DNA of 55,451 bases from the IMG/VR virus record IMGVR_UViG_3300045988_024504, positions 1-55,451 of that record. One strand, given 5' to 3'. Shown here in pieces: positions 1 through 55,451 of the stretch; positions within the stretch are counted from its first letter, which is position 1, and every line of letters starts with the position of its first letter. The translations under genes were made by a program, and so were the position numbers. The notes under the pieces are model-generated. The model was not told the DNA's origin and did not search any database. It was given only the letters and a program-made list of their open reading frames with translations. The stretch comes from a virus.

Positions 1-99
1 CTCAATGCTTTACGTCTCGTGCGCTTTTGCTCGCACGAGACATCTCTTTTACATTGTGTGCAATATTTTTTGCGTGGGTTTACCCTACCCAAAAAAAAC
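1..99. repeat. Terminal direct repeat, copy 1 (identical to 55353..55451)
   Basis: All 99 nt are identical to the last 99 nt of the window. This implies a circular or terminally redundant unit of about 55,352 bp. Confidence 0.95.
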
Positions 100-140
100 T
101 CCGCAGCGCTCGCAATATTTAATCTCCATCTTCATTCGCT

Positions 141-296
141 TTACCCGCTTTTTTTGGCTTCCCGATTGTGACGTTCAAAGCACTGGTTGATGGATTTCTC
201 CATCCACAGCACTTTGTTGGCATCGTTTCTGGATACGCCAGTAGCCATTGCCAGCTTTAGTCTGCGCTTGCGACTTTGTGCTTTACGAAATTTCAT
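141..296 (-). CDS. Small basic protein, 51 aa, hypothetical
   Basis: Read manually because it is below the 60-aa track cutoff: MKFRKAQSRKRRLKLAMATGVSRNDANKVLWMEK... The ATG overlaps the upstream stop (TAATG). Confidence 0.35.
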   Translation of the reverse strand: MKFRKAQSRKRRLKLAMATGVSRNDANKVLWMEKSINQCFERHNREAKKSG

Positions 297-670
297 TACC
301 AGCACTCACCAGCCTTATCCGTGATGAACTTCGGCACTTCCTTGCCTGTGGCAATGCACAGCGCAACTAGCTTTTCGACCCAGATGTCAAACAGGCTTTC
401 TTTTGGCATATAGCACTGGCCAACGCAAGGCTCCTTAAAACTTGTCCAGATCGTCAGGCCGACAGCACCATCCGTGACCGTCCATATCATACTGTAGCCT
501 TCATTGCACAGGTTGTGCAAAATGTCTCGTGCTCTGCTTTTGGCTTCGTTGATTTCAAAGGCATCCCAGCGCTTTTTGCTTTCTTCGTAGGCCTTGACCG
601 CCTCGTCAATGGCGTGGTGCGCTTCGTTCGGGTGTTCAAGGTCTACCTTTAAGGTGATAATCTGCTCCAT
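296..670 (-). CDS. Hypothetical protein, 124 aa
   Basis: ORF-track frame. It starts 3 nt after the stop of the Cro-like gene, so the two are probably co-transcribed. No motif recognised. Confidence 0.6.
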   Translation of the reverse strand: MEQIITLKVDLEHPNEAHHAIDEAVKAYEESKKRWDAFEINEAKSRARDILHNLCNEGYSMIWTVTDGAVGLTIWTSFKEPCVGQCYMPKESLFDIWVEKLVALCIATGKEVPKFITDKAGECW

Positions 671-672
671 GT

Positions 673-891
673 TCAGTCCTCCTTCTGCTCGATTTCAAGA
701 ATCTTGCAGATGCTCTGGATAATCTTCTCCGGCTTTCGCTCGCCACGAAGAATCTTGTAGAGGTACGAATCATCAAGGAACAATCCAGTATCGCTTTGAA
801 CCGCCTGAATCAGCTCCGTTTGCTTCATACCTCGCTGCAACAGCTTCATCTTCACTTCCAGCTCAAAGCCAGAACGGAAGTTTTCTTTCAA
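673..891 (-). CDS. Cro-like XRE-family helix-turn-helix regulator, 72 aa
   Basis: The HTH-like segment is MKQTELIQAVQSDTGLFLDDSYLYKILRG. A TTG start follows GGAGGTGG. The gene is divergent from a second HTH gene across an operator-rich spacer. Confidence 0.7.
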   Translation of the reverse strand: MKENFRSGFELEVKMKLLQRGMKQTELIQAVQSDTGLFLDDSYLYKILRGERKPEKIIQSICKILEIEQKED

Positions 892-918
892 AATTCCACC
901 TCCATTTGCTAAAATCTA

Positions 919-947
919 TTGACAAGTACGGAAAGCTGTACTAATAT
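919..947 (+). promoter_or_regulatory. Sigma-70-type promoter (distal, rightward): TTGACA-17-TAATAT
   Basis: The -35 is at 919..924 and the -10 at 942..947. The spacer is filled by operator O1. Confidence 0.55.
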
Positions 948-1050
948 AAGGGTGTAGAGAGTTTATATTGTACAGCGTTCTGTACTGCCTATGTCTGTAT
1001 TATAGTACAGACATCTGTACAAGTCAACTTTTTTGTACAAAATTCTGTGC
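926..1050. promoter_or_regulatory. Four 16-bp palindromic operators, consensus GTACAG-N4-CTGTAC
   Basis: O1 926..941 gtacggaaagctgtac. O2 970..985 gtacagcgttctgtac. O3 1005..1020 gtacagacatctgtac. O4 1035..1050 gtacaaaattctgtgc. Confidence 0.75.
999..1027 (-). promoter_or_regulatory. Sigma-70-type promoter (leftward, early operon): TTGACT-17-TATAAT
   Basis: On the minus strand the -35 is at 1022..1027 and the -10 at 999..1004. O3 occupies the spacer. Confidence 0.6.
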
Positions 1051-1061
1051 ATTTGTATACT
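1033..1061 (+). promoter_or_regulatory. Sigma-70-type promoter (proximal, rightward): TTGTAC-17-TATACT
   Basis: The -35 is at 1033..1038 and the -10 at 1056..1061. It overlaps O4 and sits back-to-back with the leftward promoter. Confidence 0.5.
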
Positions 1062-1084
1062 TGCACAAATATGGGAGCATTCTT

Positions 1085-1414
1085 ATGTCGGACTTGTACA
1101 GCAACATCCATGCACTCTGCGAAAAAGAGGGCATCAAAGACGGAACTCTTTGCAGCAAAATTGGGATTCGCCGCAGTTTTCTTTCTGAATTGAAAGCCGG
1201 AAGAACCAAAAGCCTGTCCACAGAGGTTCTTTCTAAGATTGCAGCTTATTTCAACGTATCGGTCGACTACCTTCTTACTGGCAACCAAAAAGAAAACCCG
1301 CTCCAGCAGCCGCAAAGTGAAGTCGATGCAGCAGTGGAGCGGATTAGAAGAAAACTTGAATCTATGCCGAAGGAACAGCGTGAAGCGCTGATGAACCTGA
1401 TCGAAAAGATGTAA
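1085..1414 (+). CDS. cI-like XRE-family HTH repressor, 109 aa, no peptidase domain
   Basis: MSDLYSNIHALCEKEGIKDGTLCSKIGIRRSFLSELKAGRTKSLSTEVLSKIAAYFNVSVDYLL is a classic XRE HTH. GGGAG lies 6 nt upstream of the ATG at 1085. The track start at 968 is rejected. Confidence 0.8.
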   Translation: MSDLYSNIHALCEKEGIKDGTLCSKIGIRRSFLSELKAGRTKSLSTEVLSKIAAYFNVSVDYLLTGNQKENPLQQPQSEVDAAVERIRRKLESMPKEQREALMNLIEKM

Positions 1415-1438
1415 CGTTCATGCCCGGTAAAATAAAAG

Positions 1439-1488
1439 AATCCCTTGTGCCGGGCTGGTATAGCTCTGCGCAAGGGATTTTCTGTTAT
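1439..1488. terminator. Bidirectional rho-independent terminator between convergent genes
   Basis: The stem is aatcccttg / caagggatt (1439..1447 with 1471..1479). It is flanked by an A-run on one side and a T-run on the other. An alternative stem gcccgg/ccgggc (1422..1455) overlaps it. Confidence 0.5.
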
Positions 1489-1586
1489 TCCAGGTCTAGC
1501 GCTTGTTCTGCTGCCGGAATCTTTTCAGGGTGTTCCAGCAGCCATGCAATAAATCGGTCAATCTTGGCTCTTTCCTGTTCACTCAT
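1485..1586 (-). CDS. 33-aa peptide gene, hypothetical
   Basis: Read manually: MSEQERAKIDRFIAWLLEHPEKIPAAEQALDLE. GGGAGGA lies 9 nt upstream. It has its own strong promoter and terminator. Confidence 0.4.
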   Translation of the reverse strand: MSEQERAKIDRFIAWLLEHPEKIPAAEQALDLE

Positions 1587-1633
1587 TGTGGCATATCCTC
1601 CCGATCGGTAAGTGCAGATGTTCATTTGATACG

Positions 1634-1661
1634 ATTATACACCTTCTAGTTGTCAAGTCAA
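1634..1661 (-). promoter_or_regulatory. Sigma-70-type promoter TTGACT-16-TATAAT for the 33-aa ORF
   Basis: On the minus strand the -35 is at 1656..1661 and the -10 at 1634..1639. Confidence 0.55.
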
Positions 1662-1777
1662 TGTATTTTGAACAACTTCGTAAAAATCGAACATTTTCTT
1701 CACATCCATTACTTCACATCGGGGAAGCCGCGAGTGTTCAAATCAAAAGGGGCAGCGCCTATCCATCTTTCCTCCAA

Positions 1778-1981
1778 TCACAGCTCTACGAGCTGTCCGT
1801 CAATGCGTTCGATGTTGTCTGCCGGGTCGCGTCCATCGTCTAAGGCGGCTACGGCACGTTCCAGAACGTTTTTTGCTTCTTCATAAGCAAACTTATCTGC
1901 ATTGTTGTTTGCAAGGTTGTAGACCAGTTTTAAAGCGGTCTGGCGGGCATAGGGAATGAGCATGGTGTCAATCTGGTTCAT
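1778..1981 (-). CDS. Hypothetical protein, 67 aa
   Basis: ORF-track frame with GGGAGGG upstream of the ATG. A possible 23-aa leader ORF (1985..2056) precedes it. Confidence 0.5.
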   Translation of the reverse strand: MNQIDTMLIPYARQTALKLVYNLANNNADKFAYEEAKNVLERAVAALDDGRDPADNIERIDGQLVEL

Positions 1982-2198
1982 ACACTAACCCTCCCACGGT
2001 TTCGGCGTTTTGTTTTCGTTCGGTTCAGATGCGGGCATTCCGTCGATGATAATCATATTGTTACTTCCTGTTTTGATTGTTTTTTCGATGGTACAGTTAT
2101 AACACAGGCTGCTGTTGGTTCTCCATAGCAGCTTTTTCCATTTTTTGGCTTGTCGAATCCAGCAGTTTTGCCGGATTTTGTTGAAAGGGTGAGAATTT

Positions 2199-2792
2199 AT
2201 GGACGAATATTTGGTAAGAACAGCCAAAGCATTAGAGATAGCTCGAATGCGTTCCGGCTTGAGCCAGCAGAAGTTGGCGGCACGAATGGGCGTAAATCGT
2301 GGCACGGTCGCCAACTGGGAGCAAGGTCTGGCAGCCATCTCCCTTCCGATGGCTATGCGCTGGTTCACCTGCTGCGGCGTATCGGCGGCTCGATACATAG
2401 ACGCTTGCATTCATCCGGGGCTCCTTGAGCACCTTGAGGATGACCTTTCCGATATGAGAAAACGTCAGATTCTCATAGATGCTATGATGGAGTGCTCCTC
2501 CTATGAGATAGATGCCTTGCTGTACATCCGGTACGGAGATCACGGTTCAGACCATATCGGCGTGCTGACGGAGATTCTGGCAAACCTCCACACGCCGTTG
2601 AAGGACAGGGTCGCTGTTTGCCGGATGGTGTCTGGTAGCTATGAGATGGCGCAGGCTACTGGAACAGATCCAGACCCGAACGGAACCGCCCCAAAGATGG
2701 AGATTCTATATCAGGCACAAGATGCTGGAACGGAAGCTGCCATGAAGTCCAACGATTCCTATACCGTGAATCCAAATAATATAAGCGGCTGA
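2199..2792 (+). CDS. XRE-family HTH domain protein, 197 aa (third regulator)
   Basis: The N-terminus LEIARMRSGLSQQKLAARMGVNRGTVANWEQG is a typical HTH_3 motif. The C-terminal 130 aa are not recognised. Confidence 0.75.
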   Translation: MDEYLVRTAKALEIARMRSGLSQQKLAARMGVNRGTVANWEQGLAAISLPMAMRWFTCCGVSAARYIDACIHPGLLEHLEDDLSDMRKRQILIDAMMECSSYEIDALLYIRYGDHGSDHIGVLTEILANLHTPLKDRVAVCRMVSGSYEMAQATGTDPDPNGTAPKMEILYQAQDAGTEAAMKSNDSYTVNPNNISG

Positions 2793-2820
2793 TTGTCGAA
2801 TTATCGAAGTTTTTACGGTA

Positions 2821-3026
2821 TATAGGGGGACGTGCTCCACTTTATGTACACAATAGGCCTGTTATAAATATGGCTTTGGGTTGTCATTTTGTCCCCCATA
2901 GGCTCGTAAATGGCAGATTTTCAAGGATGTAATTAACGAGTTTGCGTGAAATTTTCGTTCATCAGAGCGTGACTTGTCAATTCGTCCCCTATTGGTGTGA
3001 TTGCACTCCATTTTCTGTACACGATA
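2821..3026. repeat. Origin-flanking repeats: two inverted iteron copies plus three GTCCCC(C)TAT(A/T)GG motifs
   Basis: Inverted iterons lie at 2834..2851 and 3004..3026. TTGTCAnnnnGTCCCC(C)TAt(a/t)GG occurs at 2881..2902 and 2975..2995, with an inverted core at 2821..2831. Confidence 0.7.
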
Positions 3027-3201
3027 GAACCGTCAGGTAGATTATAGGGCTTGATGGACGTTTCTTATTCAGCAAAAGAAGTTGTCGTTTTCCACAATCT
3101 TCCCATTAAAGAGAAGAAATTGTTGAAAATGTATCGTCGTCACTATTTGATGATGATTATTTATCTCTTGTTTATTTCTTGTTTATATATATAGTAAGAA
3201 C

Positions 3202-3307
3202 GTGTACAAAAAGTGGAGCATTGTGTACATAAAGTGGAGCATTGTGTACATAAAGTGGAGTGTATCGTGTACAAAAAGTGGAGTATCGTGTACAGAATGT
3301 GGAAGTC
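3202..3307 (+). repeat. Five tandem 20-23-bp iterons (GTGTACAnAAAGTGGAG...), oriV of the Rep_3-type replicon
   Basis: Units start at 3202, 3223, 3244, 3267 and 3288. An A/T-rich stretch at 3155..3200 lies immediately upstream. Partial copies at 3326 and 3345 overlap the rep promoter. Confidence 0.85.
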
Positions 3308-3338
3308 GATTGTTGAAAAATAATTGTGTACAAAATCA

Positions 3339-3367
3339 TTGACGTGTACACGATACAATGATATAAT
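3339..3367 (+). promoter_or_regulatory. rep promoter TTGACG-17-TATAAT overlapping partial iterons
   Basis: The -35 is at 3339..3344 and the -10 at 3362..3367. GTGTACAC lies in the spacer, which suggests autoregulation. Confidence 0.6.
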
Positions 3368-3392
3368 AGGGTGGAAGAAATGAGGTGATGCA

Positions 3393-4487
3393 ATGCCAGA
3401 ATTGACAGGGAACAACCTTGTCGAAAAGAGCAAGGCATTGGTTTGGGCGAAGTTTACGGACTACACAGCAGGCGAGCTTCGGCTGCTTGAGGTCTATCTG
3501 AGCCGTATCAATCCGAGAGACCCCGAAAGCTCTAACGTGTCGTTTACGCTGGCTGAATATTGCAAGCTGCTGGATTTGAAGCTAAATTCAAAGAACTTGA
3601 AGTCGCAGGTTAAGCACTTTTTGGGCAACGTGGTTTCAGTACCGCTGAATGCAGATGGAACAGAATATGTGATGTATCCGCTGTTCACAAAGGCAGAGGT
3701 CAAGTTCAATCGAGAATCCTTGTCCTATGACGTTTCAATCAACTGTAATCCTGACTTGCGGCCTGTGTTTTTCGACATTGCAAGAAGCGGCTACGTCAAA
3801 TACCGTCTGCGCTATACGATTGGGATGAAGCAGCAAGCATCTATTCTGATGTACAGCATGATTCGGGATTGGATGAATCGCTCTCTAACATCGAACAAGA
3901 TTGGTTTGAAGCAGCTGCGTGACCACTTGGGGGCAAACGATGCAAGTTATGACGACTTCCGGGCTTTACGCCGCAGAGTTCTTGAACCAGCAGTGGAAGA
4001 GATCAGCAATGTTTCAGACATTGTCGTTGACTTTGAGAAGATTTGCACAGGGCGAAAGGTCGTAGCGGTCGAGTTTCGATTCGGGTACAAATCCAAGCAG
4101 CCCGTCATAGATGCCGATTCTAGCGAGGTTGATTGTGAAGCGGATAATTCCAAGCCGGAAATCAAAAAAGCCACAAGAAAGCCCCGCACAAGCGGATACG
4201 AAGGGTACGACTGGTCTGTGTGCGATGCTCTATCCGTTCAAGAGTGCATCGCGGTTGCAAAGGTTGTCGAGGTAAAGATGATGGAAGAACACCCATCTAT
4301 CAAGCTGCCGAAGCGGAGAGATGCGGTCTATGATATCGTAAAGGCTGCGTGTGCGGATATTCTTTCAATCAACCGTGACCCTTGGCCTGACCATCCGAAG
4401 CGGTATCTGATTGGTAGCTTGAAGAAAGACGGCGCGATTGAAGAGTATCTTCCGGCATTTTATGAGATTGACGCACTGCAAAATTAA
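3393..4487 (+). CDS. Rep_3-like iteron-binding plasmid replication initiator, 364 aa
   Basis: The N-terminus NNLVEKSKALVWAKFTDYTAGELRLLEVYLSRI resembles the Rep_3 signature. GAGGTGA precedes the ATG. The gene is adjacent to the iteron array. Confidence 0.75.
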   Translation: MPELTGNNLVEKSKALVWAKFTDYTAGELRLLEVYLSRINPRDPESSNVSFTLAEYCKLLDLKLNSKNLKSQVKHFLGNVVSVPLNADGTEYVMYPLFTKAEVKFNRESLSYDVSINCNPDLRPVFFDIARSGYVKYRLRYTIGMKQQASILMYSMIRDWMNRSLTSNKIGLKQLRDHLGANDASYDDFRALRRRVLEPAVEEISNVSDIVVDFEKICTGRKVVAVEFRFGYKSKQPVIDADSSEVDCEADNSKPEIKKATRKPRTSGYEGYDWSVCDALSVQECIAVAKVVEVKMMEEHPSIKLPKRRDAVYDIVKAACADILSINRDPWPDHPKRYLIGSLKKDGAIEEYLPAFYEIDALQN

Positions 4488-4520
4488 TCAGACATAGAAA
4501 ATAAAAGAAAGAGTGATAAA

Positions 4521-5285
4521 ATGGCAAAAATCATAGCTGTCGCTAATCAGAAGGGCGGCACAGGAAAGACTACCACAAGCACCTGTCTGGCCGGTGCGTT
4601 GCAGTTGCTTGGCAAGAAAGTCCTGCTGGTGGACTGCGATGCCCAGTGTAATGCAACGGACACCTACGGTGCACAGACAGAGAACGTATGCACCCTGTTT
4701 GACGTGATGACCCGGCAAGGCACGGTCGAAGAAGGAATCCAGCACTGCGAAGCTGGTGACATTCTGCCGTCTGACAGCGCATTGAAGGACATTGACGAGC
4801 AGCTTGTCCGGGACATGGGCAAGAATTTCCGACTGCGAGAGGCCCTTGAGAGCGTGTCTAGTCAGTATGATTACATTGTGCTGGACACTCCCCCGCAGCT
4901 CGGTCTTGCGCTTGTGAACGCGCTGATCGCCGCCAACAGCATCATCGTGCCCATCACAGCAGACCGATACGCACTGGCTGGTCTGAGCCAGCTTTCTCAG
5001 ACTATCGGCGATGTTCGCAGATACTTCAATCCGACTTTGAAGATTGAAGGTCTGCTTCTGAACCAGTACAAAAGCAGGGAGAACCTGTCCAAAGAGGTCG
5101 TGGAGCAGCTTCCTGTGATTGCACAGAACATGGGCACAACCCTGCTGGATGTGAAGATTAGACCGTCTATGGGCGTTCGTAAGGCGCAGGCAGAACGGCA
5201 CAGCCTGTTTAGCGGTGACACGGCGAAGAGCACCAGTGCAGAGGACTTTAAGGCGTTGGCGCAGATGATTGCGGAGGGAAAATAA
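4521..5285 (+). CDS. parA: ParA/Soj-type partition ATPase, 254 aa
   Basis: It has the deviant Walker A KGGTGKTT and VLLVDCDAQ. The small ParA lacks an N-terminal HTH (type Ib-like). Confidence 0.93.
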   Translation: MAKIIAVANQKGGTGKTTTSTCLAGALQLLGKKVLLVDCDAQCNATDTYGAQTENVCTLFDVMTRQGTVEEGIQHCEAGDILPSDSALKDIDEQLVRDMGKNFRLREALESVSSQYDYIVLDTPPQLGLALVNALIAANSIIVPITADRYALAGLSQLSQTIGDVRRYFNPTLKIEGLLLNQYKSRENLSKEVVEQLPVIAQNMGTTLLDVKIRPSMGVRKAQAERHSLFSGDTAKSTSAEDFKALAQMIAEGK

Positions 5286-5287
5286 AA

Positions 5288-5500
5288 ATGGCTAAAAAGA
5301 AAACTGAAAATGTTGTGCGTCCAATTGCACATTGGGAACAAGCAAATTACAGCTATATGGACTTAGACAACGGCGGCGTACGAGTAAAAGTGGACGGTAT
5401 TGGTTGCTCAAACTGCATGGCGAAGTTTAGGAAAAATTTTATGTGGGCAATCAATTTCTGCCCTAATTGTGGAGCGCGAATGGGGGCTGTAGAAGAATGA
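5288..5500 (+). CDS. Zn-ribbon protein, 70 aa
   Basis: CSNC...CPNC pairs are present. The ORF starts 3 nt after the parA stop and overlaps the next start (ATGA). Confidence 0.6.
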   Translation: MAKKKTENVVRPIAHWEQANYSYMDLDNGGVRVKVDGIGCSNCMAKFRKNFMWAINFCPNCGARMGAVEE

Positions 5501-6069
5501 AATCAACCAGCAAAAAATCCTCAGGCTTGCTTGGCGGGTTTGATTTTCAGCCTATTTTTTCGGAGCAGACATTAAGCCGAAGCGTGCCAAAGGAAGAAGA
5601 AGTAAGCCAAGCAAAGCCGAACGAAGCCGAGCAAGCACAGATTAAGCCTAGTGAAGCCACAGACAGCCATGCACAGCCTGATGAAGAACAGTTAATCAGT
5701 ATTAAGCCAAAGCAAGCCAAAGACAGCGAAACACAGCCAAATAATGCCGTGGTAAGCGAAAGTAAGCCGAAGAAGCTGAAACAGGCGAGGGAAGTTCAAC
5801 GTCTTATCGAACAGGGCGATGTTCCCGGCGCACTTGCCGAAGCTGGCTTGACAAGGAAAAAAATCCCGATGCCGGAATCGCATCAGGGCGTTGCAAGCGG
5901 CGATGGCAAGCGTTCAAAGCGCATTACCATCCTTATGAGCGAGGAAGAGCGCAAGTACATCAACCGTGAAGCTAGACGGCATGGGATGACGATTGGACAG
6001 TTCGTGTACGCTCTGGCGGTTGCAGCGGCAGAGGGAAAGATTGAGTTGGAGGATTTCTTGGAGGATTGA
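5497..6069 (+). CDS. Ribbon-helix-helix DNA-binding protein, candidate ParG/omega-type centromere binder (MobC-like RHH also possible)
   Basis: The C-terminus is KRITILMSEEERKYINREARRHGMTIGQFVYALAV. The N-terminal half is a 10-aa repeat. The gene is coupled to the parA operon. Confidence 0.6.
   Translation: MKSTSKKSSGLLGGFDFQPIFSEQTLSRSVPKEEEVSQAKPNEAEQAQIKPSEATDSHAQPDEEQLISIKPKQAKDSETQPNNAVVSESKPKKLKQAREVQRLIEQGDVPGALAEAGLTRKKIPMPESHQGVASGDGKRSKRITILMSEEERKYINREARRHGMTIGQFVYALAVAAAEGKIELEDFLED
5571..5770 (+). repeat. About 20 tandem 10-bp units with core (A/C)AGCC, candidate centromere array inside a CDS
   Basis: AAGCC starts at 5574, 5604, 5614, 5624, 5644, 5654, 5704, 5714 and 5764. CAGCC starts at 5664, 5674 and 5734. 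All are in one 10-bp register. Confidence 0.7.
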
Positions 6070-6122
6070 GGTATGTCGTGAAACACGATATACCTGTAAC
6101 CTGTATCTTCCGGTATTAGGTG

Positions 6123-6151
6123 TTGACTTTTAAGCACACAAATAGTATACT
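6123..6151 (+). promoter_or_regulatory. Promoter TTGACT-17-TATACT
   Basis: The -35 is at 6123..6128 and the -10 at 6146..6151, upstream of the small RHH ORF. A 12-bp imperfect inverted repeat lies at 6068..6094. Confidence 0.5.
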
Positions 6152-6181
6152 TAATGTGCGCTCAAAAGTGGAGGTGAACGC

Positions 6182-6355
6182 ATGAGTGCAAAAATGGGAA
6201 GACCAAAGCTGGAAAACCCGAACAGTGTTCGCACAAGCGTCCGTTTGGACGTGAATACTGACAAACAGCTTTCGGATTATTGCGAAAAAAACGGCATTTC
6301 TAAGGGAGAAGCCGTTCGTGAAGCTGTCCAGCAATGGCTTGAACATCAAAAATAA
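6182..6355 (+). CDS. CopG/Arc-type ribbon-helix-helix protein, 57 aa
   Basis: Read manually: MSAKMGRPKLENPNSVRTSVRLDVNTDKQLSDYCEKNGISKGEAVREAVQQWLEHQK. GGAGGTG lies 5 nt upstream. Confidence 0.6.
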   Translation: MSAKMGRPKLENPNSVRTSVRLDVNTDKQLSDYCEKNGISKGEAVREAVQQWLEHQK

Positions 6356-6489
6356 AAAATCCCCTAAACTGTTCGTAACTTGGCGGTCACCGGCAGTTTA
6401 AGGAATTACACTCCATGCGATTATGGGTGATAAATCCATTATATCATCTTCATAGTTGCATTACAAGCAAGATTTTTGTGGTAAAGCCA

Positions 6490-7353
6490 ATGAACATTCC
6501 AGCAACGAAAGAAGAGATTCTCGAAAATTTCAAGCAAAATAGCAACGGCCGTCCGCTCAACAAGGATGATTATGAGATTGCGGAAGCGTTATCTCGAATC
6601 ACTTACAAGGCGTATGAGGTCGGAATGGAAGATGCTAAACAGTTGTATATGGAGGATATGATGGATAACAAGAGATGTAACGCACTTCACGTTTTTAAGA
6701 ACAAGACCTTTGGTCAGCTCCGCACGATTGAAGAAGATGGTAAAATTCTTTTCTGTGCTTCTGACGTGGCAAAGGCACTTGGCTATACCAATGCACCGGA
6801 TGCAGTAAAACGCCATTGTCGGTATACTGTAAAACGCAGTACACCTCACCCGCAAGCAAAAGATAAGATGATTGAAGTAACTTTCATCCCAGAGGGCGAT
6901 GTTTACCGTCTTATCACCCACAGCAAGTTGCCCGGCGCAGAGAAGTTCGAGAGTTGGGTTTTCGATGATGTTCTTCCGTCTCTCCGCAAGAATGGCTATT
7001 ACAGCCTTGCCCCGCAGGAGAACAAGCCCGACACGCAGGACGATGCAATCTTGCAAGTGCTGATGAAGAACACGGAAGTCCTACAAGCCATCGTTCAGCA
7101 AAACCAGCAGATTATGATTGCTCTTACCAACCTGTCTGTCAACGATGCAAAGCACACGATGGAGATTCAACCTTACACTTCCCATCAGGGGCAGAAGGGT
7201 GACGGCAAACGTAGCAAGCGAATCACAATTCTTATGAGCGACAGCGAGCGGACGTTCGTTACGAGAGAAGCACGCAAGCACGGATTCACGGCAGGGGAGT
7301 ACATCTACAACCTGTCCGTTGCAGCATCGAAAGACCAGATTGACTTAGGATAA
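6490..7353 (+). CDS. Bro-N (antirepressor-type) domain protein with C-terminal RHH paralogous to 5497..6069
   Basis: The Bro-N signature is FGQLRTIEEDGKILFCASDVAKALGY...VYRLITHSKLPGAEKFESWVFDDVLPSLRKNGYY. The C-terminus is KRITILMSDSERTFVTREARKHGFTAGEYI. The start is uncertain (the track gives 6415). Confidence 0.75.
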   Translation: MNIPATKEEILENFKQNSNGRPLNKDDYEIAEALSRITYKAYEVGMEDAKQLYMEDMMDNKRCNALHVFKNKTFGQLRTIEEDGKILFCASDVAKALGYTNAPDAVKRHCRYTVKRSTPHPQAKDKMIEVTFIPEGDVYRLITHSKLPGAEKFESWVFDDVLPSLRKNGYYSLAPQENKPDTQDDAILQVLMKNTEVLQAIVQQNQQIMIALTNLSVNDAKHTMEIQPYTSHQGQKGDGKRSKRITILMSDSERTFVTREARKHGFTAGEYIYNLSVAASKDQIDLG

Positions 7354-7444
7354 CTCCGAAAAAAGCTAGAGGATAGAACAGGCAGATATCGCCCATCGTT
7401 AGGAGATGTGGGAATTGTCGCCCCACCTAGCTTTTTCAATAGTA

Positions 7445-7486
7445 AACCCCTGTGCGGTCATTACGACTACACAGGGGTTTTCGCTT
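7445..7486. terminator. Bidirectional terminator between convergent genes
   Basis: A 10-bp stem aacccctgtg / cacaggggtt (7445..7454 with 7470..7479) is followed by a T-rich run on both strands. Confidence 0.7.
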
Positions 7487-8124
7487 TACTTATCAGCAAT
7501 GCAATCCCAGTAGAGATATGCCTTGCCATCTGCGGCATCCGCGTCCTCAAGGAACGCCTTTGCCATGTCAGCGTAGAAGCCCGGAGTGTCAACGGACTGG
7601 CGTTTTGCGACCTGACAATAATCCGAGTACATCATGTTCATGACAGCCCAGAAATCGTTCGGGTCACAGTTGATATTGCGCTGTTTCGCAACGTCCTGCG
7701 TCTGTTCCAGCGTCCAGTGACAGCCCTTTGTGCCGTCAGCGTTCACCATGCTGTCGCACCATTCCTCTGCTTCGTCGTGGGTGAGGTGCTGGCGCGGCAT
7801 CTTGATCGAGCGGCTGTCCGCACCGCCACGTTCGTACTGTCCAGACCGCTTGTCCCAGTCTCCGTTCTGCGAGAAGCCGATTTGCGGCATCTTGCGCCCA
7901 TACTCTACGTCAGGGTAGCGGGGGATAGGGTAAGGGTCGATGTAGCGGTTTTCCTCCTGCGGATAGTAGGGATAGCGGTCGTTGCCGCCTTCCAGCTTGC
8001 GCAGACGGCGTTCCATCTCACGCTCCCTGCGGTCACGCTCTTCCTCAAGGCGGTCACGCTCCGGCTCACGGTCTTTGTCGTGGTCGCGGAGCATCATCAT
8101 GCGGCGAAAATTGTTCTTGCCCAT
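7486..8124 (-). CDS. Hypothetical protein, 212 aa, with a charged R/E/D-rich N-terminus and a Y/P-rich stretch
   Basis: ORF-track frame: RDHDKDREPERDRLEEERDRREREMERRLRKLE, then YPYYPQEENRYIDPYPIPRYP. The C-terminal globular part is not recognised. Confidence 0.6.
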   Translation of the reverse strand: MGKNNFRRMMMLRDHDKDREPERDRLEEERDRREREMERRLRKLEGGNDRYPYYPQEENRYIDPYPIPRYPDVEYGRKMPQIGFSQNGDWDKRSGQYERGGADSRSIKMPRQHLTHDEAEEWCDSMVNADGTKGCHWTLEQTQDVAKQRNINCDPNDFWAVMNMMYSDYCQVAKRQSVDTPGFYADMAKAFLEDADAADGKAYLYWDCIADK

Positions 8125-8137
8125 AATCTATACCTCC

Positions 8138-8509
8138 TTAAGAAATGGACGCGGGCGCATCAGCGTGGGAACGGCAGAAGCAGCCAAAATACTTGAACGT
8201 GCCTGTGCCAGTGGCAGACGTTGCAACGCGGGTAGCGTAGCGGGTGCGAGTGTGGATGCTTTCAGCGGTTGCCTGAGCGCAGTTGCAGTCGGTCAGAGGG
8301 TATGCGGTCGTTCCTGCACCGATGGTAATGACCACAGGAGCGTTGATGGTGGTCGTGTCCGGGATGCTCTGGGCAACTACGATGCAATACTTCTCTCCGT
8401 TCTGGTATGCGCCAGCAGGGATGTTGATGGTCAGCGTGTCATTGGCGAACGTCACCGCATCCGAGATGACGAGGTGCGGGCACAGACGGCAGCTTGTTTT
8501 GCAAGCCAT
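8138..8509 (-). CDS. Cys-rich hypothetical protein, 123 aa
   Basis: ORF-track frame. It starts MACKTSCRLCPH and contains CNC and CFC motifs. Confidence 0.6.
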   Translation of the reverse strand: MACKTSCRLCPHLVISDAVTFANDTLTINIPAGAYQNGEKYCIVVAQSIPDTTTINAPVVITIGAGTTAYPLTDCNCAQATAESIHTRTRYATRVATSATGTGTFKYFGCFCRSHADAPASIS

Positions 8510-8594
8510 AATGTTTTCCTCCTAAAAAATCAGGGGCAGAGGTGTCTTACCCCTGCCCCGATGGTTCACCCGGTGTTATCGGGGAGTGTGTGGG

Positions 8595-9467
8595 TTAGCA
8601 GCAACCGCAGCAGTTCACGCCCAAGTTGGGGTTCGCCACCTGATAAGCGGGAATCGGGCGAGGATTCACACGGTTCAGGATGGTGTCAGTCTGGGCGCTC
8701 ATCGCGGAGGTCAGAAGCGCATTCTGCCGATCCTGAGAAGCCGCGAACTTCAAGTTCTGGTTCTCAGCGGTCAGAGTGGCAATCTTGTCCTGCGTGAAGT
8801 AGTCCATCATGCTGCGGAAGTTGGCGTTGCAGTTGTCCACGATGGCGCGGGCGTTGTCTGCGATAGCCTGACGGGTAGCGCAGTCCTCCGTTGCGATGGT
8901 GTACTTCAAGTCGCCGATCAGCTGCTTGTTCTCGCAGCAGCAAGATGCCAGCTGCGTGGCAAGTGCGGTCTGACCAGCCTGCCGAGCGTTGCCCTCCTGC
9001 ATGATGGCAAGGCTGATGGCGTTGTCGCCGTTGGACACGCTGCGTTCCAGACCGTTCACGAGCTGTGCGTTCTGGTAGCCAAGCTGACAGATGGCGCTGT
9101 TCACGCCTGCAAAGCCGTTCGAGATGTTGGTGTTGACGCCGTTCATCTGTGCCAGCTGGTCATAGCCCAGAGAGCAGATACCGCTCTGGATGCCCGCCAG
9201 AGAACGGGAGGTATCCTGCTGGTAGAAGCCCTCAGACAGAGCCGCGCGAGTGTCGTTACCGCCCTGACTGGTTGCGCCAGTGCCGACCAGATAGGGGATG
9301 TAGGCGTTCATGCCGTTGTCGCCGCCGTTCCGGCCATAGCCGTTCGTGCCCCAGCCGAAGATGATGGCGAGGATGATAACCGCCCACAGACCTTCGTTGC
9401 CGAAGAATCCGCCGTTGTTATTGCCGCCGTCCTGCCCAGCCAGATAGCCAGTTGCAAAGTCGTCCAT
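8595..9467 (-). CDS. Membrane-anchored repeat protein, 290 aa, ending CCGCC
   Basis: The head is G/N-rich with a TM helix LWAVIILAIIFGW. Two internal repeats of about 30 aa are present (GIQSGICSLGYDQLAQMNGV / AGVNSAICQLGYQNAQLVNG). It also has SCCCEN and a C-terminal NCCGCC. Confidence 0.65.
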   Translation of the reverse strand: MDDFATGYLAGQDGGNNNGGFFGNEGLWAVIILAIIFGWGTNGYGRNGGDNGMNAYIPYLVGTGATSQGGNDTRAALSEGFYQQDTSRSLAGIQSGICSLGYDQLAQMNGVNTNISNGFAGVNSAICQLGYQNAQLVNGLERSVSNGDNAISLAIMQEGNARQAGQTALATQLASCCCENKQLIGDLKYTIATEDCATRQAIADNARAIVDNCNANFRSMMDYFTQDKIATLTAENQNLKFAASQDRQNALLTSAMSAQTDTILNRVNPRPIPAYQVANPNLGVNCCGCC

Positions 9468-9608
9468 AACAAAACTCCTTTCAGTTTTGCGTTATGCCAT
9501 CCCACCGCCGTGTGCGATGGGCAAAGCCAAACAAAAGCGGTTTTTGTCAAGTCCGCAAAAACTGAGAAGCGTTTCGCTTAGAGGGATACTTATTTTAGGA
9601 TTGTTAAG

Positions 9609-9770
9609 TCAGTTCGGAGGGTTGTCTTTTTTATCTTTTGGGTCATCCCACTTTTTGCTTGCAGCACCGAAAATGAAGCCAAGCATTAAAGGAACCCATA
9701 TTTTGTCATTTCCACAAAGATTGTTGATGTCAAAATCTTTTTCGGAATGACTGTTTTCAACATCATCCAT
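9609..9770 (-). CDS. Small membrane protein, 53 aa
   Basis: Read manually: MDDVENSHSEKDFDINNLCGNDKIWVPLMLGFIFGAASKKWDDPKDKKDNPPN. GAGGAG lies 9 nt upstream. Confidence 0.4.
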   Translation of the reverse strand: MDDVENSHSEKDFDINNLCGNDKIWVPLMLGFIFGAASKKWDDPKDKKDNPPN

Positions 9771-9782
9771 TGTAAAGTCTCC

Positions 9783-10034
9783 TCACTTCGGAAGCGTCAA
9801 ATTCAGGACGCTTGCCAGCTGGTTCAGGTCGATGCCACGCTCTTTGGCGAGGTTTTGCGCCATCGTTCGGAGCTGTGCTTCGTTTTTGCCCTGAATCAGG
9901 TTCAAGCCCTGCATGATGGGGGCACTTTGCCCACCCAACTGCTGGATAAGCCCCATCGGGTTTTGTCCGGCACGAGCCAGATTTGCAAGCTGCATGATAG
10001 GGCTGTGAGTAATCATATCAAACGGAGAGGGCAT
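9783..10034 (-). CDS. Hypothetical protein, 83 aa
   Basis: ORF-track frame, tightly packed in the same operon. Confidence 0.55.
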   Translation of the reverse strand: MPSPFDMITHSPIMQLANLARAGQNPMGLIQQLGGQSAPIMQGLNLIQGKNEAQLRTMAQNLAKERGIDLNQLASVLNLTLPK

Positions 10035-10037
10035 CGC

Positions 10038-10556
10038 TTATTCTCCTTTCTTTGCTGCGGCAGTGGGTTTAGAAAAGCTCTTCTGCCACTTTTCCAGTTC
10101 ATCCAGACGGTGGACGAGGGTGTTGTACTGCTCAATAGGCACATACTGCTGTGTCGGTGCAGCGGTCTGCTGTGCCTGTTGTGCTTGCATCTGCCGCCAT
10201 GCTTCCGGGCTGTAGAACTCCTGCACATAGGATTCGCAGGTGTCCGGGTTGAGCCGCTTGCAGTAGATCACGCCGCTGCGCAAGTCCGGGCAGTAGGTCG
10301 GTCTGCCGTACAGGTCGGACGGTATCGCCAAAAACTCCTCTCTGCTGGAAACAGGTCTGCCAAGCAGCCAACCGCCGTCCTGTGCCGACTGCTGAACAGG
10401 CTGCTGCCCATTCATCGGCTGCGGACGCTGCGGTTGTGCCTGTTGCATCTGCGTGTTGGGCAGGGGAGTGGCAAGCCCAACTGTGCCCATGCCGCCGTAA
10501 GGATTGACGGGCTGCTGCGGAACGTAAGGCGTTCCGGGTGCCGGATAATAGCTCAT
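10038..10556 (-). CDS. P/Q-rich low-complexity protein, 172 aa
   Basis: The ATG at 10556 is preceded by AGGAGGG. It starts MSYYPAPGTPYVPQQPVNPYGGMG...QMQQAQPQRPQPMNGQQPVQQ, followed by a Cys-containing C-terminal domain. Confidence 0.6.
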   Translation of the reverse strand: MSYYPAPGTPYVPQQPVNPYGGMGTVGLATPLPNTQMQQAQPQRPQPMNGQQPVQQSAQDGGWLLGRPVSSREEFLAIPSDLYGRPTYCPDLRSGVIYCKRLNPDTCESYVQEFYSPEAWRQMQAQQAQQTAAPTQQYVPIEQYNTLVHRLDELEKWQKSFSKPTAAAKKGE

Positions 10557-10630
10557 AAAACATCCCTCCTTGTGCATCCAGTGTACTGCATCGGCAGAAA
10601 CCGAGAGACAACGAACGCACAACGAAGGAC

Positions 10631-10673
10631 AAAAAAGAAAAGCGCTCACACGGAAAAATCCGCATGAGCGCTT
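10631..10673 (-). terminator. Rho-independent terminator in the leader of the cargo operon
   Basis: A 9-bp stem aagcgctca / tgagcgctt is followed by TTCTTTTTTG on the minus strand, 75 nt upstream of the ATG at 10556. Confidence 0.55.
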
Positions 10674-10734
10674 AAAGATATAAATATACTTATATAAAAT
10701 GATGACAAAATAGAAAGTTTTACCGTTTTATTTG

Positions 10735-10808
10735 TAAAAAATCCCCCGCTTTGCCTATAAAGTACCCCGCGTGGAATGCAGGGCTTCGGCAAAGCAGGGG
10801 ATTTTTTT
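10735..10808. terminator. Long bidirectional hairpin terminator
   Basis: The arms aatcccccgctttgcc / ggcaaagcaggggatt match at 15 of 16 positions. An A-run lies on one flank and a T-run on the other. Confidence 0.55.
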
Positions 10809-11172
10809 GTAAAATCAAGAGCGGAACCGCCCACAGGCAATGCCGCTCTCTACAAAGGCCGCAGCCTTTCAATCTGGGTCTCCTAAGTGCATAGGAATGT
10901 AAAATGGAATGAACCGCTTCCAACTATGGCAATGTCGAGGATAACGCCGAATAAGATACCAATCTCCAAAAAGGTGGAAGGTTGTGTAGTATTTTGCGAT
11001 TCTTGCCACTCGTTCTTCTTTTGTGTTGCACATAAGCATCACCATATAAAATCGTCTCCCGCATGGTACGCACTGCGAGTAGGCGCGCGGGAGACTGTTT
11101 CAAATATCCACCCTAATGTGCTTCTTCGAGAGGCTGGGTGGATTTGTTGAGATAATTATACCACAAATCGTG

Positions 11173-11208
11173 AAAAAAGAAAAGCGGCAGACCCGAAAGC
11201 CTGCCGCT
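11173..11208 (-). terminator. Strong rho-independent terminator ending the late operon
   Basis: The stem agcggcag / ctgccgct is followed by TTTCTTTTTTC on the minus strand. Confidence 0.75.
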
Positions 11209-11252
11209 TCAATGCGTTTCGTGAGAAATCACACCCAATTAAAATTATGGTA

Positions 11253-11537
11253 TCACACATCCAGCATTTTATCAATGATTTTCAACCTATTGCCGATTGA
11301 TGTCCGACAATACGGCACACGCGCTGCAATATCAACTTGGCATAGCTGGTCAACGTACCGCAACCGGGCGATTTTCCGGTCATACCTCCCAAGCGGCGCA
11401 CGTTTTATCACAGCTTTTATCTGTTCTGCATTAAGCCCTTGCAACGCTGGCGGAAAGACTATGCGAGCCGCCGCCACGGGCAGCACCGAGCCAGAAGGGC
11501 TGCGGCAACTGTCCGGAGTTGCGCACCATACTGCCAA
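11253..11537 (-). CDS. Sigma-70 region-4 / DUF1492-like small transcription regulator, with the 5' part apparently out of frame
   Basis: The C-terminus is AEQIKAVIKRAPLGRYDRKIARLRYVDQLCQVDIAARVPYCRTSIGNRLKIIDKML. The only SD-linked ATG (11652, AGGAGG-5-ATG) is in another frame. Confidence 0.45.
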   Translation of the reverse strand: MAVWCATPDSCRSPSGSVLPVAAARIVFPPALQGLNAEQIKAVIKRAPLGRYDRKIARLRYVDQLCQVDIAARVPYCRTSIGNRLKIIDKMLDV

Positions 11538-11662
11538 GCACAGAAATATGGTAACCTGTACAAACGTCTGTTCCAGCGCGGTCAGAATTTGTCTGGATAA
11601 TACTTTTTGAGCATCTCCACGGATTAAGCGGTTCGTATGTAGTGCTTGCCATGATATCCTCC

Positions 11663-11887
11663 TTACAGTGTGATTTCCTCAGCGTTCGCCTTGTCCTTAG
11701 CGTCCAGCGCGTCGTAGTACGCCTGCGCCAGAGCTTCCACCTCTGTGATGTCGTCCTCCGTCAGCAGGCCGCTGTCCAGATGGGTATACGCCTTGTCCAG
11801 CCAGTATGCCACGTCGCGTCCTGCGGCGATTTCTCGCTTGATGGATCGCAGGGTGAGATCATGCCGGGCTTTGCTTTTGATAGCCAT
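11663..11887 (-). CDS. Hypothetical protein, 74 aa
   Basis: ORF-track frame, immediately downstream of the fibre-like gene. Confidence 0.55.
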   Translation of the reverse strand: MAIKSKARHDLTLRSIKREIAAGRDVAYWLDKAYTHLDSGLLTEDDITEVEALAQAYYDALDAKDKANAEEITL

Positions 11888-11901
11888 ATGCTTTCCCTCC
11901 T

Positions 11902-13569
11902 TTAGGTCGTTGTCATGGACGCTACTGCGTCCTCAAAATTTTTAATTGCGATGTTCACGTCCCGCTGGTAGTCCAGCTTGATGCCTGCGCCGTCGCTCGC
12001 TTGCACCACGGTGTCGGGCGCGTAAGCGGTTTGGGCTTTGTATGCGGCAATTTCAGCAGGGGTGAGCGGAGTTTCTATGGGGGTGGCGAGAGCGTAATAG
12101 ATTTTGCCCAGCTGCTTTTTGCAAGACTCGTTGATCTGGCCAGAAATATCAGCCGCTTGCAGATATAGGAATTTTCCATTCGCGTTGTAAAACCACGATA
12201 AGTTGGTAAACGTACTAGCTGCGTATATTCTCTGTCCACCGACATACAAGGCGATTGGTAATCCTCTTGGCGCAAGATTGGCGTAGTTGCCAGCTTGTTC
12301 AAACTTAGTGTTTTCACCGTCAACATCAACCTTGTAAATCCTCTGCACCTTCACCCCTCTCTCCAAGTCCACCTCGTCGCACACCCACTGTTGGCCCGTG
12401 CTGTCGGTGTAGTTGCCGCCAGAGGTGACAGGGATGCCGGGCAAGCCGGTTGGGGTGGGAAGGGTGAGAGTTTGCGTTTTGCCTTTCCCATCGCTCAAGG
12501 TCACCGTCACGCTCCCGCCGTCACCTGCACTCACAATAGGCACAGGTGCATCTAGCGTGGGTGTGCCGTCCTGCGTGCTCTTACCGTACACGGTCAGGCC
12601 GCACAAGGGCGCAGGGAAAGCGTCGTCAACGGAGATAGGGTTGCCTGTTTCACTGCCTGTGAGGACGTTCTGCCGGGCCTTTACTGCGCTGATAGCGTCA
12701 CCTGTGGCTTTTGCGTCAGCGGCTTCGCCATCGTGGGTGAGGGAGGTGTCCAGTGCTACGGCAGGGCCTTGAGGCCCGGGTTGCAGCGTCAGGTTAAGCA
12801 CCGGATTTTCAGGCGTGCCGGTAATATCGGCGGAAGGTTTGTCTCCGCTGGACACCGTACCGATCGTCAGAACAGGCGTTGCACCGGTTTTGCCGGTTTG
12901 ACCATTTAAGACATCGATTGTTTTTGTACCGTCTTTGTCAGTGATGCTGACACGATGGCCATTTTCGATGTCAGTTACAGTCACAACTGGGGATTTACCG
13001 TCATTGCCGGGCTCGCCTTTGAAGTCACCGCTTGCAATGCCGTCCTTCAGCTCCTGCAGACTGTCAGCGGCTTCCTGAGCGCTCTGGTTGGCACTGCCCG
13101 CACTTGTGGCGGCTTCACTGGCCGCCGTCTGTGCATCGGTCTTAGCCTGCTCTGCGGCGGTGGCATCGGTGTGCACGGCATCTACCAGCTGCTGCCATGC
13201 AGGAGTGCCCGGTTCCGGCTCTGTGCCGTCCTCTGTGCCGGAGTTGGCGCTGACACGATACCGCAGATCTGCGCTGGTGACGGTCTTTGTGCCGTCGCTG
13301 CCTTCAAAGGTGATGCACCCGCTCCCGGGCTGTGCGGTCACGCTGGCGGGCACGTCCACATAGCCGTCCACCACCAGCGAGGATGCCGGGTCTTTGCCGT
13401 CCGGGACGTGCCAGAAGCAGCGGATAGCCAGCCCTTCCCACTCGCCGGTGGCAGTGACGGTAAGGCGGTACACGCCCCTGTTCTTGGTGTAGCCAAAGCG
13501 CACCAGCTGCTCATAGCCGGGCAACTTTGCCGTGCCGTTGGATGCGAGAGATACGCTTTGCTCGATCAT
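11902..13569 (-). CDS. Tail-fibre / receptor-binding-like protein, 555 aa
   Basis: It has a Gly-X-Y-like stretch (GEPGNDGKSP...GQTGKTGATP...QPGPQGP). The motif GEAADAKATGDAISAVKA is shared with the fibre at 15531..16421. Confidence 0.65.
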   Translation of the reverse strand: MIEQSVSLASNGTAKLPGYEQLVRFGYTKNRGVYRLTVTATGEWEGLAIRCFWHVPDGKDPASSLVVDGYVDVPASVTAQPGSGCITFEGSDGTKTVTSADLRYRVSANSGTEDGTEPEPGTPAWQQLVDAVHTDATAAEQAKTDAQTAASEAATSAGSANQSAQEAADSLQELKDGIASGDFKGEPGNDGKSPVVTVTDIENGHRVSITDKDGTKTIDVLNGQTGKTGATPVLTIGTVSSGDKPSADITGTPENPVLNLTLQPGPQGPAVALDTSLTHDGEAADAKATGDAISAVKARQNVLTGSETGNPISVDDAFPAPLCGLTVYGKSTQDGTPTLDAPVPIVSAGDGGSVTVTLSDGKGKTQTLTLPTPTGLPGIPVTSGGNYTDSTGQQWVCDEVDLERGVKVQRIYKVDVDGENTKFEQAGNYANLAPRGLPIALYVGGQRIYAASTFTNLSWFYNANGKFLYLQAADISGQINESCKKQLGKIYYALATPIETPLTPAEIAAYKAQTAYAPDTVVQASDGAGIKLDYQRDVNIAIKNFEDAVASMTTT

Positions 13570-13572
13570 AAA

Positions 13573-13908
13573 TTACTCCTTGTTGATGGTAGGCTTCTTT
13601 TCTGCCAGTGCCTTTTTCATCATGCTGACGGCCTTTTCAATCACGCTGTCCAGCACTTCATCGGTGATGAAAGGCTTCAGCCAGTCCGGCAGTGCGCCGC
13701 GCAGCGCAGCAAAGACCTGCGCCTTTTTCTTCGCGCCCTGACCGCTACCCATGATGCTGTCCTCAGCGATGGTCACGAGCTCCAGTGCCCAGCGCTTGAC
13801 GTACTGCTTGTAACCCAGCCGGATAGCGCCAACAGCCAGCGCGGCAAAGCCGATGAACATCAGTACCAGTGCGATGGGTGCGGGGATAAAGTTAAACATT
13901 GCTTCCAT
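13573..13908 (-). CDS. Holin, LL-H-like
   Basis: The N-terminal TM segment is FIPAPIALVLMFIGFAALAVGAI, followed by an amphipathic tail. It lies next to the endolysin. Confidence 0.6.
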   Translation of the reverse strand: MEAMFNFIPAPIALVLMFIGFAALAVGAIRLGYKQYVKRWALELVTIAEDSIMGSGQGAKKKAQVFAALRGALPDWLKPFITDEVLDSVIEKAVSMMKKALAEKKPTINKE

Positions 13909-14281
13909 GATTTGTTACTCCTTTCAGTAGGTAGTTGTTGATATCGGATTTGCTTTTTTGCATACCTTCGCGGTTGTTGCCGGACAGCTGCGAATCCAAA
14001 AGATTTTGCACGCCAACAAGGACGAGACGCATCTCTTCATCGAGGCCGTCAAAGCGGCGCAGGTCTCTTGCAAGGGCCTGTGCGTGCTGAAGCTGTCCCT
14101 GTTCCAGCACGCCAAGTCTTTTTTCGAGCGTATCCATTCGCTTGTTCTGCGCATCGTCTGGGGCCTGTGCATTTTTGACGTACTTGTGGATGATGTCCAA
14201 CACCTTGTCGATGGTGATGACCGCAGCGCACAGGCTGCCCAGAATGCCCAGCACCCACAGTAAAGCTTCTTTTTCGGTCAT
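13892..14281 (-). CDS. Membrane protein of the lysis cassette, 129 aa
   Basis: The N-terminal TM segment is LLWVLGILGSLCAAVITI. The ATG overlaps the endolysin stop (ATGA). Confidence 0.55.
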   Translation of the reverse strand: MTEKEALLWVLGILGSLCAAVITIDKVLDIIHKYVKNAQAPDDAQNKRMDTLEKRLGVLEQGQLQHAQALARDLRRFDGLDEEMRLVLVGVQNLLDSQLSGNNREGMQKSKSDINNYLLKGVTNHGSNV

Positions 14282-14931
14282 TTACCCTCCCGGAGACGGG
14301 TCAGACCCTTCTTGCTGATGATACCCGCATAGTCCTTGTATGCGTGGGACATGTCAACGTTAGTGGCCACACCGGGTACACGCGCCGTGCTGGTGTACTG
14401 CCACATGCCAAAGGGCCAGCTGGGAGCGGGCTTCTTCGTGCGGTAAGCAGCCAGCCACACGTCGTATGGCTTCAGGGCCGCGCCGCCCATGTAGAGGAAG
14501 GTGCTGCCGAACCACAGGCCGGTGTAGAGCAGAGCGTACATGCCCCAGCTTTCCACCGTGCTCAGCATGTAAGCTGTCAGGTCGGTCAGCGCGGCCTTGC
14601 CAAGCGGCTGCTGCACCTCGTCCTCGATGTCCACGGCCACCGGCAGCTCAAAGCTCCGGCCGGTGAGCAGCTTCTTGAAGTAGGCCAGCTCTTTGTCGGC
14701 CTGCTCCCGGTTGACTGCCTTGAAATAGCCATACACGCCGCAGGGGATGCCCAGCCGCTTGCACTCGGAATAGTTGCGAGCAAACTGCGGGTCGGTGTAG
14801 GGCGCACTGGGCCTGCCCGCTGCGCTGTTGCCCATGGCGCGAATCATCACGCCGTCCACTTTTCCGCTCGCCTTGACCTTGTCCCAGTTGATCGTACCCT
14901 GATGCCGGGACACGTCCATAATTTCAGCCAT
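14278..14931 (-). CDS. GH25 muramidase endolysin
   Basis: MDVSRHQGTINWDKVKASGKVDGVMIRA is the GH25 signature. AAGGAGGA precedes the ATG at 14931. Confidence 0.88.
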   Translation of the reverse strand: MAEIMDVSRHQGTINWDKVKASGKVDGVMIRAMGNSAAGRPSAPYTDPQFARNYSECKRLGIPCGVYGYFKAVNREQADKELAYFKKLLTGRSFELPVAVDIEDEVQQPLGKAALTDLTAYMLSTVESWGMYALLYTGLWFGSTFLYMGGAALKPYDVWLAAYRTKKPAPSWPFGMWQYTSTARVPGVATNVDMSHAYKDYAGIISKKGLTRLREGK

Positions 14932-14941
14932 AGCGTCCTCC

Positions 14942-15088
14942 TTACTGCGTGATTTCCTCAAAGCCGCTCTTGATAAGAATCGCCTTCACCTTCTCCTTCA
15001 GCAGGCGAGGGCAACGCTCATACAGCGCCTTTGCATCCTCCATAGTCTCAGCAGACATGATTTCCTGTGCCCACAACATTGCCATCAT
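14942..15088 (-). CDS. Small hypothetical protein (start uncertain)
   Basis: ORF-track frame 14942..15133, trimmed to an internal ATG after AAAGGA. Confidence 0.4.
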   Translation of the reverse strand: MMAMLWAQEIMSAETMEDAKALYERCPRLLKEKVKAILIKSGFEEITQ

Positions 15089-15119
15089 AAATACCATCCT
15101 TTCGATTTTTTGTGTGATT

Positions 15120-15512
15120 TTATGCATAAACAATCTCGCTCATTTCAAGCAAGCACTGTTTCAACATCTCGTTTTCTTTTTGCAGTGCCGCCACCGTGTC
15201 CGGCAGCTTCTCCCGGGCTTCGGCCTTTTTGCGTTCTTCCTCCTGCGCAGCCAGCTCTTCGGCGGTGTAGCGGATGTACTTCTGGATGGGCACCTGTTCC
15301 ACCCATTCTTCCTGTGCCTGAACGCCGGGGCGGTCAACGACCTTCTGCACGTCCCTGCCGCCGTTGGGGTACTCGGTCACGGTCTCCCAGTGCCACTGCT
15401 CCTCCACGCCATCTATGGCGGGGTGGGTGACTTCTTCGGTGTCAGCTGTCAGATAACCCAGCGTCAGGTCCGGGTTTTCCACGACCGCGCCGGTCTCGTC
15501 GATGATCTTCAT
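15120..15512 (-). CDS. Tail-fibre-associated hypothetical protein, 130 aa
   Basis: ORF-track frame with a coiled-coil C-terminus, located between the fibre and lysis genes. Confidence 0.55.
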   Translation of the reverse strand: MKIIDETGAVVENPDLTLGYLTADTEEVTHPAIDGVEEQWHWETVTEYPNGGRDVQKVVDRPGVQAQEEWVEQVPIQKYIRYTAEELAAQEEERKKAEAREKLPDTVAALQKENEMLKQCLLEMSEIVYA

Positions 15513-15530
15513 AAGTCAAAACCTCCTTTC

Positions 15531-16421
15531 TCAGGCCACTCGCCGCCAGATGTGCACATAGTAGGCGGCGGGCTGCACGGTGCTGCTGCGGCCGTAGATG
15601 GCGTTGGACTTGGACGCATCCAGACTGAACTTATATACCTCAGCATCGTTGTTGTCTGCGCCCGTAGTTATGAGCCGGTTGGAAGCAGTGATCGCACCGG
15701 ATACAGTATGTTTACCAATGCGTACATTCGCGACAAAAGAGCCTGTGATGTTGGGCAGACCGGCTTCCACGGTGGTGCCCGCTGCGTGGGCGTAGGACGC
15801 ACCCATCAGCACCCGGTTCTGCGCAATCTCCTGCCATGTACCGCCGAACAGTGCGGCGGGACTGGTGCTACTGACTGTTTGAAAAATACTGCCCACGGGG
15901 TAAGGGTCCGGGGCAGTACCGCCTGCCAGATGCAGCGTGCCGTCCGCATCTGCCGTGAAGTCGTCACTCAGCTTGACACCGCCCAGCACGGTTGCGGTGG
16001 CAATAGGGAGCTTGATGCCTTTCAGCGCATCGCCAACAGCCTTTGCGTCAGCCGGAGCGCCCTCGACGCTTAGCGTCTTATCGGTGCTCACGATGGCCGC
16101 AGCCCTGTCCGCTTCAGCTTTGGCAGAAGCGGCAGAGCTTCCCGCGTTCGTTGCGTCTACGGATGCTGACTGTGCACTTTGGGCCGCGCTGGTGGCAGCA
16201 GAATTTGCGCTAGATGCAGCCGAAACGGCTTCTTCTTTTGCGTTAATCGCTCCCGCAACAGTACTCAGTTCGTTTAAGGTGGCCGCATTGATTGGCGTTC
16301 CTTCTTTTGTTGGCTCGTCATTTCGGATAAGAGTGACAATTTCGGATGTTCCATCCGACTTTACCATTGTCCATCGACCCGGATATTTCGCCACACGGTC
16401 TTCAAAAACCATATTGTCCAT
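15531..16421 (-). CDS. Tail fibre protein, 296 aa
   Basis: The N-terminus is FEDRVAKYPGRW, followed by an Ala/Ser-rich coiled stretch and the motif GAPADAKAVGDALKGIK. Confidence 0.65.
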   Translation of the reverse strand: MDNMVFEDRVAKYPGRWTMVKSDGTSEIVTLIRNDEPTKEGTPINAATLNELSTVAGAINAKEEAVSAASSANSAATSAAQSAQSASVDATNAGSSAASAKAEADRAAAIVSTDKTLSVEGAPADAKAVGDALKGIKLPIATATVLGGVKLSDDFTADADGTLHLAGGTAPDPYPVGSIFQTVSSTSPAALFGGTWQEIAQNRVLMGASYAHAAGTTVEAGLPNITGSFVANVRIGKHTVSGAITASNRLITTGADNNDAEVYKFSLDASKSNAIYGRSSTVQPAAYYVHIWRRVA

Positions 16422-16860
16422 CTCCTGTCATGTATTCACCGGAAAACGTAACGTATGTTTTAGCAAGCGTTTCAATGTCGAACAAAATTTGCTCAATTTG
16501 ATTCATCGTTGAAAAATCGAGTTTGTTCATGCTTTCTGGCGTACCTGCAATAGCAGATGGGCCAGAGCATTTAGCACGAATGGAATTGATGTTGGAAAGC
16601 CAACGTGTTGCATCGGAGACTTTCATATATCCATCGACTGTCCAATCAGTCCGAACAGAAACAGACGCGCCAACAATGGAGCCAAGCTCTTGAATGCCGG
16701 ATTCTATGCGGTTAAAATCCGTATAGCTTAAAGCGCCCTTCATTCCGGCAAGCCATTCCGATTGTTCGGCTTTTGTCCACGTGCCTGTTCTTGCCTTTGC
16801 GGTAATTTCTTTCACGCGGTCAACATCTGATTGCGTGCGGTCTGTAATCCAACGAGCCAT
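16402..16860 (-). CDS. Tail/baseplate accessory protein, 152 aa
   Basis: ORF-track frame. WITDRTQSDVDRV...SYTDFNRIESGIQEL is a pattern common next to Firmicutes phage fibres. Confidence 0.5.
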   Translation of the reverse strand: MARWITDRTQSDVDRVKEITAKARTGTWTKAEQSEWLAGMKGALSYTDFNRIESGIQELGSIVGASVSVRTDWTVDGYMKVSDATRWLSNINSIRAKCSGPSAIAGTPESMNKLDFSTMNQIEQILFDIETLAKTYVTFSGEYMTGDGQYGF

Positions 16861-16863
16861 AAA

Positions 16864-19470
16864 TTATTCTTCCTCAACTCTGTTTTGATACCCAATAGGC
16901 AAATTACTCGGAACGGTAAACATGTAATGATAGCACTTACGGCCCTCGTTGCCAGAACCGATACAATCATAAAAAAATAATTCTTCTTTGTCACTAGAAT
17001 TGCCAAGATGTGCTTTGTCCCAATACCCTGAAACAACAATAGAACGATAATAGATATCCCCAACAGAAGGATTCATGCCAAAATATTCAAGATGTGTAAC
17101 GGGAGTTCTCGTCCACTGCTGATACGGGCTGTAATCGTCTCCGAGGGTAAAAAAAGGATTTCTCAAAAGTTCTTTTGCTGTAGGGAGCGGGCTTCCTTCT
17201 ACGTTGCATCCATAACCCCAAATTTCGTTAATAGAACTACTGTTATCAGGAAATCCGTAGTATATTTCTTTTGCGGAAGGTAAAAATATACTGCGAGATA
17301 GAGTAGACACAGCAGAAGGTACGTAATTGTTAGAATCATTTTTTTTGAACGCTGGGGTATAATAAAAAGTAGTTTTGCCGATTTTTTTCTGCATAAAATC
17401 AGAAAAAGAATTCTTTACGTTTCCGTTTAATAAGGCATCAATACTACTGGTCGAATACTCTGCGGGAGTTGTCATTTTACTATCCCACGCAACGTTTTCT
17501 GTTTTCGCATCTTTAAGAGCAAGAAGAGTTCTCCCTTTGCCATTTAATTCCGGTTCGTAATTATGTTTTGAGACAAGAAAAGCGGTATAAACGCCAGCGA
17601 CGGAGATGTATACAGTATCGCCTTCTTTGAGGTTAGAAATCTCGTCCGCAATCGTAGTAGCGTTGCAAGAAGCAGAAAGGCTCGCAACTGTAGCTGTAAT
17701 CGTTGCATTTCCGCTGTGTAAATACGTAACATTGCAGACGGATACGCCGCGTTCGTTCTTGATGACATTCAGCTCAACGATACCAGCGGGAGATGCATTC
17801 CAAACAATAACAGGGGAATCGGCAGATGCGGGGGTAAGCGTCGCAGTGAGCGTAATCGTGTCGGAAGGATGTAAGTAAATCTCAGAAGCGTCGATTTGTA
17901 ACGAATCAACATCTTCAATCATATACCCGGTAACGGAGCCCTTGAAGCTGCCATTAAACGTGTAAGAAACGTCCGTGATCAACAAGTTAGAAGAATATCC
18001 AAATTGATGATTGAGCTTGACAAAATCAAGAGCGTCGTTGTGTGGGCTGGCACGATAAGACAGGGTGGCTTTTCGACGGTTAGAAAGTACTTTATAACTT
18101 TCAGTTAGAACATTCTTTGGCTGGGAGACGATGGAAGAAGAGATAAGTGCATTATTTACACTTTGCGTAACGCCATCGCCAGTAGCACCATTCGGATACA
18201 ATGACGAAACTCCATTTAGAGAGTAAGAGATGTTTTTTAACTTATTAGAAAAAGTGATTTCCGGATACTGATAATCATTGATTTCAGTGATTTCATAAAT
18301 GTCGGATTTGTTTTCAGGAAGGTACGGAACCCGGTCAATCCGAATCTCACCGTTTCTTGTCTGATACAAAGCCATACCGGCTGCGTTAGCAGAAAGCTGT
18401 AGCACATCAGCGTTTTTATACGAAGAATTTCCGTTGCTAAAATCAGCTGTATAATCCTTCAAAGATTCATTGATGTAATAGCTGATACCAGAAACATCAA
18501 GAAGTTCCAAAGCGTCATAACACATTTCGTATAAAGTTCCGCTTTTCCTTCCGGTGTATAGTGAATCGATTAAAAACGCCAAAGCATCTCGAGCTTCAAA
18601 GGAAGCGGTAATGCCATTAGAAGGAATACTCCAGCTAGAAAGGTAAAACTTACCTCCGTTAATCCATTCAGTCTGTCCGTCCAAGTCCATGCCATACTTT
18701 ACAAAAACAGCTTGGCGTTCATACAGATACTTGTAGAGACCGTCAGGGTTGATAGGATTCCATTTTTGGTCGCTGTTATCAATGGAAAAAGAAATTGAAT
18801 CCTTAGAAAGCTGGCCGGAAATTGGGTCGCGTTTTGATTTATGGGAATACGACAGAAGGTCTGTTTTGCTAAATCTCACACGCTGTCCAAATTCTACTTG
18901 CGAGATACGAGCTCTTCGGTTTGGAATACACCATTCAAGAATTTCAATAATAACCAAATCATAATTGGAAATCTCAAATTCAATTGAAGTTTCGGTGGAA
19001 TCGTTGTTGTCAATTTGCTTTTCCAAGAGAAGAGCGGTTCCTTTGTAAGCGGAAACTTTAAATGATTTTGCCCATTCATTTAAAATTTCAGACCAAACGA
19101 TTGTCAGACCCGGTATTTTTTCTTCGTGGTTTTTACTAAAAGAAAATGTGATGGTTGGATGATTGGAGCTTGATACGCATTCACCACTTACATAGCCGCA
19201 TTCTTGATACGGTTCAGAATCCGGAACGATACCAAGACTTCCATCCAAAACCCAAAAATTAGTTTCAGCAGTCGCATAATTTCCGGAAACGGAAATGTCC
19301 AGATCAGTGATGGATGCCACGTTGCTAAACACGGTTTGCGAACCTGAACTTGCAATAGCGTCCGTTTGCGCTGCATCATCAGCTGCATGATAAGTAATCT
19401 GAATAAAAGTTTCGGGCACAAGCGTATTATTATATTGTGAAAGCCACTTATCGGACGGCTTTACAGACAT
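16864..19470 (-). CDS. Tail-tip / minor structural protein (Tal-like), 868 aa, with an Ig-like (Big_2-type) segment
   Basis: Its position after the tape measure and Dit-like genes supports the call. ITLTATLTPASADSPVIVWNAS...ATITATV resembles a Big_2 domain. It is markedly more A/T-rich than its neighbours. Confidence 0.6.
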   Translation of the reverse strand: MSVKPSDKWLSQYNNTLVPETFIQITYHAADDAAQTDAIASSGSQTVFSNVASITDLDISVSGNYATAETNFWVLDGSLGIVPDSEPYQECGYVSGECVSSSNHPTITFSFSKNHEEKIPGLTIVWSEILNEWAKSFKVSAYKGTALLLEKQIDNNDSTETSIEFEISNYDLVIIEILEWCIPNRRARISQVEFGQRVRFSKTDLLSYSHKSKRDPISGQLSKDSISFSIDNSDQKWNPINPDGLYKYLYERQAVFVKYGMDLDGQTEWINGGKFYLSSWSIPSNGITASFEARDALAFLIDSLYTGRKSGTLYEMCYDALELLDVSGISYYINESLKDYTADFSNGNSSYKNADVLQLSANAAGMALYQTRNGEIRIDRVPYLPENKSDIYEITEINDYQYPEITFSNKLKNISYSLNGVSSLYPNGATGDGVTQSVNNALISSSIVSQPKNVLTESYKVLSNRRKATLSYRASPHNDALDFVKLNHQFGYSSNLLITDVSYTFNGSFKGSVTGYMIEDVDSLQIDASEIYLHPSDTITLTATLTPASADSPVIVWNASPAGIVELNVIKNERGVSVCNVTYLHSGNATITATVASLSASCNATTIADEISNLKEGDTVYISVAGVYTAFLVSKHNYEPELNGKGRTLLALKDAKTENVAWDSKMTTPAEYSTSSIDALLNGNVKNSFSDFMQKKIGKTTFYYTPAFKKNDSNNYVPSAVSTLSRSIFLPSAKEIYYGFPDNSSSINEIWGYGCNVEGSPLPTAKELLRNPFFTLGDDYSPYQQWTRTPVTHLEYFGMNPSVGDIYYRSIVVSGYWDKAHLGNSSDKEELFFYDCIGSGNEGRKCYHYMFTVPSNLPIGYQNRVEEE

Positions 19471-19485
19471 ATAAAATCACCACCT

Positions 19486-19854
19486 TTAGACCTCAACCAG
19501 GCTCAAAGAACAATCCGTCCAGCCCATCACATTTCCGGTGTTTGGGCCCCTTCGCCACATTCCGGCTGTTCGATCGGAAACATACATCTGACGTGTGGAA
19601 TAAGAAGCTGTTGCTTGATTGTAAAATCGTACCGTGCAATAAAAGTTTGTAGTGAATGGGCCGATGACGGAAGCCCATTGTTTTGCGGTAAGGTATTTCC
19701 ACTTAAGAGCCACTTTTGCAACATCGTGTCGAACCACAGAGCCAACAACCTTGCCTTGCACGTTTCGGCCAGAATCAACGATGGTTGAAGTCGTTGCGCT
19801 ATAAGAGGAAGGCTCTGGCAAATCTACGCCGTTCACTGATACAAGAGCTTGCAT
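19486..19854 (-). CDS. Distal-tail-protein-like small protein, 122 aa
   Basis: Called by position directly after the tape measure gene. Confidence 0.45.
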   Translation of the reverse strand: MQALVSVNGVDLPEPSSYSATTSTIVDSGRNVQGKVVGSVVRHDVAKVALKWKYLTAKQWASVIGPFTTNFYCTVRFYNQATASYSTRQMYVSDRTAGMWRRGPNTGNVMGWTDCSLSLVEV

Positions 19855-19871
19855 AATTCACCGTTCCTTCC

Positions 19872-22800
19872 TTAATAGCTATACACTTCCGTCCCCATGA
19901 TTTGCACGCCGCGGTCAGCCTGCTGCTTTTCAACCGAAGCGGTAATCTGCTTTCCGTCAATGAACAGCCTGACTTCCTTGCCGCCGGTAATTTCGTCACC
20001 ATAGCGCTGGAAAATATCAAGAAACGCATCATAGCAACCATCATGAACTGCGCTCCTCAAGTCAGATACGCTTACTTCACTTGTAGAAGAGCTTGGATAG
20101 TAGCTTCCAGTAGATGTCGTAGACCCGGTAGAAGAATCATATCCGCTTGTTCCAGGATAGCTGGAATAATCTTGGTTCACTGAAGATCTGGATCCGCCTA
20201 AACTTGCAACAATACCAGCAATTGCGGCGGCGATTGCAATTCCGCCAGCAAGCATCAGCACACCCGTTGGGATTCCTAAACTTGTCAGGACACCACCAAT
20301 CGATTCCAGCATGCCCATAAAAGCGCCGCCAATAGATGTGATTACCCCAGCAACGCCTGTTAAAATTTCAGGGAATTTACTAACGAGACCTCCAAGTAAT
20401 CCGTTGCTGATAGAAAAGCCTGCATTTGTAAGTGGAACTTTTAAGCTGGAAAATCCATTGTAAATTTTTTGCCCCAGCTGAGATACGCTTTTTACAATAT
20501 CCCCAAAATTATTGGTAATGCCTTTCCAGATGTTTTTGCCAATTTGCAATGCAGAATCAAATAGCGTTCCGGCTGCTTTTTTTAAAACGTCAGACAGTTG
20601 AGAGACCAAGTTTTCTGCATACGTTTTTACCTCGGAACGATTTTTTTCTCCCATTGCTTGCCAAATAATAGCAGCAGCAGTTGTTCCGACCGTTTTCAAA
20701 TCTCCGCTCTGCACAGCATTCCAAAGATTCTGTACTGTGCCGAAGAAGTCATTCTGCAAGCCGGAATCAAGTTCCTGCCACTTGCTGTCCAGACCGTTGA
20801 AGAAACCATCAACAAAATTCGTTGCGGTGGTCGTGCCATAGTCAATCATCTCGTTGCCCTTCTGCTGAACAACGTTTGCCAGATTAGTCATAGCCTGTTC
20901 AACGTAAGGAAGTGCTGCAGTGATACCGTTTGCAAGGCCTTGGTCGATGTAGATACCGAACTGTTCAAAGACTTTAGAAGGAGAGTGGATGCCAGTATCT
21001 GTCGTGAACTTATCTAGAATAGCCTTTGCAAGTCCACCAACAGTTTTCTTTGCATTCTCAATTCCTTTGTTGATACCATCAATCAAGCCCTGAACGATGT
21101 TTTTGCCATAGTCCAAAAATTTTGCGGGGAGATTTTTGATCGTATCAACCAAACTGTTCCAAGCCTTGTCCCAGTTTTCTTTGAATCCAGCCCACTTCTG
21201 GTTCCACCACTCACCAACGCCGACAAACCACTGCTTCAAGCCTGCACTCGCTTGGTCAAGCGCCTGAATCGGATGCTGAACAAACCCAGGCAGGCTTTCC
21301 CATGCAGTCTGAAAGTTAGCGCTGAACCCTTGCCACTTTTCATTCCACCACTCGCCAACGCCTACAAACCAGTTTTTTAAGCTCTCGCTTGCCTTGTCGA
21401 GAGATTCTGTAATTTTGTCCCAGTTTTGATAAATCGCAATACCGACATCGGTCAGACCGCCAACAATCAAACCAATCAACGCACCGATGCCTGTACCAAT
21501 CGGGCCTCCAAGAGAGCCGATAATTGCACCAATACCTGCGCCAGTCATTGTCGAGCCAAGCGGAATCAAAATTCCATTTAACGTGTTTAAGCCATTCTTG
21601 ACAGCATCATAAACGCCCGTTACAAACATAGGTATGCCGGTTACTACTCCGCCAACTGCTGCTCCAATAATCGCGCCAGCAGTAGAGCCGCCAGCTGCTT
21701 TAATGGCCGCTCCAACAGCAGTATTGCCAAAGCCGGTCACGATAAACTGAGCAATTCCTTTGCCAAGAATGGCTGCGCCTGTAGTCCCAATCAAAGCGCC
21801 AAGAACAATTTCAGCAAAATTTTTTCCATTTACGCCATTTTCAATCGCGTCTTTAATGCCTGTAATCTCAAGGACGATGCCCACTGTAAAAACACCAAGA
21901 CCCAAAACAATGGATTTCAGCGCGTTCATTTTGGAGATAGCGTCCACAATATCCGTAATAAGATTTGTAAGCTTCCAAGCGGCAAAAGCGGTTGCTACAG
22001 TCGCTATAAGAGGAAGCATAGCCTTGATTTTCTGCTTGATAGCATCAATCTGCTTTGCAAACTCTTCGTTGTACTGCTTAAACATATCGTAACCGGACAG
22101 GTCTACATCGCCCAAGATGTTGCCAGCGGATGCACCGCTGCCAGAGCCGGAGCTTCCCTGTGTTGGGTCAATGATGTTCAGTTCATCAAAGCCCATCGTG
22201 TAGTCCTTGAGGGCTTTTGCGGCTTTCTTTGTCGAATCGGTTGTGTCATCCATTGCGTCACCAATGCCACCAACACTGTCAGCGCTCTTGGTGAAATCAG
22301 TGAACACGACCTTCACACCCATCAGCTTTGCAACCCACTGAACGAACTCCCGAATGAGCTGAACGGCGGCAATCAGCGGGGGAAGAATAGATTTCATGGC
22401 AGGGTAGAGCAAAGAGCCAACAGACTTCGCCAGCATATCCAACTGCGCTTTCAGAATCTTAATCTGGTTCGCAGGGCTCTGGATGGTCTGTGCAAGGTTG
22501 CCCTGCACGTTGGCAGTCTGCTTCATAATGGCAATGTAACGCAAAACTGCCTTATCTGCCTGAGACAGGCTAGAAACCTGTTTGTTAAAGCCCAAAGCAA
22601 GAAGTTCCTGTTGCAACCGTGCCTGAGACAGGTCAACGCCCAAACGGCGAATAGGCTCAATCTCGCCAGAGATTGCGGAGGACATTGCGGTAAAGGTCTC
22701 TGCAACGTTTTTGTTCCAATAGGAACCTTCGTCATAGGCAAGCTGGGTCAGATTCTTGGACAGAATATATGCTTTGTCGCTGGTCAGACCAAACGAAGTA

Positions 22801-23702
22801 CCCAAGCTCTGGATGGTAGCCATGTAGGTCATCGCTTTGGTCGGGTCAACGCCAAGCAAACCCTGCATCTTGCCAATGAGCGTATCAGCTTCACCGCTCA
22901 AATTGCCCATAGCATTATGGAACAGGTCTGTTGCTTCGTAGAAATCATTAAACTTCGCAACAGCGTTGCCAAGATACTCAGCGATAGCTTTCAACGAAAC
23001 CAGCTTTGCCATGTTCCGTATAAAGCCGTTCATCTGATTGGACAGGCTGAGATAGCTCTTGCGCTGCTTTTCGTTGGCAGCAGTCACACGGTTTGCCTGT
23101 GTGACCACCTTGCTCAACTGCGGCGGGAGCTTCGCAAAAGCGTTGCCCACCTTGTCAAGCTGAGATACAAGGGGAGTAAGGGCAGTAGAAATCTTCTGAC
23201 AAGAGCTTGCAAAAGAATCAAGGTCAGTCGCTTTCAGCTTGTCGGTCAGGTCGGGAACCTTCCCGATCGCATTGAAAGCACTGCCAAGAGCTTTAAGGTT
23301 CGATGCGTCCAGAATGGACAGTGGAGCCAAAGCGTTAGTGAGCTGAGTAATGCTTCCAGACATGGAGTAAAAGTCCACGCCGTTCAAGCCAGACACAGCC
23401 GCAGGAATCTTCTTGATTGCATTCACGACCGTGTTAATGCTTTTTGTGCTTGCAGTCGTGTTGACGTTGGAAAACCCGTTCAGAAAGCTGGTGATTTTGT
23501 CCAGCCCTGACATTCCAGCGGATGCCTGTTTCAGCGTTGCAATGGAACCGGACAGCTTGTCAAGGCTGTTTACAACCTTTGTGACGTTGCCTTTCGTCCG
23601 CAAATTAGAAATGGCGGTAGCGAGCTTGTCGATATTAAGCTCTGCGCCCTGCGATTCCGCAGAAATTTCTACGGATAAGCTCGTAATATCAACATCAGCC
23701 AT
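19872..23702 (-). CDS. Tail tape measure protein
   Basis: It is about 1276 aa, with Gly-zipper and TM-rich central segments and repeated WW..KW motifs. The ATG overlaps the chaperone stop. Confidence 0.9.
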   Translation of the reverse strand: MADVDITSLSVEISAESQGAELNIDKLATAISNLRTKGNVTKVVNSLDKLSGSIATLKQASAGMSGLDKITSFLNGFSNVNTTASTKSINTVVNAIKKIPAAVSGLNGVDFYSMSGSITQLTNALAPLSILDASNLKALGSAFNAIGKVPDLTDKLKATDLDSFASSCQKISTALTPLVSQLDKVGNAFAKLPPQLSKVVTQANRVTAANEKQRKSYLSLSNQMNGFIRNMAKLVSLKAIAEYLGNAVAKFNDFYEATDLFHNAMGNLSGEADTLIGKMQGLLGVDPTKAMTYMATIQSLGTSFGLTSDKAYILSKNLTQLAYDEGSYWNKNVAETFTAMSSAISGEIEPIRRLGVDLSQARLQQELLALGFNKQVSSLSQADKAVLRYIAIMKQTANVQGNLAQTIQSPANQIKILKAQLDMLAKSVGSLLYPAMKSILPPLIAAVQLIREFVQWVAKLMGVKVVFTDFTKSADSVGGIGDAMDDTTDSTKKAAKALKDYTMGFDELNIIDPTQGSSGSGSGASAGNILGDVDLSGYDMFKQYNEEFAKQIDAIKQKIKAMLPLIATVATAFAAWKLTNLITDIVDAISKMNALKSIVLGLGVFTVGIVLEITGIKDAIENGVNGKNFAEIVLGALIGTTGAAILGKGIAQFIVTGFGNTAVGAAIKAAGGSTAGAIIGAAVGGVVTGIPMFVTGVYDAVKNGLNTLNGILIPLGSTMTGAGIGAIIGSLGGPIGTGIGALIGLIVGGLTDVGIAIYQNWDKITESLDKASESLKNWFVGVGEWWNEKWQGFSANFQTAWESLPGFVQHPIQALDQASAGLKQWFVGVGEWWNQKWAGFKENWDKAWNSLVDTIKNLPAKFLDYGKNIVQGLIDGINKGIENAKKTVGGLAKAILDKFTTDTGIHSPSKVFEQFGIYIDQGLANGITAALPYVEQAMTNLANVVQQKGNEMIDYGTTTATNFVDGFFNGLDSKWQELDSGLQNDFFGTVQNLWNAVQSGDLKTVGTTAAAIIWQAMGEKNRSEVKTYAENLVSQLSDVLKKAAGTLFDSALQIGKNIWKGITNNFGDIVKSVSQLGQKIYNGFSSLKVPLTNAGFSISNGLLGGLVSKFPEILTGVAGVITSIGGAFMGMLESIGGVLTSLGIPTGVLMLAGGIAIAAAIAGIVASLGGSRSSVNQDYSSYPGTSGYDSSTGSTTSTGSYYPSSSTSEVSVSDLRSAVHDGCYDAFLDIFQRYGDEITGGKEVRLFIDGKQITASVEKQQADRGVQIMGTEVYSY

Positions 23703-24449
23703 CACTACCACCATCACTTTCCATCATAGAGAACATCGTTCTCTTGATTCGCTCCTGCGCCTCAACTGCGCGTTGGTATTCATACTCGTCTTTCTCCTTT
23801 TGGGTAAGAGGAAGCGGTCTATCCATGTACTTGATAGGCTTAGGCCCTTTCTTTCGGAACATATTGCCAACCGTAGAGGAAAGCGCAGATGCCATGTAAA
23901 AGCCGTTTCTCCACGCTTCTGTGTTGGCTCTGCGTTCCCGCAGCTCCTCTGCGTCACGGTAGACCTTCGCTAGCCAGACATCGCCGTACCAAAACTGGTC
24001 ATAGGTCATGCCGATGGAGATGTAATAGGCTTCTACATCATGGAACAGCTTGGAGAAGGAGAATGGCTCTCCCTCTTCGTCTGCTTCCTGAGATTGTGCA
24101 GTTACACAATCTCCCACGTTGCGTTTTTTGCGGTCTTGTCCTCAGTGTCAGTTGCCAGCAGGGACTTGGAAGCATCCACGAACATCTCAAGCAGAACGCC
24201 CATAAGGTCTTCCTTATCCTCAATGTGCTGGAACATCTCATCAACGACCTTGCGCTTGATGCCCTTGTTCCGTGCAATGAAAGCACCGTAGAACAGGGCA
24301 CGGGAGTTGGACAGCAGATTGGTCATCTGAGTGTACTGGCCAATCTGAAAACCTGCACGTTCGGTGGCTTCCACGCTGTCACGGGTGAAGGTCAGCTCGT
24401 AAGTGTTCTTACCATCGGGGGAATGAAAGTTGATAACCTTAGTAGCCAT
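23695..24449 (-). CDS. Tail assembly chaperone, -1 frameshift fusion product (G-T type)
   Basis: The downstream ORF 23695..24117 lacks its own SD. It is entered in the -1 frame from A_AAA_AAC near the end of 24102..24449. Confidence 0.6.
24102..24449 (-). CDS. Tail assembly chaperone (G-type), 115 aa
   Basis: Called by position between the major tail and tape measure genes, plus the overlapping downstream frame. Confidence 0.7.
   Translation of the reverse strand: MATKVINFHSPDGKNTYELTFTRDSVEATERAGFQIGQYTQMTNLLSNSRALFYGAFIARNKGIKRKVVDEMFQHIEDKEDLMGVLLEMFVDASKSLLATDTEDKTAKNATWEIV
24123..24129 (-). promoter_or_regulatory. Programmed -1 ribosomal slippery heptamer A_AAA_AAC
   Basis: The coding strand reads gcA AAA AAC gca acg tgg. 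A shift to -1 gives KKRNVGDCVTAQSQ..., which continues as ORF 23695..24117. Confidence 0.6.
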
Positions 24450-24533
24450 AATAAATGCTCTCCTTTATAAATAGGGGCAGAACCAAATCCGTTGTTCAGT
24501 TCTGCCCGGTTTGATTGATTCGATTTTTTCGGT

Positions 24534-24971
24534 TTAGCCGCCAGTAACAGTCAGGGTCTCGCTAAACTCAGGCTTCTTGGTGAAGATGCAGTTGATGGTC
24601 ATTTCCACAACCTCGTCCACGCCAAAGCCAGACAGACCAACCTGATGCATACCCTGCCAAGTGAAGCCGGAGCCGTCCTGCATCTTCAGGGCGTAGTACT
24701 TCACGGCGTTGCTCTCGGAAGTCTCATCATAGCCAGCGGCCTTGACCTTCGTATAGTCAGCCTTGTTGTAGTTAGCGGTGAAAGACTTGGTGTCGCTCTG
24801 GATGATGCCAAAGATGTTGACCTGCATGGGGTCAGACAGGGTGGTGGCATCCAGAAGGTTCGGCTCAGAGATCAGGTCGGGCACATCCTTGATGTCGCAC
24901 AGTTTCGTCAGAGCGGTTGCGCTGTCGCCACAATACAGGGTGGTATTCAGACCGGAGATAGCAGTACTCAT
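24534..24971 (-). CDS. Major tail tube protein, 145 aa
   Basis: Called by position upstream of the chaperone pair and by size and composition typical of siphovirus tube proteins. Confidence 0.65.
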   Translation of the reverse strand: MSTAISGLNTTLYCGDSATALTKLCDIKDVPDLISEPNLLDATTLSDPMQVNIFGIIQSDTKSFTANYNKADYTKVKAAGYDETSESNAVKYYALKMQDGSGFTWQGMHQVGLSGFGVDEVVEMTINCIFTKKPEFSETLTVTGG

Positions 24972-24986
24972 AGAATGTTTACCTCC

Positions 24987-25388
24987 TTAGTTTCGGTAAA
25001 TCATTCCGTCCTCTCCGATTGTTGCCCCATAGCTGCAATCAATCCGATAGACGGAATTGTTGTACAGCCCATTCAACGGGGCAAACGATTTGCGATAAAA
25101 TTTAAGCGGTTCAAGAACAGAATCCACGATGCCAACAATGGAGCGTGCTTCTGCAATGCGCCCGGTGTTCTTATTGGAGTAGACCCGCACACGAAGGGAA
25201 ACGGCAGCGTACTTGCTGTGTCCAGCAGAATCAATGTGCACAGGAAGGTTGCTGTTTTCCTCTATCTGCACACACGGAAACTTCTTAACGTTGCTGTCGT
25301 TGATTTCACCAGTAACGAAGATGCCGGGCGCTTGCTTTCGCAGCTCCTTAGCAACAGCCGTGAAGATAGAATTGAAATAATCGATCAA
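24987..25388 (-). CDS. Tail terminator / tail completion protein
   Basis: Called by synteny between the connector genes and the tube gene. Confidence 0.45.
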   Translation of the reverse strand: MIDYFNSIFTAVAKELRKQAPGIFVTGEINDSNVKKFPCVQIEENSNLPVHIDSAGHSKYAAVSLRVRVYSNKNTGRIAEARSIVGIVDSVLEPLKFYRKSFAPLNGLYNNSVYRIDCSYGATIGEDGMIYRN

Positions 25389-25906
25389 CTATTCCAAACC
25401 TCCTTCCACGTTGCTTCGACTTGAGAAGCCATTTCCTCAACAGCTCCCCACATAGCCATAGCTGGCTCGTTGCCGCTGGTGTAATTCAACTGGCCTTTAC
25501 CATCTACCTGTTTGACAGGCGTACCGGCATTGCCGGATTCGCCGTAGTAATACCACCTGTGGTTTGCGCCTTGCCCTTTGCCGTAGGAACCATGTGCACC
25601 AACGCCGGGCGGTAGCTCACCGCCATATCCGTTGTGATGTGCGCCAGTGCCAAACTCGATAAAGGCAACTGCCTTGCCCTCTGCAATGATGGTGCAGGTG
25701 TTTCCGTTCTGCTCAACATGGCAAGAAACATCGTTGCTACCAGCATACTGTGCGTTCGCAAAACGAACTTTTGCCACATCAAGTCCTTTATCAGCCAACG
25801 CCTTTGCAAACTCCTGTGCCTTTTTGTTCAGGGTGGTCTTGTACTTCTGTATCTGACGTTCCGCATCACGAAGCCCGGCATCACTCAACCTCACTTTAAT
25901 TTTCAC
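25385..25906 (-). CDS. Head-tail joining protein (HK97 gp10-like)
   Basis: Called by synteny and overlapping start/stop coupling. Confidence 0.45.
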   Translation of the reverse strand: MKIKVRLSDAGLRDAERQIQKYKTTLNKKAQEFAKALADKGLDVAKVRFANAQYAGSNDVSCHVEQNGNTCTIIAEGKAVAFIEFGTGAHHNGYGGELPPGVGAHGSYGKGQGANHRWYYYGESGNAGTPVKQVDGKGQLNYTSGNEPAMAMWGAVEEMASQVEATWKEVWNS

Positions 25907-26273
25907 TTGCAGCCACCTCTTTCAGCGCATACTTCGTATCCGTGATATGCTCTGCGACCTTGACCACAATGTAATTGAAGGGCTTTGAAACGTCTGTCTG
26001 AAACCAGACGCGCGTGCCTTCATAAAGCGGTGTGTTGCGCTTTTTGCTGGACGAACTGACAACGTAGCTGTAATCCGTGAACGCTCCAAAAGGGTTTGCT
26101 TCCGCAGAACCAGTAGGAGGGCTGACATTCAGCATCAGCTTTGCGGGTTCGCTCCACGATTCGTATGCAGATTCGCCAGTCTCGTTGCCCCATTCGTCCA
26201 CAACAGGCGTTTTCTCGCCGACCGGGTTTGAATACCACAGCGGGCGTTTATCCAGCGGGCTTCCATTGAACAT
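25896..26273 (-). CDS. Head closure / head-tail adaptor protein
   Basis: Called by synteny. Confidence 0.5.
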   Translation of the reverse strand: MFNGSPLDKRPLWYSNPVGEKTPVVDEWGNETGESAYESWSEPAKLMLNVSPPTGSAEANPFGAFTDYSYVVSSSSKKRNTPLYEGTRVWFQTDVSKPFNYIVVKVAEHITDTKYALKEVAASEN

Positions 26274-26617
26274 CAGCCGATAACACCTACTCTCGGAACC
26301 ACTTCATTCAACAGGGACTGCGCCACATCGGAGCTTTCCCACACACGAGTGATGCCGTTGTTGGTGTAGCTCGTCTGTCCGTTTGCGCCGATGTGGTTGT
26401 ACAGTTCCGCTGCAATGCGTATCTGCAACGACTGATACTGCAAGGGCAACTCGTCCGGTCTGTTACCGAAGGGGTAGCCCTGCGCAAATATCTTGTCTTT
26501 GGCGAAATCAAGTAGCAGGTCGAAGAGTGGGTAGTCCTCGTCCGTAATTTCACGGTCAAGTGCAGGAGCAATGTACTGCCCAAGCTTGACTGCCGCTTCG
26601 GAATACTGGTCTCCCAT
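26273..26617 (-). CDS. gp6-like head-tail connector protein
   Basis: Called by synteny directly after the capsid gene. Confidence 0.5.
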   Translation of the reverse strand: MGDQYSEAAVKLGQYIAPALDREITDEDYPLFDLLLDFAKDKIFAQGYPFGNRPDELPLQYQSLQIRIAAELYNHIGANGQTSYTNNGITRVWESSDVAQSLLNEVVPRVGVIG

Positions 26618-26637
26618 GCTGCTTTCCTCCTTTCGCC

Positions 26638-27714
26638 TTAGTAAGCCTTGATGCAGTACACAGCGTCCATGCGCTCAAAGGACGGCAGGACGATTTCGGA
26701 AGCAATAATGTCAGTGCTGACAGGATGGGCTTCCTGCTTCGTAGTAATGGCAACGCCGGTGTTCACAACGGAGACCTGTGCGTTGGAAATGCCAGCCATC
26801 AGGTCAACCTCTTCCGGGGTCGCAACGTAGTACATATTGCCCAGAGAACCAGAAGGAGCCAGCACAACATAGCCATCAGGCAGATACTTCTCCGCAGCTG
26901 CGGTTTCTTCCGGCTTGAACATCTTGTCGTACAGATGGATGCGGATGCCGGATGCGCTTTCGACAACAGAACGTGCATCAGAATCGATAAGAACGGCGGT
27001 GGTGGTTTTCATAACCGTCAGGAAACGGTTTTTGACCTCTTCCGCAGCAATCATCTTGTGGAAGGTGTTCGTATTCATGTAGGCTTCGGTAATGACTTCG
27101 CCAGTGTTCGCAAGAACAGTGTTTGCGGCAGTAGTCATCGTGGCGATGGGGGTTGCAGTGGTAGGAGCATCCCACTTCTCCTTGGTAGTCAGAGCCTTGT
27201 AATTGGACTGCTGCCAAGTGCCATCAGGGTCGTAATCGTAGACGTAACTCACGCCGTTGGATTCGATGGAGATACCGGGCTTGCCAGTCTTGGGAGCCAG
27301 AAGCTGCCATACCATGCGCTCAGGAACGATGCGAGCACCAGTGATAAGCTGTGCAGTATCGTCGTAGACACGATTGATAACATCTGCTGCAAACTCCTGA
27401 TTGGTAGCCAAAACAGAAATGATCTTGCGGCGGTCGCTCTCGTCGATATGCACACCCTCACGAAAGAAGGGCATATTGGTCTCCGTCACCTGAATACCTT
27501 TACGGGTACGGAACGTAGCCTTAGTGTCAAATACGCTAGGCTTCAGCGAAACGCCAACGCCCTTGTGACCGCGAAGCCACTTCAGTTCCATGCTGACCTT
27601 CTTACGGGCAGGGAACAGAGCATCAGAAGCATAGGGCTGCGCATTGGTCGGGTCATTCGTCCAGTAGGCGGCAATCGCAGCAGGGGAGAAGATTTCATTC
27701 AGATTCAGTGCCAT
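26638..27714 (-). CDS. Major capsid protein (lambda gpE-like family)
   Basis: It is 358 aa. The N-terminus LNLNEIFSPAAIAAYWTNDP...DALFPARKK resembles capsid protein E. AAGGAGG precedes the ATG. Confidence 0.8.
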   Translation of the reverse strand: MALNLNEIFSPAAIAAYWTNDPTNAQPYASDALFPARKKVSMELKWLRGHKGVGVSLKPSVFDTKATFRTRKGIQVTETNMPFFREGVHIDESDRRKIISVLATNQEFAADVINRVYDDTAQLITGARIVPERMVWQLLAPKTGKPGISIESNGVSYVYDYDPDGTWQQSNYKALTTKEKWDAPTTATPIATMTTAANTVLANTGEVITEAYMNTNTFHKMIAAEEVKNRFLTVMKTTTAVLIDSDARSVVESASGIRIHLYDKMFKPEETAAAEKYLPDGYVVLAPSGSLGNMYYVATPEEVDLMAGISNAQVSVVNTGVAITTKQEAHPVSTDIIASEIVLPSFERMDAVYCIKAY

Positions 27715-27727
27715 AATTTAGTCCTCC

Positions 27728-28102
27728 TTACTCGCTCTTTGCGCCAACATCGGTACGGCAGAAAACGGCGGGAACAGCCTTTTTCAGAGCGGCAATATCG
27801 TTTGCAGAATAGGTAAAGCCAGACAGCTTTGCCTTGTCCACATCAATAACGCCCTGAATCAGCAGTGCGCCATTGGGGTTGACGGCAGGGTCAACGGTGT
27901 GCAGCAGAATGCCAATGGCGTCGGTAGCCGCATCAGCAGCACTGGTGCCAGTAGTGGCAGCAGCTTTCAGGCCAGTCTTTGCCATAGGATAACCAGCCGG
28001 AACAGCGTTGGTCTCCTTGACGGTAAAGGGAATGGCAACGTAGGTATCAGCAGCCAGAATAGTGCTTTCAGGAGCCGATACCGGAGTATTGGTGTACTTC
28101 AT
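27728..28102 (-). CDS. Head decoration-like protein, 124 aa
   Basis: It lies between the scaffold and capsid genes. It is Ala/Thr-rich and has a strong SD. Confidence 0.5.
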   Translation of the reverse strand: MKYTNTPVSAPESTILAADTYVAIPFTVKETNAVPAGYPMAKTGLKAAATTGTSAADAATDAIGILLHTVDPAVNPNGALLIQGVIDVDKAKLSGFTYSANDIAALKKAVPAVFCRTDVGAKSE

Positions 28103-28112
28103 GTTTTCCTCC

Positions 28113-28697
28113 TTAATGGAAAGCAGTCATTGCGTCACTTGATGCCTTGTTTGCGTCTGCACGCTCCTTCGCAAAGCGTTTAGCAAAGGAAACACCTGCG
28201 CTATCTGCGCCGTCACCATTGCCATCCGCACCCGGAGGTGTGGGCATATCCTTCAGTAGAGAAGCCTTGTATGCGGTGTCGTGGGCGGTCATAAACTCCG
28301 ACTGGAACTTAAACACCTTGTCCATGTCACCGTCAGCCAGTGCAGATGCGGCTTTGTTGGCAAGTTCAGCGTCATAACCCTGTGCAACGAACTTCTCACG
28401 GTAAGATGCAAGGATCTTTTCCTTAACGAGGTTCTCTTTGTCGGCAGTCAGGGCTTCAATCTGCTTCTGCATCTCTTCCAGCCTGTCAGCCTGTTCCTGT
28501 GCAGCATTCTCGTCATCGGTACGCTTTGCCTTGAGCTGCTTCTTGTACTCAGCAGCTTCGCCGTTGGCTTTCGTCACGGCGTTGCGCAGCTTCTCGACCT
28601 CTGCGTTAGGGTCTGCAACCTTTTCAAGCGCAGAGATGATTTCATCGGCGGTCATGCCCTCTTTGTAGGCATCACCAAGCAACACATTGAGTTTCAT
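28113..28697 (-). CDS. Scaffolding protein (GP20-like)
   Basis: MKLNVLLGDAYKEGMTADEII is followed by long charged coiled coils. AGGAGG precedes the ATG at 28697. Confidence 0.7.
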   Translation of the reverse strand: MKLNVLLGDAYKEGMTADEIISALEKVADPNAEVEKLRNAVTKANGEAAEYKKQLKAKRTDDENAAQEQADRLEEMQKQIEALTADKENLVKEKILASYREKFVAQGYDAELANKAASALADGDMDKVFKFQSEFMTAHDTAYKASLLKDMPTPPGADGNGDGADSAGVSFAKRFAKERADANKASSDAMTAFH

Positions 28698-28804
28698 ATC
28701 GTTAATTTCCTCCTGCGTTTTTTTACCGTTGCTTCCCTGCAACGCTGCGAAATTTGTACCCCGGCTTCCCTGCCGGAATATATCAGCCCGAAAATTCGGG
28801 ATGA

Positions 28805-29134
28805 TTACATATTGCCCACAAGTTCTTTGTAGCTAATCCCGCTAGTCAGACCGGGCGATTCTTCGCTATCCGTCCCAACGAAATGAGCATTTTTAACGCT
28901 CGGATGTAAATACTCAATCATTGCAAAATTAGCCACATCAATCAGCCATTCGGTATTCCCCGTTTCGAGATATTTTTGAATACGTGGTTGAATCTCCTTG
29001 ACAGCTTGCGCCAATTCCGGGTAAGTTTGGCTCATCCAGCCATACTTGTAATGAGAAACAAGGATTCGGTTTTGCATTTTCTTGACAAAATCGTCATCCC
29101 AATCCCTTGCAAGGATTTCATTGTTTGATTCCAT
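28805..29134 (-). CDS. Hypothetical helical protein, 109 aa (possible MazG/DUF550-like fold, low confidence)
   Basis: ORF-track frame inserted between the portal and scaffold genes. Confidence 0.5.
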   Translation of the reverse strand: MESNNEILARDWDDDFVKKMQNRILVSHYKYGWMSQTYPELAQAVKEIQPRIQKYLETGNTEWLIDVANFAMIEYLHPSVKNAHFVGTDSEESPGLTSGISYKELVGNM

Positions 29135-30641
29135 CGCTGTTCTCCGGGTTAGTATCGGTAGGCCGTTTGTCTGCTATATTCCCTGCATTTGTGTCGGTAA
29201 CATCCTGTTTAGACTGTTCCTGCGGCTTCGGTGCCTTTCCGTCCTCTCCCAGCTTGCCAGCGGCAATCAGGAAAGGCTTGCTCATTTCATAAGCAGCCTG
29301 CGGGTCGGGGAACAGACCGGGCGTGGTGAACGCCAACTGTGGGTCAATGGTCTGCTGCAACATCTGTGCAAAAATCTGAACCTTACTCTGCTGGTTGTCG
29401 TACTGACGGCGGGGCAATTTGATGTTGATGTCACTTGCCATCAGCTTAGAACCAGCCGTGCCACGCAGGATTTTCAGCATTACAGACAGGCTTTGGCGCT
29501 CAGCATATTTGAACATATTCTCGTACTGCTGCGCCCTCGCTTCGGTGTGATTCCATCCGTTACGGACGATGACTGCGCCCACGTTGTCGGACGTTGCGTT
29601 CTCGCTACCAGTGGCACTAGGCATGGCAGTCAGGCTGCGGTACACGTTCAACATGGAATCAAGAAGGGTCTGGCTCTGCTGCTGGTCAAGCTCATTTGCA
29701 AGCTGTGCGACCGAAGCTGGCTGACCGGAAGATGACTTTAGGCACATTGCGCCCATAGCCTTAACAGCTTTTAAGGCTTCTTCGTCCACAAGGCAGTTGG
29801 TAAACACCATGATGGACTGGATGAACTGCGCCACGCCGTCCAAACGGTTGCTTTCAAGGTCGTTGATGGCATCCAACACAGGAATAGCCGGTTCAAACAG
29901 ACCCATCCGCTCCGGGTTCAGCTTGTATTCGACCATCGGCAACATTCCGAGAGAATGGTTCTCCGATTTCGTAACCTTGCCGTTGTCGATTTCAAAGTAC
30001 TGGTTTGGCGTATACACGCAAATGAGGTCGTTCAAGTCGCTCTGATAATTGCGTGGGATATGCAGCACGTTGGCAATGGGCTTGTGACCAATGCCAGAGT
30101 TGTAAATCACATACGCCATATCTGGGTCGGGAACGTCCACCAGCAGGGGCGTTTCGTCCGGGTAGTTGCCGTTGTACCCCTTGTCAGGAAGAACAATGCG
30201 GTATCCCTGTCCGCACTCCAACATCCACTGCCAGAGCCGCCGATCAAGCGCATCCTTGCCCTCATACTGCAAGGCGTTTGACAGGCGGGCGATTTCCTCA
30301 CCGTCACCAGTTGCCGTTTCAGACCGCACATAAGAGCAAGGAGTGCCACTCATGTAGCCTGTGTAGAAGCCCACGCATTCATTGGCGTGGTTCTCTACAA
30401 TACGGTTGGTGATTTCAGCGTGGTATTCCTTAGTGCGGTGGAGGACAGGCTGGCTACCCAAGTAGTAGTTGTGCAGAAAGCGAATCTCGTTCTTGTTCAG
30501 CAGATGAATAGGCTCTGCCTTGCCCATGACCACTTTCAGCACGTTTGCCCGATTGATTTCCGTCTCCGGCGTTTCAATCGGTCTACGTCCGGTCAGCGGA
30601 TTATTCAAAAAGCCGTCAACGACTATCTGATACTCAGCCAT
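29118..30641 (-). CDS. Portal protein
   Basis: It is about 507 aa and lies downstream of terL. AAGGAGGA precedes the ATG at 30641. Confidence 0.85.
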   Translation of the reverse strand: MAEYQIVVDGFLNNPLTGRRPIETPETEINRANVLKVVMGKAEPIHLLNKNEIRFLHNYYLGSQPVLHRTKEYHAEITNRIVENHANECVGFYTGYMSGTPCSYVRSETATGDGEEIARLSNALQYEGKDALDRRLWQWMLECGQGYRIVLPDKGYNGNYPDETPLLVDVPDPDMAYVIYNSGIGHKPIANVLHIPRNYQSDLNDLICVYTPNQYFEIDNGKVTKSENHSLGMLPMVEYKLNPERMGLFEPAIPVLDAINDLESNRLDGVAQFIQSIMVFTNCLVDEEALKAVKAMGAMCLKSSSGQPASVAQLANELDQQQSQTLLDSMLNVYRSLTAMPSATGSENATSDNVGAVIVRNGWNHTEARAQQYENMFKYAERQSLSVMLKILRGTAGSKLMASDINIKLPRRQYDNQQSKVQIFAQMLQQTIDPQLAFTTPGLFPDPQAAYEMSKPFLIAAGKLGEDGKAPKPQEQSKQDVTDTNAGNIADKRPTDTNPENSDGIKQ

Positions 30642-30733
30642 GCGTTCCTCCTTTCCGGCAAAATAAAAAGCGCAGCAAGACAAACCTGTTAAGGTCTATC
30701 TCACTGCGCTTACAACTGCGCTTCAAAAGCTAT

Positions 30734-30922
30734 TCAGTTTTTAAACTTTGGTACGGAAACCCATGTCTCCCTTGGAAGGTTGGAATCTCCAATTGTAATC
30801 CAATGGCAAAGAGGGCACAGAAGGGAAAACTTACCTTCCACTTCGCCAAGATAACGTCCGCAATCACACGGATTGCCGTTTGCGTCTTTTCGAGGACGCT
30901 TGCATCTAACTTTTGCTACCAT
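30734..30922 (-). CDS. Zn-ribbon protein, 62 aa
   Basis: It has CDC...CPLC pairs and lies between the tRNA and the portal gene. Confidence 0.5.
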   Translation of the reverse strand: MVAKVRCKRPRKDANGNPCDCGRYLGEVEGKFSLLCPLCHWITIGDSNLPRETWVSVPKFKN

Positions 30923-31025
30923 CTGTGCTCCTTTCGTTGGATTTCTGGAAACAGGCTGTTGAGCACAGACCTGTCAGAAGCTACTGGGAAACTGTTCGCA
31001 CTTCCAGCCGTGCTATTCTTCGCCC

Positions 31026-31086
31026 GAAGAAAACCATTGCAGCCTTTACATTCAGTTTGACGGACAGTCAACGGGTCGGCTGCAAT
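31026..31086 (-). terminator. Hairpin terminator just after the tRNA
   Basis: A 9-bp stem attgcagcc / ggctgcaat encloses an inner hairpin and is followed by GGTTTTCTTC on the minus strand. Confidence 0.5.
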
Positions 31087-31088
31087 TT

Positions 31089-31166
31089 TGGTGCTACATA
31101 ATGGATTTGAACCAATGTATGCTCGGATATGAGCCGAGTGCTCTAACCATACTAAGCTAATGTAGC
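31089..31166 (-). tRNA. tRNA with anticodon CAT (Met, or Ile2 if lysidinylated), CCA encoded
   Basis: Hand-folded structure: acceptor gctacat/atgtagc, D arm gctt..gagc containing GG, anticodon stem ctcgg/ccgag with loop ctCATat, T loop ggTTCAAATcc, 3' ACCA. Confidence 0.85.
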
Positions 31167-31167
31167 A

Positions 31168-31514
31168 TAAAAACCCGGCTTGATTGGTTAACCGCTGCTC
31201 TTTGCAATGTCATGCCTAACCATTGCATCGAGAGCCGGGAATAGCAGTGGAGGTTTTGGAGAATAAATCCATGCAAAGCTAGGTAGTTGGTTGTGCTGCG
31301 TAACGAAATCGAACCGTTGCTTGCCAGCCATGGGGGAGACAGACTGGCATTCCCCAAACAATTGGAAACGCAACATATAAAGTCCGGTGAAGGTGAAAGA
31401 GTGAGAAAACCTCCACCGGTGAAAGGAGGAATATGCTTGTTGACACGCACGCGAGTAAAAATGACAAAACCCCGCGTGCAAGCTATTCCTTTAAGGGAAG
31501 CTGCAAAACTTCCT
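31168..31514 (-). ncRNA. Candidate structured non-coding RNA of unknown class (strand tentative)
   Basis: About 350 nt lack a credible ORF. A promoter lies upstream. Several 6-9-bp hairpins and an H-type pseudoknot (tgggg-aat-gccag-tctgtct-cccca-tgg-ctggc) are followed by a T-arm-like aacggTTCGATTtcgtt. Confidence 0.3.
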
Positions 31515-31520
31515 ACGTAC

Positions 31521-31550
31521 ATTATAAGCCTTGTCAAGTGGTGAAATCAA
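31521..31550 (-). promoter_or_regulatory. Promoter TTGATT-18-TATAAT facing the ncRNA/tRNA/portal side
   Basis: On the minus strand the -35 is at 31545..31550 and the -10 at 31521..31526. Confidence 0.5.
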
Positions 31551-31567
31551 ATAAATAGACCCAGCGA

Positions 31568-31583
31568 ACACAATATATTGTGT
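31568..31583. promoter_or_regulatory. Perfect 16-bp palindrome ACACAATATATTGTGT matching the NrdR-box consensus
   Basis: It matches every specified position of acaCwAtATaTwGtgt. It lies 6 nt after the terL stop and 17 nt upstream of the -35. Confidence 0.5.
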
Positions 31584-31589
31584 TTTTAA

Positions 31590-33257
31590 TCAAAAAGGCC
31601 TCTTGACAGGCTCAATTTTGCTGATTCCGTTGTACAATTCATCGGCAAGCTGAGCCAAGCTATCCGGTGCATCATCGTGCGGAACTTTGCCGAGCTGCGT
31701 GAACATCGTCAGCTGTTCCATGAATGCCTTGTACTCTTTCGACTGGTGTTTTTCGTCAAGGAAATAGAACCGTTTGATGTCCGGCGCATACTGGATGATT
31801 CTGGACAGTTTGCTTTGCCCACTGGGCGCGCGCTGGCTGCGAACAGAACAGTGATACCCTTGCTGCCGGAGCTGGCTGTCCACCACATCACAGTATTCAT
31901 CACCGCCGTTGTTTGCTTCGCCACGCACCACATTGATTTTGTGTTGGATGATTTTGCCCACGACTTCCGGTCTGGTCACGGTTTTGTCGCCGTTGTTGAA
32001 CACAAGGTCAGGGATGAACACGGCATCGCCGTACACATAAGCGATAGGACAGGCGGTAAAGTCACCGCCACCCCATGCAATATCCATGACCATAAGCTTG
32101 CGATCGGGCTCGCCATCAGGCAGAACACCGTTAAAGTATCGCAGTTCATCGGCAGGGAATAGCAGACCTTCACGCACATAGGGCTTGCCCATGTACTTTG
32201 CCCACCATGTTGCATCGTCAATACTGGCTTTCATGTCGGCATAGTAAGCATCGTCAAATCCAACGCCGTAGTCATAATTGAAATTGCTGTGTCCGTTCTC
32301 ATCCACAGCAGGAATCACCCGGAATCTGTACTTTGGATTGTCTGCGTACTGGCTTTGGATGCGCCCCAGAGGGTCAAGCACGTTCCAGCGTGTGCCGACC
32401 ATCAGCTCCAATGCGCCTTGCTTTTTACGGTCTTTTAGCTGGTTTAGGTAAGCATCGTACTTGTTGTTCAGACGCTCAACATTCAAGCTTTCCTCTAAGT
32501 CTTCAATCAAGTCATCGCTGTACAGAACGCCACCCTCGCCGATTTCAACAGCACCAGTCAGCGTACCGCCAATAGAGCGGCAAGTCAGGGTGGGGAAGCG
32601 CTTCTTTCGGTTCAGGTCAACGCTTTCATCCTTTGCGCTCTTGTCCACAAGCTGAACGTCAGGAAAGATTTTGCCCCAGTTGTAGGTAACGGGGTCTGTG
32701 ATGATAGACAGCACTTCGCCGTAGAAGCCATTGGTCAGCTTATCAGAATGTCCGCTCATGACCGATGCAACGTCCGGGCGGTTGCCCATAAGCCATGTGA
32801 TGAAGAAAATGCACAGCGTACTCTTGCCTACGCGAGCTGGAAGACTGACCCCCAAGAAATCTATCCGCTTATAGAACAAGTCCTCTAGGTCGTCTGCCAG
32901 CACTTTCAGCACTCTGCGTCTCGGCTGATAGAACTTCTTTTCCGGCGCACGGTTCCATTCAAGATAGATGCAATAACTGTCGAACACATCTTTTGCTTCA
33001 AACAGGTACGTCCGGCTGATAATGTCATAGACCTTCGCCACATCCTCGCCTGTTTTCATCTTGCCCATCACGGCTGCACAGACAGAGCGCAGCTCGCCAG
33101 AATATTTGTAGGCATCAAACCGCTTGTCTTGCGACAAAGCATCTCTCAGGTTTACCACCGCCTGAAACCAGTCCTCATAGACCTGTGCTTCGGTCGGATT
33201 CTGCTTTGCATACGCCTTGATACTGTCGATGATGGCGATACACTGCTTTGGCTGCAT
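31590..33257 (-). CDS. terL: Terminase large subunit
   Basis: It has a Walker A-like LPARVGKST. Its size and its position upstream of the portal gene fit. The start is uncertain (the track gives a TTG at 33311). Confidence 0.85.
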   Translation of the reverse strand: MQPKQCIAIIDSIKAYAKQNPTEAQVYEDWFQAVVNLRDALSQDKRFDAYKYSGELRSVCAAVMGKMKTGEDVAKVYDIISRTYLFEAKDVFDSYCIYLEWNRAPEKKFYQPRRRVLKVLADDLEDLFYKRIDFLGVSLPARVGKSTLCIFFITWLMGNRPDVASVMSGHSDKLTNGFYGEVLSIITDPVTYNWGKIFPDVQLVDKSAKDESVDLNRKKRFPTLTCRSIGGTLTGAVEIGEGGVLYSDDLIEDLEESLNVERLNNKYDAYLNQLKDRKKQGALELMVGTRWNVLDPLGRIQSQYADNPKYRFRVIPAVDENGHSNFNYDYGVGFDDAYYADMKASIDDATWWAKYMGKPYVREGLLFPADELRYFNGVLPDGEPDRKLMVMDIAWGGGDFTACPIAYVYGDAVFIPDLVFNNGDKTVTRPEVVGKIIQHKINVVRGEANNGGDEYCDVVDSQLRQQGYHCSVRSQRAPSGQSKLSRIIQYAPDIKRFYFLDEKHQSKEYKAFMEQLTMFTQLGKVPHDDAPDSLAQLADELYNGISKIEPVKRPF

Positions 33258-33389
33258 AAAAAAATAGGCACCCCCTACCTGAAAATGTAAAGAGTGCCTA
33301 CAACTGCACAAAAATCAAATATTCGGTTTTATGATTTTGCTTCAGAAAATTATTTACTAAAATCCATCTTAATAAATGGGTTGCTCAGT

Positions 33390-33551
33390 TTATTTGACTT
33401 CTTCTGCAAGCTGGTTGATCCTGCGTTTCAGCTCGTCCGCATCGTAGTACAAGGCGTCTGCGATGGCATTGAGAATATCAGACTTGTCGGTGTAATCGCA
33501 CAGCGTTTCAATGAGTTTCAAACTCTGCTCAGACAATTTTACGGTTTTCAT
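33390..33551 (-). CDS. Small hypothetical protein, 53 aa
   Basis: Read manually: MKTVKLSEQSLKLIETLCDYTDKSDILNAIADALYYDADELKRRINQLAEEVK. AAAGGAAAG lies upstream. Confidence 0.4.
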   Translation of the reverse strand: MKTVKLSEQSLKLIETLCDYTDKSDILNAIADALYYDADELKRRINQLAEEVK

Positions 33552-33569
33552 GTCGCTTTCCTTTCGGTT

Positions 33570-34802
33570 TTATTCTCCAGCTTTGAAATTGTAAATCGGC
33601 TTAATGTGTTTTACAATATCAACTGTTGGGGAGATTGCGTTGATAATTTCCTGCGCTGGCTTATATGCCATCGGGCATTCATCCAATGTGGATTCATCGG
33701 CTGACGTAGTATAAATTCCGTTCATTTGCTTTTGGTATTCCTCAACGCTGAATGCTTTTTTAGCCGCTGTTCTGCTATATAATCTGCCAGCACCATGCGG
33801 AGCAGAGAAATTCCAATCAGGATTGCCCTTGCCAACACAGATAAGGCTTCCGTCTCTCATATTAAGAGGAATAATCAGCTTCTCACCATCTCTAGCAGAT
33901 ACAGAGCCTTTTCGGATAATATCATCCGATTCATCAATATAGTTATGAACGGTTTCAAAGAAGGACGCATAGGTCAGCATAGAATTGATTCCAACACCAT
34001 CTAAAATAGTGTGCATAATTCTCGCTCTGTTCATCCTCGCAAAAGCCTGACAAATTCGCATATCATTAAGGTAAGAATCACGTTCTTCGCCTTCAAGATA
34101 GCAAAGCTCATTCGGAATATCAGGGAACTGAACATCCAATTCTTTGATTTTTTGCGAGATTTCCTGTTCACGGCCTTGCTCTTTCAGTTCTGCAATCAGA
34201 CGTTCCGTAGCTTCTTTTCTTTTGTTCTTTCCTTTAATATTTGAGATAGCTACGTTTTGATGATACTCTGCGACCTGCTTTCCAAGATTTCGGCTTCCAG
34301 TATGGATAACAAGGTACTGGTTTTTTTCTTTATCTTCGTCCAGCTCGATAAAATGATTGCCGCCGCCCAAAGTACCCATGCTGCGAAGAATCCAGTCAAT
34401 ATTATGTAGGCTATCTTTGCATTCAAGCTGGCTAAGGAAAGAATCCGACATTTTCTGCGATTCGTGAACATTCATTCCAGCCGGGACACGTTCTCTGATT
34501 ACTTTGTCTAACTTTTTTGGGTCGATGTGTTCAATTCCAAGTTCAGCGACAAGCATTCCGCAACCAATGTCCACGCCTACAATATTCGGAATGATTTTCT
34601 TGCCCAAGTTTGCCGTAAACCCAATTACGCACCCGGAACCAGCATGAACGTCTGGCATAATGCGAATTTTGCAGCCATCAACAAAGCTCTGATTGCAAAG
34701 CGTCAAAATCTGCTCAGACGCTTTGTCTTCAATATTGTCCGTGAACACCTTTGCGGACGCATATTTTCCATCAATCGTTTTCAATGTATTCTCCTTTCTC
34801 AT
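33570..34802 (-). CDS. rtcB: RtcB RNA 3'-phosphate/5'-OH ligase
   Basis: RIMPDVHAGSGCVIGF...GVDIGCGM...GGGNHFIE...HTGSRNLG...PHGAGR are the RtcB metal and GMP-histidine motifs. An alternative TTG start is at 34784. Confidence 0.9.
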   Translation of the reverse strand: MRKENTLKTIDGKYASAKVFTDNIEDKASEQILTLCNQSFVDGCKIRIMPDVHAGSGCVIGFTANLGKKIIPNIVGVDIGCGMLVAELGIEHIDPKKLDKVIRERVPAGMNVHESQKMSDSFLSQLECKDSLHNIDWILRSMGTLGGGNHFIELDEDKEKNQYLVIHTGSRNLGKQVAEYHQNVAISNIKGKNKRKEATERLIAELKEQGREQEISQKIKELDVQFPDIPNELCYLEGEERDSYLNDMRICQAFARMNRARIMHTILDGVGINSMLTYASFFETVHNYIDESDDIIRKGSVSARDGEKLIIPLNMRDGSLICVGKGNPDWNFSAPHGAGRLYSRTAAKKAFSVEEYQKQMNGIYTTSADESTLDECPMAYKPAQEIINAISPTVDIVKHIKPIYNFKAGE

Positions 34803-34871
34803 TCGGTTTTATTCTAGGTTGCGAACACTTTCACCTGTTCTGTTCAGCAATCCGATACCATGTCTGGCGGG

Positions 34872-35057
34872 TCACATAAATCCGTGCTCCTTTGCGTAAG
34901 CCGTAATATGTGGGAAAATATCTAGCGGTGCGTTGCTATCAACTAACTTCTTTACGGTTTCTTCCATACCGATCTCAAGAATGTATTCTGTAACAGTAGC
35001 TGTCACATTGTCCATAAAATTATTGATTGCCTCCGATTTACAATAACTATTCGCCAT
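34872..35057 (-). CDS. Hypothetical protein, 61 aa
   Basis: ORF-track frame trimmed to the ATG after AAAGGAGAA. Confidence 0.45.
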   Translation of the reverse strand: MANSYCKSEAINNFMDNVTATVTEYILEIGMEETVKKLVDSNAPLDIFPHITAYAKEHGFM

Positions 35058-35150
35058 ATTTATTCTCCTTTGGTGTTGTGTTCTCCCAAAAGAAATGATA
35101 TAATACTTATGTACTATCATCCTGTTGAGGGATTGGTGGTTCTTGTTTGT

Positions 35151-35186
35151 AGCAGCGGCCTGTGGTGGGTCGCTGCTTTTTTATTT
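35151..35186. terminator. Hairpin at the 3' end of the recombinase gene
   Basis: The stem is agcagcg / cgctgct, with a T-run on the plus strand. Confidence 0.35.
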
Positions 35187-35798
35187 TTCTTCTTTGTTGG
35201 CATACTTGCGTGTGGTGGCCGCATCAGTGATGCCATATTTTTCACGATACTTTTTGACCGTACGCCAGAACGTAGCGGACTTCAACCCAAGTTCGTTCAT
35301 CATAATCTTTGGCGTGGTTTTTCCGTTCTGCCAGTCGTTATAGAGCTGCCGAAACTTCTCTTCGTCCACTTCTACAGGTTTTCTGCCTTTATATTTGCCT
35401 TCTGCTTTTGCGATTTCGATTCCCTCCTTCTGCCGTGCCAACATTGTTTCACGTTCCAGTTGTGCCAGAGCTGCAAACACAGTCAGCATAAATTTTCCGT
35501 TAGGCGTAGAAGTGTCGATGTTCTCTTTCTGGCTGACGAACTTGACGTTCTTTTTTTCAAGTTCTTCAACGATTTCCAGAAGGTCTTTCGTGGAACGAGC
35601 CAGACGGCTGAAACTCTCAATCACAAGAGTATCGCCCTCACGAACAAACGCCAGCATCTCTTTCAACTGCGGGCGATCAGTGTTCTTTCCGCTCATTTTA
35701 TCAATGAACACCTTTTCAACGCCAAGCTGCTCCATAATAACTTCCTGACGAGCCGTGTTTTGTCCGGCTGTCGAAACTCTTACATACCCAACTTTCAT
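35181..35798 (-). CDS. Small serine recombinase (resolvase/invertase family), 205 aa
   Basis: MKVGYVRVSTAGQNTARQ contains the catalytic Ser motif, followed by DTLVIESFSRLARS. The C-terminal HTH is TTPKIMMNELGLKSATFWRTVKKY. Confidence 0.9.
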   Translation of the reverse strand: MKVGYVRVSTAGQNTARQEVIMEQLGVEKVFIDKMSGKNTDRPQLKEMLAFVREGDTLVIESFSRLARSTKDLLEIVEELEKKNVKFVSQKENIDTSTPNGKFMLTVFAALAQLERETMLARQKEGIEIAKAEGKYKGRKPVEVDEEKFRQLYNDWQNGKTTPKIMMNELGLKSATFWRTVKKYREKYGITDAATTRKYANKEEK

Positions 35799-35815
35799 TT
35801 TTGCGTCCTCTCTTT

Positions 35816-35870
35816 CTATCACAGATTATATCATATTTTGATAGTACTGTCAATAGAATTTTGATAGTAC
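35816..35870. repeat. Candidate recombinase binding sites (res-like) overlapping the recombinase promoter
   Basis: The 13-bp direct repeat ATTTTGATAGTAC occurs at 35835..35847 and 35858..35870, with CTATCACAG at 35816..35824. The core TATCAAAA resembles Hin/Gin half-sites. Confidence 0.5.
35825..35853 (-). promoter_or_regulatory. Consensus promoter TTGACA-17-TATAAT of the recombinase gene
   Basis: On the minus strand the -35 is at 35848..35853 and the -10 at 35825..35830. Confidence 0.7.
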
Positions 35871-35885
35871 GGAGAACAAAAATAT

Positions 35886-35918
35886 AGCCAGCAGTTAGAG
35901 AACATCTAGCCGCTGGCT
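35886..35918. terminator. Terminator after the secreted-protein gene
   Basis: The stem agccagc / gctggct has A/T runs on both sides. Confidence 0.5.
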
Positions 35919-35925
35919 TTTTATG

Positions 35926-36660
35926 TTACATTTGAATCGCTACGATTTCCCACGAAGAATAATTGGAAAATCCAGAATAGGGGTGAATTTCAAAGTTCTT
36001 CGTCTCTCCCGGTTGGATGTCCAAGACATAATCAATATCTCCGCACACGGGAACTTCTTCACCGTTCTCATCTTTCATCTTATACAGAACGATGACCTTT
36101 GCGTTTGTCTTGTATGCGCTGTTATTAGTCACTTTTCCGGTGAATCTTGTTTCATAACCACTACCACGCTTTGAAGTATTGGTGACAGCCAGTTCTCCGG
36201 ATCTTAAAACTTCTTTTCCAGCACTCGGCTGATAGTTATAGTCCTGAGCCGAAACAGACATTTCGATACCAGCTGGGATAGCTCCGTCATACTCGTATGT
36301 AAAGTATCCAGCATACCAATAAGAATCATTTTCCGCAACCCAGTCCAAATATTCATCGTCTGTTTTGATTACGGAGCCATCCTCTGCAACGACTGCAATT
36401 TCAATATGTGGAAACCATGCTGCAAGATTTTTGTTGGTATTCTCGATTTCAAGAGCATAAGAAATATAAATCGTGCTACCATCACGCCACGCATAAAACC
36501 CATGGTTCTTAATGCCTAACGGTTCATACTGCGTTGCATTTGTCTGCTCAAGTTCAATAAGACCAGACCATTCATCAGGCTTTGCAGTTGCCATTGCGCT
36601 AATAGGCATAGCAAGCATCATAGCCGCTGCTAGAGCCGCCGCAATGATTCTCTTTCTCAT
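35926..36660 (-). CDS. Secreted protein with signal peptide, 244 aa
   Basis: MRKRIIAAALAAAMMLAMPISAMATA is a signal peptide. The beta-rich remainder is not recognised. Confidence 0.7.
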   Translation of the reverse strand: MRKRIIAAALAAAMMLAMPISAMATAKPDEWSGLIELEQTNATQYEPLGIKNHGFYAWRDGSTIYISYALEIENTNKNLAAWFPHIEIAVVAEDGSVIKTDDEYLDWVAENDSYWYAGYFTYEYDGAIPAGIEMSVSAQDYNYQPSAGKEVLRSGELAVTNTSKRGSGYETRFTGKVTNNSAYKTNAKVIVLYKMKDENGEEVPVCGDIDYVLDIQPGETKNFEIHPYSGFSNYSSWEIVAIQM

Positions 36661-36690
36661 TTTTGATTCTTCCTTTCTTTGGCCAGAATT

Positions 36691-36834
36691 TTATATAACG
36701 TTTGAAATACCATGTGCTATAAGATACACACCAAAAGCCAAAAGAGCGGCGCCCACAATGATGATCCATATCGATGCAGCTATCTTTTCGTTCTTTTCGC
36801 GTCTTTCTTTATTCTTGTCATTCTTTTGGTTCAT
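36691..36834 (-). CDS. Small membrane protein, 47 aa
   Basis: Read manually: MNQKNDKNKERREKNEKIAASIWIIIVGAALLAFGVYLIAHGISNVI. AAGGAGGA lies upstream. Confidence 0.45.
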   Translation of the reverse strand: MNQKNDKNKERREKNEKIAASIWIIIVGAALLAFGVYLIAHGISNVI

Positions 36835-36989
36835 TGCATATTCCTCCTTTGTGATACCACAAAGCGATTATAGCACAATCTAGGCTCCGAAAGGGGTCTT
36901 TTTGTATTTTTTGGAATTTTTGGAGACTTGCACAATCAGATGGATGCCGTTTTGTAAAGGTGGGGTGGGTCTTTTTTATTTTTTCGGTG

Positions 36990-37250
36990 GTTGAGAGACT
37001 GACCGGGCGGGGCTGGGCGGCGGCTGTATGCCCCGCCGGTGTACCCTTGCACACTCCAGCGCCCCCGGACGTCCTACACATCACAGGCAGCAGCGCAGGC
37101 CGTGCCAGATGCAGGGCAGACCATGCAAGGCACGACACGCACGCCCGGACGCTGGACACGCTGCACCGGTCTGCACTCGATACCAGACAGACCGCGCCGG
37201 GCAGATCATACCGGCGGCGGATGCTGGATGGCGTTGAGCCCTTCTATTAT
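36990..37250. other. G/C-rich ORF-free block A
   Basis: Only Arg/Pro/Ala-rich spurious frames are present. It shares 10-15-nt blocks with 39086..39700 (cgataccagac, cacgcc(c)ggacgctg, accatgcaag). Confidence 0.6.
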
Positions 37251-37255
37251 GTGCA

Positions 37256-37275
37256 TTGTGATAGCTCTATCACAA
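37256..37275. promoter_or_regulatory. Perfect palindromic operator TTGTGATAG-CT-CTATCACAA
   Basis: The 9-bp arms are perfect. Related half-sites lie at 37306..37315, 37329..37340 and 37373..37379. Confidence 0.6.
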
Positions 37276-37356
37276 GCATGGTATATTGATAGCAATATGA
37301 ACAAATATCACAAGGATATTTGTTGTTTCTTGTGATAGTAAATTGCTATCTATCTA

Positions 37357-37385
37357 TTGACGTATAACCCTATTGATAGTATAAT
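37357..37385 (+). promoter_or_regulatory. Promoter TTGACG-17-TATAAT of the plus-strand cassette
   Basis: The -35 is at 37357..37362 and the -10 at 37380..37385. A TGATAG half-site lies in the spacer. Confidence 0.65.
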
Positions 37386-37438
37386 AAAGGCACAAACAAG
37401 AACAAACCACATTGAACCAAAACAGGAGGACAAAAACC

Positions 37439-38056
37439 ATGAAAAACAATAATATTCTTTTCCTTGAATGCCGCGGCTGCCCGTTCATGAAGGGCGACAA
37501 AATCGCAAAGCTTTCCGACGTTGGTAATTATCGCGTTGGAGTGTATAGCCATAGGATCGAAGCAAAAGACGGAAATAAATACATTCTTGAATTTGGCAGC
37601 TACGACAGAAAAGAAACCAAATACACCAACAGCCGAACCGGAAAGCCCTTGAAACATCCAAAGTGTGAAGTGGTGTTAGAAAATGCCCTGCACATTAGCA
37701 CGGAATACGAAACGCTTGATTCAAAAAATATCGGTTTAGCTTTTGCGAACTGCAAACTTGAAAAACAGATCCACGACAAAAAAGAATATCTTTTCACAAA
37801 GTCCGATATCTTAAAAGCAGTAAACAGCATTAGCAAAAAACAATATAACAAAATTGTGCTAGTATCAAATGAAAGCATTATAGACGCCATTCCAGAAATT
37901 TACAAACTTGGTGGATATCGGGAAAAAAGCATTCTTGACAGTCTTGTTGAAGTAAAAACAGAGCAATACACAAAAGAATATCATGTATATACCTTTATCG
38001 CCGAAAACGGAGACACGTTCAACTATGAAGCACTTAGCAAAAGAATAGTAGGATAA
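37439..38056 (+). CDS. Hypothetical protein, 205 aa (cassette gene 1)
   Basis: AGGAGGA lies 8 nt upstream of the ATG at 37439. The gene is A/T-rich. It has an N-terminal CRGC motif but no recognised domain. Confidence 0.7.
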   Translation: MKNNNILFLECRGCPFMKGDKIAKLSDVGNYRVGVYSHRIEAKDGNKYILEFGSYDRKETKYTNSRTGKPLKHPKCEVVLENALHISTEYETLDSKNIGLAFANCKLEKQIHDKKEYLFTKSDILKAVNSISKKQYNKIVLVSNESIIDAIPEIYKLGGYREKSILDSLVEVKTEQYTKEYHVYTFIAENGDTFNYEALSKRIVG

Positions 38057-38074
38057 AATGGAGGTTCTGAAAAA

Positions 38075-38170
38075 ATGATTACTCTTGATTTTTCCCAGTG
38101 GGCCGCCCTCTGGTACGTGGGCGGCATGATCTCCGGCGCACTCGTTATGATCGCTATTTTAAACAGCTAA
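38075..38170 (+). CDS. 31-aa single-pass membrane peptide (cassette gene 2)
   Basis: Read manually: MITLDFSQWAALWYVGGMISGALVMIAILNS. GGAGG lies 9 nt upstream. Confidence 0.4.
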   Translation: MITLDFSQWAALWYVGGMISGALVMIAILNS

Positions 38171-38187
38171 TAAGGGAGGGCATAAAA

Positions 38188-38451
38188 ATGACAGACTTGG
38201 AGCAAAAGTGCAACGAGTACCGCGAATATAAGCGGCTGGCCGAGCAGGCGGAGCAGATGCGGGACAGCCTGCGGGATGAAATCATTGCCATGATGCAAGG
38301 AGCGCCTGAGGTTGTCGCAGGCGCTTGCAAGGTGATGTATAAGGACGTGCAAAGCGTCCGACTTGACAGCAAGCTTCTCAAGACGCTGCACCCGGATGTA
38401 TACGCAGAGTGTAGCAGCAAAACCAGCTACAAGCGTTTTAGCGTGGTTTGA
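38188..38451 (+). CDS. Hypothetical protein, 87 aa (cassette gene 3)
   Basis: GGGAGGG lies upstream of the ATG at 38188. The N-terminus is a coiled coil. Confidence 0.6.
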   Translation: MTDLEQKCNEYREYKRLAEQAEQMRDSLRDEIIAMMQGAPEVVAGACKVMYKDVQSVRLDSKLLKTLHPDVYAECSSKTSYKRFSVV

Positions 38452-38464
38452 TGGAGGTTTAACG

Positions 38465-38731
38465 ATGATTTACCCCGATAAAGTATATATTCCTGTTGTG
38501 CGTGGGTGCAGCGTGTGGAGCGTCTCAGAGATCGACACGGCAAAAGCCAAAAAGACACCCGGCTATATCGTACCCGGCTATATCCAGTATAACGGCGGTT
38601 TATACAGCGCTGGCAACGTCTTTTTGTCCGCTGCTGATGCGTGGGACTGGATCCACCTTTTTCGCAGCTATCGCGGCAAAGTGTACACCGCCGCCGAGAT
38701 CGGCAGTATCCGGGAGGTAAACACAAAATGA
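38465..38731 (+). CDS. Hypothetical protein, 88 aa (cassette gene 4)
   Basis: GGAGG lies upstream of the ATG at 38465. Confidence 0.6.
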   Translation: MIYPDKVYIPVVRGCSVWSVSEIDTAKAKKTPGYIVPGYIQYNGGLYSAGNVFLSAADAWDWIHLFRSYRGKVYTAAEIGSIREVNTK

Positions 38732-38807
38732 TATTTTCATGTATCCTATTTTTCTTCTGGTTCTTTGCGGCACTGTTCAAAGCGTCCAAGTGAGGAGGAA
38801 ACAAAAA

Positions 38808-39008
38808 ATGACTGAAATTGAATCCCGTGACGGTAGAACGTACTTTTTAAACGGTAGCGGAAAAGTGGAGTACATCACAGGCACAAGCGGCCGGGCCTAT
38901 CCTTATACGTATGACCAAAAATACAACGCATGGACAAACCGCAGCGGCTGCCTGTCTTATAAGTACCTCCGGCGGCTTGAAAATGCCGGAAAACTTTTCT
39001 TCAACTAA
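38808..39008 (+). CDS. Hypothetical protein, 66 aa (cassette gene 5)
   Basis: GAGGAGGA lies upstream of the ATG at 38808. Confidence 0.6.
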   Translation: MTEIESRDGRTYFLNGSGKVEYITGTSGRAYPYTYDQKYNAWTNRSGCLSYKYLRRLENAGKLFFN

Positions 39009-39015
39009 CATCCAC

Positions 39016-39045
39016 CCCCGCCCACGCTGGCGGGGCTTTTCTTTT
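39016..39045 (+). terminator. Rho-independent terminator 1 of the cassette
   Basis: The stem ccccgcc / ggcgggg is followed by CTTTTCTTTT. Confidence 0.8.
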
Positions 39046-39081
39046 GCCTTGCACCTGCTGAGAGTGCAGGGCTTTTATTTT
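39046..39081 (+). terminator. Rho-independent terminator 2 (tandem)
   Basis: A 9-bp stem gccttgcac / gtgcagggc is followed by TTTTATTTT. Confidence 0.8.
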
Positions 39082-39085
39082 GCCC

Positions 39086-39700
39086 TGCTGCAATACAGCC
39101 ACATACAAGCGTTTACAGTGCGTTTTGTTTCCGTCCATGAAGTTATACCACCCACGCCACAAAACAGCACACAGGGCTTTACAGGGGCATTCCATACGAT
39201 TTGGCCTATTCCACCGCCCACGATACCAGACCGGCACAGGCGGCTATAATACCGCCTGCGCTACGCTGGAGCGTATCACAACGCCGTAACACCTCCAGCA
39301 TATACCAGATACAAGCGCCACGCCGGACGCTGTGCAACTCTGCACAGCCGCCCTATTATAATAAGGTATATAAGGGTGCAGCGGTGTGCCCCTGTTATGG
39401 ATCCATGCCAGACAGCGCAGCAGATCGCAAACCATGCAAGCCCGGCGGGGGTCAGCTCCTACCGTCTGCGGATCGCTGGCAAGTGCTGCACCCGGCGCAC
39501 TTGCTAAGGGGTTAGCGTCTCCACCTGTACAGGGGCAGCCCAGCGGCTGGAGTCCTGGCACCGGTCAGCAGTCAGGGTGCACCGGGTCAGCCTGGCGCCC
39601 TCCACCCGGCGGGGCAGTCCAGCGGCAGGGGCGCGGCGGGCGGCGCGGAACCATTGACGACTACCGCCGCATCTCTTTTCGGGCTTTCGCCCGATAACCA
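39086..39700. other. G/C-rich ORF-free block B (about 600 bp), many local hairpins
   Basis: No credible ORF on either strand. Hairpins include caggcgg/ccgcctg, ctgtgca/tgcacag, gcaagtgc/gcacttgc and tcgggc/gcccga. It shares sequence blocks with 36990..37250. Confidence 0.55.
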
Positions 39701-39712
39701 ATAGAGGTCAGC

Positions 39713-39933
39713 AATAGTCGCAGCGTTCCGGCTGGAATAGTCGTAGCCAATAGTCGTAGTTTCTCCGATAAAATAGTCGTGGAATAGTCGTAAAGTCGTC
39801 AGACGACCAGTTTTTGAAAGTCCTATATATCGTATAGTAACGGACAGTACGCTCATAGTCACAGAGCAATAGTCGTAGTGTTTTCTTGCGAATCATCGTC
39901 AAATAGTCGTATATTTTTTGTGTGAAATAGTCG
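39713..39933 (+). repeat. Eight same-orientation AATAGTCG(T) iterons, candidate origin of the RepA_N-type replicon
   Basis: Copies start at 39713, 39736, 39749, 39772, 39783, 39868, 39902 and 39926. Further copies lie at 40276, 41026 and 41108, flanking or inside the rep gene. Confidence 0.8.
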
Positions 39934-40121
39934 TTTGCCTTTTAGAGAAAGAGAGGTGCGATAGTTGCTAAGTCATCCGACCACCTCAAAAATCACTTCT
40001 CGTTCCAATTTCGCATAATATATTCCTCCGCTAGTTATATCCATTTCGTATAATAACCGTACTTATTATAATATACAGATATAGTTACTCCCGATAATCA
40101 CGGATTATTTCGTATAGTAAC
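39830..40121 (+). repeat. Second repeat family TCG(T/C)ATA(A/G)TA.. in an A/T-rich stretch (likely unwinding region)
   Basis: Copies lie at 39830..39841, 40011..40022, 40046..40057 and 40110..40121. Confidence 0.6.
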
Positions 40122-40389
40122 TCGTACCAACCTATTCTGTCTGTTCCTGCTCGATTTAATTCCCAGCAATGCGCTATGGTATTCTAAACAATCCATAGCA
40201 TTCTACTAGGAATAGCAATGCAACATTTCTACATATTTAACCGACCGCAAAATAAAGTCAATTCTCCATCTTTGGAATAGTCGCATACCCTCCGCAAATA
40301 CGAACCTGACGAAAGATGCTGGTCACGGTCTTCTCTTCTGGCTAACGGTATAGCTTTTGGAGATAGAGGGTTATAGGGGGAAAGAACCT

Positions 40390-41094
40390 TTACAAGCGAT
40401 TGAACTCTGGTTCGCTATACTGCTGCTTTTCCTGTTCCTTGTCAATCCACATATCAGCAAAGGCCTTCCAGTTTGTTATAGGCTTTCCGTTCTTGGTCAT
40501 CCAACCTGTTCCCTCATAGTAGTTCATAAACCTGCTGGCAAGCCTGTTCTCACATCCAGCATCCAAAAAATACTCGCTCACATCCTCGAAGTCCGGCGTG
40601 ATGGCGTTCCCATCGGGCGGGTCGCCAGCTTTCTTAATAACTTTTTTTCTTTTCTTTTCTTCTATATTAAGGAGGTGAACGATTGTTCCCCTCACAGGTG
40701 AAGCATCGTTCCCCTCAAAGGTGAATGATTGTTCACCTCGCTTTTCGCTATTTGACGATTCTTTTGGCACTTTGACGTATATCTTATCGGGCTTGTTCTT
40801 CCCTTCACGTTTGCGCTCGATCAACCCGGCTTCTTCCAGCTCTTTCAGAGACTTCTTGACCCATCGCTCCGTGAATCCAGTATCGGTAGCAAGGTCTTTG
40901 ATGGGATACACGATGTATACTCGTCCTAGTTGGTCAGCAAACTTTCCGCTTTTGCTTGCCCTCTGTGACGACCTTGCACGATTGAACAGGTAAACGTAGA
41001 CAATTTTCTCTGTTGGACTAACGTCAATAGTCGAGAGGAATCGAGGGTAGACCATGTACCCATTGACCTTTGTGTCGGCTGTCATGTATTCCAT
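40390..41094 (-). CDS. RepA_N-like replication initiator
   Basis: YMVYPRFLSTIDVSPTEKIVYVYLFNRARSS...GRVYIVYPIKDLATDTGFTERWVKKSLKELEEAGLIERKREGKNKPDKIYV resembles the RepA_N winged-helix N-terminal domain. AGGAGGAG precedes the ATG at 41094. Confidence 0.7.
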   Translation of the reverse strand: MEYMTADTKVNGYMVYPRFLSTIDVSPTEKIVYVYLFNRARSSQRASKSGKFADQLGRVYIVYPIKDLATDTGFTERWVKKSLKELEEAGLIERKREGKNKPDKIYVKVPKESSNSEKRGEQSFTFEGNDASPVRGTIVHLLNIEEKKRKKVIKKAGDPPDGNAITPDFEDVSEYFLDAGCENRLASRFMNYYEGTGWMTKNGKPITNWKAFADMWIDKEQEKQQYSEPEFNRL

Positions 41095-41235
41095 TTTCTC
41101 CTCCTGCAATAGTCGTAGACCTCTACAATGCGCTCACAGCCCCGTAGAGCAGTGCCAGATTTGTTTTCTGTGTTCAGTCGATAAGTTTTTGCTATCTGAC
41201 GCTAAAAGCGTTTGTAGGGCTTCTGTGCGCGTATA

Positions 41236-41262
41236 TGCAAAAGGCTGCCATTGCTGACAGCC
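41236..41262 (-). terminator. Terminator after the lipoprotein gene
   Basis: The stem ggctgtc / ggcagcc is followed by TTTTGC on the minus strand. Confidence 0.55.
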
Positions 41263-41288
41263 CATGCACTTAGATTCCGTATTCGCTT

Positions 41289-41531
41289 TCAATGTCTCAA
41301 GACCACGTTGGACGAATGAACCAGATAGGTCACGCCGTCAATCTTTACTTGCAGCTGGTCGCCCTCGTAATCGTCCCAACTATTCAGCTTGCCCTCAACA
41401 ATCGTTCCATCAGGCATTTTCAGCTGTGCCCACGAGTAGCTATACGTCAGGTCTACCACCTGCTTGTTGCATCCAGTCATCAGCATAATGCCCGCCAGAG
41501 CGGATACACATACGGTCAAAATCTTTTTCAT
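41289..41531 (-). CDS. Small lipoprotein, 80 aa
   Basis: MKKILTVCVSALAGIMLMTGC contains a lipobox. AAAGGAGAA precedes the ATG at 41531. Confidence 0.7.
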   Translation of the reverse strand: MKKILTVCVSALAGIMLMTGCNKQVVDLTYSYSWAQLKMPDGTIVEGKLNSWDDYEGDQLQVKIDGVTYLVHSSNVVLRH

Positions 41532-41547
41532 AGTCGTTCTCCTTTCG

Positions 41548-42771
41548 TTACATCCACACGCATTCTTTGAACTGCTGTGTTTCCATCTGGAACGTGATGT
41601 CCAATGACCCCACGTTGCCCTCTTTGTTTTTCTCAAGCGCAAAGTGATAGTGCTGCTCCGGCCGCTTTTTCGTGGTCACGTTCTGCGCTAGCAGGATGAT
41701 TGCATCTGCGTCCTGCTCGATCTGTCCGCTTTCTCGAAGGTCTGCGGCGGTCGGTGGGATGCCCGCTCTTGCCGTTTCTCGATTGAGCTGTGCAAGTGCT
41801 ACCACCAGCGTTCCTGTGGACTGTGCAAACTCATGCAGTTCCATGCTGATTTCCGTGACAGCGCTGTATCGATCTTTCGCTCTGGCCTGATGGATAAGCT
41901 GCAAATAGTCGATGAACACTACTTTGGCCTGCATTCTGATGGATTGCGTTCTAATCCACCCAACACTCTTACCAGCGGCAGAGCGGACGAACAGAGGATA
42001 TTTCTTGATGGCTGCCAGCCGGTCAAGCTCGTCAATGCTGACGGTCTTGTTTTTGACCGTATGTAGCGGTACGCCTAACTGGTTTGCGATAATACGAGCA
42101 TAAAGCGTGTCTGGGTCTGTTTCTAGGCTGAAATACGCCACCTTGCGCCCGTTCTTGGCTATTTCACAGGCAAGTTGCAGAGACAGAGCGGTCTTACCAG
42201 CAGACGGTCTGCCGCCGATCACAACGAAGTTGCCCGGCACAAGATGCAAGTTGTTGTCCAGCACTTTAAGTCCTGTGCTGATATACTCCGGCTTATCATC
42301 CAACTTGCGGATGTAATTGTCTATGCCATCGCACATCGGGATGAAATCGCTTCTCTCGTTGTGTAAATTGATAGCTTCGCCTAGCTGCTCATAAATGCCC
42401 GTCAGGTCTGCGTATCTGGTCGAGCCATCAACGATTTTGAACGCAAGTTCTCTGGCTCTGGACAATGCTGCCTGTTCCTTGACGATTCCAGCCCATCCAA
42501 GCATCATGTCGTGGGTGACGTTGCGGATGAACTCTGCGCCGAAGGCATCAAGGCATTCGCTCATTGCTTTCTTGCAGTTATCGTACCGCCCCATGACTTC
42601 TACCGGGTTCCACTTGTCGTTGTGTTCCCAATAGCCACGAATGGCAGCGAACGTATCATGCAGTTCAGGGCAGAAATCGTCGATTTTGAGGTCTTGCAAC
42701 ACATCGGCATACTCAGAAAACGTAAGTACTGCCCCAAGCAGGATGTATTGGGTCTGATTTTCAATATTCAC
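41548..42771 (-). CDS. dnaB: Replicative DNA helicase DnaB
   Basis: It has the Walker A GGRPSAGKT. IDYLQL and the C-terminal RecA-like motifs are present. It is 407 aa. Confidence 0.9.
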   Translation of the reverse strand: MNIENQTQYILLGAVLTFSEYADVLQDLKIDDFCPELHDTFAAIRGYWEHNDKWNPVEVMGRYDNCKKAMSECLDAFGAEFIRNVTHDMMLGWAGIVKEQAALSRARELAFKIVDGSTRYADLTGIYEQLGEAINLHNERSDFIPMCDGIDNYIRKLDDKPEYISTGLKVLDNNLHLVPGNFVVIGGRPSAGKTALSLQLACEIAKNGRKVAYFSLETDPDTLYARIIANQLGVPLHTVKNKTVSIDELDRLAAIKKYPLFVRSAAGKSVGWIRTQSIRMQAKVVFIDYLQLIHQARAKDRYSAVTEISMELHEFAQSTGTLVVALAQLNRETARAGIPPTAADLRESGQIEQDADAIILLAQNVTTKKRPEQHYHFALEKNKEGNVGSLDITFQMETQQFKECVWM

Positions 42772-43448
42772 CGCAGAAAGTCTCCCTCGTCAGGCAATTC
42801 AGCCATTGTCTGCTGGTAGCCACCGTTCCAGTCCTTCACGTTACGCATCCAATTCCGTGCAGCAGCTTTCCAGTCTTTCATAGGCGACTTGCCGACCTTC
42901 CAGCCATTTGCCGTGAAGTGGTCAACAAACCGCTCTGCTTCTGATTCCATGTAGCCCTTCTCGGAAAAGTATTCTCTGGCTTGCTCGACAGTCGGAGCTT
43001 TAAAGCGTTTTACTTCGTTGGTATTTTTCTTTTCACATTTTTCTTTTTTATCAGATTCAGATACAGAATCAGATACAGATAAGTTACCATTCGTATCAGT
43101 TGGTATGTTTGGTATACCATTTATACCATTCGTATCCTGTGATACCATTGGTATGCTTTCGTATTTTTTATCGTTCCAACGCTTGTTTATATTTTTCTTG
43201 TTTGCTTCTCGTCTACGCTTATCACGTTCTTCCATCTTCTGCACGTTCATATCATCGAACGCCTTAACGACTTTCCAGAGCATCCGCATAGCACGATCGT
43301 CGTCGTACGCTGGCTCAATCCCAGTCTCAACATACTGTGCATAGTTGCGGACGAATGCTCCAAATTCCTCGTCTGTCACCTCGTCCATCGCATGAACGTG
43401 TTCCAACAGAAGAATCATTGATGTTCTCGGCTTGTGTCCCTGCTCCAT
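42768..43448 (-). CDS. Replisome-organiser / helicase-loader-like protein with conserved phage C-terminal domain
   Basis: The C-terminus is PTVEQAREYFSEKGY...FVDHFTANGWKVGKSPMKDWKAAARNWM. It lies directly upstream of and overlaps dnaB. It contains internal DNA repeats. Confidence 0.5.
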   Translation of the reverse strand: MEQGHKPRTSMILLLEHVHAMDEVTDEEFGAFVRNYAQYVETGIEPAYDDDRAMRMLWKVVKAFDDMNVQKMEERDKRRREANKKNINKRWNDKKYESIPMVSQDTNGINGIPNIPTDTNGNLSVSDSVSESDKKEKCEKKNTNEVKRFKAPTVEQAREYFSEKGYMESEAERFVDHFTANGWKVGKSPMKDWKAAARNWMRNVKDWNGGYQQTMAELPDEGDFLR

Positions 43449-43450
43449 AC

Positions 43451-43702
43451 TTAATCCTCTTTGTAACGGCTGTTCCACCGGCTGATGATTTCTTGTCGTC
43501 CGTCTTTTTCGTCATACGGTGACAAAACGCCATCTTCATCAAAGCTATAGTAAGCGCTATTGCTCATTGATGCATTATTACACTTTTCACACAGAATCAT
43601 CCATGTTGTGTGGTATCTTCTCTTTGAATCCACTTGATACAATCCATCGTGATATAACGTAGGAATAGACCCGCAGAACGGGCATCTCTTAAGTTCTTCC
43701 AT
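43451..43702 (-). CDS. Lar-family restriction-alleviation-like protein
   Basis: LKRCPFCGS...CEKC...ISRWNSR matches the Lar family pattern (CPFCG, a second Cys pair, WN.R). Confidence 0.6.
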   Translation of the reverse strand: MEELKRCPFCGSIPTLYHDGLYQVDSKRRYHTTWMILCEKCNNASMSNSAYYSFDEDGVLSPYDEKDGRQEIISRWNSRYKED

Positions 43703-43714
43703 TTTTAATCCTCC

Positions 43715-43996
43715 TCAGAATGGGCACTCAGCGTCAGATTCGCGCAGCCAGCCTTCGCCCGGAATGTTGACTATCTCATAATACTGCCGCGCAACGTAGA
43801 TTGTTTTCTGCCCATCCTCAGCAATCAGGCCGACAATCAGATAGTTGCCAGCAGCCATAAAGAACCAAGGGTTGCTCTTGTAAGTCTCGTCTTTCATCCA
43901 GTTCTTCATCCTGTTCACGGCTTTTTCAATGTCCTTGTCAGGGCAGTCCGGGTTGTCGTACGCAAAGAAATCTTCAGGAAATTTAAGCTTTTTCAC
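43715..43996 (-). CDS. Hypothetical protein, 93 aa
   Basis: ORF-track frame with a GTG start overlapping the upstream stop. Confidence 0.5.
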   Translation of the reverse strand: MKKLKFPEDFFAYDNPDCPDKDIEKAVNRMKNWMKDETYKSNPWFFMAAGNYLIVGLIAEDGQKTIYVARQYYEIVNIPGEGWLRESDAECPF

Positions 43997-44169
43997 TTTC
44001 TAAACCCCTCTCTCGTTCTCATAATTCGCTTATGAGCCTTTACAGGTTTTGTGCCTTTGCCGTACGCTGGGCGGATATGTTTTGCCTTGATGTACCCACA
44101 AGGCGGCTTCGGGTCAAAGTCTAAAAAGCTCAAGTTTATAATGATGATGCCAAACTTTTTGTTCGTCAT
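43993..44169 (-). CDS. Small basic protein, 58 aa
   Basis: Read manually: MTNKKFGIIIINLSFLDFDPKPPCGYIKAKHIRPAYGKGTKPVKAHKRIMRTREGFRK. AAGGAG lies upstream. Confidence 0.45.
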   Translation of the reverse strand: MTNKKFGIIIINLSFLDFDPKPPCGYIKAKHIRPAYGKGTKPVKAHKRIMRTREGFRK

Positions 44170-44181
44170 GTTTACTGCTCC

Positions 44182-44379
44182 TTACGCATACCATTTCGGT
44201 GCTTCGTTGAAGATTTCCACGCCTTTTGCAAAGCCCAGCTTTTCTAAAGTTTCACACATGATGCCGTCCATCATGCTGTGAACGATTTCTTCATCATCGC
44301 CGTACTTTTGGTATGCTTCCTGCATTTCTGTCGTGAATGTGTCAATCATATCTTTCGTAATAACGATATTATTTTCCAT
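44182..44379 (-). CDS. Hypothetical protein, 65 aa
   Basis: ORF-track frame trimmed to the ATG after GGAGGG. Confidence 0.5.
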   Translation of the reverse strand: MENNIVITKDMIDTFTTEMQEAYQKYGDDEEIVHSMMDGIMCETLEKLGFAKGVEIFNEAPKWYA

Positions 44380-44387
44380 AATCCCTC

Positions 44388-44621
44388 CTACACCATCGGA
44401 AACGCCATCCAATGCGTCACCGTTACATCTTTCGGCAGTCTTTCGCCTATCTCATCCCAGAACTGACCGTCTGCATAACAACCAAGAAAGTACGCTGTCG
44501 GCGAGAATCCTTGCAACATTTTTCCATTTTTATCACGCCACGTTGTCTTAGTCGCAAGCAACAAAGGCTGCGTCCGATCTCGTGGTTGTTCGCTTGCTGG
44601 ATGCCAAAGTGTGTTACTCAT
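44388..44621 (-). CDS. DUF551-like protein
   Basis: The C-terminus is VTVTHWMAFP. The ATG follows GGAGA. Confidence 0.5.
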   Translation of the reverse strand: MSNTLWHPASEQPRDRTQPLLLATKTTWRDKNGKMLQGFSPTAYFLGCYADGQFWDEIGERLPKDVTVTHWMAFPMV

Positions 44622-44908
44622 AACCTGTTCTCCATCAAAGAACCACAGTTCGGGCAGTAGTTGTAGCGGTCTCGGTTGTTTCTCGCATGGCAATTACTGC
44701 ACATGAACATCGTCTTATCTTCGTCTTGCGCAATCCATTCAGCGGTACGCTCTAAGGCTGTCGGCGCATCTTCCACAACGTCAATGGCATCGCCAATACC
44801 ACAAGCACGGCATCTAACTCCATTGTAGTTCTCGCAGCCATCGCAATATGCTTTCTTGATCCTTTCAATAAGTGCGTTTCGTTCAAGGTATTCTGGATAA
44901 TTATCCAT
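44618..44908 (-). CDS. Multi-Cys zinc-finger protein
   Basis: CDGC..CRAC...CSNC...CPNC. Confidence 0.55.
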   Translation of the reverse strand: MDNYPEYLERNALIERIKKAYCDGCENYNGVRCRACGIGDAIDVVEDAPTALERTAEWIAQDEDKTMFMCSNCHARNNRDRYNYCPNCGSLMENRL

Positions 44909-44922
44909 TGCCCTTTCTCCCT

Positions 44923-45288
44923 TCAATCTCCATCCCATACACCATCTGGGCGCATATTTGCAAACGCCAACAGTCCGTACAGCGCACGCTTTGCATTGCC
45001 TTCTGTTGCGTGCCAGTAGTCGCTATCGTCTACATCGTCACCTAGTGCGGAGATGGCCTTTTCAAGCATTGGGATGCTCTCTGCGCCTGTTTTGCCGTAG
45101 ATGGAGCGGATGCCGCCATCCCCAAACACTTCCGGTCGATAATAGAAGTGACTATAATTATAGGTGACGTTGAGCCACAGTTCTTTCGTTCCGCCCGTAG
45201 CGCGCATACCACCAGCGATAAAATGCGTGCTATCCGCTTTGAGTGGTTCGTGCGTTACTGGGTCGCACAGTGAAATATCATAACTCAT
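44923..45288 (-). CDS. Hypothetical protein, about 121 aa
   Basis: ORF-track frame trimmed to MSYDISLCDP. Confidence 0.55.
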   Translation of the reverse strand: MSYDISLCDPVTHEPLKADSTHFIAGGMRATGGTKELWLNVTYNYSHFYYRPEVFGDGGIRSIYGKTGAESIPMLEKAISALGDDVDDSDYWHATEGNAKRALYGLLAFANMRPDGVWDGD

Positions 45289-45481
45289 ATTCGTCCAGTT
45301 CCTTTTTGATTTGCTGGCGTTCAATCTGCTTCAATCTTGCCTTTGCCAGCTTGCGGTTGTCAGCCTTGCGAATAGCCCAGTTGTTGCGGTGGTTTGCCCA
45401 GCAAGCGTATCTGTGGCTAAATTCGCTTTGGTCGTACCAACCCTTGCCAATAAGCCCTTTATAGGTCTGCTGACGTTTCAT
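45278..45481 (-). CDS. Small basic protein
   Basis: ORF-track frame trimmed to the ATG after GGAGAGGA. Confidence 0.45.
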   Translation of the reverse strand: MKRQQTYKGLIGKGWYDQSEFSHRYACWANHRNNWAIRKADNRKLAKARLKQIERQQIKKELDEYEL

Positions 45482-45710
45482 CTTTCCTCTCCCATTCCTT
45501 GCAACCACGGTTGTCCCATACAAAGTCTGCAACGTGTTCTGATTGGTCGTTCACACACACGCCCTCCGGCTCTGCGTACCATTTGCAAGAGCCGCAGGAC
45601 GGCTCAGATTTGTTCTTACAGGATTCTGCCGTACATCGGATAGCCTTGCCAGCGGAGAACTGCTTGATACCCATGCAAGAGCAATGTTCGGTGGTGCAGT
45701 AGAAGTTCAT
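45459..45710 (-). CDS. Cys-rich protein, 83 aa
   Basis: ORF-track frame containing 9 Cys. Confidence 0.5.
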   Translation of the reverse strand: MNFYCTTEHCSCMGIKQFSAGKAIRCTAESCKNKSEPSCGSCKWYAEPEGVCVNDQSEHVADFVWDNRGCKEWERKDETSADL

Positions 45711-45928
45711 TCGATTTTCCTCCAGCCAATACGTTCGCAGTCACCCACTGTTACTGGGTCGCAACGGTGGGTGACTATTTCAATGGGCATTTCACCAGAT
45801 ATAAACACATTTACAGTTTTTGTTTTTTCAAAAAGTTTTTCAGCCGTGCTACGAGATAGGCTACCAAATGTAGCAATATTAAACACGGCATGGCATTGTT
45901 TGCATCTATAGATTCCGAGCAAAGTCAT
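45707..45928 (-). CDS. Zn-ribbon-like protein
   Basis: CKQC...HRC. The start is coupled to the upstream stop (ATGA). Confidence 0.45.
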   Translation of the reverse strand: MTLLGIYRCKQCHAVFNIATFGSLSRSTAEKLFEKTKTVNVFISGEMPIEIVTHRCDPVTVGDCERIGWRKIE

Positions 45929-46128
45929 TTTCTCATATCTCTCTTTCCCCTGTTGAACCGCCCGATCACGCACTTATACTCCTCATAGCACTCCGGGCAC
46001 AGGTCGCCTGTGTCCCTGCGCCACGCCCAATCTTTGAAGTATTCGTCAGGGTTCATCATCCTGCCGCCCAGAACCGCTCCGCAGCGGTCACATACTCGCT
46101 TGTGGTAGATTCCTCTGTCAGTTTGCAT
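45925..46128 (-). CDS. Zn-ribbon protein
   Basis: CDRC...CPEC. Trimmed to the internal ATG at 46128. Confidence 0.45.
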   Translation of the reverse strand: MQTDRGIYHKRVCDRCGAVLGGRMMNPDEYFKDWAWRRDTGDLCPECYEEYKCVIGRFNRGKRDMRK

Positions 46129-46333
46129 TAGATTCGCCTGCTTTCTTTTTAGATGCGCGTTTTTTATTTGGGCTTTTAATCTGCTGTGGTTCAATCTGCT
46201 GTGGGATGGAATCAATCAGATTCTTAAACTTCTGCATAGTTTGATACTCAGTCAAGCCAAACATAAACTGCGCTAGTTCTAATGGCGTTCCAACCTGTTC
46301 CGAACGACCGTCAGGATATGTAATGATTTTCAT
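46118..46333 (-). CDS. Hypothetical protein, 71 aa
   Basis: ORF-track frame. The start overlaps the upstream stop. Confidence 0.5.
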   Translation of the reverse strand: MKIITYPDGRSEQVGTPLELAQFMFGLTEYQTMQKFKNLIDSIPQQIEPQQIKSPNKKRASKKKAGESNAN

Positions 46334-47118
46334 TTCTCGTTCTCCACAACATCCTTAAACAGGATTTCTTTGTAAGCTTTCCAGTCTTTTATTTTGCATG
46401 GAATATCCGTGCCTGGCACGGTCTTTTTCAAACCATCCATCTGCCAGACGTTCCATGAGATGATAGCAGCCATGTTGCGAACTTTTCCAGCGTCAGGCTC
46501 TATGCCGAATAGCCACTTAAAGTTCTCTCGCCATGTCAGGAGCATATTTGCTCTTGCAAGCAACAGGCTGTCACCCTGCCACTCATAGCCGTATGTAGTC
46601 GTCGCTGCGTCCTCTGCCACATCGTGCCATGTCCAGACATTCCAATCAAACCAGTTGTTTACACATTTCAGTTTGCGATCAAATAGCCCTTTCCGTCTTG
46701 GTACTGGAATCTTTTTGCCCGTTACCGTGTCGTATCGGTTCACAAGGAATGGCGCTTCTCCGCAGGTGATTTCAAGAACTGTCGAATGGATGTACTTGAT
46801 AGGCTCTTTCTTCATATCGGGCATCGCACCGTTTTCTTCGCCCATGTCTATCATCTTTTCGCAGACCCAAGAAGGAGTGAAAACCTCTGCTTTTGCTTTG
46901 GTTCTTTGCTTCTGCTCATCCAGACGCTTGAGAACTCGTGGTACTGACGGGCACTTCTTGATTTGTTCTAACGTGATTTCATCCGTAAAGCCTGCGCCTA
47001 GTTCAGGCGGTGGCTCTGTCGCCCAGATGATGTTTTTGCCGGTAGTACGGTCTTTAAGCAAGATAAACAGCGCCGCCGAAAGAATCGGGTCGGAGAAGTC
47101 AACCAACCGTTGTTTCAT
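46330..47118 (-). CDS. N6-adenine-methyltransferase-like protein without a visible (D/N)PP(Y/F/W) motif, 262 aa
   Basis: AEVFTPSWVCEKM and LEITCGEAPFLVNRYD resemble the motif X/I region of gamma-class MTases. No NPPY-type motif appears anywhere in the ORF. Confidence 0.45.
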   Translation of the reverse strand: MKQRLVDFSDPILSAALFILLKDRTTGKNIIWATEPPPELGAGFTDEITLEQIKKCPSVPRVLKRLDEQKQRTKAKAEVFTPSWVCEKMIDMGEENGAMPDMKKEPIKYIHSTVLEITCGEAPFLVNRYDTVTGKKIPVPRRKGLFDRKLKCVNNWFDWNVWTWHDVAEDAATTTYGYEWQGDSLLLARANMLLTWRENFKWLFGIEPDAGKVRNMAAIISWNVWQMDGLKKTVPGTDIPCKIKDWKAYKEILFKDVVENEK

Positions 47119-47866
47119 TTTCCGTCACCTCTTTGTACTCCACGTCAATTCCTTTCGGCAAAGCCGTCTGATACTTCTGAGCCAACTGCTCTGCGCTCTG
47201 GGCGTCGCCCAACGGCTGTTCAGGCGGCGCAACGGTGACTTCCACGTTGTCACGCATACCAAAGTAGTTCTTGGCTCGGAAAATCCACTCTGCCGGGTTC
47301 TCCTGACCATACATACCGTTGTATGCCCACATGGACTGCATTTGCAGAATCAGCTTCAGTATGTACTTCTGCTGCAAGCTGTCGTCACGGCGTTTGCCCG
47401 CCATAATCTGCTTCAGGCTCACCCATTCGATGCCCAGAACCAGTGCAATCCATTCCACCACAGGGGAGATTCTAGCTTCGATGCAAGCGTCAAAAAAGAA
47501 ATCAAGGCGCTGCTGCACTTCAATCGGATTGTTCATGTCCACGCTCGGAAGATCTCCAAAATACTTGGCCGCAATCATTCCGATGACCTTCTTGTCCTCT
47601 TCATTGCCGATTCTCGACTGCAAATCGCCCGTATTCAGCATTTTAGACCTCGTGATTGCTAACTCCTGTTGTTCTTTCACCTTTTTACTCACCTGTGAGC
47701 GGATAGATTTCCGCTTGTTAAGCATCTGTTGTTTCTTTTTTTCACGCTCTTTCTCACGCTTCGCAGCGGCTTCTTCTTTCGCCTTTTGCGCCCGCTTCTC
47801 ACGCTTTTTCTTTTCAGCTTCGGTCAGCGGCGGTCTGCCACGACCGCGCTTCGGGGGTGTTGCCAT
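47099..47866 (-). CDS. terS: Terminase small subunit
   Basis: The N-terminus is basic. RLDFFFDACIEARISPVVEWIALVLGIEWVSL and ENPAEWIFRAKNYFGMRD resemble the TerS HTH and C-terminal patterns of Firmicutes phages. Confidence 0.6.
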   Translation of the reverse strand: MATPPKRGRGRPPLTEAEKKKREKRAQKAKEEAAAKREKEREKKKQQMLNKRKSIRSQVSKKVKEQQELAITRSKMLNTGDLQSRIGNEEDKKVIGMIAAKYFGDLPSVDMNNPIEVQQRLDFFFDACIEARISPVVEWIALVLGIEWVSLKQIMAGKRRDDSLQQKYILKLILQMQSMWAYNGMYGQENPAEWIFRAKNYFGMRDNVEVTVAPPEQPLGDAQSAEQLAQKYQTALPKGIDVEYKEVTENETTVG

Positions 47867-47869
47867 GTA

Positions 47870-48076
47870 TCAGACCTCCTTTGGCAGTTCAGGAAGGGGC
47901 ATCCAATGCGTAACGCTCCATGTTTTTGACGATAAATAAGAGCGGCGTTTCCAAATGTTCGTTTCTACATCGTAAAACGCCCTATCAGCAAATCTAACAG
48001 AAAGCCCTTGAACGACAACTAAATATGCGCCAGATTTTTCTGGTGTTCTGCTATCAACCGCAATCCAGTCTTTCAT
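47870..48076 (-). CDS. DUF551-like protein
   Basis: The C-terminus is SVTHWMPLPELP. AAGGAG precedes the ATG. Confidence 0.55.
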   Translation of the reverse strand: MKDWIAVDSRTPEKSGAYLVVVQGLSVRFADRAFYDVETNIWKRRSYLSSKTWSVTHWMPLPELPKEV

Positions 48077-48078
48077 TC

Positions 48079-48330
48079 TTACTCCTTGCCCGGAGCACAA
48101 GGCAATGGTGTCCAGTGTGTAATTTCTACGTTATACGGTCTATCGTCCAACGCAAATCCGGCATCATCTACCCATCCACTGGCGCACATAAAAGCTCTTC
48201 TGCATACTTCAACATTTTCTTCGTTTGTAAAAACCATGTTCTCGTTTACCGTGTTTTTCTCAAAGACGAGAACCCTAACACCGATTTCCGGCAATCGGTC
48301 GTGTATGCTAATCCATTCATTCATAATCAT
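48079..48330 (-). CDS. DUF551-like protein
   Basis: WISIHDRLPE... is followed by the C-terminal ITHWTPLP. Confidence 0.55.
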   Translation of the reverse strand: MIMNEWISIHDRLPEIGVRVLVFEKNTVNENMVFTNEENVEVCRRAFMCASGWVDDAGFALDDRPYNVEITHWTPLPCAPGKE

Positions 48331-48334
48331 GTTC

Positions 48335-48541
48335 TCACCTCTTCATCTTTATTTCGATGCTGTCCAGCTTCCGTGCAATCCACCAGACGGAACAGCGGTT
48401 GTCCAACTGTCGCCACCAAGCGCACTTTTCTTTCTCGCATACGCACCGGCCAAGCGGATTACTGGTCATCTTCATGGGGCAGTAAAGTTCGTTGTCCATC
48501 ACTTCCACCCCATCACAACAGCCGTACAAGCGATCAGACAC
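48335..48541 (-). CDS. Cys-rich protein, 68 aa
   Basis: ORF-track frame. Confidence 0.45.
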   Translation of the reverse strand: MSDRLYGCCDGVEVMDNELYCPMKMTSNPLGRCVCEKEKCAWWRQLDNRCSVWWIARKLDSIEIKMKR

Positions 48542-48681
48542 ACGTTGATGAATAGCCAGACGAGCATTGCCTGACGTTCTTCAAACAAGTTGTCTGCCAT
48601 GTTTTTGATTGTCCGTTCGGACTGAACTACCACCGCCAGCAGGACTAGGCAGACCAGCCAGCGAGTTGCAAATTCAAACAT
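48499..48681 (-). CDS. Two-TM membrane protein, 60 aa
   Basis: Hydrophobic segments are WLVCLVLLAVVV and LVWLFINVCLIACTAVV. Confidence 0.45.
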   Translation of the reverse strand: MFEFATRWLVCLVLLAVVVQSERTIKNMADNLFEERQAMLVWLFINVCLIACTAVVMGWK

Positions 48682-49557
48682 TGTTATCCTCCATCAAATC
48701 GTCCATGCTCAACTGACCACTGATGTTGTCATCTTCCATCCACCAGCGGAACACGTCCATGCCGGTCTGCCAGTCGCACGGCAAACCTTTTGCTTTTCTG
48801 ACATCAAGCATTCGTTCAAACGCTGAGATGTACATTTTCTCGTAGGCAGGCCAGCGCATAAACTCACGCTGTCTGCCCCCCTACCAGCCATAGGACAGCC
48901 GATGCAACCAACGCGCTTCTGCCCTTCGCAATACAATGGATTGATAGGCAAGTGTTCGTTGTGCGTGTAGTCCCATACATCATCGTCAGACCAGTCCACG
49001 ATCGGATTGACGGTCATCTTGCCCTTGAGATTACAGGTCTCGAACAGTTGTCGCTTTTCATCGTTGTCTCCCATAAGGATGATGCGCTTTTCCTTGTCAC
49101 GATGGCTAAACTCCATCGTTCCACGGTTCTTCTTTCTGTTTGTTGATTCAGCCCAGCGAACGCCGGTAGCGATAAATCTATCGCGATCAGTATTTTCTTT
49201 GAGAACGGCACAACAATACCGCACAAGTCTTGTCGGCGGCATCAGCTTTTGCGGAATCAGCGTCCACATAGACACGGGCTTGTCCTTGTATCGTGGCATG
49301 ACGATGGAGCATTTGATTCCACGTTCTTCCATCGCCTTGAACTGTTCACGGATGAAATAGACCGTCTCCGGCGCATCTGCTGTGGTATGGCTGTTGACCA
49401 CCTCAAAGTTGATTCCTGCACGTTCAGCCAGAGCCACAAGCACCTGTGAATCCTTACCGCCAGAGTATGTGACCATCAGCGGTTTCTTGTACCGATGCTC
49501 GGATAGCCGTGCAGCGTCCTGCAACCGTGCGATAGCAAGCTGTTCCTTATCACTCAT
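48674..49557 (-). CDS. PAPS-reductase / PP-loop family protein, split by a G6 tract as read
   Basis: The PP-loop SGGKDS is present. As read, the ORF is 48709..49557. Adding one G at 48876..48881 joins it in frame to 48674..48859 (RQREFMRWPAYEKMY...). Confidence 0.7.
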
Positions 49558-49780
49558 CTTTCACCTCATACCCAACGCACTTGGCTTCCTCTCCGCAAAC
49601 TGGACACTCAGGGAGCTTGCATTTGTTTACAACAGCAGTTGCAAAATAGTGGTCATTGATTTCGATTTCAGTTCCGCACAAAGTACATTTATATTTTGCT
49701 TTCAAAATCTGGTCATCTACGTTGGTTTCCCAAAGGATTTCATTGATTTGCTTATGTGAAAGAACTGCCATCAGCTCCAC
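49550..49780 (-). CDS. Zn-ribbon protein, 76 aa
   Basis: CTLC...CPVC. Confidence 0.5.
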   Translation of the reverse strand: MELMAVLSHKQINEILWETNVDDQILKAKYKCTLCGTEIEINDHYFATAVVNKCKLPECPVCGEEAKCVGYEVKDE

Positions 49781-50094
49781 CTTTCTCTCAGCTCTTTTTC
49801 GACTTGCTCCGACTTCGCTGTGATGTAATCTGCAAACTCGTCAGGGGTCATGTCCTCTTCTTTGAACTTGCCGACCATCTCCCAGTACCTGTCACCGATG
49901 CGGATGATTTTCTGTACCTGTTCATCGGTCAGGTCTGCATCGCACCGAAGGTTCTGAATCAGTGCACCCCATGTGGCAGCAATACCATCCAAAGCCATGC
50001 GGAAGCCGTACAACTGATTTTGCCGTGCGATTTTACGAAGGTTGGCTGACATCGCCTGTTTGCCGCTTAATGGGCGGTTTCCATGCTTATTCAT
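49771..50094 (-). CDS. Hypothetical protein, about 107 aa
   Basis: ORF-track frame trimmed to MNKHGNRP. Confidence 0.5.
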   Translation of the reverse strand: MNKHGNRPLSGKQAMSANLRKIARQNQLYGFRMALDGIAATWGALIQNLRCDADLTDEQVQKIIRIGDRYWEMVGKFKEEDMTPDEFADYITAKSEQVEKELRERWS

Positions 50095-50416
50095 CTGACT
50101 GCCCCTTATCCTGAAGGCGATGGAGCCAGCGGGCTTCTTTTTCATCTTCGATTTTGATAACCTTTTCCATGTACCTGTTATAAATCAAGATTCCGTCTCT
50201 TTCGGCGGACTTACCAAACATGGTTAGGCAGACAAAAACATCCGCCATTTCTTCTTGTATATTTTCTAAACATTCCTCAACGCTCTTCGGTGTCGGGTTC
50301 GTACCATCCAGCGCCCGGCGCAGCTTCAACGCAGCCTGTGCCAACTCAGATGCTTCTTCTGCCAACTGCGCCAAGATTTCCGTCTTGGGCAGAATGTCTG
50401 AAACTTTTTTACTCAC
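50087..50416 (-). CDS. MazG-like nucleotide pyrophosphohydrolase
   Basis: LAEEASELAQAALKLRR...IQEEMADVFVCL carries the EExE..E/D helical MazG motif. Confidence 0.7.
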   Translation of the reverse strand: MSKKVSDILPKTEILAQLAEEASELAQAALKLRRALDGTNPTPKSVEECLENIQEEMADVFVCLTMFGKSAERDGILIYNRYMEKVIKIEDEKEARWLHRLQDKGQSDE

Positions 50417-50621
50417 TTTTTTCTCCTTTCAGCCAGTCGTTCAGCTTTGCCATGCAAGAGGGGCAAAGAAACGGTTCATCATAGCAATCGCAACTCCAGT
50501 AGTCCCATGCGTCATGCACGTTCTTGTCAACCAGAATCACGGCATTTGGCTTATGCCTACCCATCTCATCGGGCGGTTCAGGATTAAACACTTCACCGCA
50601 GCGGTCACATTTCATGCTCAT
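50409..50621 (-). CDS. Zn-ribbon protein, 70 aa
   Basis: CDRC...CPSC. Confidence 0.5.
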   Translation of the reverse strand: MSMKCDRCGEVFNPEPPDEMGRHKPNAVILVDKNVHDAWDYWSCDCYDEPFLCPSCMAKLNDWLKGEKSE

Positions 50622-51138
50622 GTTCTTTCTCCAATCTCTTTAGTAGCCCATCCACGTCATACCGCCAATGGACACGCAGCTTTTTTGCTTTGACCTCTAT
50701 CCCCTCTTGTTCTGCCCACTGCCAAGGGATGCTCTTCCGGCTCTCGTTGTAACGGAACGCTAGAACCTTGCTGGCAGGGATTGCAAAGGTGCGGTTGATC
50801 GCCCTGTAATTGACTATCACATGGGCAGTCTGACCGCCATAACCCATTGCTTCCACCATGTCAGTGATGTGTTTTTCCTTGCGGTACTTGCACTTTGCTT
50901 TGTCGTACTTGCCAAACACCTTTTCCAGAGGGATAGAGGGCGTTTCGATGGTTTTCAACTCAAACAGGTGGTTCATCGGGTATCGGTACACAAGGAAGTC
51001 GCAGATGTTGTCGATGGAAAACGACAGGTTCTCGTTGCCGCCGTAGTAGGTAGCAGCACTGTCTTTCAGCCGGTAGCACCACGCATCGGACGGGACGGAT
51101 GCCTTGAAGTCTGCCTCAAACTGCTTGCCGGTGTTCAT
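50605..51138 (-). CDS. RecU-like PD-(D/E)xK Holliday-junction resolvase
   Basis: GKQFEADFKASV...ICDFLVY...LFELKT fits the RecU-type G..fE / D / ExK arrangement. Confidence 0.55.
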   Translation of the reverse strand: MNTGKQFEADFKASVPSDAWCYRLKDSAATYYGGNENLSFSIDNICDFLVYRYPMNHLFELKTIETPSIPLEKVFGKYDKAKCKYRKEKHITDMVEAMGYGGQTAHVIVNYRAINRTFAIPASKVLAFRYNESRKSIPWQWAEQEGIEVKAKKLRVHWRYDVDGLLKRLEKEHEHEM

Positions 51139-51398
51139 TCGTTGTCCTTTGGTTCATCAGGTAAAGGCATCCAGTGGGTTACGTTTTCAAGTCGTTTTTC
51201 ATCAAATGTTGTCAGCCAATCACCATCGTCTGTAAGTACTGCCGTTTGCATTCTGCTATTTTCGTCATACATGGTTTTATCAAACACCAGAACAGGCTTG
51301 CTCTCATACCAAAGCGTACACTCTCTGTCGCCGTCCACTTCGGTAACTTCTTCCGTCATCTCTGGCAACTTGTCTTTGACATTGATCCACTGATTCAT
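51135..51398 (-). CDS. DUF551-like protein
   Basis: WINVKDKLPE... is followed by the C-terminal VTHWMPLPDEP. Confidence 0.6.
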   Translation of the reverse strand: MNQWINVKDKLPEMTEEVTEVDGDRECTLWYESKPVLVFDKTMYDENSRMQTAVLTDDGDWLTTFDEKRLENVTHWMPLPDEPKDNE

Positions 51399-51613
51399 CC
51401 TCGTTCACCTCTAAATTCACTCCCGAGAAACCGATTCTTGCCACGTTCCCTACGCTTATCCTCCCAATTTCTGTGATACACGCTCTGGCTGTGGTTCAGC
51501 TCATACACGAACGCCTTGCGTTCCTCGAAGTCTTTCTTCTCTGCCTTATACTTCTCGCAGGTGTCGTGGCAAGCTTGGTGGCGTGATGTGCAGTTGAGAC
51601 AACAGGTAATCAT
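51395..51613 (-). CDS. Cys-rich small protein
   Basis: MITCCLNCTSRHQACHDTCEKY. Trimmed from the track ORF. Confidence 0.45.
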   Translation of the reverse strand: MITCCLNCTSRHQACHDTCEKYKAEKKDFEERKAFVYELNHSQSVYHRNWEDKRRERGKNRFLGSEFRGERG

Positions 51614-51617
51614 TGTT

Positions 51618-52269
51618 TTACCCCCATTGTTCGGACATAGCTTTTGCCACGCCCGGAAAAGTCTTTGCGCGATTCCTTGCACGGTCAGTGGTAAACATTC
51701 CCTTGTGCTGCTCACCATGCTTGTGCGAGTAAGACCCAGACGGGCACCATGTTGCGGTAGGTTCTACGATGTTTGTTGGGTGCAACGGCGGTACACCGCG
51801 CTCCCACAGTAACGTTTTCTTGCTGTACGGATGTCCGTACTCGTATGGCTGGATTGTCTGCGTAGGCTTTGGGTAATCAAAAATCTTGCTGGGGGTAGGA
51901 TTCTCAATCACCACTTTTTCGCAATCTGCCGCCCACACGGCAAGAAAAAGCGCCTTGCCGCACAATCCCTCATAATACCGGGAAAGATTGAGCTTTCCTC
52001 CCTTGTATAGGTGTCTTGCTCCCGCGTTGCTCGTCTTTGTGCAGGGGACAAATGCGATAATCATATCCCAGCGGGGCACATCATGCGCGATTCCGTCCAT
52101 GGTCACGACCTGCCCCCCCCTCAATAGCCTTTAGGCAGTCACCGAGAATATGCCATTCAGGATGCCCGCCGGACGGCTCAATCAGGTCGCAGGAATAGGT
52201 TTCGTGACCTTTTGCCCGGAACGCCTTACAGACCTCCTGTGATTCCTCACAGGCAACTAAAACTTTCAT
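51618..52269 (-). CDS. DNA cytosine-C5 methyltransferase-like protein, split by a G8 tract as read
   Basis: MKVLVACEESQ... is followed by a PC-motif region IIAFVPCTKTS and ENPTPS. ORFs 52081..52269 and 51618..52124 fuse if the tract 52113..52120 loses one G. Confidence 0.6.
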
Positions 52270-52322
52270 CTTTCCAAACGCCCGTCCAGCCAGATAGCAC
52301 AGCTCTTATATAAGGTAGGCGG

Positions 52323-52571
52323 TCAGTCCGTTTTGTCTTTGCAAGCTTGTTTACAGGCTTCGCATTTATGAAACGGCTTATCAAGCCAGCACTCGAACAA
52401 AAGACATTTAGGAAGGTCAAATTCCATAGGAGCCTTTCTTCCGTGCGTTCTGTTTCTTCGGACGTGATAATGGCAAGCCATTACATATCCATCAACATCT
52501 TCTCCGTATGCACAACTTGTTGCATCAGGTGAAACCATGTGCTTAACATTGATTTCGATTTCTTTTCTCAT
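52323..52571 (-). CDS. Hypothetical Cys/His-rich protein, 82 aa
   Basis: ORF-track frame. Confidence 0.5.
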   Translation of the reverse strand: MRKEIEINVKHMVSPDATSCAYGEDVDGYVMACHYHVRRNRTHGRKAPMEFDLPKCLLFECWLDKPFHKCEACKQACKDKTD

Positions 52572-52609
52572 CTTATCACTCTTTTTGAAATTTACGTTGA
52601 TACGTTATT

Positions 52610-53170
52610 TTAGAACGGCAAATCTTCACTGTCCTGAATTACGGCGAAGTCGCCAGTGTCAGGCGCAGAGCCAGACGCACCAGCCAGCGTTTTCTTCGGT
52701 CTGACTTCATAATCACCAGAACGAATCTTGTCCACGCTGGTGAAGCGGTCAACGACAAGCTTCGTCTTGACGTTGCCATCGTTGCCCTTGTACTCCTCCT
52801 CACGGAGAACCACGCCGACCAGCTTGCCACGCAGGGTCTTTTCATCGTTGTTGAACTTGTAGCCGGGATTGGACTGCTCCACAGCGGTGATAAAGCCCTT
52901 GAAGAACGGCAGCGCCTTTTCTTTGTAGCTCTTGATGGTCTTGCCGCCCCATGCCCATTCGCCAGGATTCAGCTTGCCACGCTCGATGAGGGAAGCGGTC
53001 TGCTCACGCCAGTAGCCCTTGAACTCGCCCTCTGCGACTTCCCACTCGATGTTCAGGCGCTCCTTTGCGGGTTCGTCCGTTGCCTTGCAGATACCGGCAA
53101 CATAGCCGCCAACAGGCAGGTCACGGCGTTCGGTGGCTTCCTGCACGTCATTCCAGTTGATGTTCTTCAT
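52610..53170 (-). CDS. DUF669-like single-strand DNA-binding protein with an SSB-type acidic tail
   Basis: Its position next to the Sak4-like ATPase supports the call. The C-terminus DSEDLPF mimics the SSB tip DDDIPF. Confidence 0.55.
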   Translation of the reverse strand: MKNINWNDVQEATERRDLPVGGYVAGICKATDEPAKERLNIEWEVAEGEFKGYWREQTASLIERGKLNPGEWAWGGKTIKSYKEKALPFFKGFITAVEQSNPGYKFNNDEKTLRGKLVGVVLREEEYKGNDGNVKTKLVVDRFTSVDKIRSGDYEVRPKKTLAGASGSAPDTGDFAVIQDSEDLPF

Positions 53171-53173
53171 CTG

Positions 53174-53833
53174 TTACTCTCCTTTGTTATCCGGCTGAAC
53201 CGGGATGTTGTAATACTCACGGATGGTCTTGTCTACGGCGGCGAGGTCGTTCTCGATCAGCGGATCGTTGAACATTCCAAGAGGGGTTTTCACGGTGTCC
53301 ATCCCATCATTGCGAGTGCTGAACAGGTATCGCCCATCCTGTACAACGGTTTTTAGGACGATGGTGAAGTATCCTTCCACGCAGACCTTCTCGTCTAGCA
53401 TTTTCCCAACAGTCTTGAATTTTTCTCCACCGTTTTCTCCACATTCGCTGTGTCCGAAAAAGTAGACCACCACATCGTCCGGCAGCTCCTTCGCCCGCAT
53501 CAGTAGGGCGTTGAAGTTTGCTGCCATTTCGGTAAACTTCTGGTATCCAGCGACCTTTGCGTTCCGCATGAACTCGCCGGTCATAAGATAGGTGGCATCG
53601 TCAATGACGATGGACTTACGCTTTGCACTCCTAAGAACAATGTCGATTTTGGTATAATCGTCCATGTGTTCGCTTTTTTTATACTCACTCAGGATAAGAG
53701 TTTTCATCTTGCTTCGGAACGGCAGCGGCTTGCCAAGCACGTTGATAACCGCAACCTGTTCCGGGTCAAAGTTCCGAAGCGAAGCGGATTTACCACTGCC
53801 GGAGTGACCGTAGACCATTACTAATACTGCCAT
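53174..53833 (-). CDS. Sak4-like (AAA_24) RecA-fold recombination ATPase
   Basis: It has the Walker A GHSGSGKS and the Walker B SIVIDDATY. Confidence 0.7.
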   Translation of the reverse strand: MAVLVMVYGHSGSGKSASLRNFDPEQVAVINVLGKPLPFRSKMKTLILSEYKKSEHMDDYTKIDIVLRSAKRKSIVIDDATYLMTGEFMRNAKVAGYQKFTEMAANFNALLMRAKELPDDVVVYFFGHSECGENGGEKFKTVGKMLDEKVCVEGYFTIVLKTVVQDGRYLFSTRNDGMDTVKTPLGMFNDPLIENDLAAVDKTIREYYNIPVQPDNKGE

Positions 53834-53902
53834 TTTTCTTTCCTTTCTTTGGCTTCATTAGGCTTCATTGTTCTTACTTTGGCTTAACTCGGCTGTACAA
53901 AA

Positions 53903-54097
53903 TCAGCCAGCCATCAGTTCTGCCAACTGTGCACGGAGGTCTTTCAACTCCGCTTCCCTGTCCTCGATTTCAGACCGCAAGTCCTCAATCTCAGCCAGCC
54001 GGTCAGCTTCTTTAGCTTCTGCTTCCTGCTCGCGGGTTAGGAAATACACGCCGTCCTTCGGCTCGTCCACGCCACCGAATCTGTCAAGGTTAATCAT
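53903..54097 (-). CDS. Coiled-coil protein, 64 aa
   Basis: ORF-track frame. Confidence 0.5.
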   Translation of the reverse strand: MINLDRFGGVDEPKDGVYFLTREQEAEAKEADRLAEIEDLRSEIEDREAELKDLRAQLAELMAG

Positions 54098-54284
54098 CTT
54101 TTAGTCTTCCTCTCTTACGTTCCTCTTTGATCTGCAGTGCGCTGTGCCACTGGTCTTTGTCGATTTCGATGGTAGACCACCGGTAGTTACATACAAGGCA
54201 CTTCTTGCGTCGAGTGATGCTATCGTGGTCAGACCGGCTGTCGACCGTTGTAATGTTGTTACTGCCGCACATCGGGCATTTCAT
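54090..54284 (-). CDS. NrdR-like zinc-ribbon-only protein, 64 aa (no ATP-cone)
   Basis: MKCPMCGSNNITTVDSRSDHDSITRRKKCLVCNYRWSTIE compares with the E. coli NrdR N-terminus [48 protein letters not shown] precedes the ATG. Confidence 0.65.
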   Translation of the reverse strand: MKCPMCGSNNITTVDSRSDHDSITRRKKCLVCNYRWSTIEIDKDQWHSALQIKEERKRGRLKDD

Positions 54285-54544
54285 CTTGCATCCCTCCACT
54301 TGTTGGTGTGAGCGGAAATGCGGTTCAACTTTCTCATCCGCTCGGTATCTTCATGCTCTTTTTCCGCGCTCACCCCAAGCGCGCACAAAACCAGAGCGGT
54401 TGCTAGTAACATCAGTGAAACAAATGCCCATCCAAGCATCTGTACTGTAGTCTCACAGCCATTTATTGTATCGCCACAGCTAACGGCTACGATTGCGGCG
54501 ACAATACCAAGTATGGTAAGCACGTTTCCTTTTACGGTTTTCAT
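54281..54544 (-). CDS. Membrane protein, 87 aa
   Basis: Two hydrophobic helices are present. Confidence 0.5.
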   Translation of the reverse strand: MKTVKGNVLTILGIVAAIVAVSCGDTINGCETTVQMLGWAFVSLMLLATALVLCALGVSAEKEHEDTERMRKLNRISAHTNKWRDAR

Positions 54545-54777
54545 TTTGTCCCTTCTTTCAGAATGATATCGAATAAAAATGGTTTGCTTGCATCGATCAC
54601 GATTATTGCATTTAGCACTTTGGCTATTTTTGCAAGCGTATCAGCCTTAACGCCCGTCTTGTACGGCGCTTTATTCGGGCTTGTGATGTTGTAGATAGTT
54701 GGAGCCGACACGCCACTTCTTCGGATAAGCTCTGATGCCTTCATATCGCGTTCTTCAAGAGCGGCTTCCAGTGTCAT
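54541..54777 (-). CDS. XRE-type HTH protein, 78 aa
   Basis: MKASELIRRSGVSAPTIYNITS...ADTLAKIAKVLN. Confidence 0.65.
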   Translation of the reverse strand: MTLEAALEERDMKASELIRRSGVSAPTIYNITSPNKAPYKTGVKADTLAKIAKVLNAIIVIDASKPFLFDIILKEGTK

Positions 54778-55067
54778 GCCTTTTCCTCTGTGTCCTTTGG
54801 TTCTCTGCGTCTAAAAATCCAACCGGTTGTCATCAAAGCTCCAACACCTATGATGTACCATGTCACCTTAGCTCCGACCAAAAGCTCGATCTGATGCACC
54901 AGCCAGAAGTTCAGCAGAAACACTGCGAGAATAAATGCTAAGATAATGCCCCAGATCAGGGCGATTTCCACGAATGCTTTCATCTTTATCCTTTCTTCGA
55001 ATGCGTTCCAGCCGTTCCTTCTCACGGCTGTGCCAGCGGATTTCCCGCTTGCCATAATATTTACCAT
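54774..55067 (-). CDS. Membrane protein (start uncertain, possibly 54983)
   Basis: Hydrophobic helices are IALIWGIILAFILAVFLLNFWL and YIIGVGALMTTGWIF. Confidence 0.5.
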   Translation of the reverse strand: MVNIMASGKSAGTAVRRNGWNAFEERIKMKAFVEIALIWGIILAFILAVFLLNFWLVHQIELLVGAKVTWYIIGVGALMTTGWIFRRREPKDTEEKA

Positions 55068-55444
55068 TCATAAGTCAGTTCCCCTGTCGCAAGCATCCTC
55101 GACACTTCGCCGTAATGCTTGCCCATCTTATCTGCAAGAGCTTGAACCTGACCTATGGATGGAATCTTTTTTTCTTCCAGTGCTTTCTCGTTTAAGGCTC
55201 GTTCTCTTCGTATGCTCTGATGTTCCGCAATACTTGCAAAGGCTGCATCTTTCGCGCAATCTTTGTGGTACTTTTGTGCCGCAGACATTTTAATCAGTGG
55301 CTTACCGCACCATTGGCACACGATTTTTACTGGAGTGAACCCACGTCCTGAACTCAATGCTTTACGTCTCGTGCGCTTTTGCTCGCACGAGACATCTCTT
55401 TTACATTGTGTGCAATATTTTTTGCGTGGGTTTACCCTACCCAA
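55061..55444 (-). CDS. Zn-ribbon protein, 127 aa, whose 5' end lies in the terminal repeat
   Basis: CTQC...CQWC. A TTG start follows GGAG. The first 92 nt are duplicated at 1..92. Confidence 0.55.
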   Translation of the reverse strand: MGRVNPRKKYCTQCKRDVSCEQKRTRRKALSSGRGFTPVKIVCQWCGKPLIKMSAAQKYHKDCAKDAAFASIAEHQSIRRERALNEKALEEKKIPSIGQVQALADKMGKHYGEVSRMLATGELTYEW

Positions 55445-55451
55445 AAAAAAC
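55353..55451. repeat. Terminal direct repeat, copy 2
   Basis: Identical to 1..99. Confidence 0.95.

Follow-up and report, generated by a model that had tools for sequence, protein, structure and literature searches.

The window, by which we mean the whole 55,451-nucleotide stretch of DNA analyzed here, is the genome of a tailed phage, in which terminase, portal, major head, and tape measure proteins are encoded. A plasmid-type block for maintenance is present too, made up of Rep3, ParA, a zinc-ribbon ORF, an adaptor, a CopG-type RHH gene, and a Bro-N protein. The features of this block are collected in Table 1. The ParA protein matched the Pfam families AAA_31 (1.4e-54), CbiA (4.5e-24), MipZ, and ParA, and no HTH domain was found in it; its length of 254 aa lies in the range of about 200-260 aa typical of type Ib ParAs. 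Within the adaptor gene lies an array of short direct repeats, which is the subject of this analysis.

Table 1. Features of the maintenance block and of the repeat array within the adaptor gene
Feature	Coordinates	Strand	Remarks
Rep iterons	3180-3335		21-23-bp units CGTGTACAAAAAGTGGAGCAT; unrelated to the AAGCC units
Rep3 initiator	3393-4487		Phage-plasmid maintenance block
parA, Walker-type partition ATPase, 254 aa	4521..5285	+	No N-terminal HTH; type Ib size
Variable cassette slot, here a 70-aa zinc-ribbon ORF	5288..5500	+	Separates parA from the adaptor gene
Adaptor (ParB/ParG-like) gene, 190 aa	5497..6069	+	N-terminal peptide, disordered linker (predicted), short helical region, RHH
Basic N-terminal peptide MKSTSKKSSGLLGGFDFQPI	5497..5556	+	Conserved; ParA-contacting/activating tail inferred
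10-bp direct-repeat array	5571..5770	.	Consensus nnnAAGCCnA; 12 exact [AC]AGCC cores; single register; proposed centromere
Block 1, six units	5566..5630	.	Most conserved part of the array; lowest third-position variation; kept in all length variants
Array middle	5631..5700	.	Near-neutral at all codon positions; 60-bp and 90-bp deletions fall here
Block 2, second conserved group of units	5701..5770	.	Second dip in third-position variation
RHH-like DNA-binding domain	5917..6030	+	Strand KRITILMS, then two helices; sub-threshold Pfam match
Bro-N/anti-repressor domain fused to RHH (adaptor paralogue)	6490..7353	+	Pfam Bro-N 1.4e-21 and NikA-like; PHROG anti-repressor

The adaptor opens with a peptide of the form MKxTSKKxSGLL, in which M1, K2, S5, G10, and L11 are invariant in all alleles. 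We infer that this peptide contacts ParA and stimulates its ATPase, an activity that has not been tested. An AlphaFold2 model, built from a 25-sequence alignment, gave pLDDT values below 50 and no secondary structure for residues 21-88, exactly the part that the array encodes, and this 68-residue linker is predicted to be disordered. The same model placed helices at residues 90-115, 149-161, and 166-178, the last two of which follow the strand KRITILMS; the strand region itself came out unstructured. Pfam matched residues 138-174 to a NikA-like domain (3.6e-5, 24.3 bits), below the curated cut-off of 27. The best Foldseek matches in the PDB were the RHH proteins CopG, NikA, AtaR, CdbA, MazE6, and Arc, none of them significant (E of at least 1.3), and a sequence search of the PDB with the adaptor family profile gave no match. 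No second codon position in the RHH domain had changed among 77 sequences. The Pfam scan of the adaptor revealed no ParB-type domain.

We then examined the register of the array. The core AAGCC starts at 5574, 5604, 5614, 5624, 5644, 5654, 5704, 5714, and 5764 (n = 9), and CAGCC starts at 5664, 5674, and 5734 (n = 3). These positions had been listed in an earlier note on this DNA and are all correct: each of the 12 is congruent to 4 mod 10. The same note held that no AAGCC is out of register, which is true of every [AC]AGCC inside 5571-5770, the nearest one off the array being at 5548. Its count of twenty units needs qualifying, since only 12 have an exact core and the remaining 8 are imperfect; three of these have one mismatch (CAGCG, ATGCC, and AAGCG), and 5 of the 20 are poor, with at least two mismatches or a 1-bp shift. 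The repeats are direct and non-palindromic.

The array stands out from the rest of the window. [AC]AGCC occurs 191 times in 55,451 bases on the array strand, or 0.69 per 200 bp, and no second phased cluster was found, with at most 4 same-register copies in any other 200 bp on either strand. Lag-10 autocorrelation reaches its maximum for the whole window in the 200 bp from 5571 (0.526 versus a mean of 0.254, z = 7.3); comparable periodicity was seen only at the Rep iterons, near 3131-3330, with a lag of 21. Tandem Repeats Finder reported just a fragment of the array (5704-5741, period 10) because the units are degenerate.

A single plus-strand frame is open across the array, that of ORF 5497-6069. 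The peptide repeats described earlier are present in its translation, and the core is indeed translated in all three codon phases. The possibility that a downstream start codon leaves the array intergenic was rejected, because every allele conserves the N-terminal peptide and the frame stays open in every relative.

To measure selection on the array, we used a neighbour-joining tree of 77 unique parA-plus-adaptor sequences and tallied the parsimony changes in each column. Third-position changes per site amounted to 3.07 in the array, compared with 7.25 in the RHH domain and 5.6 in the first 24 codons. Codon positions 1 and 2, in turn, are freer in the array than in the rest of the gene, with the exception of position 1 in the first 24 codons. 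With 15-codon windows slid along parA and the adaptor gene, every one of the 25 lowest third-position sums came from the array, and the minimum was 6 changes at 5566-5610 against a median of 90 for the whole module. A translational effect at the 5′ end was rejected as the cause, synonymous variation being normal in the first 24 codons. Degenerate peptide patterns had been used to fetch the loci, and block 2 overlaps with one of them (IKPKQAKD); amino-acid conservation there may therefore be inflated, but synonymous conservation is not.

Per-column variability tracks position within the 10-bp unit in each codon phase: unit positions 4-8 and 10 are conserved, and position 9 is hypervariable. In a linear model, unit position at period 10 adds to codon position (F = 4.05, p = 9e-5), whereas periods 7, 8, 9, 11, 13, and 14 were not significant in the same model; a permutation stratified by codon position gave p = 1e-4 for period 10. 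Slid along both genes, the period-10 F peaked on the array (F = 4.15), and its maximum in parA was 1.44. The effect can be followed down to single codons, as the third bases of identical codons are 3-9 times less variable in cores than elsewhere (AAG, 0.75 versus 3.4-4.2 changes; AGC, 0.8 versus 7.3-7.7; GAC, 1.0 versus 5.3). We also held the peptide fixed, re-drew the codons from local usage, and compared autocorrelation at lags 10 and 20. This synonymous resampling lowered the periodicity of the array, with the observed values lying 5.9 (lag 10) and 6.4 (lag 20) standard scores (z) above the resampled mean. The array is thus under purifying selection with a 10-bp period, and its codon choice is tuned to the repeat.

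The earlier note had proposed that what repeats in the first place is a 10-mer of DNA, with its reading frame kept open, a claim that both the resampling and the period-10 conservation back. It had also stated that homologues keeping the peptide repeat with scrambled codons would refute it; we observed the opposite, in that the DNA core and register are kept and the peptide drifts. Overall, the comparison of sequences strongly supports the view that the array is primarily a DNA element rather than a peptide repeat.

Conservation is unevenly distributed along the array. Block 1 is conserved even at its spacers, including the coreless unit AGGAAGAAGA, which has zero changes. This exceeds what a repeated core would predict, so an additional, unidentified function is possible, and block 1 may be a nucleation site or serve a second function. 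The second dip (14-20 third-position changes per 10 codons) lies at about 5692-5725, and between the two dips, the three codon positions have accumulated similar numbers of changes. Length variants of the protein also exist, with 180, 170, and 160 residues. In the 170-aa and 160-aa forms, 60 and 90 bp, respectively, are missing from the array middle (L174 and L173), the losses reaching ~5722, whereas the first six units and the last few from ~5721 on are retained. Each loss is a multiple of 30 bp and so leaves the gene in frame and its repeats in the 10-bp register. That the middle drifts and can be deleted indicates that not all 20 units are needed.

Next, we compared divergent alleles of the adaptor. 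Relatives of the adaptor comprised 819 protein clusters, 511 IMG/VR stretches, and two unannotated faecal phage records, and only 21 related clusters were found among 1.84 billion cluster representatives. P0132, searched in IMG/VR, gave no match, and its DNA was taken from the encoding contigs. A GTDB genome scan with ParA returned only ParAs of at most 45% identity, mostly chromosomal, and identified neither a host nor useful relatives. Megablast found no match among plasmids and, among phages, two unannotated faecal contigs only.

The full-length relatives have in common MKxTSKKxSGLL, a linker of low complexity, and an RHH whose strand differs, and the divergent alleles all occur in the same Rep3-ParA-adaptor arrangement. 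Their ParAs remain close to that of the window (96% identity for L163, 90% for L171, and 81% for L168/L169), but their adaptors are only 31-46% identical. In L163, only the first ~57 bp of the adaptor gene stay similar to the window's, and the N-terminal peptide is the sole conserved part of the protein (DNA 86%; the rest ~40% identical).

Each allele was characterized by the period of its linker DNA, its repeat unit, and its RHH strand. The window allele combines a 10-bp period and the unit nnnAAGCCnA with KRITILMS. L168, L169, and L175-L178 also have a 10-bp period, with the unit nACAGCGnAn and the strand PRITIIMK (PRVTVIMK in L176). In these six sequences the ACAGC[GC] array runs through all three codon phases with its CAGC cores in one register, and a second block is offset by 4-6 bp. 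L171 has a 10-bp period, the unit AGWGGWAGTC (core GTCAG), and the strand TRMAIAMN. In L163-L167, about 19 units of CAGAWTnnn repeat every 9 bp, and the strand is SRVSVPMS; here a period of the DNA cannot be told apart from one of the peptide. L170, the most distant allele (ParA 49%, strand RRMCVAMP), showed only weak periodicity, in the resampling as well, and no clear unit. Synonymous resampling gave z = 7.0 and 6.8 (lags 10 and 20) for L171 and z = 4-4.5 for L168 and L169. A non-triplet periodicity of about one helical turn therefore recurs among the 10-bp alleles in the same place, with a different core and a different RHH.

We also considered what surrounds the array in its relatives. The earlier note had placed the adaptor gene directly after parA; in the window, however, the zinc-ribbon ORF intervenes. 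Across relatives, the distance from the parA stop to the adaptor start ranges from −1 to 727 bp, with different cassettes or none in between: the slot is empty in 9 of 81, and the slot DNA of the window is common to only ~6 of 80. Downstream of the adaptor, the DNA is common to only 8-20 of 80 loci. Given a variable slot on one side and variable DNA on the other, no conserved intergenic DNA accompanies the parA-adaptor module. The module itself was always present in the 80 IMG/VR loci, with about 90-95% DNA identity for parA and the 190-aa gene, and the rep alleles of these loci have diverged (72-85%). No other repeat array was found near the module beyond the Rep iterons, which leaves the array as the only one that travels with it. 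The iterons were rejected as the site, since they do not resemble the array in sequence and the variation among rep alleles is not coupled to the par module.

Because the array alone travels with the module, and because each divergent adaptor allele has its own phased array in the same place, we favor the reading that it is an intragenic, cis-acting centromere belonging to a type Ib ParA system and evolving in concert with the RHH protein that binds it. We put the probability of this at roughly 0.6, in the absence of data on binding, localization, or stability. The centromere had already been suggested in the earlier note, and the suggestion is consistent with all the comparative evidence, although binding and partition are both inferred. 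Sequence alone does not rule out that the centromere is located at another place in the 55 kb.

If the array is a centromere, dimers of the C-terminal RHH of the adaptor would bind successive AAGCCnA cores, one per 10 bp, and would form a co-operative filament along one face of the helix. Such a filament may nucleate on the first six units (5566-5630) and on the last ones. From there, the basic N-terminal peptide would reach ParA via the long disordered linker and stimulate its ATPase, and a ParA gradient on the nucleoid would then separate the plasmid copies. The linker peptide would merely be tolerated, with selection acting on its DNA and limited to changes that keep the frame open.

With site and binder in one gene, the two would be inherited and exchanged as a single specificity cassette, and it is as one unit of incompatibility that they would diversify. 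An allelic series with joint changes of RHH and array, on an unchanging ParA and N-terminal peptide, is accounted for in this way. A plausible rationale for the linkage is that cassettes are exchanged on both sides of the gene, and a site inside it stays together with its binder. Extending this proposal, we are evenly balanced between accepting and doubting a broader picture: a gut phage-plasmid lineage with portable partition-specificity cassettes, in which the centromere lies inside the disordered linker of the RHH adaptor, the linker is above all a DNA element and is translated only incidentally, and RHH and array diversify into alleles of different incompatibility while ParA and the N-terminal peptide remain the same. 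Some genomes in this picture keep the headless RHH of a rival allele, which could be an anti-partition weapon.

The alternative that survives best is that the array binds RHH proteins for regulation, either as a transcriptional roadblock for autoregulation of the adaptor and of genes downstream or as a target of the Bro-N-RHH protein, while the partition site lies elsewhere. We consider this unlikely but worth keeping in view. ParG, omega, and similar RHH partners in type Ib systems act as autorepressors as well, and a regulatory site would fit the DNA-level constraint equally well. The Bro-N paralogue, encoded 420 bp downstream, has an RHH strand identical to that of the adaptor (KRITILMS), and in L171 its RHH flanks co-vary with the adaptor allele; it is a possible second binder of the array. 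Yet the paralogue occurs in only ~20 of 80 loci and the array in all, and the array is always found with the form of the adaptor that bears the N-terminal ParA-type peptide next to parA. Nor is there a promoter-like site in the array or just downstream of it (a promoter and terminator scan of the array found none). The two roles are not fully exclusive, since type Ib systems usually employ one stretch of DNA as both operator and centromere; an RHH site with a purely regulatory role is still possible, and regulation may coexist with a centromere role.

Less probable still is that the array has no DNA function and is a disordered spacer born of 10-bp replication slippage, in which only in-frame multiples of three units survived and the periodicity is a decaying relic. 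Tandem repeats are common in disordered linkers, and the predicted disorder of the array-encoded region, the near-equal variability of the array middle at the three codon positions, and the loss of 30-bp blocks without loss of the gene would all be expected of such a relic. Slippage should not, however, reduce synonymous variation, and the lowest third-position variation of the module is in the array. The conservation has a period of 10 that is independent of codon phase, codon choice strengthens the repeat, and several divergent alleles each keep a different array of ~10 bp (9 bp in one) in the same place. For related reasons we rejected an ordinary tandem peptide repeat or low-complexity linker: the 10-bp period is not a multiple of 3, resampling gave z = 5.9-7.0, and synonymous sites are constrained.

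It is very improbable that the constraint acts on RNA (mRNA structure or a protein-binding motif) or on an overlapping antisense ORF (5547-5720, 57 aa): synonymous constraint also marks RNA elements and overlapping ORFs, and the minus strand is open across the array, but GGCTT repeats lack stop codons and for that reason alone leave its frames open, direct repeats form no helices when they have no complementary partners, an Rfam scan of the array gave no match, and the antisense ORF was rejected as the cause because it would give a conservation period of 3 and not 10.

If the centromere reading is confirmed, the array would be a clear natural case of dual coding, in which a protein-binding DNA array and a protein linker share the same bases with the DNA function dominant. 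It would also show a centromere and its binder locked together, inseparable by recombination in a highly mosaic phage region, so that partition specificity, and hence incompatibility, diversifies as one cassette. Non-triplet periodicity in the linker of a ParA partner would offer a sequence signature for hidden centromeres that intergenic searches miss. Since the element is very common in human-gut metagenomes, its maintenance mechanism bears on the persistence of phage-plasmids in the gut. A centromere inside an adaptor gene (SCP2 parT) and a site in the linker-coding DNA of its binder (pSK41) are each known already; we found no report in the literature of an RHH centromere array inside the linker of an adaptor and read in three phases.

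How does the array compare with characterized systems? Membership of the type Ia or chromosomal ParABS systems was rejected, as the adaptor has no ParB-type domain and the repeats are direct rather than inverted. Type II ParMRC membership was rejected as well, the adjacent motor being a Walker ParA with no actin-like ParM. The parC repeat units are 11 bp in R1 and 20 bp in pSK41, and both parC sites, which the earlier note had offered as comparisons, resemble the array in being phased direct repeats bound by RHH ParR proteins; in R1, ParR binds two sets of five iterons (PMC2241845). They hold as analogues but not as evidence of membership, because their motor is the actin-like ParM and the one here is a Walker ParA, and both lie upstream of their genes.

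Among systems with a ParA-family motor, the sites of parH are 4-bp boxes with AT spacers and those of omega are 7-bp heptads. TP228 ParF/ParG/parH and pSM19035 delta/omega/parS each combine a ParA-family ATPase, a small RHH adaptor, and a short-repeat centromere, and the unstructured N-terminal tail of ParG or omega activates the ATPase (PMC3130281, PMC9499535). Their sites, however, are promoter/operator regions outside genes, and their adaptors have about 70-76 aa, compared with 190 aa here including the 68-residue linker that carries the array.

A close match is pCXC100, whose experimentally defined type Ib centromere consists of nine unspaced, non-palindromic, weakly conserved 9-bp direct repeats, each bound co-operatively by one dimer of the RHH protein ParB (PMC3074162). 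Both systems have a Walker ParA without an HTH, an adaptor with a flexible N-terminal part and a C-terminal RHH (each of them predicted in the window), and unspaced direct repeats of about one helical turn (10 bp in the window, 9 bp in the L163 allele). No sequence similarity between the adaptor and the ParB of pCXC100 was detected. Whereas a separate centromere region of 9 units is described for pCXC100, the array analyzed here has 11-20 units, lies inside the coding sequence of the adaptor, and is translated in three phases.

Placing a site inside the gene of its own binder has precedents. In B. subtilis, parS lies within spo0J, the gene of its binder. On SCP2, parS lies within parT (PMC12260392), and the ori boxes of pSK41 are found in the part of rep that encodes a dispensable linker (PMC5703833). 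The array shares with pSK41 and other RepA_N plasmids the logic of repeated sites in the central part of the binder's own gene; there, however, the site is a replication origin with four Rep boxes and no 10-bp phasing, and the binder belongs to a different protein family. With SCP2 parT and spo0J it shares the proposed location of a centromere within the coding sequence of its binder. Theirs are single 16-18-bp palindromes recognized by HTH ParB-type proteins and set in structured coding regions, whereas the putative centromere described here is a long direct-repeat array for a predicted RHH protein, and it fills a linker predicted to be disordered.

Within the adaptor gene, we observed that conservation of block 1 (5566-5630), the six-unit stretch of the 10-bp array, extends over the whole block and includes the spacers between its units. 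The unit AGGAAGAAGA at window 5591-5600 lacks an AAGCC core and yet showed no change in 77 sequences. The conservation of block 1, spacers included, is unaccounted for by a model of repeated cores.

In phages with the 9-bp-array allele, the window-type gene also persists as an intact but "headless" copy, seen at the related loci L163 (3898-4218) and L164 (about 3868-4188). This copy, which matches window 5718-6069 at 85-89% identity, encodes 106 amino acids and retains the RHH domain and three AAGCC-type units but not the N-terminal ParA-type peptide. The headless copy may be a leftover of allele replacement or, speculatively, could encode a protein that blocks the centromere of a rival.

Between parA and the adaptor gene lies a slot (window 5288-5500 and its equivalents in the related loci L001-L082) that is a cassette hotspot. 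Across L001-L082, the gap measures from -1 to 727 bp, and the slot holds numerous unrelated small ORFs, for example those for zinc-ribbon proteins and DUF551.

Downstream, the window encodes a Bro-N/anti-repressor-like protein (6490-7353, + strand) with a C-terminal RHH domain, whose strand KRITILMS is identical to that of the adaptor. In L171, a locus with a GTCAG array, the flanks of the RHH domain in the corresponding protein (3276-4205) match the L171 adaptor allele instead. The RHH domains of the adaptor and the Bro-N protein therefore seem to co-evolve or to exchange sequence. Immediately 3' of the Bro-N-RHH gene is a match to skipping-rope RNA, which exceeds the Rfam gathering score of 36.7.

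Features of the window outside the adaptor gene
Feature	Position	Strand	Details
Rep3 origin repeats	3005-3026, 3180-3335, 3345-3357		five direct 21-23-bp iterons, flanked on both sides by inverted copies
Imperfect palindrome	6126-6169		25-nt arms; overlaps promoter-like site 6123-6151
CopG-type RHH gene	6182-6355		57 aa; palindrome just upstream
Skipping-rope RNA (RF02924)	7362-7434	+	Rfam, 57.2 bits, E=3.6e-12
RtcB-type tRNA-splicing ligase	33570-34802	-	PHROG 1075, E=8.6e-134
23-bp tandem repeat	40673-40739		AGGTGAACGATTGTTCCCCTCAA, 2.9 copies
DnaB-like helicase gene	41548-42771		~800 bp from the 23-bp tandem repeat

One inverted copy of the Rep3 iterons overlaps a strong promoter-like site (3339-3367) upstream of rep, which suggests that Rep autoregulates its own gene. 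The imperfect palindrome is probably the operator of the adjoining CopG-type gene itself, and the 23-bp tandem repeat may be a second, lytic-phase origin. The RtcB-type ligase gene adjoins the terminase gene.

In the adaptor genes of the ACAGC family (L168, L169, and L175-L178), the array is divided into two blocks separated by a spacer of ~45 bp, and the registers of the two blocks are offset by 4-6 bp, or about half a helical turn. This two-block arrangement resembles that of R1 parC, whose iterons form two sets.

Follow-up and report, generated by a model that had tools for sequence, protein, structure and literature searches.

The analysed stretch of DNA (hereafter the window, 55,451 nt) contains a plus-strand operon of six ORFs, which is preceded by a promoter and an array of TGATAG half-sites and closed by two tandem intrinsic terminators (Table 1). 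The original prediction had listed five ORFs of 205, 31, 87, 88 and 66 aa, each with a GGAGG-type ribosome-binding site. All five and their ribosome-binding sites are present, but a sixth ORF of 21 aa at 38728-38793, whose ATG overlaps the stop codon of ORF4, had been overlooked. The gene junctions consist either of ribosome-binding-site spacers of 13-20 bp or of overlapping ATGA sequences. The two terminators were recovered as predicted, and both are kept in 19 aligned relatives. The claim of an A/T-rich coding part holds for ORF1 (37.5% GC) and can be extended to the promoter region (33% GC), but not to ORF2-ORF5, which at 47-54% are near the window average.

Table 1. Features of the cassette, its flanks and the recombinase operon in the window.
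Feature	Position	Strand	Remarks
Small serine recombinase, 205 aa (ATG at 35798)	35181..35798	-	Pfam Resolvase PF00239, E = 1.3e-45
Recombinase promoter TTGACA-17-TATAAT (35853 to 35825)	35816..35869	-	12/12 matches to consensus; three TGATAG/CTATCA sites flank or overlap it
Left anchor	36869..37250	.	59% GC, ORF-free; conserved boundary of the variable locus
Putative operator / res-like array	37256..37379	.	TGATAG core kept in all type-A relatives
S1 = TTGTGATAG-CT-CTATCACAA	37256..37275
S2 = TTGATAG-N13-TATCACAA	37286..37313
S3 = TTGTGATAG-N7-CTATCTA	37330..37352
S4 = TTGATAG	37373..37379		abuts the -10 hexamer
Sigma-70 promoter TTGACG-17-TATAAT	37357..37385	+	11/12 matches to consensus
ORF1, 205 aa	37439..38056	+	cargo, slot A; two-domain ORFan; in 9/75 loci
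ORF2, 31 aa	38075..38170	+	single-pass membrane peptide; conserved scaffold gene; in 62/75 loci
ORF3, 87 aa	38188..38451	+	conserved scaffold gene; in 70/75 loci; pN/pS 0.20
ORF4, 88 aa	38465..38731	+	cargo, slot C; ORFan; in 10/75 loci, two divergent subtypes
21-aa hydrophobic micro-ORF (MIFSCILFFFWFFAALFKASK)	38728..38793	+	conserved scaffold gene; in 63/75 loci
ORF5, 66 aa	38808..39008	+	cargo, slot D; basic ORFan; in 7/75 loci; pN/pS 0.15
Two tandem intrinsic terminators	39016..39080	+	39016-39045, -15.1 kcal/mol; 39054-39080, -13.7 kcal/mol
Right anchor	39081..39700	.	60% GC, ORF-free; abuts AATAGTCGTA iterons

The operon is bracketed by GC-rich, ORF-free DNA, as had been stated. The left flank shows 70-93% identity in most related loci, and the right flank holds a conserved AT-rich island at 39353-39376. 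The two flanks match each other only at chance level, which rules out that they are att- or IR-like repeats. They are not structured RNAs either: the RNAalifold covariation term is close to zero and the folding z-scores lie between -0.7 (left flank, no excess) and -0.95. In Rfam the flanks gave nothing relevant, with sub-threshold matches over the terminators only.

None of the products was recognized in Pfam, PHROGs, NCBIfam, PADLOC or PDB sequences, in line with the original prediction, with the exception of ORF3, whose C-terminal half shares homology with the C-terminus of phage exonucleases of the RecE/YqaJ-like type (positions 273-360 of 372 in phrog_434, E = 1.8e-11). In tblastn, ORF3 matched Listeria phage gp47 and ZoeJ gp57; its AF2 model (pLDDT 63.5) is confident only for a long N-terminal helix at residues 3-35. 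For ORF1 there are 92 homologue clusters and 329 representatives at 50% identity, all of which are named 'hypothetical protein' in JGI/NCBI, and no match to ORF1 was found in Pfam, PHROG, PADLOC or NCBIfam. The structural check that had been proposed was conducted on this protein and resulted in a confident AF2 model (pLDDT 93.7) for which Foldseek found no match in PDB and BFVD (best E 0.4 and 0.06, respectively; TM-scores < 0.2). Its invariant motifs LExRGC and SDVGNYR are polar, and they look more like those of an enzyme or a nucleic-acid binder than of a simple inhibitor, a point against a counter-defence reading. ORF4 has 44 homologue clusters, at least some of them on contigs sized like this phage family; neither ORF4 nor ORF5 matched protein families or PDB sequences. 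An HTH was not detected in any of the six products by the Pfam and PHROG searches. The scaffold genes, ORF1 and ORF5 are under purifying selection, with pN/pS values of 0.14-0.20 (0.14 for ORF1; 0.20 for ORF2, GRAVY 1.27; 0.15 for the 21-aa ORF, from a pS of 0.68 and a pN of 0.10).

The predicted promoter TTGACG-17-TATAAT was confirmed. Upstream of it, the proposed perfect 20-bp palindrome is indeed present (37256-37275). It occurs nowhere else in the window, with 0 copies expected by chance, but it is not perfect, since its 9-bp arms surround a non-palindromic CT centre. The additional half-sites were also found, at 37286-37292, 37306-37313, 37330-37338 and 37373-37379. Five TGATAG copies are located inside 116 bp of the array, while the total for the whole window (31) is at chance level. 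An inversion between the two TGATAG clusters was ruled out, as the type-A relatives checked (L009 and L063) have the same orientation. We also ruled out that the operator moves together with ORF1, because in one locus (L003) an ORF1 of 94% identity is preceded by another operator.

The carrier of the cassette is a phage-plasmid and not an integrated, classical prophage as originally assumed: it encodes the plasmid-maintenance genes Rep_3 and ParA, and there is no integrase among the ORFs scanned. It belongs to a family of siphovirus-type phage-plasmids of approximately 55-60 kb, which is common and very widespread in the human gut. The host is probably Faecalibacterium; the only clue is the endolysin region, which shows 81% identity to Faecalibacterium phage FP_Lugh. 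Searching GTDB representative genomes and PLSDB for the host yielded no match, and a literature search on DUF3849 and on Faecalibacterium phage-plasmids found nothing relevant. The cassette is encoded on the same strand as Rep_3 and ParA and opposite to the lytic genes. That it contains the only plus-strand genes between 7.4 and 55.4 kb could be upheld for approximately 28-48 kb, according to gene calls on near-identical contigs; at 9.7-11.6 kb there are unsupported plus-strand ORFs. Elsewhere in the genome, in the early operon and thus outside the cassette, lies Lar_restr_allev, a recognizable anti-restriction-type gene, an observation that counts against a counter-defence reading of the cassette.

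To compare the locus among relatives, 87 sequences were examined, and in 75 of them it was found between the same anchors. In the family the site is fixed, with the replication origin on one side and recombinase/packaging genes on the other. The cassette is thus a fixed, hypervariable locus and not a one-off insertion. Three mini-genes of 31, 87 and 21 aa form a scaffold, each present in 62-70 of the 75 loci, and four slots are filled, in ever-changing combinations, from a pool of more than 30 ORFan families. In the window the cargo consists of ORF1, ORF4 and ORF5. The suggested survey of gene order gave approximately 65 gene orders among the 75 loci. The idea of a compositionally foreign unit acquired as a whole found no support: in essentially all of the approximately 75 relatives the locus lies in the same place between conserved GC-rich anchors, and exchange is confined to the cargo, while the three-gene scaffold is conserved. 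The data do support an accessory operon that is made up of ORFan genes, is self-contained and has its own regulation. The cargo proteins are soluble, with a median length of 76 aa, and the nine to ten commonest families had no match in Pfam, PHROG or PADLOC. Those of the window are basic (pI 8.8-9.4), unlike DNA-mimic anti-restriction proteins, and this counts against a counter-defence reading. Conserved cargo pairs were not seen. No repeat family was found at gene boundaries; the integron layout of an integrase with attI and of attC repeats at the boundaries was not recovered. Such diversity of cargo is characteristic of genes involved in conflict.

The variability extends to the regulatory region. 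Across the relatives at least 15 operator types were found at the cassette promoter, each with an equivalent consensus promoter, and each type examined recurs at the promoter of an operon which is located 1.5-4 kb away on the other strand. This operon codes either for a serine recombinase and a small HTH protein (Cro/XRE-like) or just for a variant recombinase. In every type examined the operator sits between the -35 and -10 hexamers of the promoter that drives the regulator. In 53 loci, regulator clusters and operator types correspond one-to-one (adjusted Rand index 0.90), while among the controls the alleles of the 87-aa gene scored 0.02-0.14, the first cargo gene 0.05 and parts of the recombinase 0.28-0.39. 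Thus, the operator type co-varies with the distant regulator and with no cassette gene. For ORF3, an Aca-like autoregulator was considered and rejected, since its alleles do not follow the operator type and no HTH was detected in it. Types H, J and O share one common recombinase C-terminus and differ in both the HTH protein and the operator. Types A (the type of the window) and N are without the small HTH gene; their half-sites are one base apart (TGATAG vs TGGTAG) at both promoters, alongside changes in the recombinase recognition helix, and the recombinase variant follows the operator types A, N and E. The covariation of regulators and operators suggests that the former may bind the latter. 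In types A, N and E, an unrecognized regulator could be encoded elsewhere in the genome.

Based on these data, we propose that this hypervariable accessory operon is repressed by a lineage-private regulator, and that its cargo may serve establishment, counter-defence or competition. We assign a probability of roughly 55% to this reading; the timing and the function of the cassette were inferred from its architecture alone. Since the strong promoter lies in operators which are shared with the autoregulated regulator/recombinase operon, repression at steady state and a burst upon entry would be expected. In a naive cell the repressor would be absent when the DNA enters, both promoters would fire and a burst of cargo would follow; the regulator would then build up and hold cassette expression at a low level. 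Most likely, the cargo would support establishment, by counter-defence or by competition with related elements. Owing to the private operator/repressor pairs, a resident relative would neither control a heterotypic incomer nor be controlled by it.

The original prediction had instead placed the cassette among the morons, i.e., genes of lysogenic conversion. It would then be transcribed continuously from the resident plasmid-prophage, and the carrier cell would benefit from superinfection exclusion or defence provided by its products, the two membrane peptides among them. As in morons, the promoter, genes and terminators form an autonomous unit against the flow of the lytic operons; its position on the strand of the maintenance genes and the conserved small membrane peptides also suit this explanation, and an autoregulated repressor would permit low steady-state expression. 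However, several operators overlap the promoter, and their regulator is necessarily expressed in the plasmid state; the cargo is small, soluble and without PADLOC match. Moreover, the locus is universal in the family and not a present/absent insertion, it has a conserved scaffold and internal slots, its composition is only partly atypical, and judging from its layout the cassette appears to be repressed rather than constitutive. We therefore favour a burst on entry followed by repression over constitutive, lysogen-expressed morons, which we regard as unlikely; expression from the lysogen is doubtful. A role in defence found no backing, as PADLOC had no match for the ORFs of the window or for the commonest cargo families, while an anti-defence role of the cargo is plausible.

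Part of the proposed reading concerns the TGATAG array itself. Tn3 resolvase is known to repress tnpA/tnpR, and beta recombinase autoregulates. The res site of Tn3/gamma-delta comprises 114 bp and is bound by three recombinase dimers, that of Sin comprises 86 bp, and Sin represses a promoter which overlaps its binding site (PMC2428073). The recombinase of the window (phrog_125 DNA invertase, E = 3e-68) has the catalytic Ser motif VGYVRVSTAGQ and probably binds the TGATAG sites of both promoters, its own and that of the cassette. S1, S2 and S3 are inverted pairs which have unequal spacers of 2, 13 and 7 bp and span 37256-37352 (approximately 97 bp, as compared to the reference range of approximately 86-114 bp), and could represent a res-like site. 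The similarity to Tn3/gamma-delta, Sin and beta thus comprises a small serine recombinase, an unequally spaced array of inverted repeats of approximately 86-114 bp, and sites that overlap promoters; because of this overlap, the recombinases of res systems also repress transcription. In the window the recombinase would be both a resolvase and a repressor, like Tn3 resolvase. However, in contrast to a classical res site abutting its gene, the array is separated from the recombinase gene by 1.4 kb and two other genes. The accessory operon that it would control is unrelated, further sites are present at the recombinase promoter, sister lineages appear to use a separate small HTH protein for binding, and any recombination at the array is putative.

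As a second alternative, one could suppose that the array is primarily a site for multimer resolution, with cassette regulation as a by-product; the genes would then be junk that is tolerated, or selfish cargo, in a place prone to recombination. This would agree with the known res architecture (PMC2428073), with the dinucleotide at the centre of S1 and the YVRVSTAGQ motif, and with the plasmid-maintenance genes of the element. We nevertheless consider it improbable. In most lineages the sites are three equal palindromes, which are positioned exactly on -35, -10 and +1 and track the small HTH protein and not the recombinase; therefore promoter control is the conserved feature. In addition, purifying selection acts on the scaffold as well as on cargo genes. 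Finally, a toxin-antitoxin or addiction system, in which a neighbouring small ORF would neutralize the toxicity of ORF1 or of the hydrophobic peptides, would suit the tight repression and the small hydrophobic peptides but is very improbable, as no toxin-antitoxin family was matched in Pfam, PADLOC and NCBIfam, ORF1 is limited to 9 of 75 loci and has changing neighbours (in L003 and L008, for example, the 31-aa gene is not called), and conserved cargo pairs were not seen.

The repressed accessory operon proposed here resembles several known systems in part. Aca proteins repress strong acr promoters (PMC8633003). As in acr-aca operons, conserved marker genes are accompanied by small ORFan genes that vary, inverted-repeat operators for a dedicated repressor extend over a strong promoter (here, binding is suggested by covariation), and a burst would be followed by shut-off (PMC8633003). 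Unlike in acr-aca operons, the regulator is encoded outside the operon, 1.5-4 kb away on the other strand and with a serine recombinase; the conserved genes in the operon encode two micro-peptides and a RecE-C-terminus-like protein instead of an HTH protein; and at least 15 operator specificities exist inside one phage family. Homology to known anti-defence (Acr/Aca) families was not detected in Pfam, PHROG and NCBIfam searches. In the leading regions of conjugative plasmids and in kil-kor systems, genes are repressed by plasmid-encoded global regulators and expressed transiently on entry. Like them, the cassette carries genes for accessory or establishment functions whose translation signals are strong; it differs in that the carrier is a phage-plasmid and not conjugative, that the regulator is private to each lineage, and that ssDNA promoters and recognized anti-defence families are missing. 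The C proteins of restriction-modification systems are small HTH autoregulators whose diversified operator specificities define independent control groups. Our regulators are similar in being small HTH autoregulators with diversified operators, but C proteins control restriction-modification genes in cis, and the target here is a distant ORFan operon.

On a more tentative level, it is possible that the scaffold mini-genes are homology anchors, by which the slots would be shuffled through homologous recombination in an integron-like manner without attC. In the same scenario, a lineage-private lock similar to heteroimmunity, with at least 15 specificities and in some lineages provided by the plasmid resolvase itself, would be set on establishment or counter-defence genes and would decide which of several co-resident phage-plasmids can express them. 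ORF1 would then represent the first known case of a new fold, in an enzyme-like family that takes part in this conflict.

The cassette is important for several reasons. It is a promising source of candidate phage counter-defence or competition genes; if its cargo indeed comprises such factors, a single locus would provide more than 30 uncharacterized protein families, among them ORF1 with its confidently predicted fold without structural match, and this in Faecalibacterium, the probable host and a clade about whose anti-defence biology hardly anything is known. Further, the approximately 15 natural orthogonal repressor/operator pairs suggested by the comparative data share one promoter design and would be a test bed for the evolution of specificity, and possibly a toolkit for the genetics of Clostridia. 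Last, the apparent swap of a small HTH repressor for a serine recombinase in some lineages would tie multimer resolution to the control of accessory genes.

The plus-strand cassette at 37256-39081 contains all features listed in the original prediction, namely a palindrome region, a promoter, five ORFs, ribosome-binding sites, two terminators and GC-rich flanks (see the table). A sixth ORF of 21 aa (the micro-ORF) had been overlooked; its ATG overlaps the stop codon of ORF4. All six ORFs are preceded by a GGAGG-type ribosome-binding site, and each of the two terminators at the end of the cassette consists of a hairpin and a T-run. The palindrome TTGTGATAGCTCTATCACAA, which is unique in the window (0 copies expected by chance), is not a perfect 20-mer as had been claimed, since its 9-bp arms surround a non-palindromic CT centre. 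The contrast between an A/T-rich coding part and G/C-rich brackets was overstated: the flanks (36900-37250 and 39009-39700) are ORF-free with 59-60% GC, but A/T-rich DNA is limited to the promoter region (33% GC) and ORF1 (37.5% GC), while ORF2-ORF5 have 47-54% GC. TTGTGATA occurs six times in the 55-kb window, always within 36849-39281, and four of these copies are packed into 82 bp. The shorter core TGATAG is present 31 times in the whole window, which equals the chance expectation, with five copies at 37259-37379 and three at 35816-35867.

Coordinates of the features (window positions unless a related locus, L plus number, is named)
Feature	Position	Strand	Description
Plasmid-type maintenance module	968-7353	+	Cro/CI-type HTH 968-1414 and 2199-2792; Rep_3 3393-4487; ParA 4521-5285; Bro-N 6415-7353
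Skipping-rope RNA	7362-7434	+	Rfam match above gathering score
DUF3800-VIII RNA	10740-10803	-	Rfam match above gathering score
tRNA-Met gene	31089-31166	-
RtcB RNA ligase gene	33570-34802	-	adjoins terminase gene
Serine recombinase gene	35181-35798	-	left of cassette
Recombinase promoter	35853 to 35825		12/12 consensus
Two genes between cassette and recombinase	35926-36834	-	47-aa membrane peptide; 244-aa putative lipoprotein with FxLYD domain
TTGTGATAGCTCTATCACAA	37256-37275
Cassette promoter	37357-37385		TTGACG-17-TATAAT
ORF1	37439-38056	+	205 aa
ORF2	38075-38170	+	31 aa
ORF3	38188-38451	+	87 aa
ORF4	38465-38731	+	88 aa
Micro-ORF	38728-38793	+	21 aa
ORF5	38808-39008	+	66 aa
AT-rich island CCTATTATAATAAGGTATATAAGG	39353-39376		almost invariant
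Hairpin CGGGCTTTCGCCCG	about 39683-39696		invariant
AATAGTCGTA iterons	39733-40289, 41105-41121		downstream and just upstream of RepA_N/DnaD-like gene
RepA_N/DnaD-like gene	40390-41109	-
Three tandem 21-nt repeats	40673-40739		within RepA_N/DnaD-like gene
Early operon genes	about 43451-43702, 48709-49557, 50605-51138, 53174-53833	-	Lar-type restriction alleviation; PAPS-reductase domain; RecU-like; AAA_24 (Sak4-like)
Long palindrome	L007 about 15170-15210; also L003, L015, L058, L064		upstream of small HTH gene
Second module	L003 6082-7700; L091 6439-7784	+	between recombinase and cassette; absent there from window

Two GenBank faecal-virome fragments have the flanks and some small ORFs in common with the window and lack ORF1, ORF4 and ORF5. 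When IMG/VR was scanned with the neighbouring replication protein, 80 loci in genomes of 55-60 kb were obtained, in which this protein is 92-99% identical. Between the two GC-rich anchors 75 loci were delimited, and ORFs, called only with ribosome-binding-site support, were clustered. ORF3 is present in 70/75 loci, the micro-ORF in 63/75 and ORF2 in 62/75. Around this scaffold more than 30 recurrent families are found (68 clusters in all, a count including singletons and some spurious calls), which occupy four slots. The first slot precedes ORF2, the second separates it from ORF3, the third separates ORF3 from the micro-ORF, and the fourth follows the micro-ORF. About 65 different gene orders exist among the 75 loci; ORF1, ORF4 and ORF5 were found in nine, ten and seven of them, and two near-identical metagenome contigs are the only others with exactly the arrangement of the window. 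ORF1, ORF2, ORF3, the micro-ORF and ORF5 are clearly under purifying selection (pN/pS 0.14-0.20, pS reaching 0.68). For ORF4 the value is high, but artefactually so, because two very divergent subtypes were compared without gaps. The comparison of the loci shows an accessory operon that is universal, predicted to be independently transcribed, and made up of a conserved scaffold plus ORFan cargo that is shuffled.

The anchors are conserved boundaries of this locus, the right one adjoining the iterons. They do not match each other as repeats, and a structured RNA was rejected for lack of any Rfam match, covariation or folding excess. The AT-rich island in the right flank looks like a promoter; evidence of structured RNA was found neither around it nor around the hairpin.

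A consensus promoter is present at every locus, but the surrounding repeats define at least 15 operator types. In most types a palindrome of 14-18 bp occurs three times: ahead of the -35 box, within the -35/-10 spacer and shortly after the -10 box. The operator type does not depend on which cargo gene comes first, nor on the alleles of ORF3, ORF2 and the micro-ORF. An association scan of all ORFs in the 8-kb flanks singled out proteins of 73-117 aa, encoded on the lytic strand immediately upstream of the serine recombinase gene and 1.5-4 kb left of the cassette; one of them scores as HTH_37, a Cro/C1-type domain. In the 53 loci with both regions, regulator clusters and operator types correspond one-to-one with two departures (at 70% identity types A and N, which are close, fall together, and type I divides according to its two operator subtypes). 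This correspondence has an adjusted Rand index of 0.90; as controls, parts of the recombinase reach 0.28-0.39, the first cargo gene 0.05 and the ORF3 alleles 0.02-0.14. Types H, J and O have the recombinase C-terminus in common, whereas the HTH protein and the operator both differ. Further, in every type examined the type-specific operator is found also in the -35/-10 spacer of the regulator's own promoter. At the level of DNA motifs, this shows a lineage-specific predicted operator common to the cassette promoter and the promoter of the regulator/recombinase operon. Together, the covariation and the shared operator are strong comparative evidence for an autoregulated repressor, which would act on its own promoter and on the cassette promoter.

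Upstream of the regulator operon several types retain a near-perfect long palindrome (for example ACTATACTCTGTA-TTTACAGAGTATAGT), and others have a CCCTATTGATAGTAAA element in its place; the genuine res or crossover site could be either of the two. The second module of some relatives encodes proteins of 54 and 58 aa, together with an antirepressor of about 260 aa that is of Bro-N or pRha/ANT type.

In types A (the window), N and E the small HTH gene is absent, and a distinct recombinase is found instead; in E it has 248 aa, including an extra Recombinase domain, and in A and N it has 205-214 aa. The E operator is also located inside the type E recombinase promoter. In the window, the recombinase promoter is flanked by two copies of TACTATCA and by TGTGATAG, all sharing the core found at the cassette promoter. 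Type N has TGGTAG in place of TGATAG as its half-site, at both promoters alike, and its recombinase also differs in the C-terminal recognition helix (SATFWRTVKKY versus PTTFWRKVKEY). Since the HTH gene is missing, the core is the same at both promoters, and half-site and helix change together, we infer that the serine recombinase of the window itself binds the TGATAG sites. In some types a serine recombinase has apparently taken over the repressor role. Tn3 resolvase represses tnpA/tnpR, and beta recombinase autoregulates.

The TGATAG array spans 97 bp and is built of three inverted pairs, whose spacers measure 2, 13 and 7 bp, plus an extra half-site abutting the -10 hexamer. In this layout it resembles the res sites of Tn3/gamma-delta (114 bp, three dimers bound) and Sin (86 bp), Sin also repressing a promoter from an overlapping site (PMC2428073). 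Unlike classical res sites, the array lies 1.4 kb away from the recombinase gene. A possible alternative reading is that it serves mainly as a res site. Inversion between the two TGATAG clusters was not seen in the type-A relatives checked. The stretch between cassette and recombinase is mosaic in relatives, with alternative genes of 209-402 aa; the 47-aa peptide and the FxLYD lipoprotein are candidates for exclusion or surface functions.

Searches against Pfam, PHROGs, NCBIfam and PADLOC gave no meaningful match for the six products, ORF3 excepted, or for the nine or ten commonest cargo families of the relatives. ORF3 matches phrog_434 'RecE-like recombination exonuclease' (positions 273-360 of 372, E = 1.8e-11) and, in tblastn, the C-terminus of Listeria phage gp47, whose gene adjoins that of RecT, and ORFs of about 92 aa in cluster-K mycobacteriophages; confidence of its AF2 model is limited to the N-terminal helix. 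The ORF1 family divides into 92 clusters at 90% identity, and at 50% identity it has 329 representatives; none carries a functional name. Its distant members are located in other mobile elements. The N-terminal domain (about 135 aa) exists by itself, joined to different C-terminal extensions, or in fusion with DUF3849, which comes first in the homologues P0279 and P0299; literature on DUF3849 was not found. The ORF1 model is confident (pLDDT 93.7, pTM 0.88) and had no Foldseek match in PDB or BFVD. Seven invariant polar residues (R12, G13, S26, D27, G29, N30 and R32) suggest a predicted active or binding site. ORF4 has only 44 homologue clusters, all unnamed. In general, cargo proteins are soluble, with a median of 76 aa, acidic and basic ones being mixed; the three of the window are basic.

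The carrier is of siphovirus type, with genes for capsid, SPP1-type portal, terminase and tape measure protein, and further minus-strand genes for RtcB, a DnaB-type helicase and a RepA_N/DnaD-like initiator with iterons. Since the plus-strand left end encodes Rep_3, ParA and further maintenance proteins and no integrase was found among the scanned ORFs, it is best described as a phage-plasmid rather than an integrated prophage. A NikA-like (mobilisation protein) match at 5467-6069 is weak and below threshold. The iteron region is probably a lytic or second replication origin, and RtcB together with tRNA-Met could repair or replace tRNAs cleaved by host anticodon nucleases. The early operon places recognisable anti-restriction and recombination functions outside the cassette. 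The sole host clue is the endolysin region, which shares 81% identity with its counterpart in Faecalibacterium phage FP_Lugh; PLSDB and GTDB representative genomes gave no match, and literature on this phage family was not found.

We propose that the regulator shuts both promoters. The two would be active when the DNA arrives in a naive cell, and the cassette would be turned off as the repressor builds up, a logic similar to that of plasmid establishment genes and acr-aca operons (PMC8633003). With private operator/repressor pairs, a heterotypic incomer would escape silencing by a resident relative, much as in heteroimmunity. The extreme cargo turnover in a backbone otherwise 92-99% conserved points to conflict genes, and since the cargo consists of small ORFan proteins without defence-HMM match, counter-defence or inter-element competition would fit better than defence. 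We assign a probability of about 0.55 to the structural and functional statement combined, and hold its structural and regulatory part very probable. The moron/defence reading of the original prediction, with constitutive expression in the carrier and, for example, membrane peptides acting in exclusion, is possible: the operon is indeed self-contained and predicted to be independently transcribed, but the locus is fixed and universal, and only its cargo is shuffled. The observation was essentially correct and its interpretation is partly supported.

The locus combines known kinds, an accessory/anti-defence-type island and repressor or resolvase control. What deserves attention is the ORF1 fold, modelled confidently without structural counterpart, the mini-gene scaffold, the about 15 orthogonal operator/regulator pairs, a serine recombinase that has apparently assumed the function of repressor, and the host range of an abundant gut phage-plasmid.

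Follow-up and report, generated by a model that had tools for sequence, protein, structure and literature searches.

A stand-alone NrdR-type zinc ribbon in a human-gut phage and its linkage to a cassette carrying a single NrdR box

NrdR is among the most widespread bacterial repressors, and it has been studied only as a two-domain, two-box nucleotide sensor. A short ORF in the phage DNA analysed here encodes the DNA-binding half of such a protein by itself, which raises the question of what a phage would do with an NrdR ribbon that lacks the sensor. It had been proposed, in an earlier note made by reading this DNA, that the ribbon would rewire the control of the host ribonucleotide reductase (RNR), and so dNTP supply, during infection. 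The window, that is the whole stretch of 55,451 nt that was analysed (IMG/VR record IMGVR_UViG_3300045988_024504), contains the following elements around the ribbon gene and at the head of its operon:

54090..54284, minus strand: stand-alone NrdR-type zinc ribbon, allele A, 64 aa (ORF, profile and fold evidence)
54292..54297, minus strand: ribosome-binding site GGAGGG, read from the sequence, 7 nt before the ribbon ATG
54281..54544, minus strand: predicted membrane protein of 87 aa, upstream of the ribbon gene
53903..54097, minus strand: acidic coiled-coil ORF of 64 aa, downstream of the ribbon gene and translationally coupled to it through an 8-nt overlap
673..891, minus strand: Cro-like regulator, heading a leftward early operon that crosses the circular junction to the ribbon gene
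968..1414, plus strand: CI-like HTH gene, divergent from the Cro-like gene

The ribbon gene and its genome

The ribbon ORF starts with an ATG (54284..54282) that overlaps the stop codon of the preceding 87-aa ORF (ATGA), ends with a TAA (54092..54090) and shares its final 8 nt with the start of the next ORF; such overlaps at both ends are typical of operon coupling. The 64-aa ORF is real, with exactly the translation quoted in the earlier note, which had omitted that it lies on the minus strand. Across 82 distinct nucleotide alleles from related phages, the gene has a dN/dS of 0.07, indicating a real protein gene under strong purifying selection. A piece of a frameshifted full-length nrdR was also considered and rejected, because the relatives share both the stop position and a conserved tail, and the next ORF encodes a coiled coil and not an ATP-cone. 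The acidic coiled-coil product of this next ORF (53903..54097) is a possible partner of the ribbon protein.

The encoded protein follows the pattern CX2CX22CX2C; three strands are followed by a helix (residues 43-58), and the tail is basic and disordered. It belongs to PF22811 (Zn_ribbon_NrdR), which matches residues 1-40 over positions 1-42 of its 42 with 50.2 bits (gathering score 27.2; E=2.4e-13). When PDB sequences were searched with phmmer, only NrdR chains matched (E~1e-5), and this search reproduced the alignment to the N-terminal zinc ribbon of NrdR that had been drawn earlier by eye. The AlphaFold model (pLDDT 86.9) agrees with this assignment, its 13 best PDB matches being NrdR ribbons (rmsd 0.9-1.8 Å, 40-46% identity).

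The absence of the ATP-cone, also claimed from the letters alone, holds as well: the significant profile match to the NrdR ribbon is accompanied by none to the cone model PF03477, which stays silent even at E<=10, and the protein terminates 22 residues past the ribbon domain. With TIGR00244, the model of full-length NrdR, the score is 36.9 bits (cutoff 124.65) and the alignment covers positions 1-57 of 147 only, and all close homologue clusters (44/44) are likewise ~64 aa long with PF22811 as sole domain. Judged by its features the ORF is not an NrdR: the cone, the paired boxes and an nrd target are all lacking. Other ribbon families match more weakly. The Lar profiles remain below cutoff (PF14354, 15.9 bits against 28.6; TIGR03655, 20.1 against 39.6), FdhE and other ribbons appear among the weak sub-threshold matches, and the TFIIS ribbon PF01096 scores 25.6 bits against a cutoff of 21, which is above cutoff but far weaker than NrdR, and is accompanied by weak fold matches.

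The tail IDKDQWxSALQIKEERKRGRPKDD is conserved among close relatives of the protein. The majority of them end in KRGRPKDD, with an AT-hook-like core, and the window protein ends in KRGRLKDD (residues 57-64; 54090..54110). An AT-hook consists of an R-G-R-P core with basic flanks; the window protein lacks this core, having RGRL at this place, in a tail that is disordered in the model.

The first 99 bp of the window (1..99) are exactly those of its end (55353..55451) and related contigs bridge the two ends, indicating a complete circular genome of ~55.35 kb. A Rep3 initiator and a ParA are encoded in 3393..5285 (ParA at 4521..5285), in addition to CI-like HTH regulators, and the window is probably a phage-plasmid. 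Head, tail and lysis genes were read by eye from the translations, and a tRNA-Met(CAT) is also encoded. Neither an integrase nor an RNR gene was recognised on reading the translated ORFs, the profile scans covering the ribbon neighbours and the left 11 kb. The ribbon gene is approximately the seventh of the leftward early operon, directly before recombination and replication genes (an AAA_24 ATPase and others). The lineage is very abundant in the human gut, and IMG/VR contains hundreds of its contigs, 55-60 kb long. Among 185,579 species genomes none has the ribbon protein, and the terminase is only 62-67% identical to those of two metagenome-assembled genomes, one from Bacillota and the other from Bacteroidales.

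Several other elements of this genome deserve mention in their own right. A DNA methyltransferase appears to be split into two ORFs of 62 and 168 aa (51618..52269, minus strand) and is a frameshift or a pseudogene, the relative L161 having an intact version of 379 aa (11913..13052). Two Rfam families, both well over their gathering scores, are found in the plasmid-like part: a skipping-rope RNA (7362..7434, plus strand) and a DUF3800-VIII RNA (10740..10803, minus strand). A 410-aa ORF adjoining the terminase genes (33570..34802, minus strand) resembles by eye an RtcB RNA ligase (GGGNHF motif) and, together with the phage tRNA-Met, might counter host defences that cleave tRNAs. Finally, PDB entry 9a6n is an integrative model of a complex between Soj (ParA) and NrdR, and the phage-plasmid encodes a ParA of its own; a literature search on the Soj-NrdR link gave nothing relevant.

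Predicted DNA-reading residues, the box and its putative promoter

In S. coelicolor NrdR, a pair of ribbons sits on each box and kinks it by ~90 degrees at its AT centre, D15 and R17 read the conserved C4 and G13 of the box, and arginines 12, 26-29 and 37 grip the DNA backbone (PMC9110341). In E. coli NrdR, the ribbon pairs behave as rigid units, held together by strand 39-45 and by salt bridges among R27, R29 and E42 (PMC12176259). The phage ribbon retains the box-reading residues D15 and R17, as well as R25, R26 and K27 (corresponding to NrdR R27-R29), R35 (R37) and E40 (E42), so the ribbon-dimer residues R25, K27 and E40 stand for E. coli R27, R29 and E42. Where NrdR has the phosphate contacts R12 and R26, the phage protein has T12 and T24. 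In 38 distant stand-alone homologues, D15 is present in 30, R17 in 33, R35 in 32 and E40 in all 38, suggesting that the family is built to dimerise and to read NrdR-like DNA. Dimerisation of the phage ribbon, its binding to a box and its effect on transcription are predictions.

A candidate target for such a dimer lies 22 kb away, beside the terminase gene, where the following elements are found:

31568..31583, no strand: single perfect NrdR-box palindrome ACACAATATATTGTGT, beginning 6 nt after the terminase stop codon
31521..31550, minus strand: promoter-like site TTGATT-18-TATAAT, with hexamers conserved across divergent cassette types
31089..31514, minus strand: predicted transcript of the box-associated promoter, a ~350-nt leader followed by tRNA-Met(CAT)
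31316..31583, minus strand: exchangeable cassette of ~265 bp (box, promoter and 5' part of the leader), with at least four types (A-D) in relatives

NrdR boxes have one common consensus across bacteria. The site at 31568..31583, to which the earlier note had pointed, is both a perfect palindrome and a perfect match to this consensus, with all six conserved positions (C4, A6, A8, T9, T11 and G13). Such a perfect consensus is expected by chance 6e-5 times in the genome and was observed once. No second box was found within 3 mismatches in the whole genome, and no paired boxes; a search for an autoregulatory site gave no box within 10 kb of the ribbon gene, either in the window or in 80 related loci. 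The box is placed 17 nt upstream of TTGATT-18-TATAAT, its centre at about -61.5 from the predicted start (~31514), and therefore stands upstream of the -35 element without overlapping the promoter. The leader (31167..31514, minus strand, ~350 nt) folds better than shuffled sequences (z=-3.7) and has an initial hairpin that is conserved across cassette types, and it matches no Rfam family. Downstream of tRNA-Met there is a 62-aa Cys-rich ORF and then a 521-aa ORF (29118..30683) that, read by eye, is a putative portal gene.

Full-length NrdR requires a pair of boxes spaced by 15-16 bp, and an isolated single box is not bound by the E. coli protein (PMC13584703), so that a lone box suits a ribbon dimer better than it suits host NrdR. 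This bears on the idea that the box is a site for host NrdR, making the phage promoter responsive to dATP/ATP, with the phage ribbon competing for it as an anti-repressor. The box is indeed a perfect consensus of the host type, and competition would also predict the linkage between allele A and box A described below. Nevertheless, the second box demanded by the full-length protein is absent, and the position upstream of the -35 element leaves the promoter uncovered, which makes this arrangement quite improbable.

Boxes of the same kind are found elsewhere in the lineage. Of 80 relatives, 35 have an additional lone NrdR-like box, located upstream of the terminase at a distance of 2-4 kb, which in two of five box variants shares the box A flank AAATAGACCCAnCGAA. 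This extra box lies in the control region of antirepressor genes that belong to three families (AntA/ORF6C, Bro-N/KilAC and Rha/KilAC), and it is absent from the window. The antirepressor-associated boxes are located as follows:

L085, 2078..2093
L092, 1743..1758
L089, 1409..1424
L141, 1629..1644
about 30 other related loci

A few allele-B phages (L101/L228, L233) also have an NrdR-like box before an antirepressor gene, so that these boxes are not exclusive to allele A, which argues against a strict rule of one allele, one box.

Covariation of ribbon alleles and cassettes

The same gene slot is occupied in related phages (locus L164) by a second ribbon, allele B, which is 81 aa long and in which position 15 is H or R, position 17 is T and position 35 is mostly T or A, so all three DNA-contact positions are changed. 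The region of the box varies too. The cassettes follow a near-identical terminase gene, and homology between types ends precisely at the outer border of the box, to return ~265 bp further on. The palindrome is present in cassette A only; a symmetric operator was sought in cassettes B, C and D and none was found. Cassette D, which is boxless, has a near-consensus promoter with an extended -10 element (TTGACT-17-TG-TATAAT).

The two loci covary completely. Among contigs typed at both, those with ribbon allele A carry box A in 26 cases and site B in none, and those with allele B carry box A in none and site B in 28, a linkage across 22 kb of 26/0 vs 0/28 (Fisher 5e-16) in which one of the 28 allele-B/site-B contigs was typed from its length and the contigs are non-independent samples. 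Three other alleles (P0045, P0046/P0047), used as queries, brought up allele-A contigs only, and 11 contigs with cassettes C or D fall in neither allele list. Two observations indicate that this linkage is not simply lineage structure. The terminase DNA beside the box does not separate the types, its divergence being 7.7% for A-A, 8.8% for A-B and 8.1% for B-B pairs, and the sequence closest to a B is often an A. In addition, free assortment with the ribbon allele is seen for the recombination module, even though the ribbon gene is only 0.1-1 kb away from it: allele A occurs with AAA_24 in 26 cases and with ERF in 30, allele B in 10 and 20 respectively (p=0.26). In so mosaic a population, complete linkage over 22 kb speaks for a functional connection of the ribbon mini-module with the box cassette. 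Both partners are wider than the ribbon and its palindrome: the covarying unit at one end is the ~265-bp cassette and not the 16 bp alone, and at the other the acidic 64-aa ORF accompanies allele A in 56/56 loci, a 51-aa ORF takes its place in 30/30 allele-B loci, and the allele of the upstream membrane protein travels with that of the ribbon. The linkage could therefore be due to the cassette promoter, to the leader RNA or to one of the two small co-travelling genes instead of the ribbon-box pair. Since site B is not a clear palindrome, allele B is left with no convincing operator.

The interpretation towards which we lean, with moderate confidence, is that the ribbon is a nucleotide-blind, dimeric transcription factor of the phage with a single-box operator of its own. 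The protein would be made from the early lytic operon, just ahead of the recombination and replication genes. Its third strands would pair two ribbons as in NrdR, and the dimer would read the 16-bp palindrome through D15 and R17 and kink its AT-rich centre. Because the ATP-cone is missing, it would sense neither ATP nor dATP, nor would it assemble into the tetramer to which bacterial NrdR owes its two-box requirement. The phage box at 31568..31583 would be its main target, ~61.5 bp upstream of a weak promoter that may drive the structured leader, tRNA-Met and downstream genes (head genes, as read by eye); a further target could be the similar lone box that fronts antirepressor genes in many relatives. 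The ribbon most likely activates transcription, as suggested by a box that lies upstream of the promoter, by a weak -35 element with an 18-nt spacer, by the near-consensus promoter of the boxless cassette D and by the analogy with P2 Ogr, the sign of the effect being the least certain step.

The proposal from which this analysis started is instead that the ribbon acts on the host, either occupying the paired nrd boxes constitutively or pairing with the ribbon of host NrdR and so breaking the repressor tetramer, with changes in RNR expression and dNTP supply. It draws on the conservation of D15, R17 and the ribbon-dimer residues, on the box consensus that bacteria share, on the early position of the gene beside replication and recombination genes, and on a distant homologue (L165) directly before genes for dCMP deaminase, DNA polymerase A and thymidylate synthase. 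As stated, it was not borne out: the complete linkage of the ribbon allele is to a phage cassette and to nothing in the host, and, with RNR constitutively repressed, a replicating phage in which no RNR gene was recognised would be starved. Moreover, allele B has lost the NrdR reading residues in the same slot, so that the conserved job of this slot cannot be the recognition of host NrdR boxes. Action on the host as the role of the ribbon is therefore considered unlikely; it could coexist with the phage-operator role for allele A, and a secondary cross-talk of the box-reading allele with host NrdR boxes, or with the ribbon of host NrdR, is possible.

A third explanation takes the protein for a generic zinc ribbon, involved in protein binding, RNA binding or a Lar-like alleviation of restriction, and the palindrome for an unrelated element such as a recombination junction. 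The weak sub-threshold matches to Lar and FdhE and the above-cutoff TFIIS score fit this explanation, and so does the break in homology between cassette types, which falls precisely at the palindrome. It is very unlikely, given that the NrdR profile scores far above any other, that the DNA-contact residues specific to NrdR are kept across the family, that a perfect consensus has so small a chance expectation and that reading residues and box are lost together.

The dimeric phage factor favoured here concerns one lineage, and the generality of the ribbon-box pairing is unproven. In two other lineages (L165, L166) no box was found at distances of up to 10 kb from the ribbon gene, nor was there one in the first 50 kb of cyanophage S-CRES1, which carries an RNR gene; since the box is 22 kb from the gene in the window, box-less flanks of 10 kb do not decide the matter. 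A wider proposition, considered less likely than not, is that sensor-less ribbons form a large and unstudied class among phage transcription factors, in which every allele has a matching single-site operator, and that the alleles with D15 and R17 also recognise host NrdR boxes. If this were true, a phage could couple the control of its own promoter to the host RNR regulon, or override that regulon, without a nucleotide signal, and binding of box-reading alleles to host nrd promoters would be a new phage route to the control of dNTP supply. A sensor-less ribbon with a single perfect box, set against an altered allele without box, constitutes a natural experiment that makes testable how a ribbon alone reads DNA, what determines its specificity and whether phages exploit the NrdR box code.

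Comparison with known systems

Proteins of this kind have been catalogued and their function has not. The rarity implied by describing the ORF as a truncated phage NrdR did not survive an exhaustive profile search, which gave 4,925 clusters (50% identity) at E<=1e-3 with names assigned automatically in UniProt and JGI; the best 150 of these 4,925 clusters are mostly 50-130 aa long, too short for an ATP-cone. A structure search of viral proteins also returned many stand-alone ribbons auto-named 'NrdR-like N-terminal domain-containing protein'. The 64-aa protein A0A8S5VH50 ('Transcriptional regulator NrdR'), from a human-gut virome, is 91% identical to the window ribbon and essentially the same protein, and the uncharacterised viral 'NrdR' proteins of UniProt, JGI and PHROG 10675 belong to the same family under automatic names. 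K07738 nrdR has been listed among phage-borne 'sporulation genes' in a survey of gut phages (PMC10294663). Names such as 'Transcriptional regulator NrdR' and counts of 'sporulation genes' are thus misleading for thousands of viral proteins, and no study of the function, the target or the missing sensor of stand-alone ribbons was found in the literature searched. Two further architectures were observed in this family. In an unrelated phage (L165, 10001..14535), a stand-alone ribbon of 106 aa is followed directly by the dCMP deaminase, DNA polymerase A and thymidylate synthase genes mentioned above, and the homologues P0048, P0052, P0071 and P0081 have two tandem NrdR ribbons, followed in three of them by a region that by eye resembles an ATP-cone, an unusual NrdR architecture.

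The C-terminal ribbons of TFIIS, RPA12 and TFS (PF01096) have the same three-stranded zinc beta-ribbon as the phage protein. TFIIS-type ribbons enter the active site of RNA polymerase with an acidic hairpin, which is absent from the phage ribbon.

A classical functional parallel may be offered by P2 Ogr, a zinc-finger activator with the pattern CX2CX22CX4C, whose late promoters carry the dyad TGT-N12-ACA (PMC3931495). Ogr, P4 Delta and 186 B (PF04606) are phage proteins of ~70 aa with four cysteines at nearly the same spacing as the ribbon and with dyad sites at promoters of their own phage. The sequence used as the query, which we take to be that of P2 Ogr, matches PF04606 at E=1e-21, and with this presumed sequence the second-best Pfam match is the NrdR ribbon PF22811 (E=0.007) and hhalign against the ribbon family gives E=1e-4 and a probability of 57% over 40 columns, a remote similarity that extends over the full length. 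The phage ribbon is not a member of PF04606, which is not among its Pfam matches at E<=10. It also differs from Ogr in the sequence of its site, in being an early gene and in belonging to a phage-plasmid, probably of Bacillota, and not to a P2-like phage; Ogr is an activator, whereas activation by the phage ribbon is suggested by the layout of the promoter.

Among the closest known systems is NrdR itself (TIGR00244, K07738; PDB 7p37, 7p3f, 9fxk, 9gex), with which the phage ribbon shares the fold at ~40% identity, the two CxxC pairs, D15 and R17, the arginine cluster and the ribbon-pairing strand with its salt-bridge residues, in a genome that contains a perfect 16-bp NrdR box. The differences are as follows. 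There is no cone, and hence neither nucleotide sensing nor a cone-mediated tetramer, octamer or dodecamer; the phage has one box where NrdR uses two separated by 15-16 bp; this box is upstream of the -35 element with no overlap of the promoter, and the genes nearby are not nrd genes; and the protein has a 2-residue deletion in the first hairpin, together with an added helix and a basic tail.
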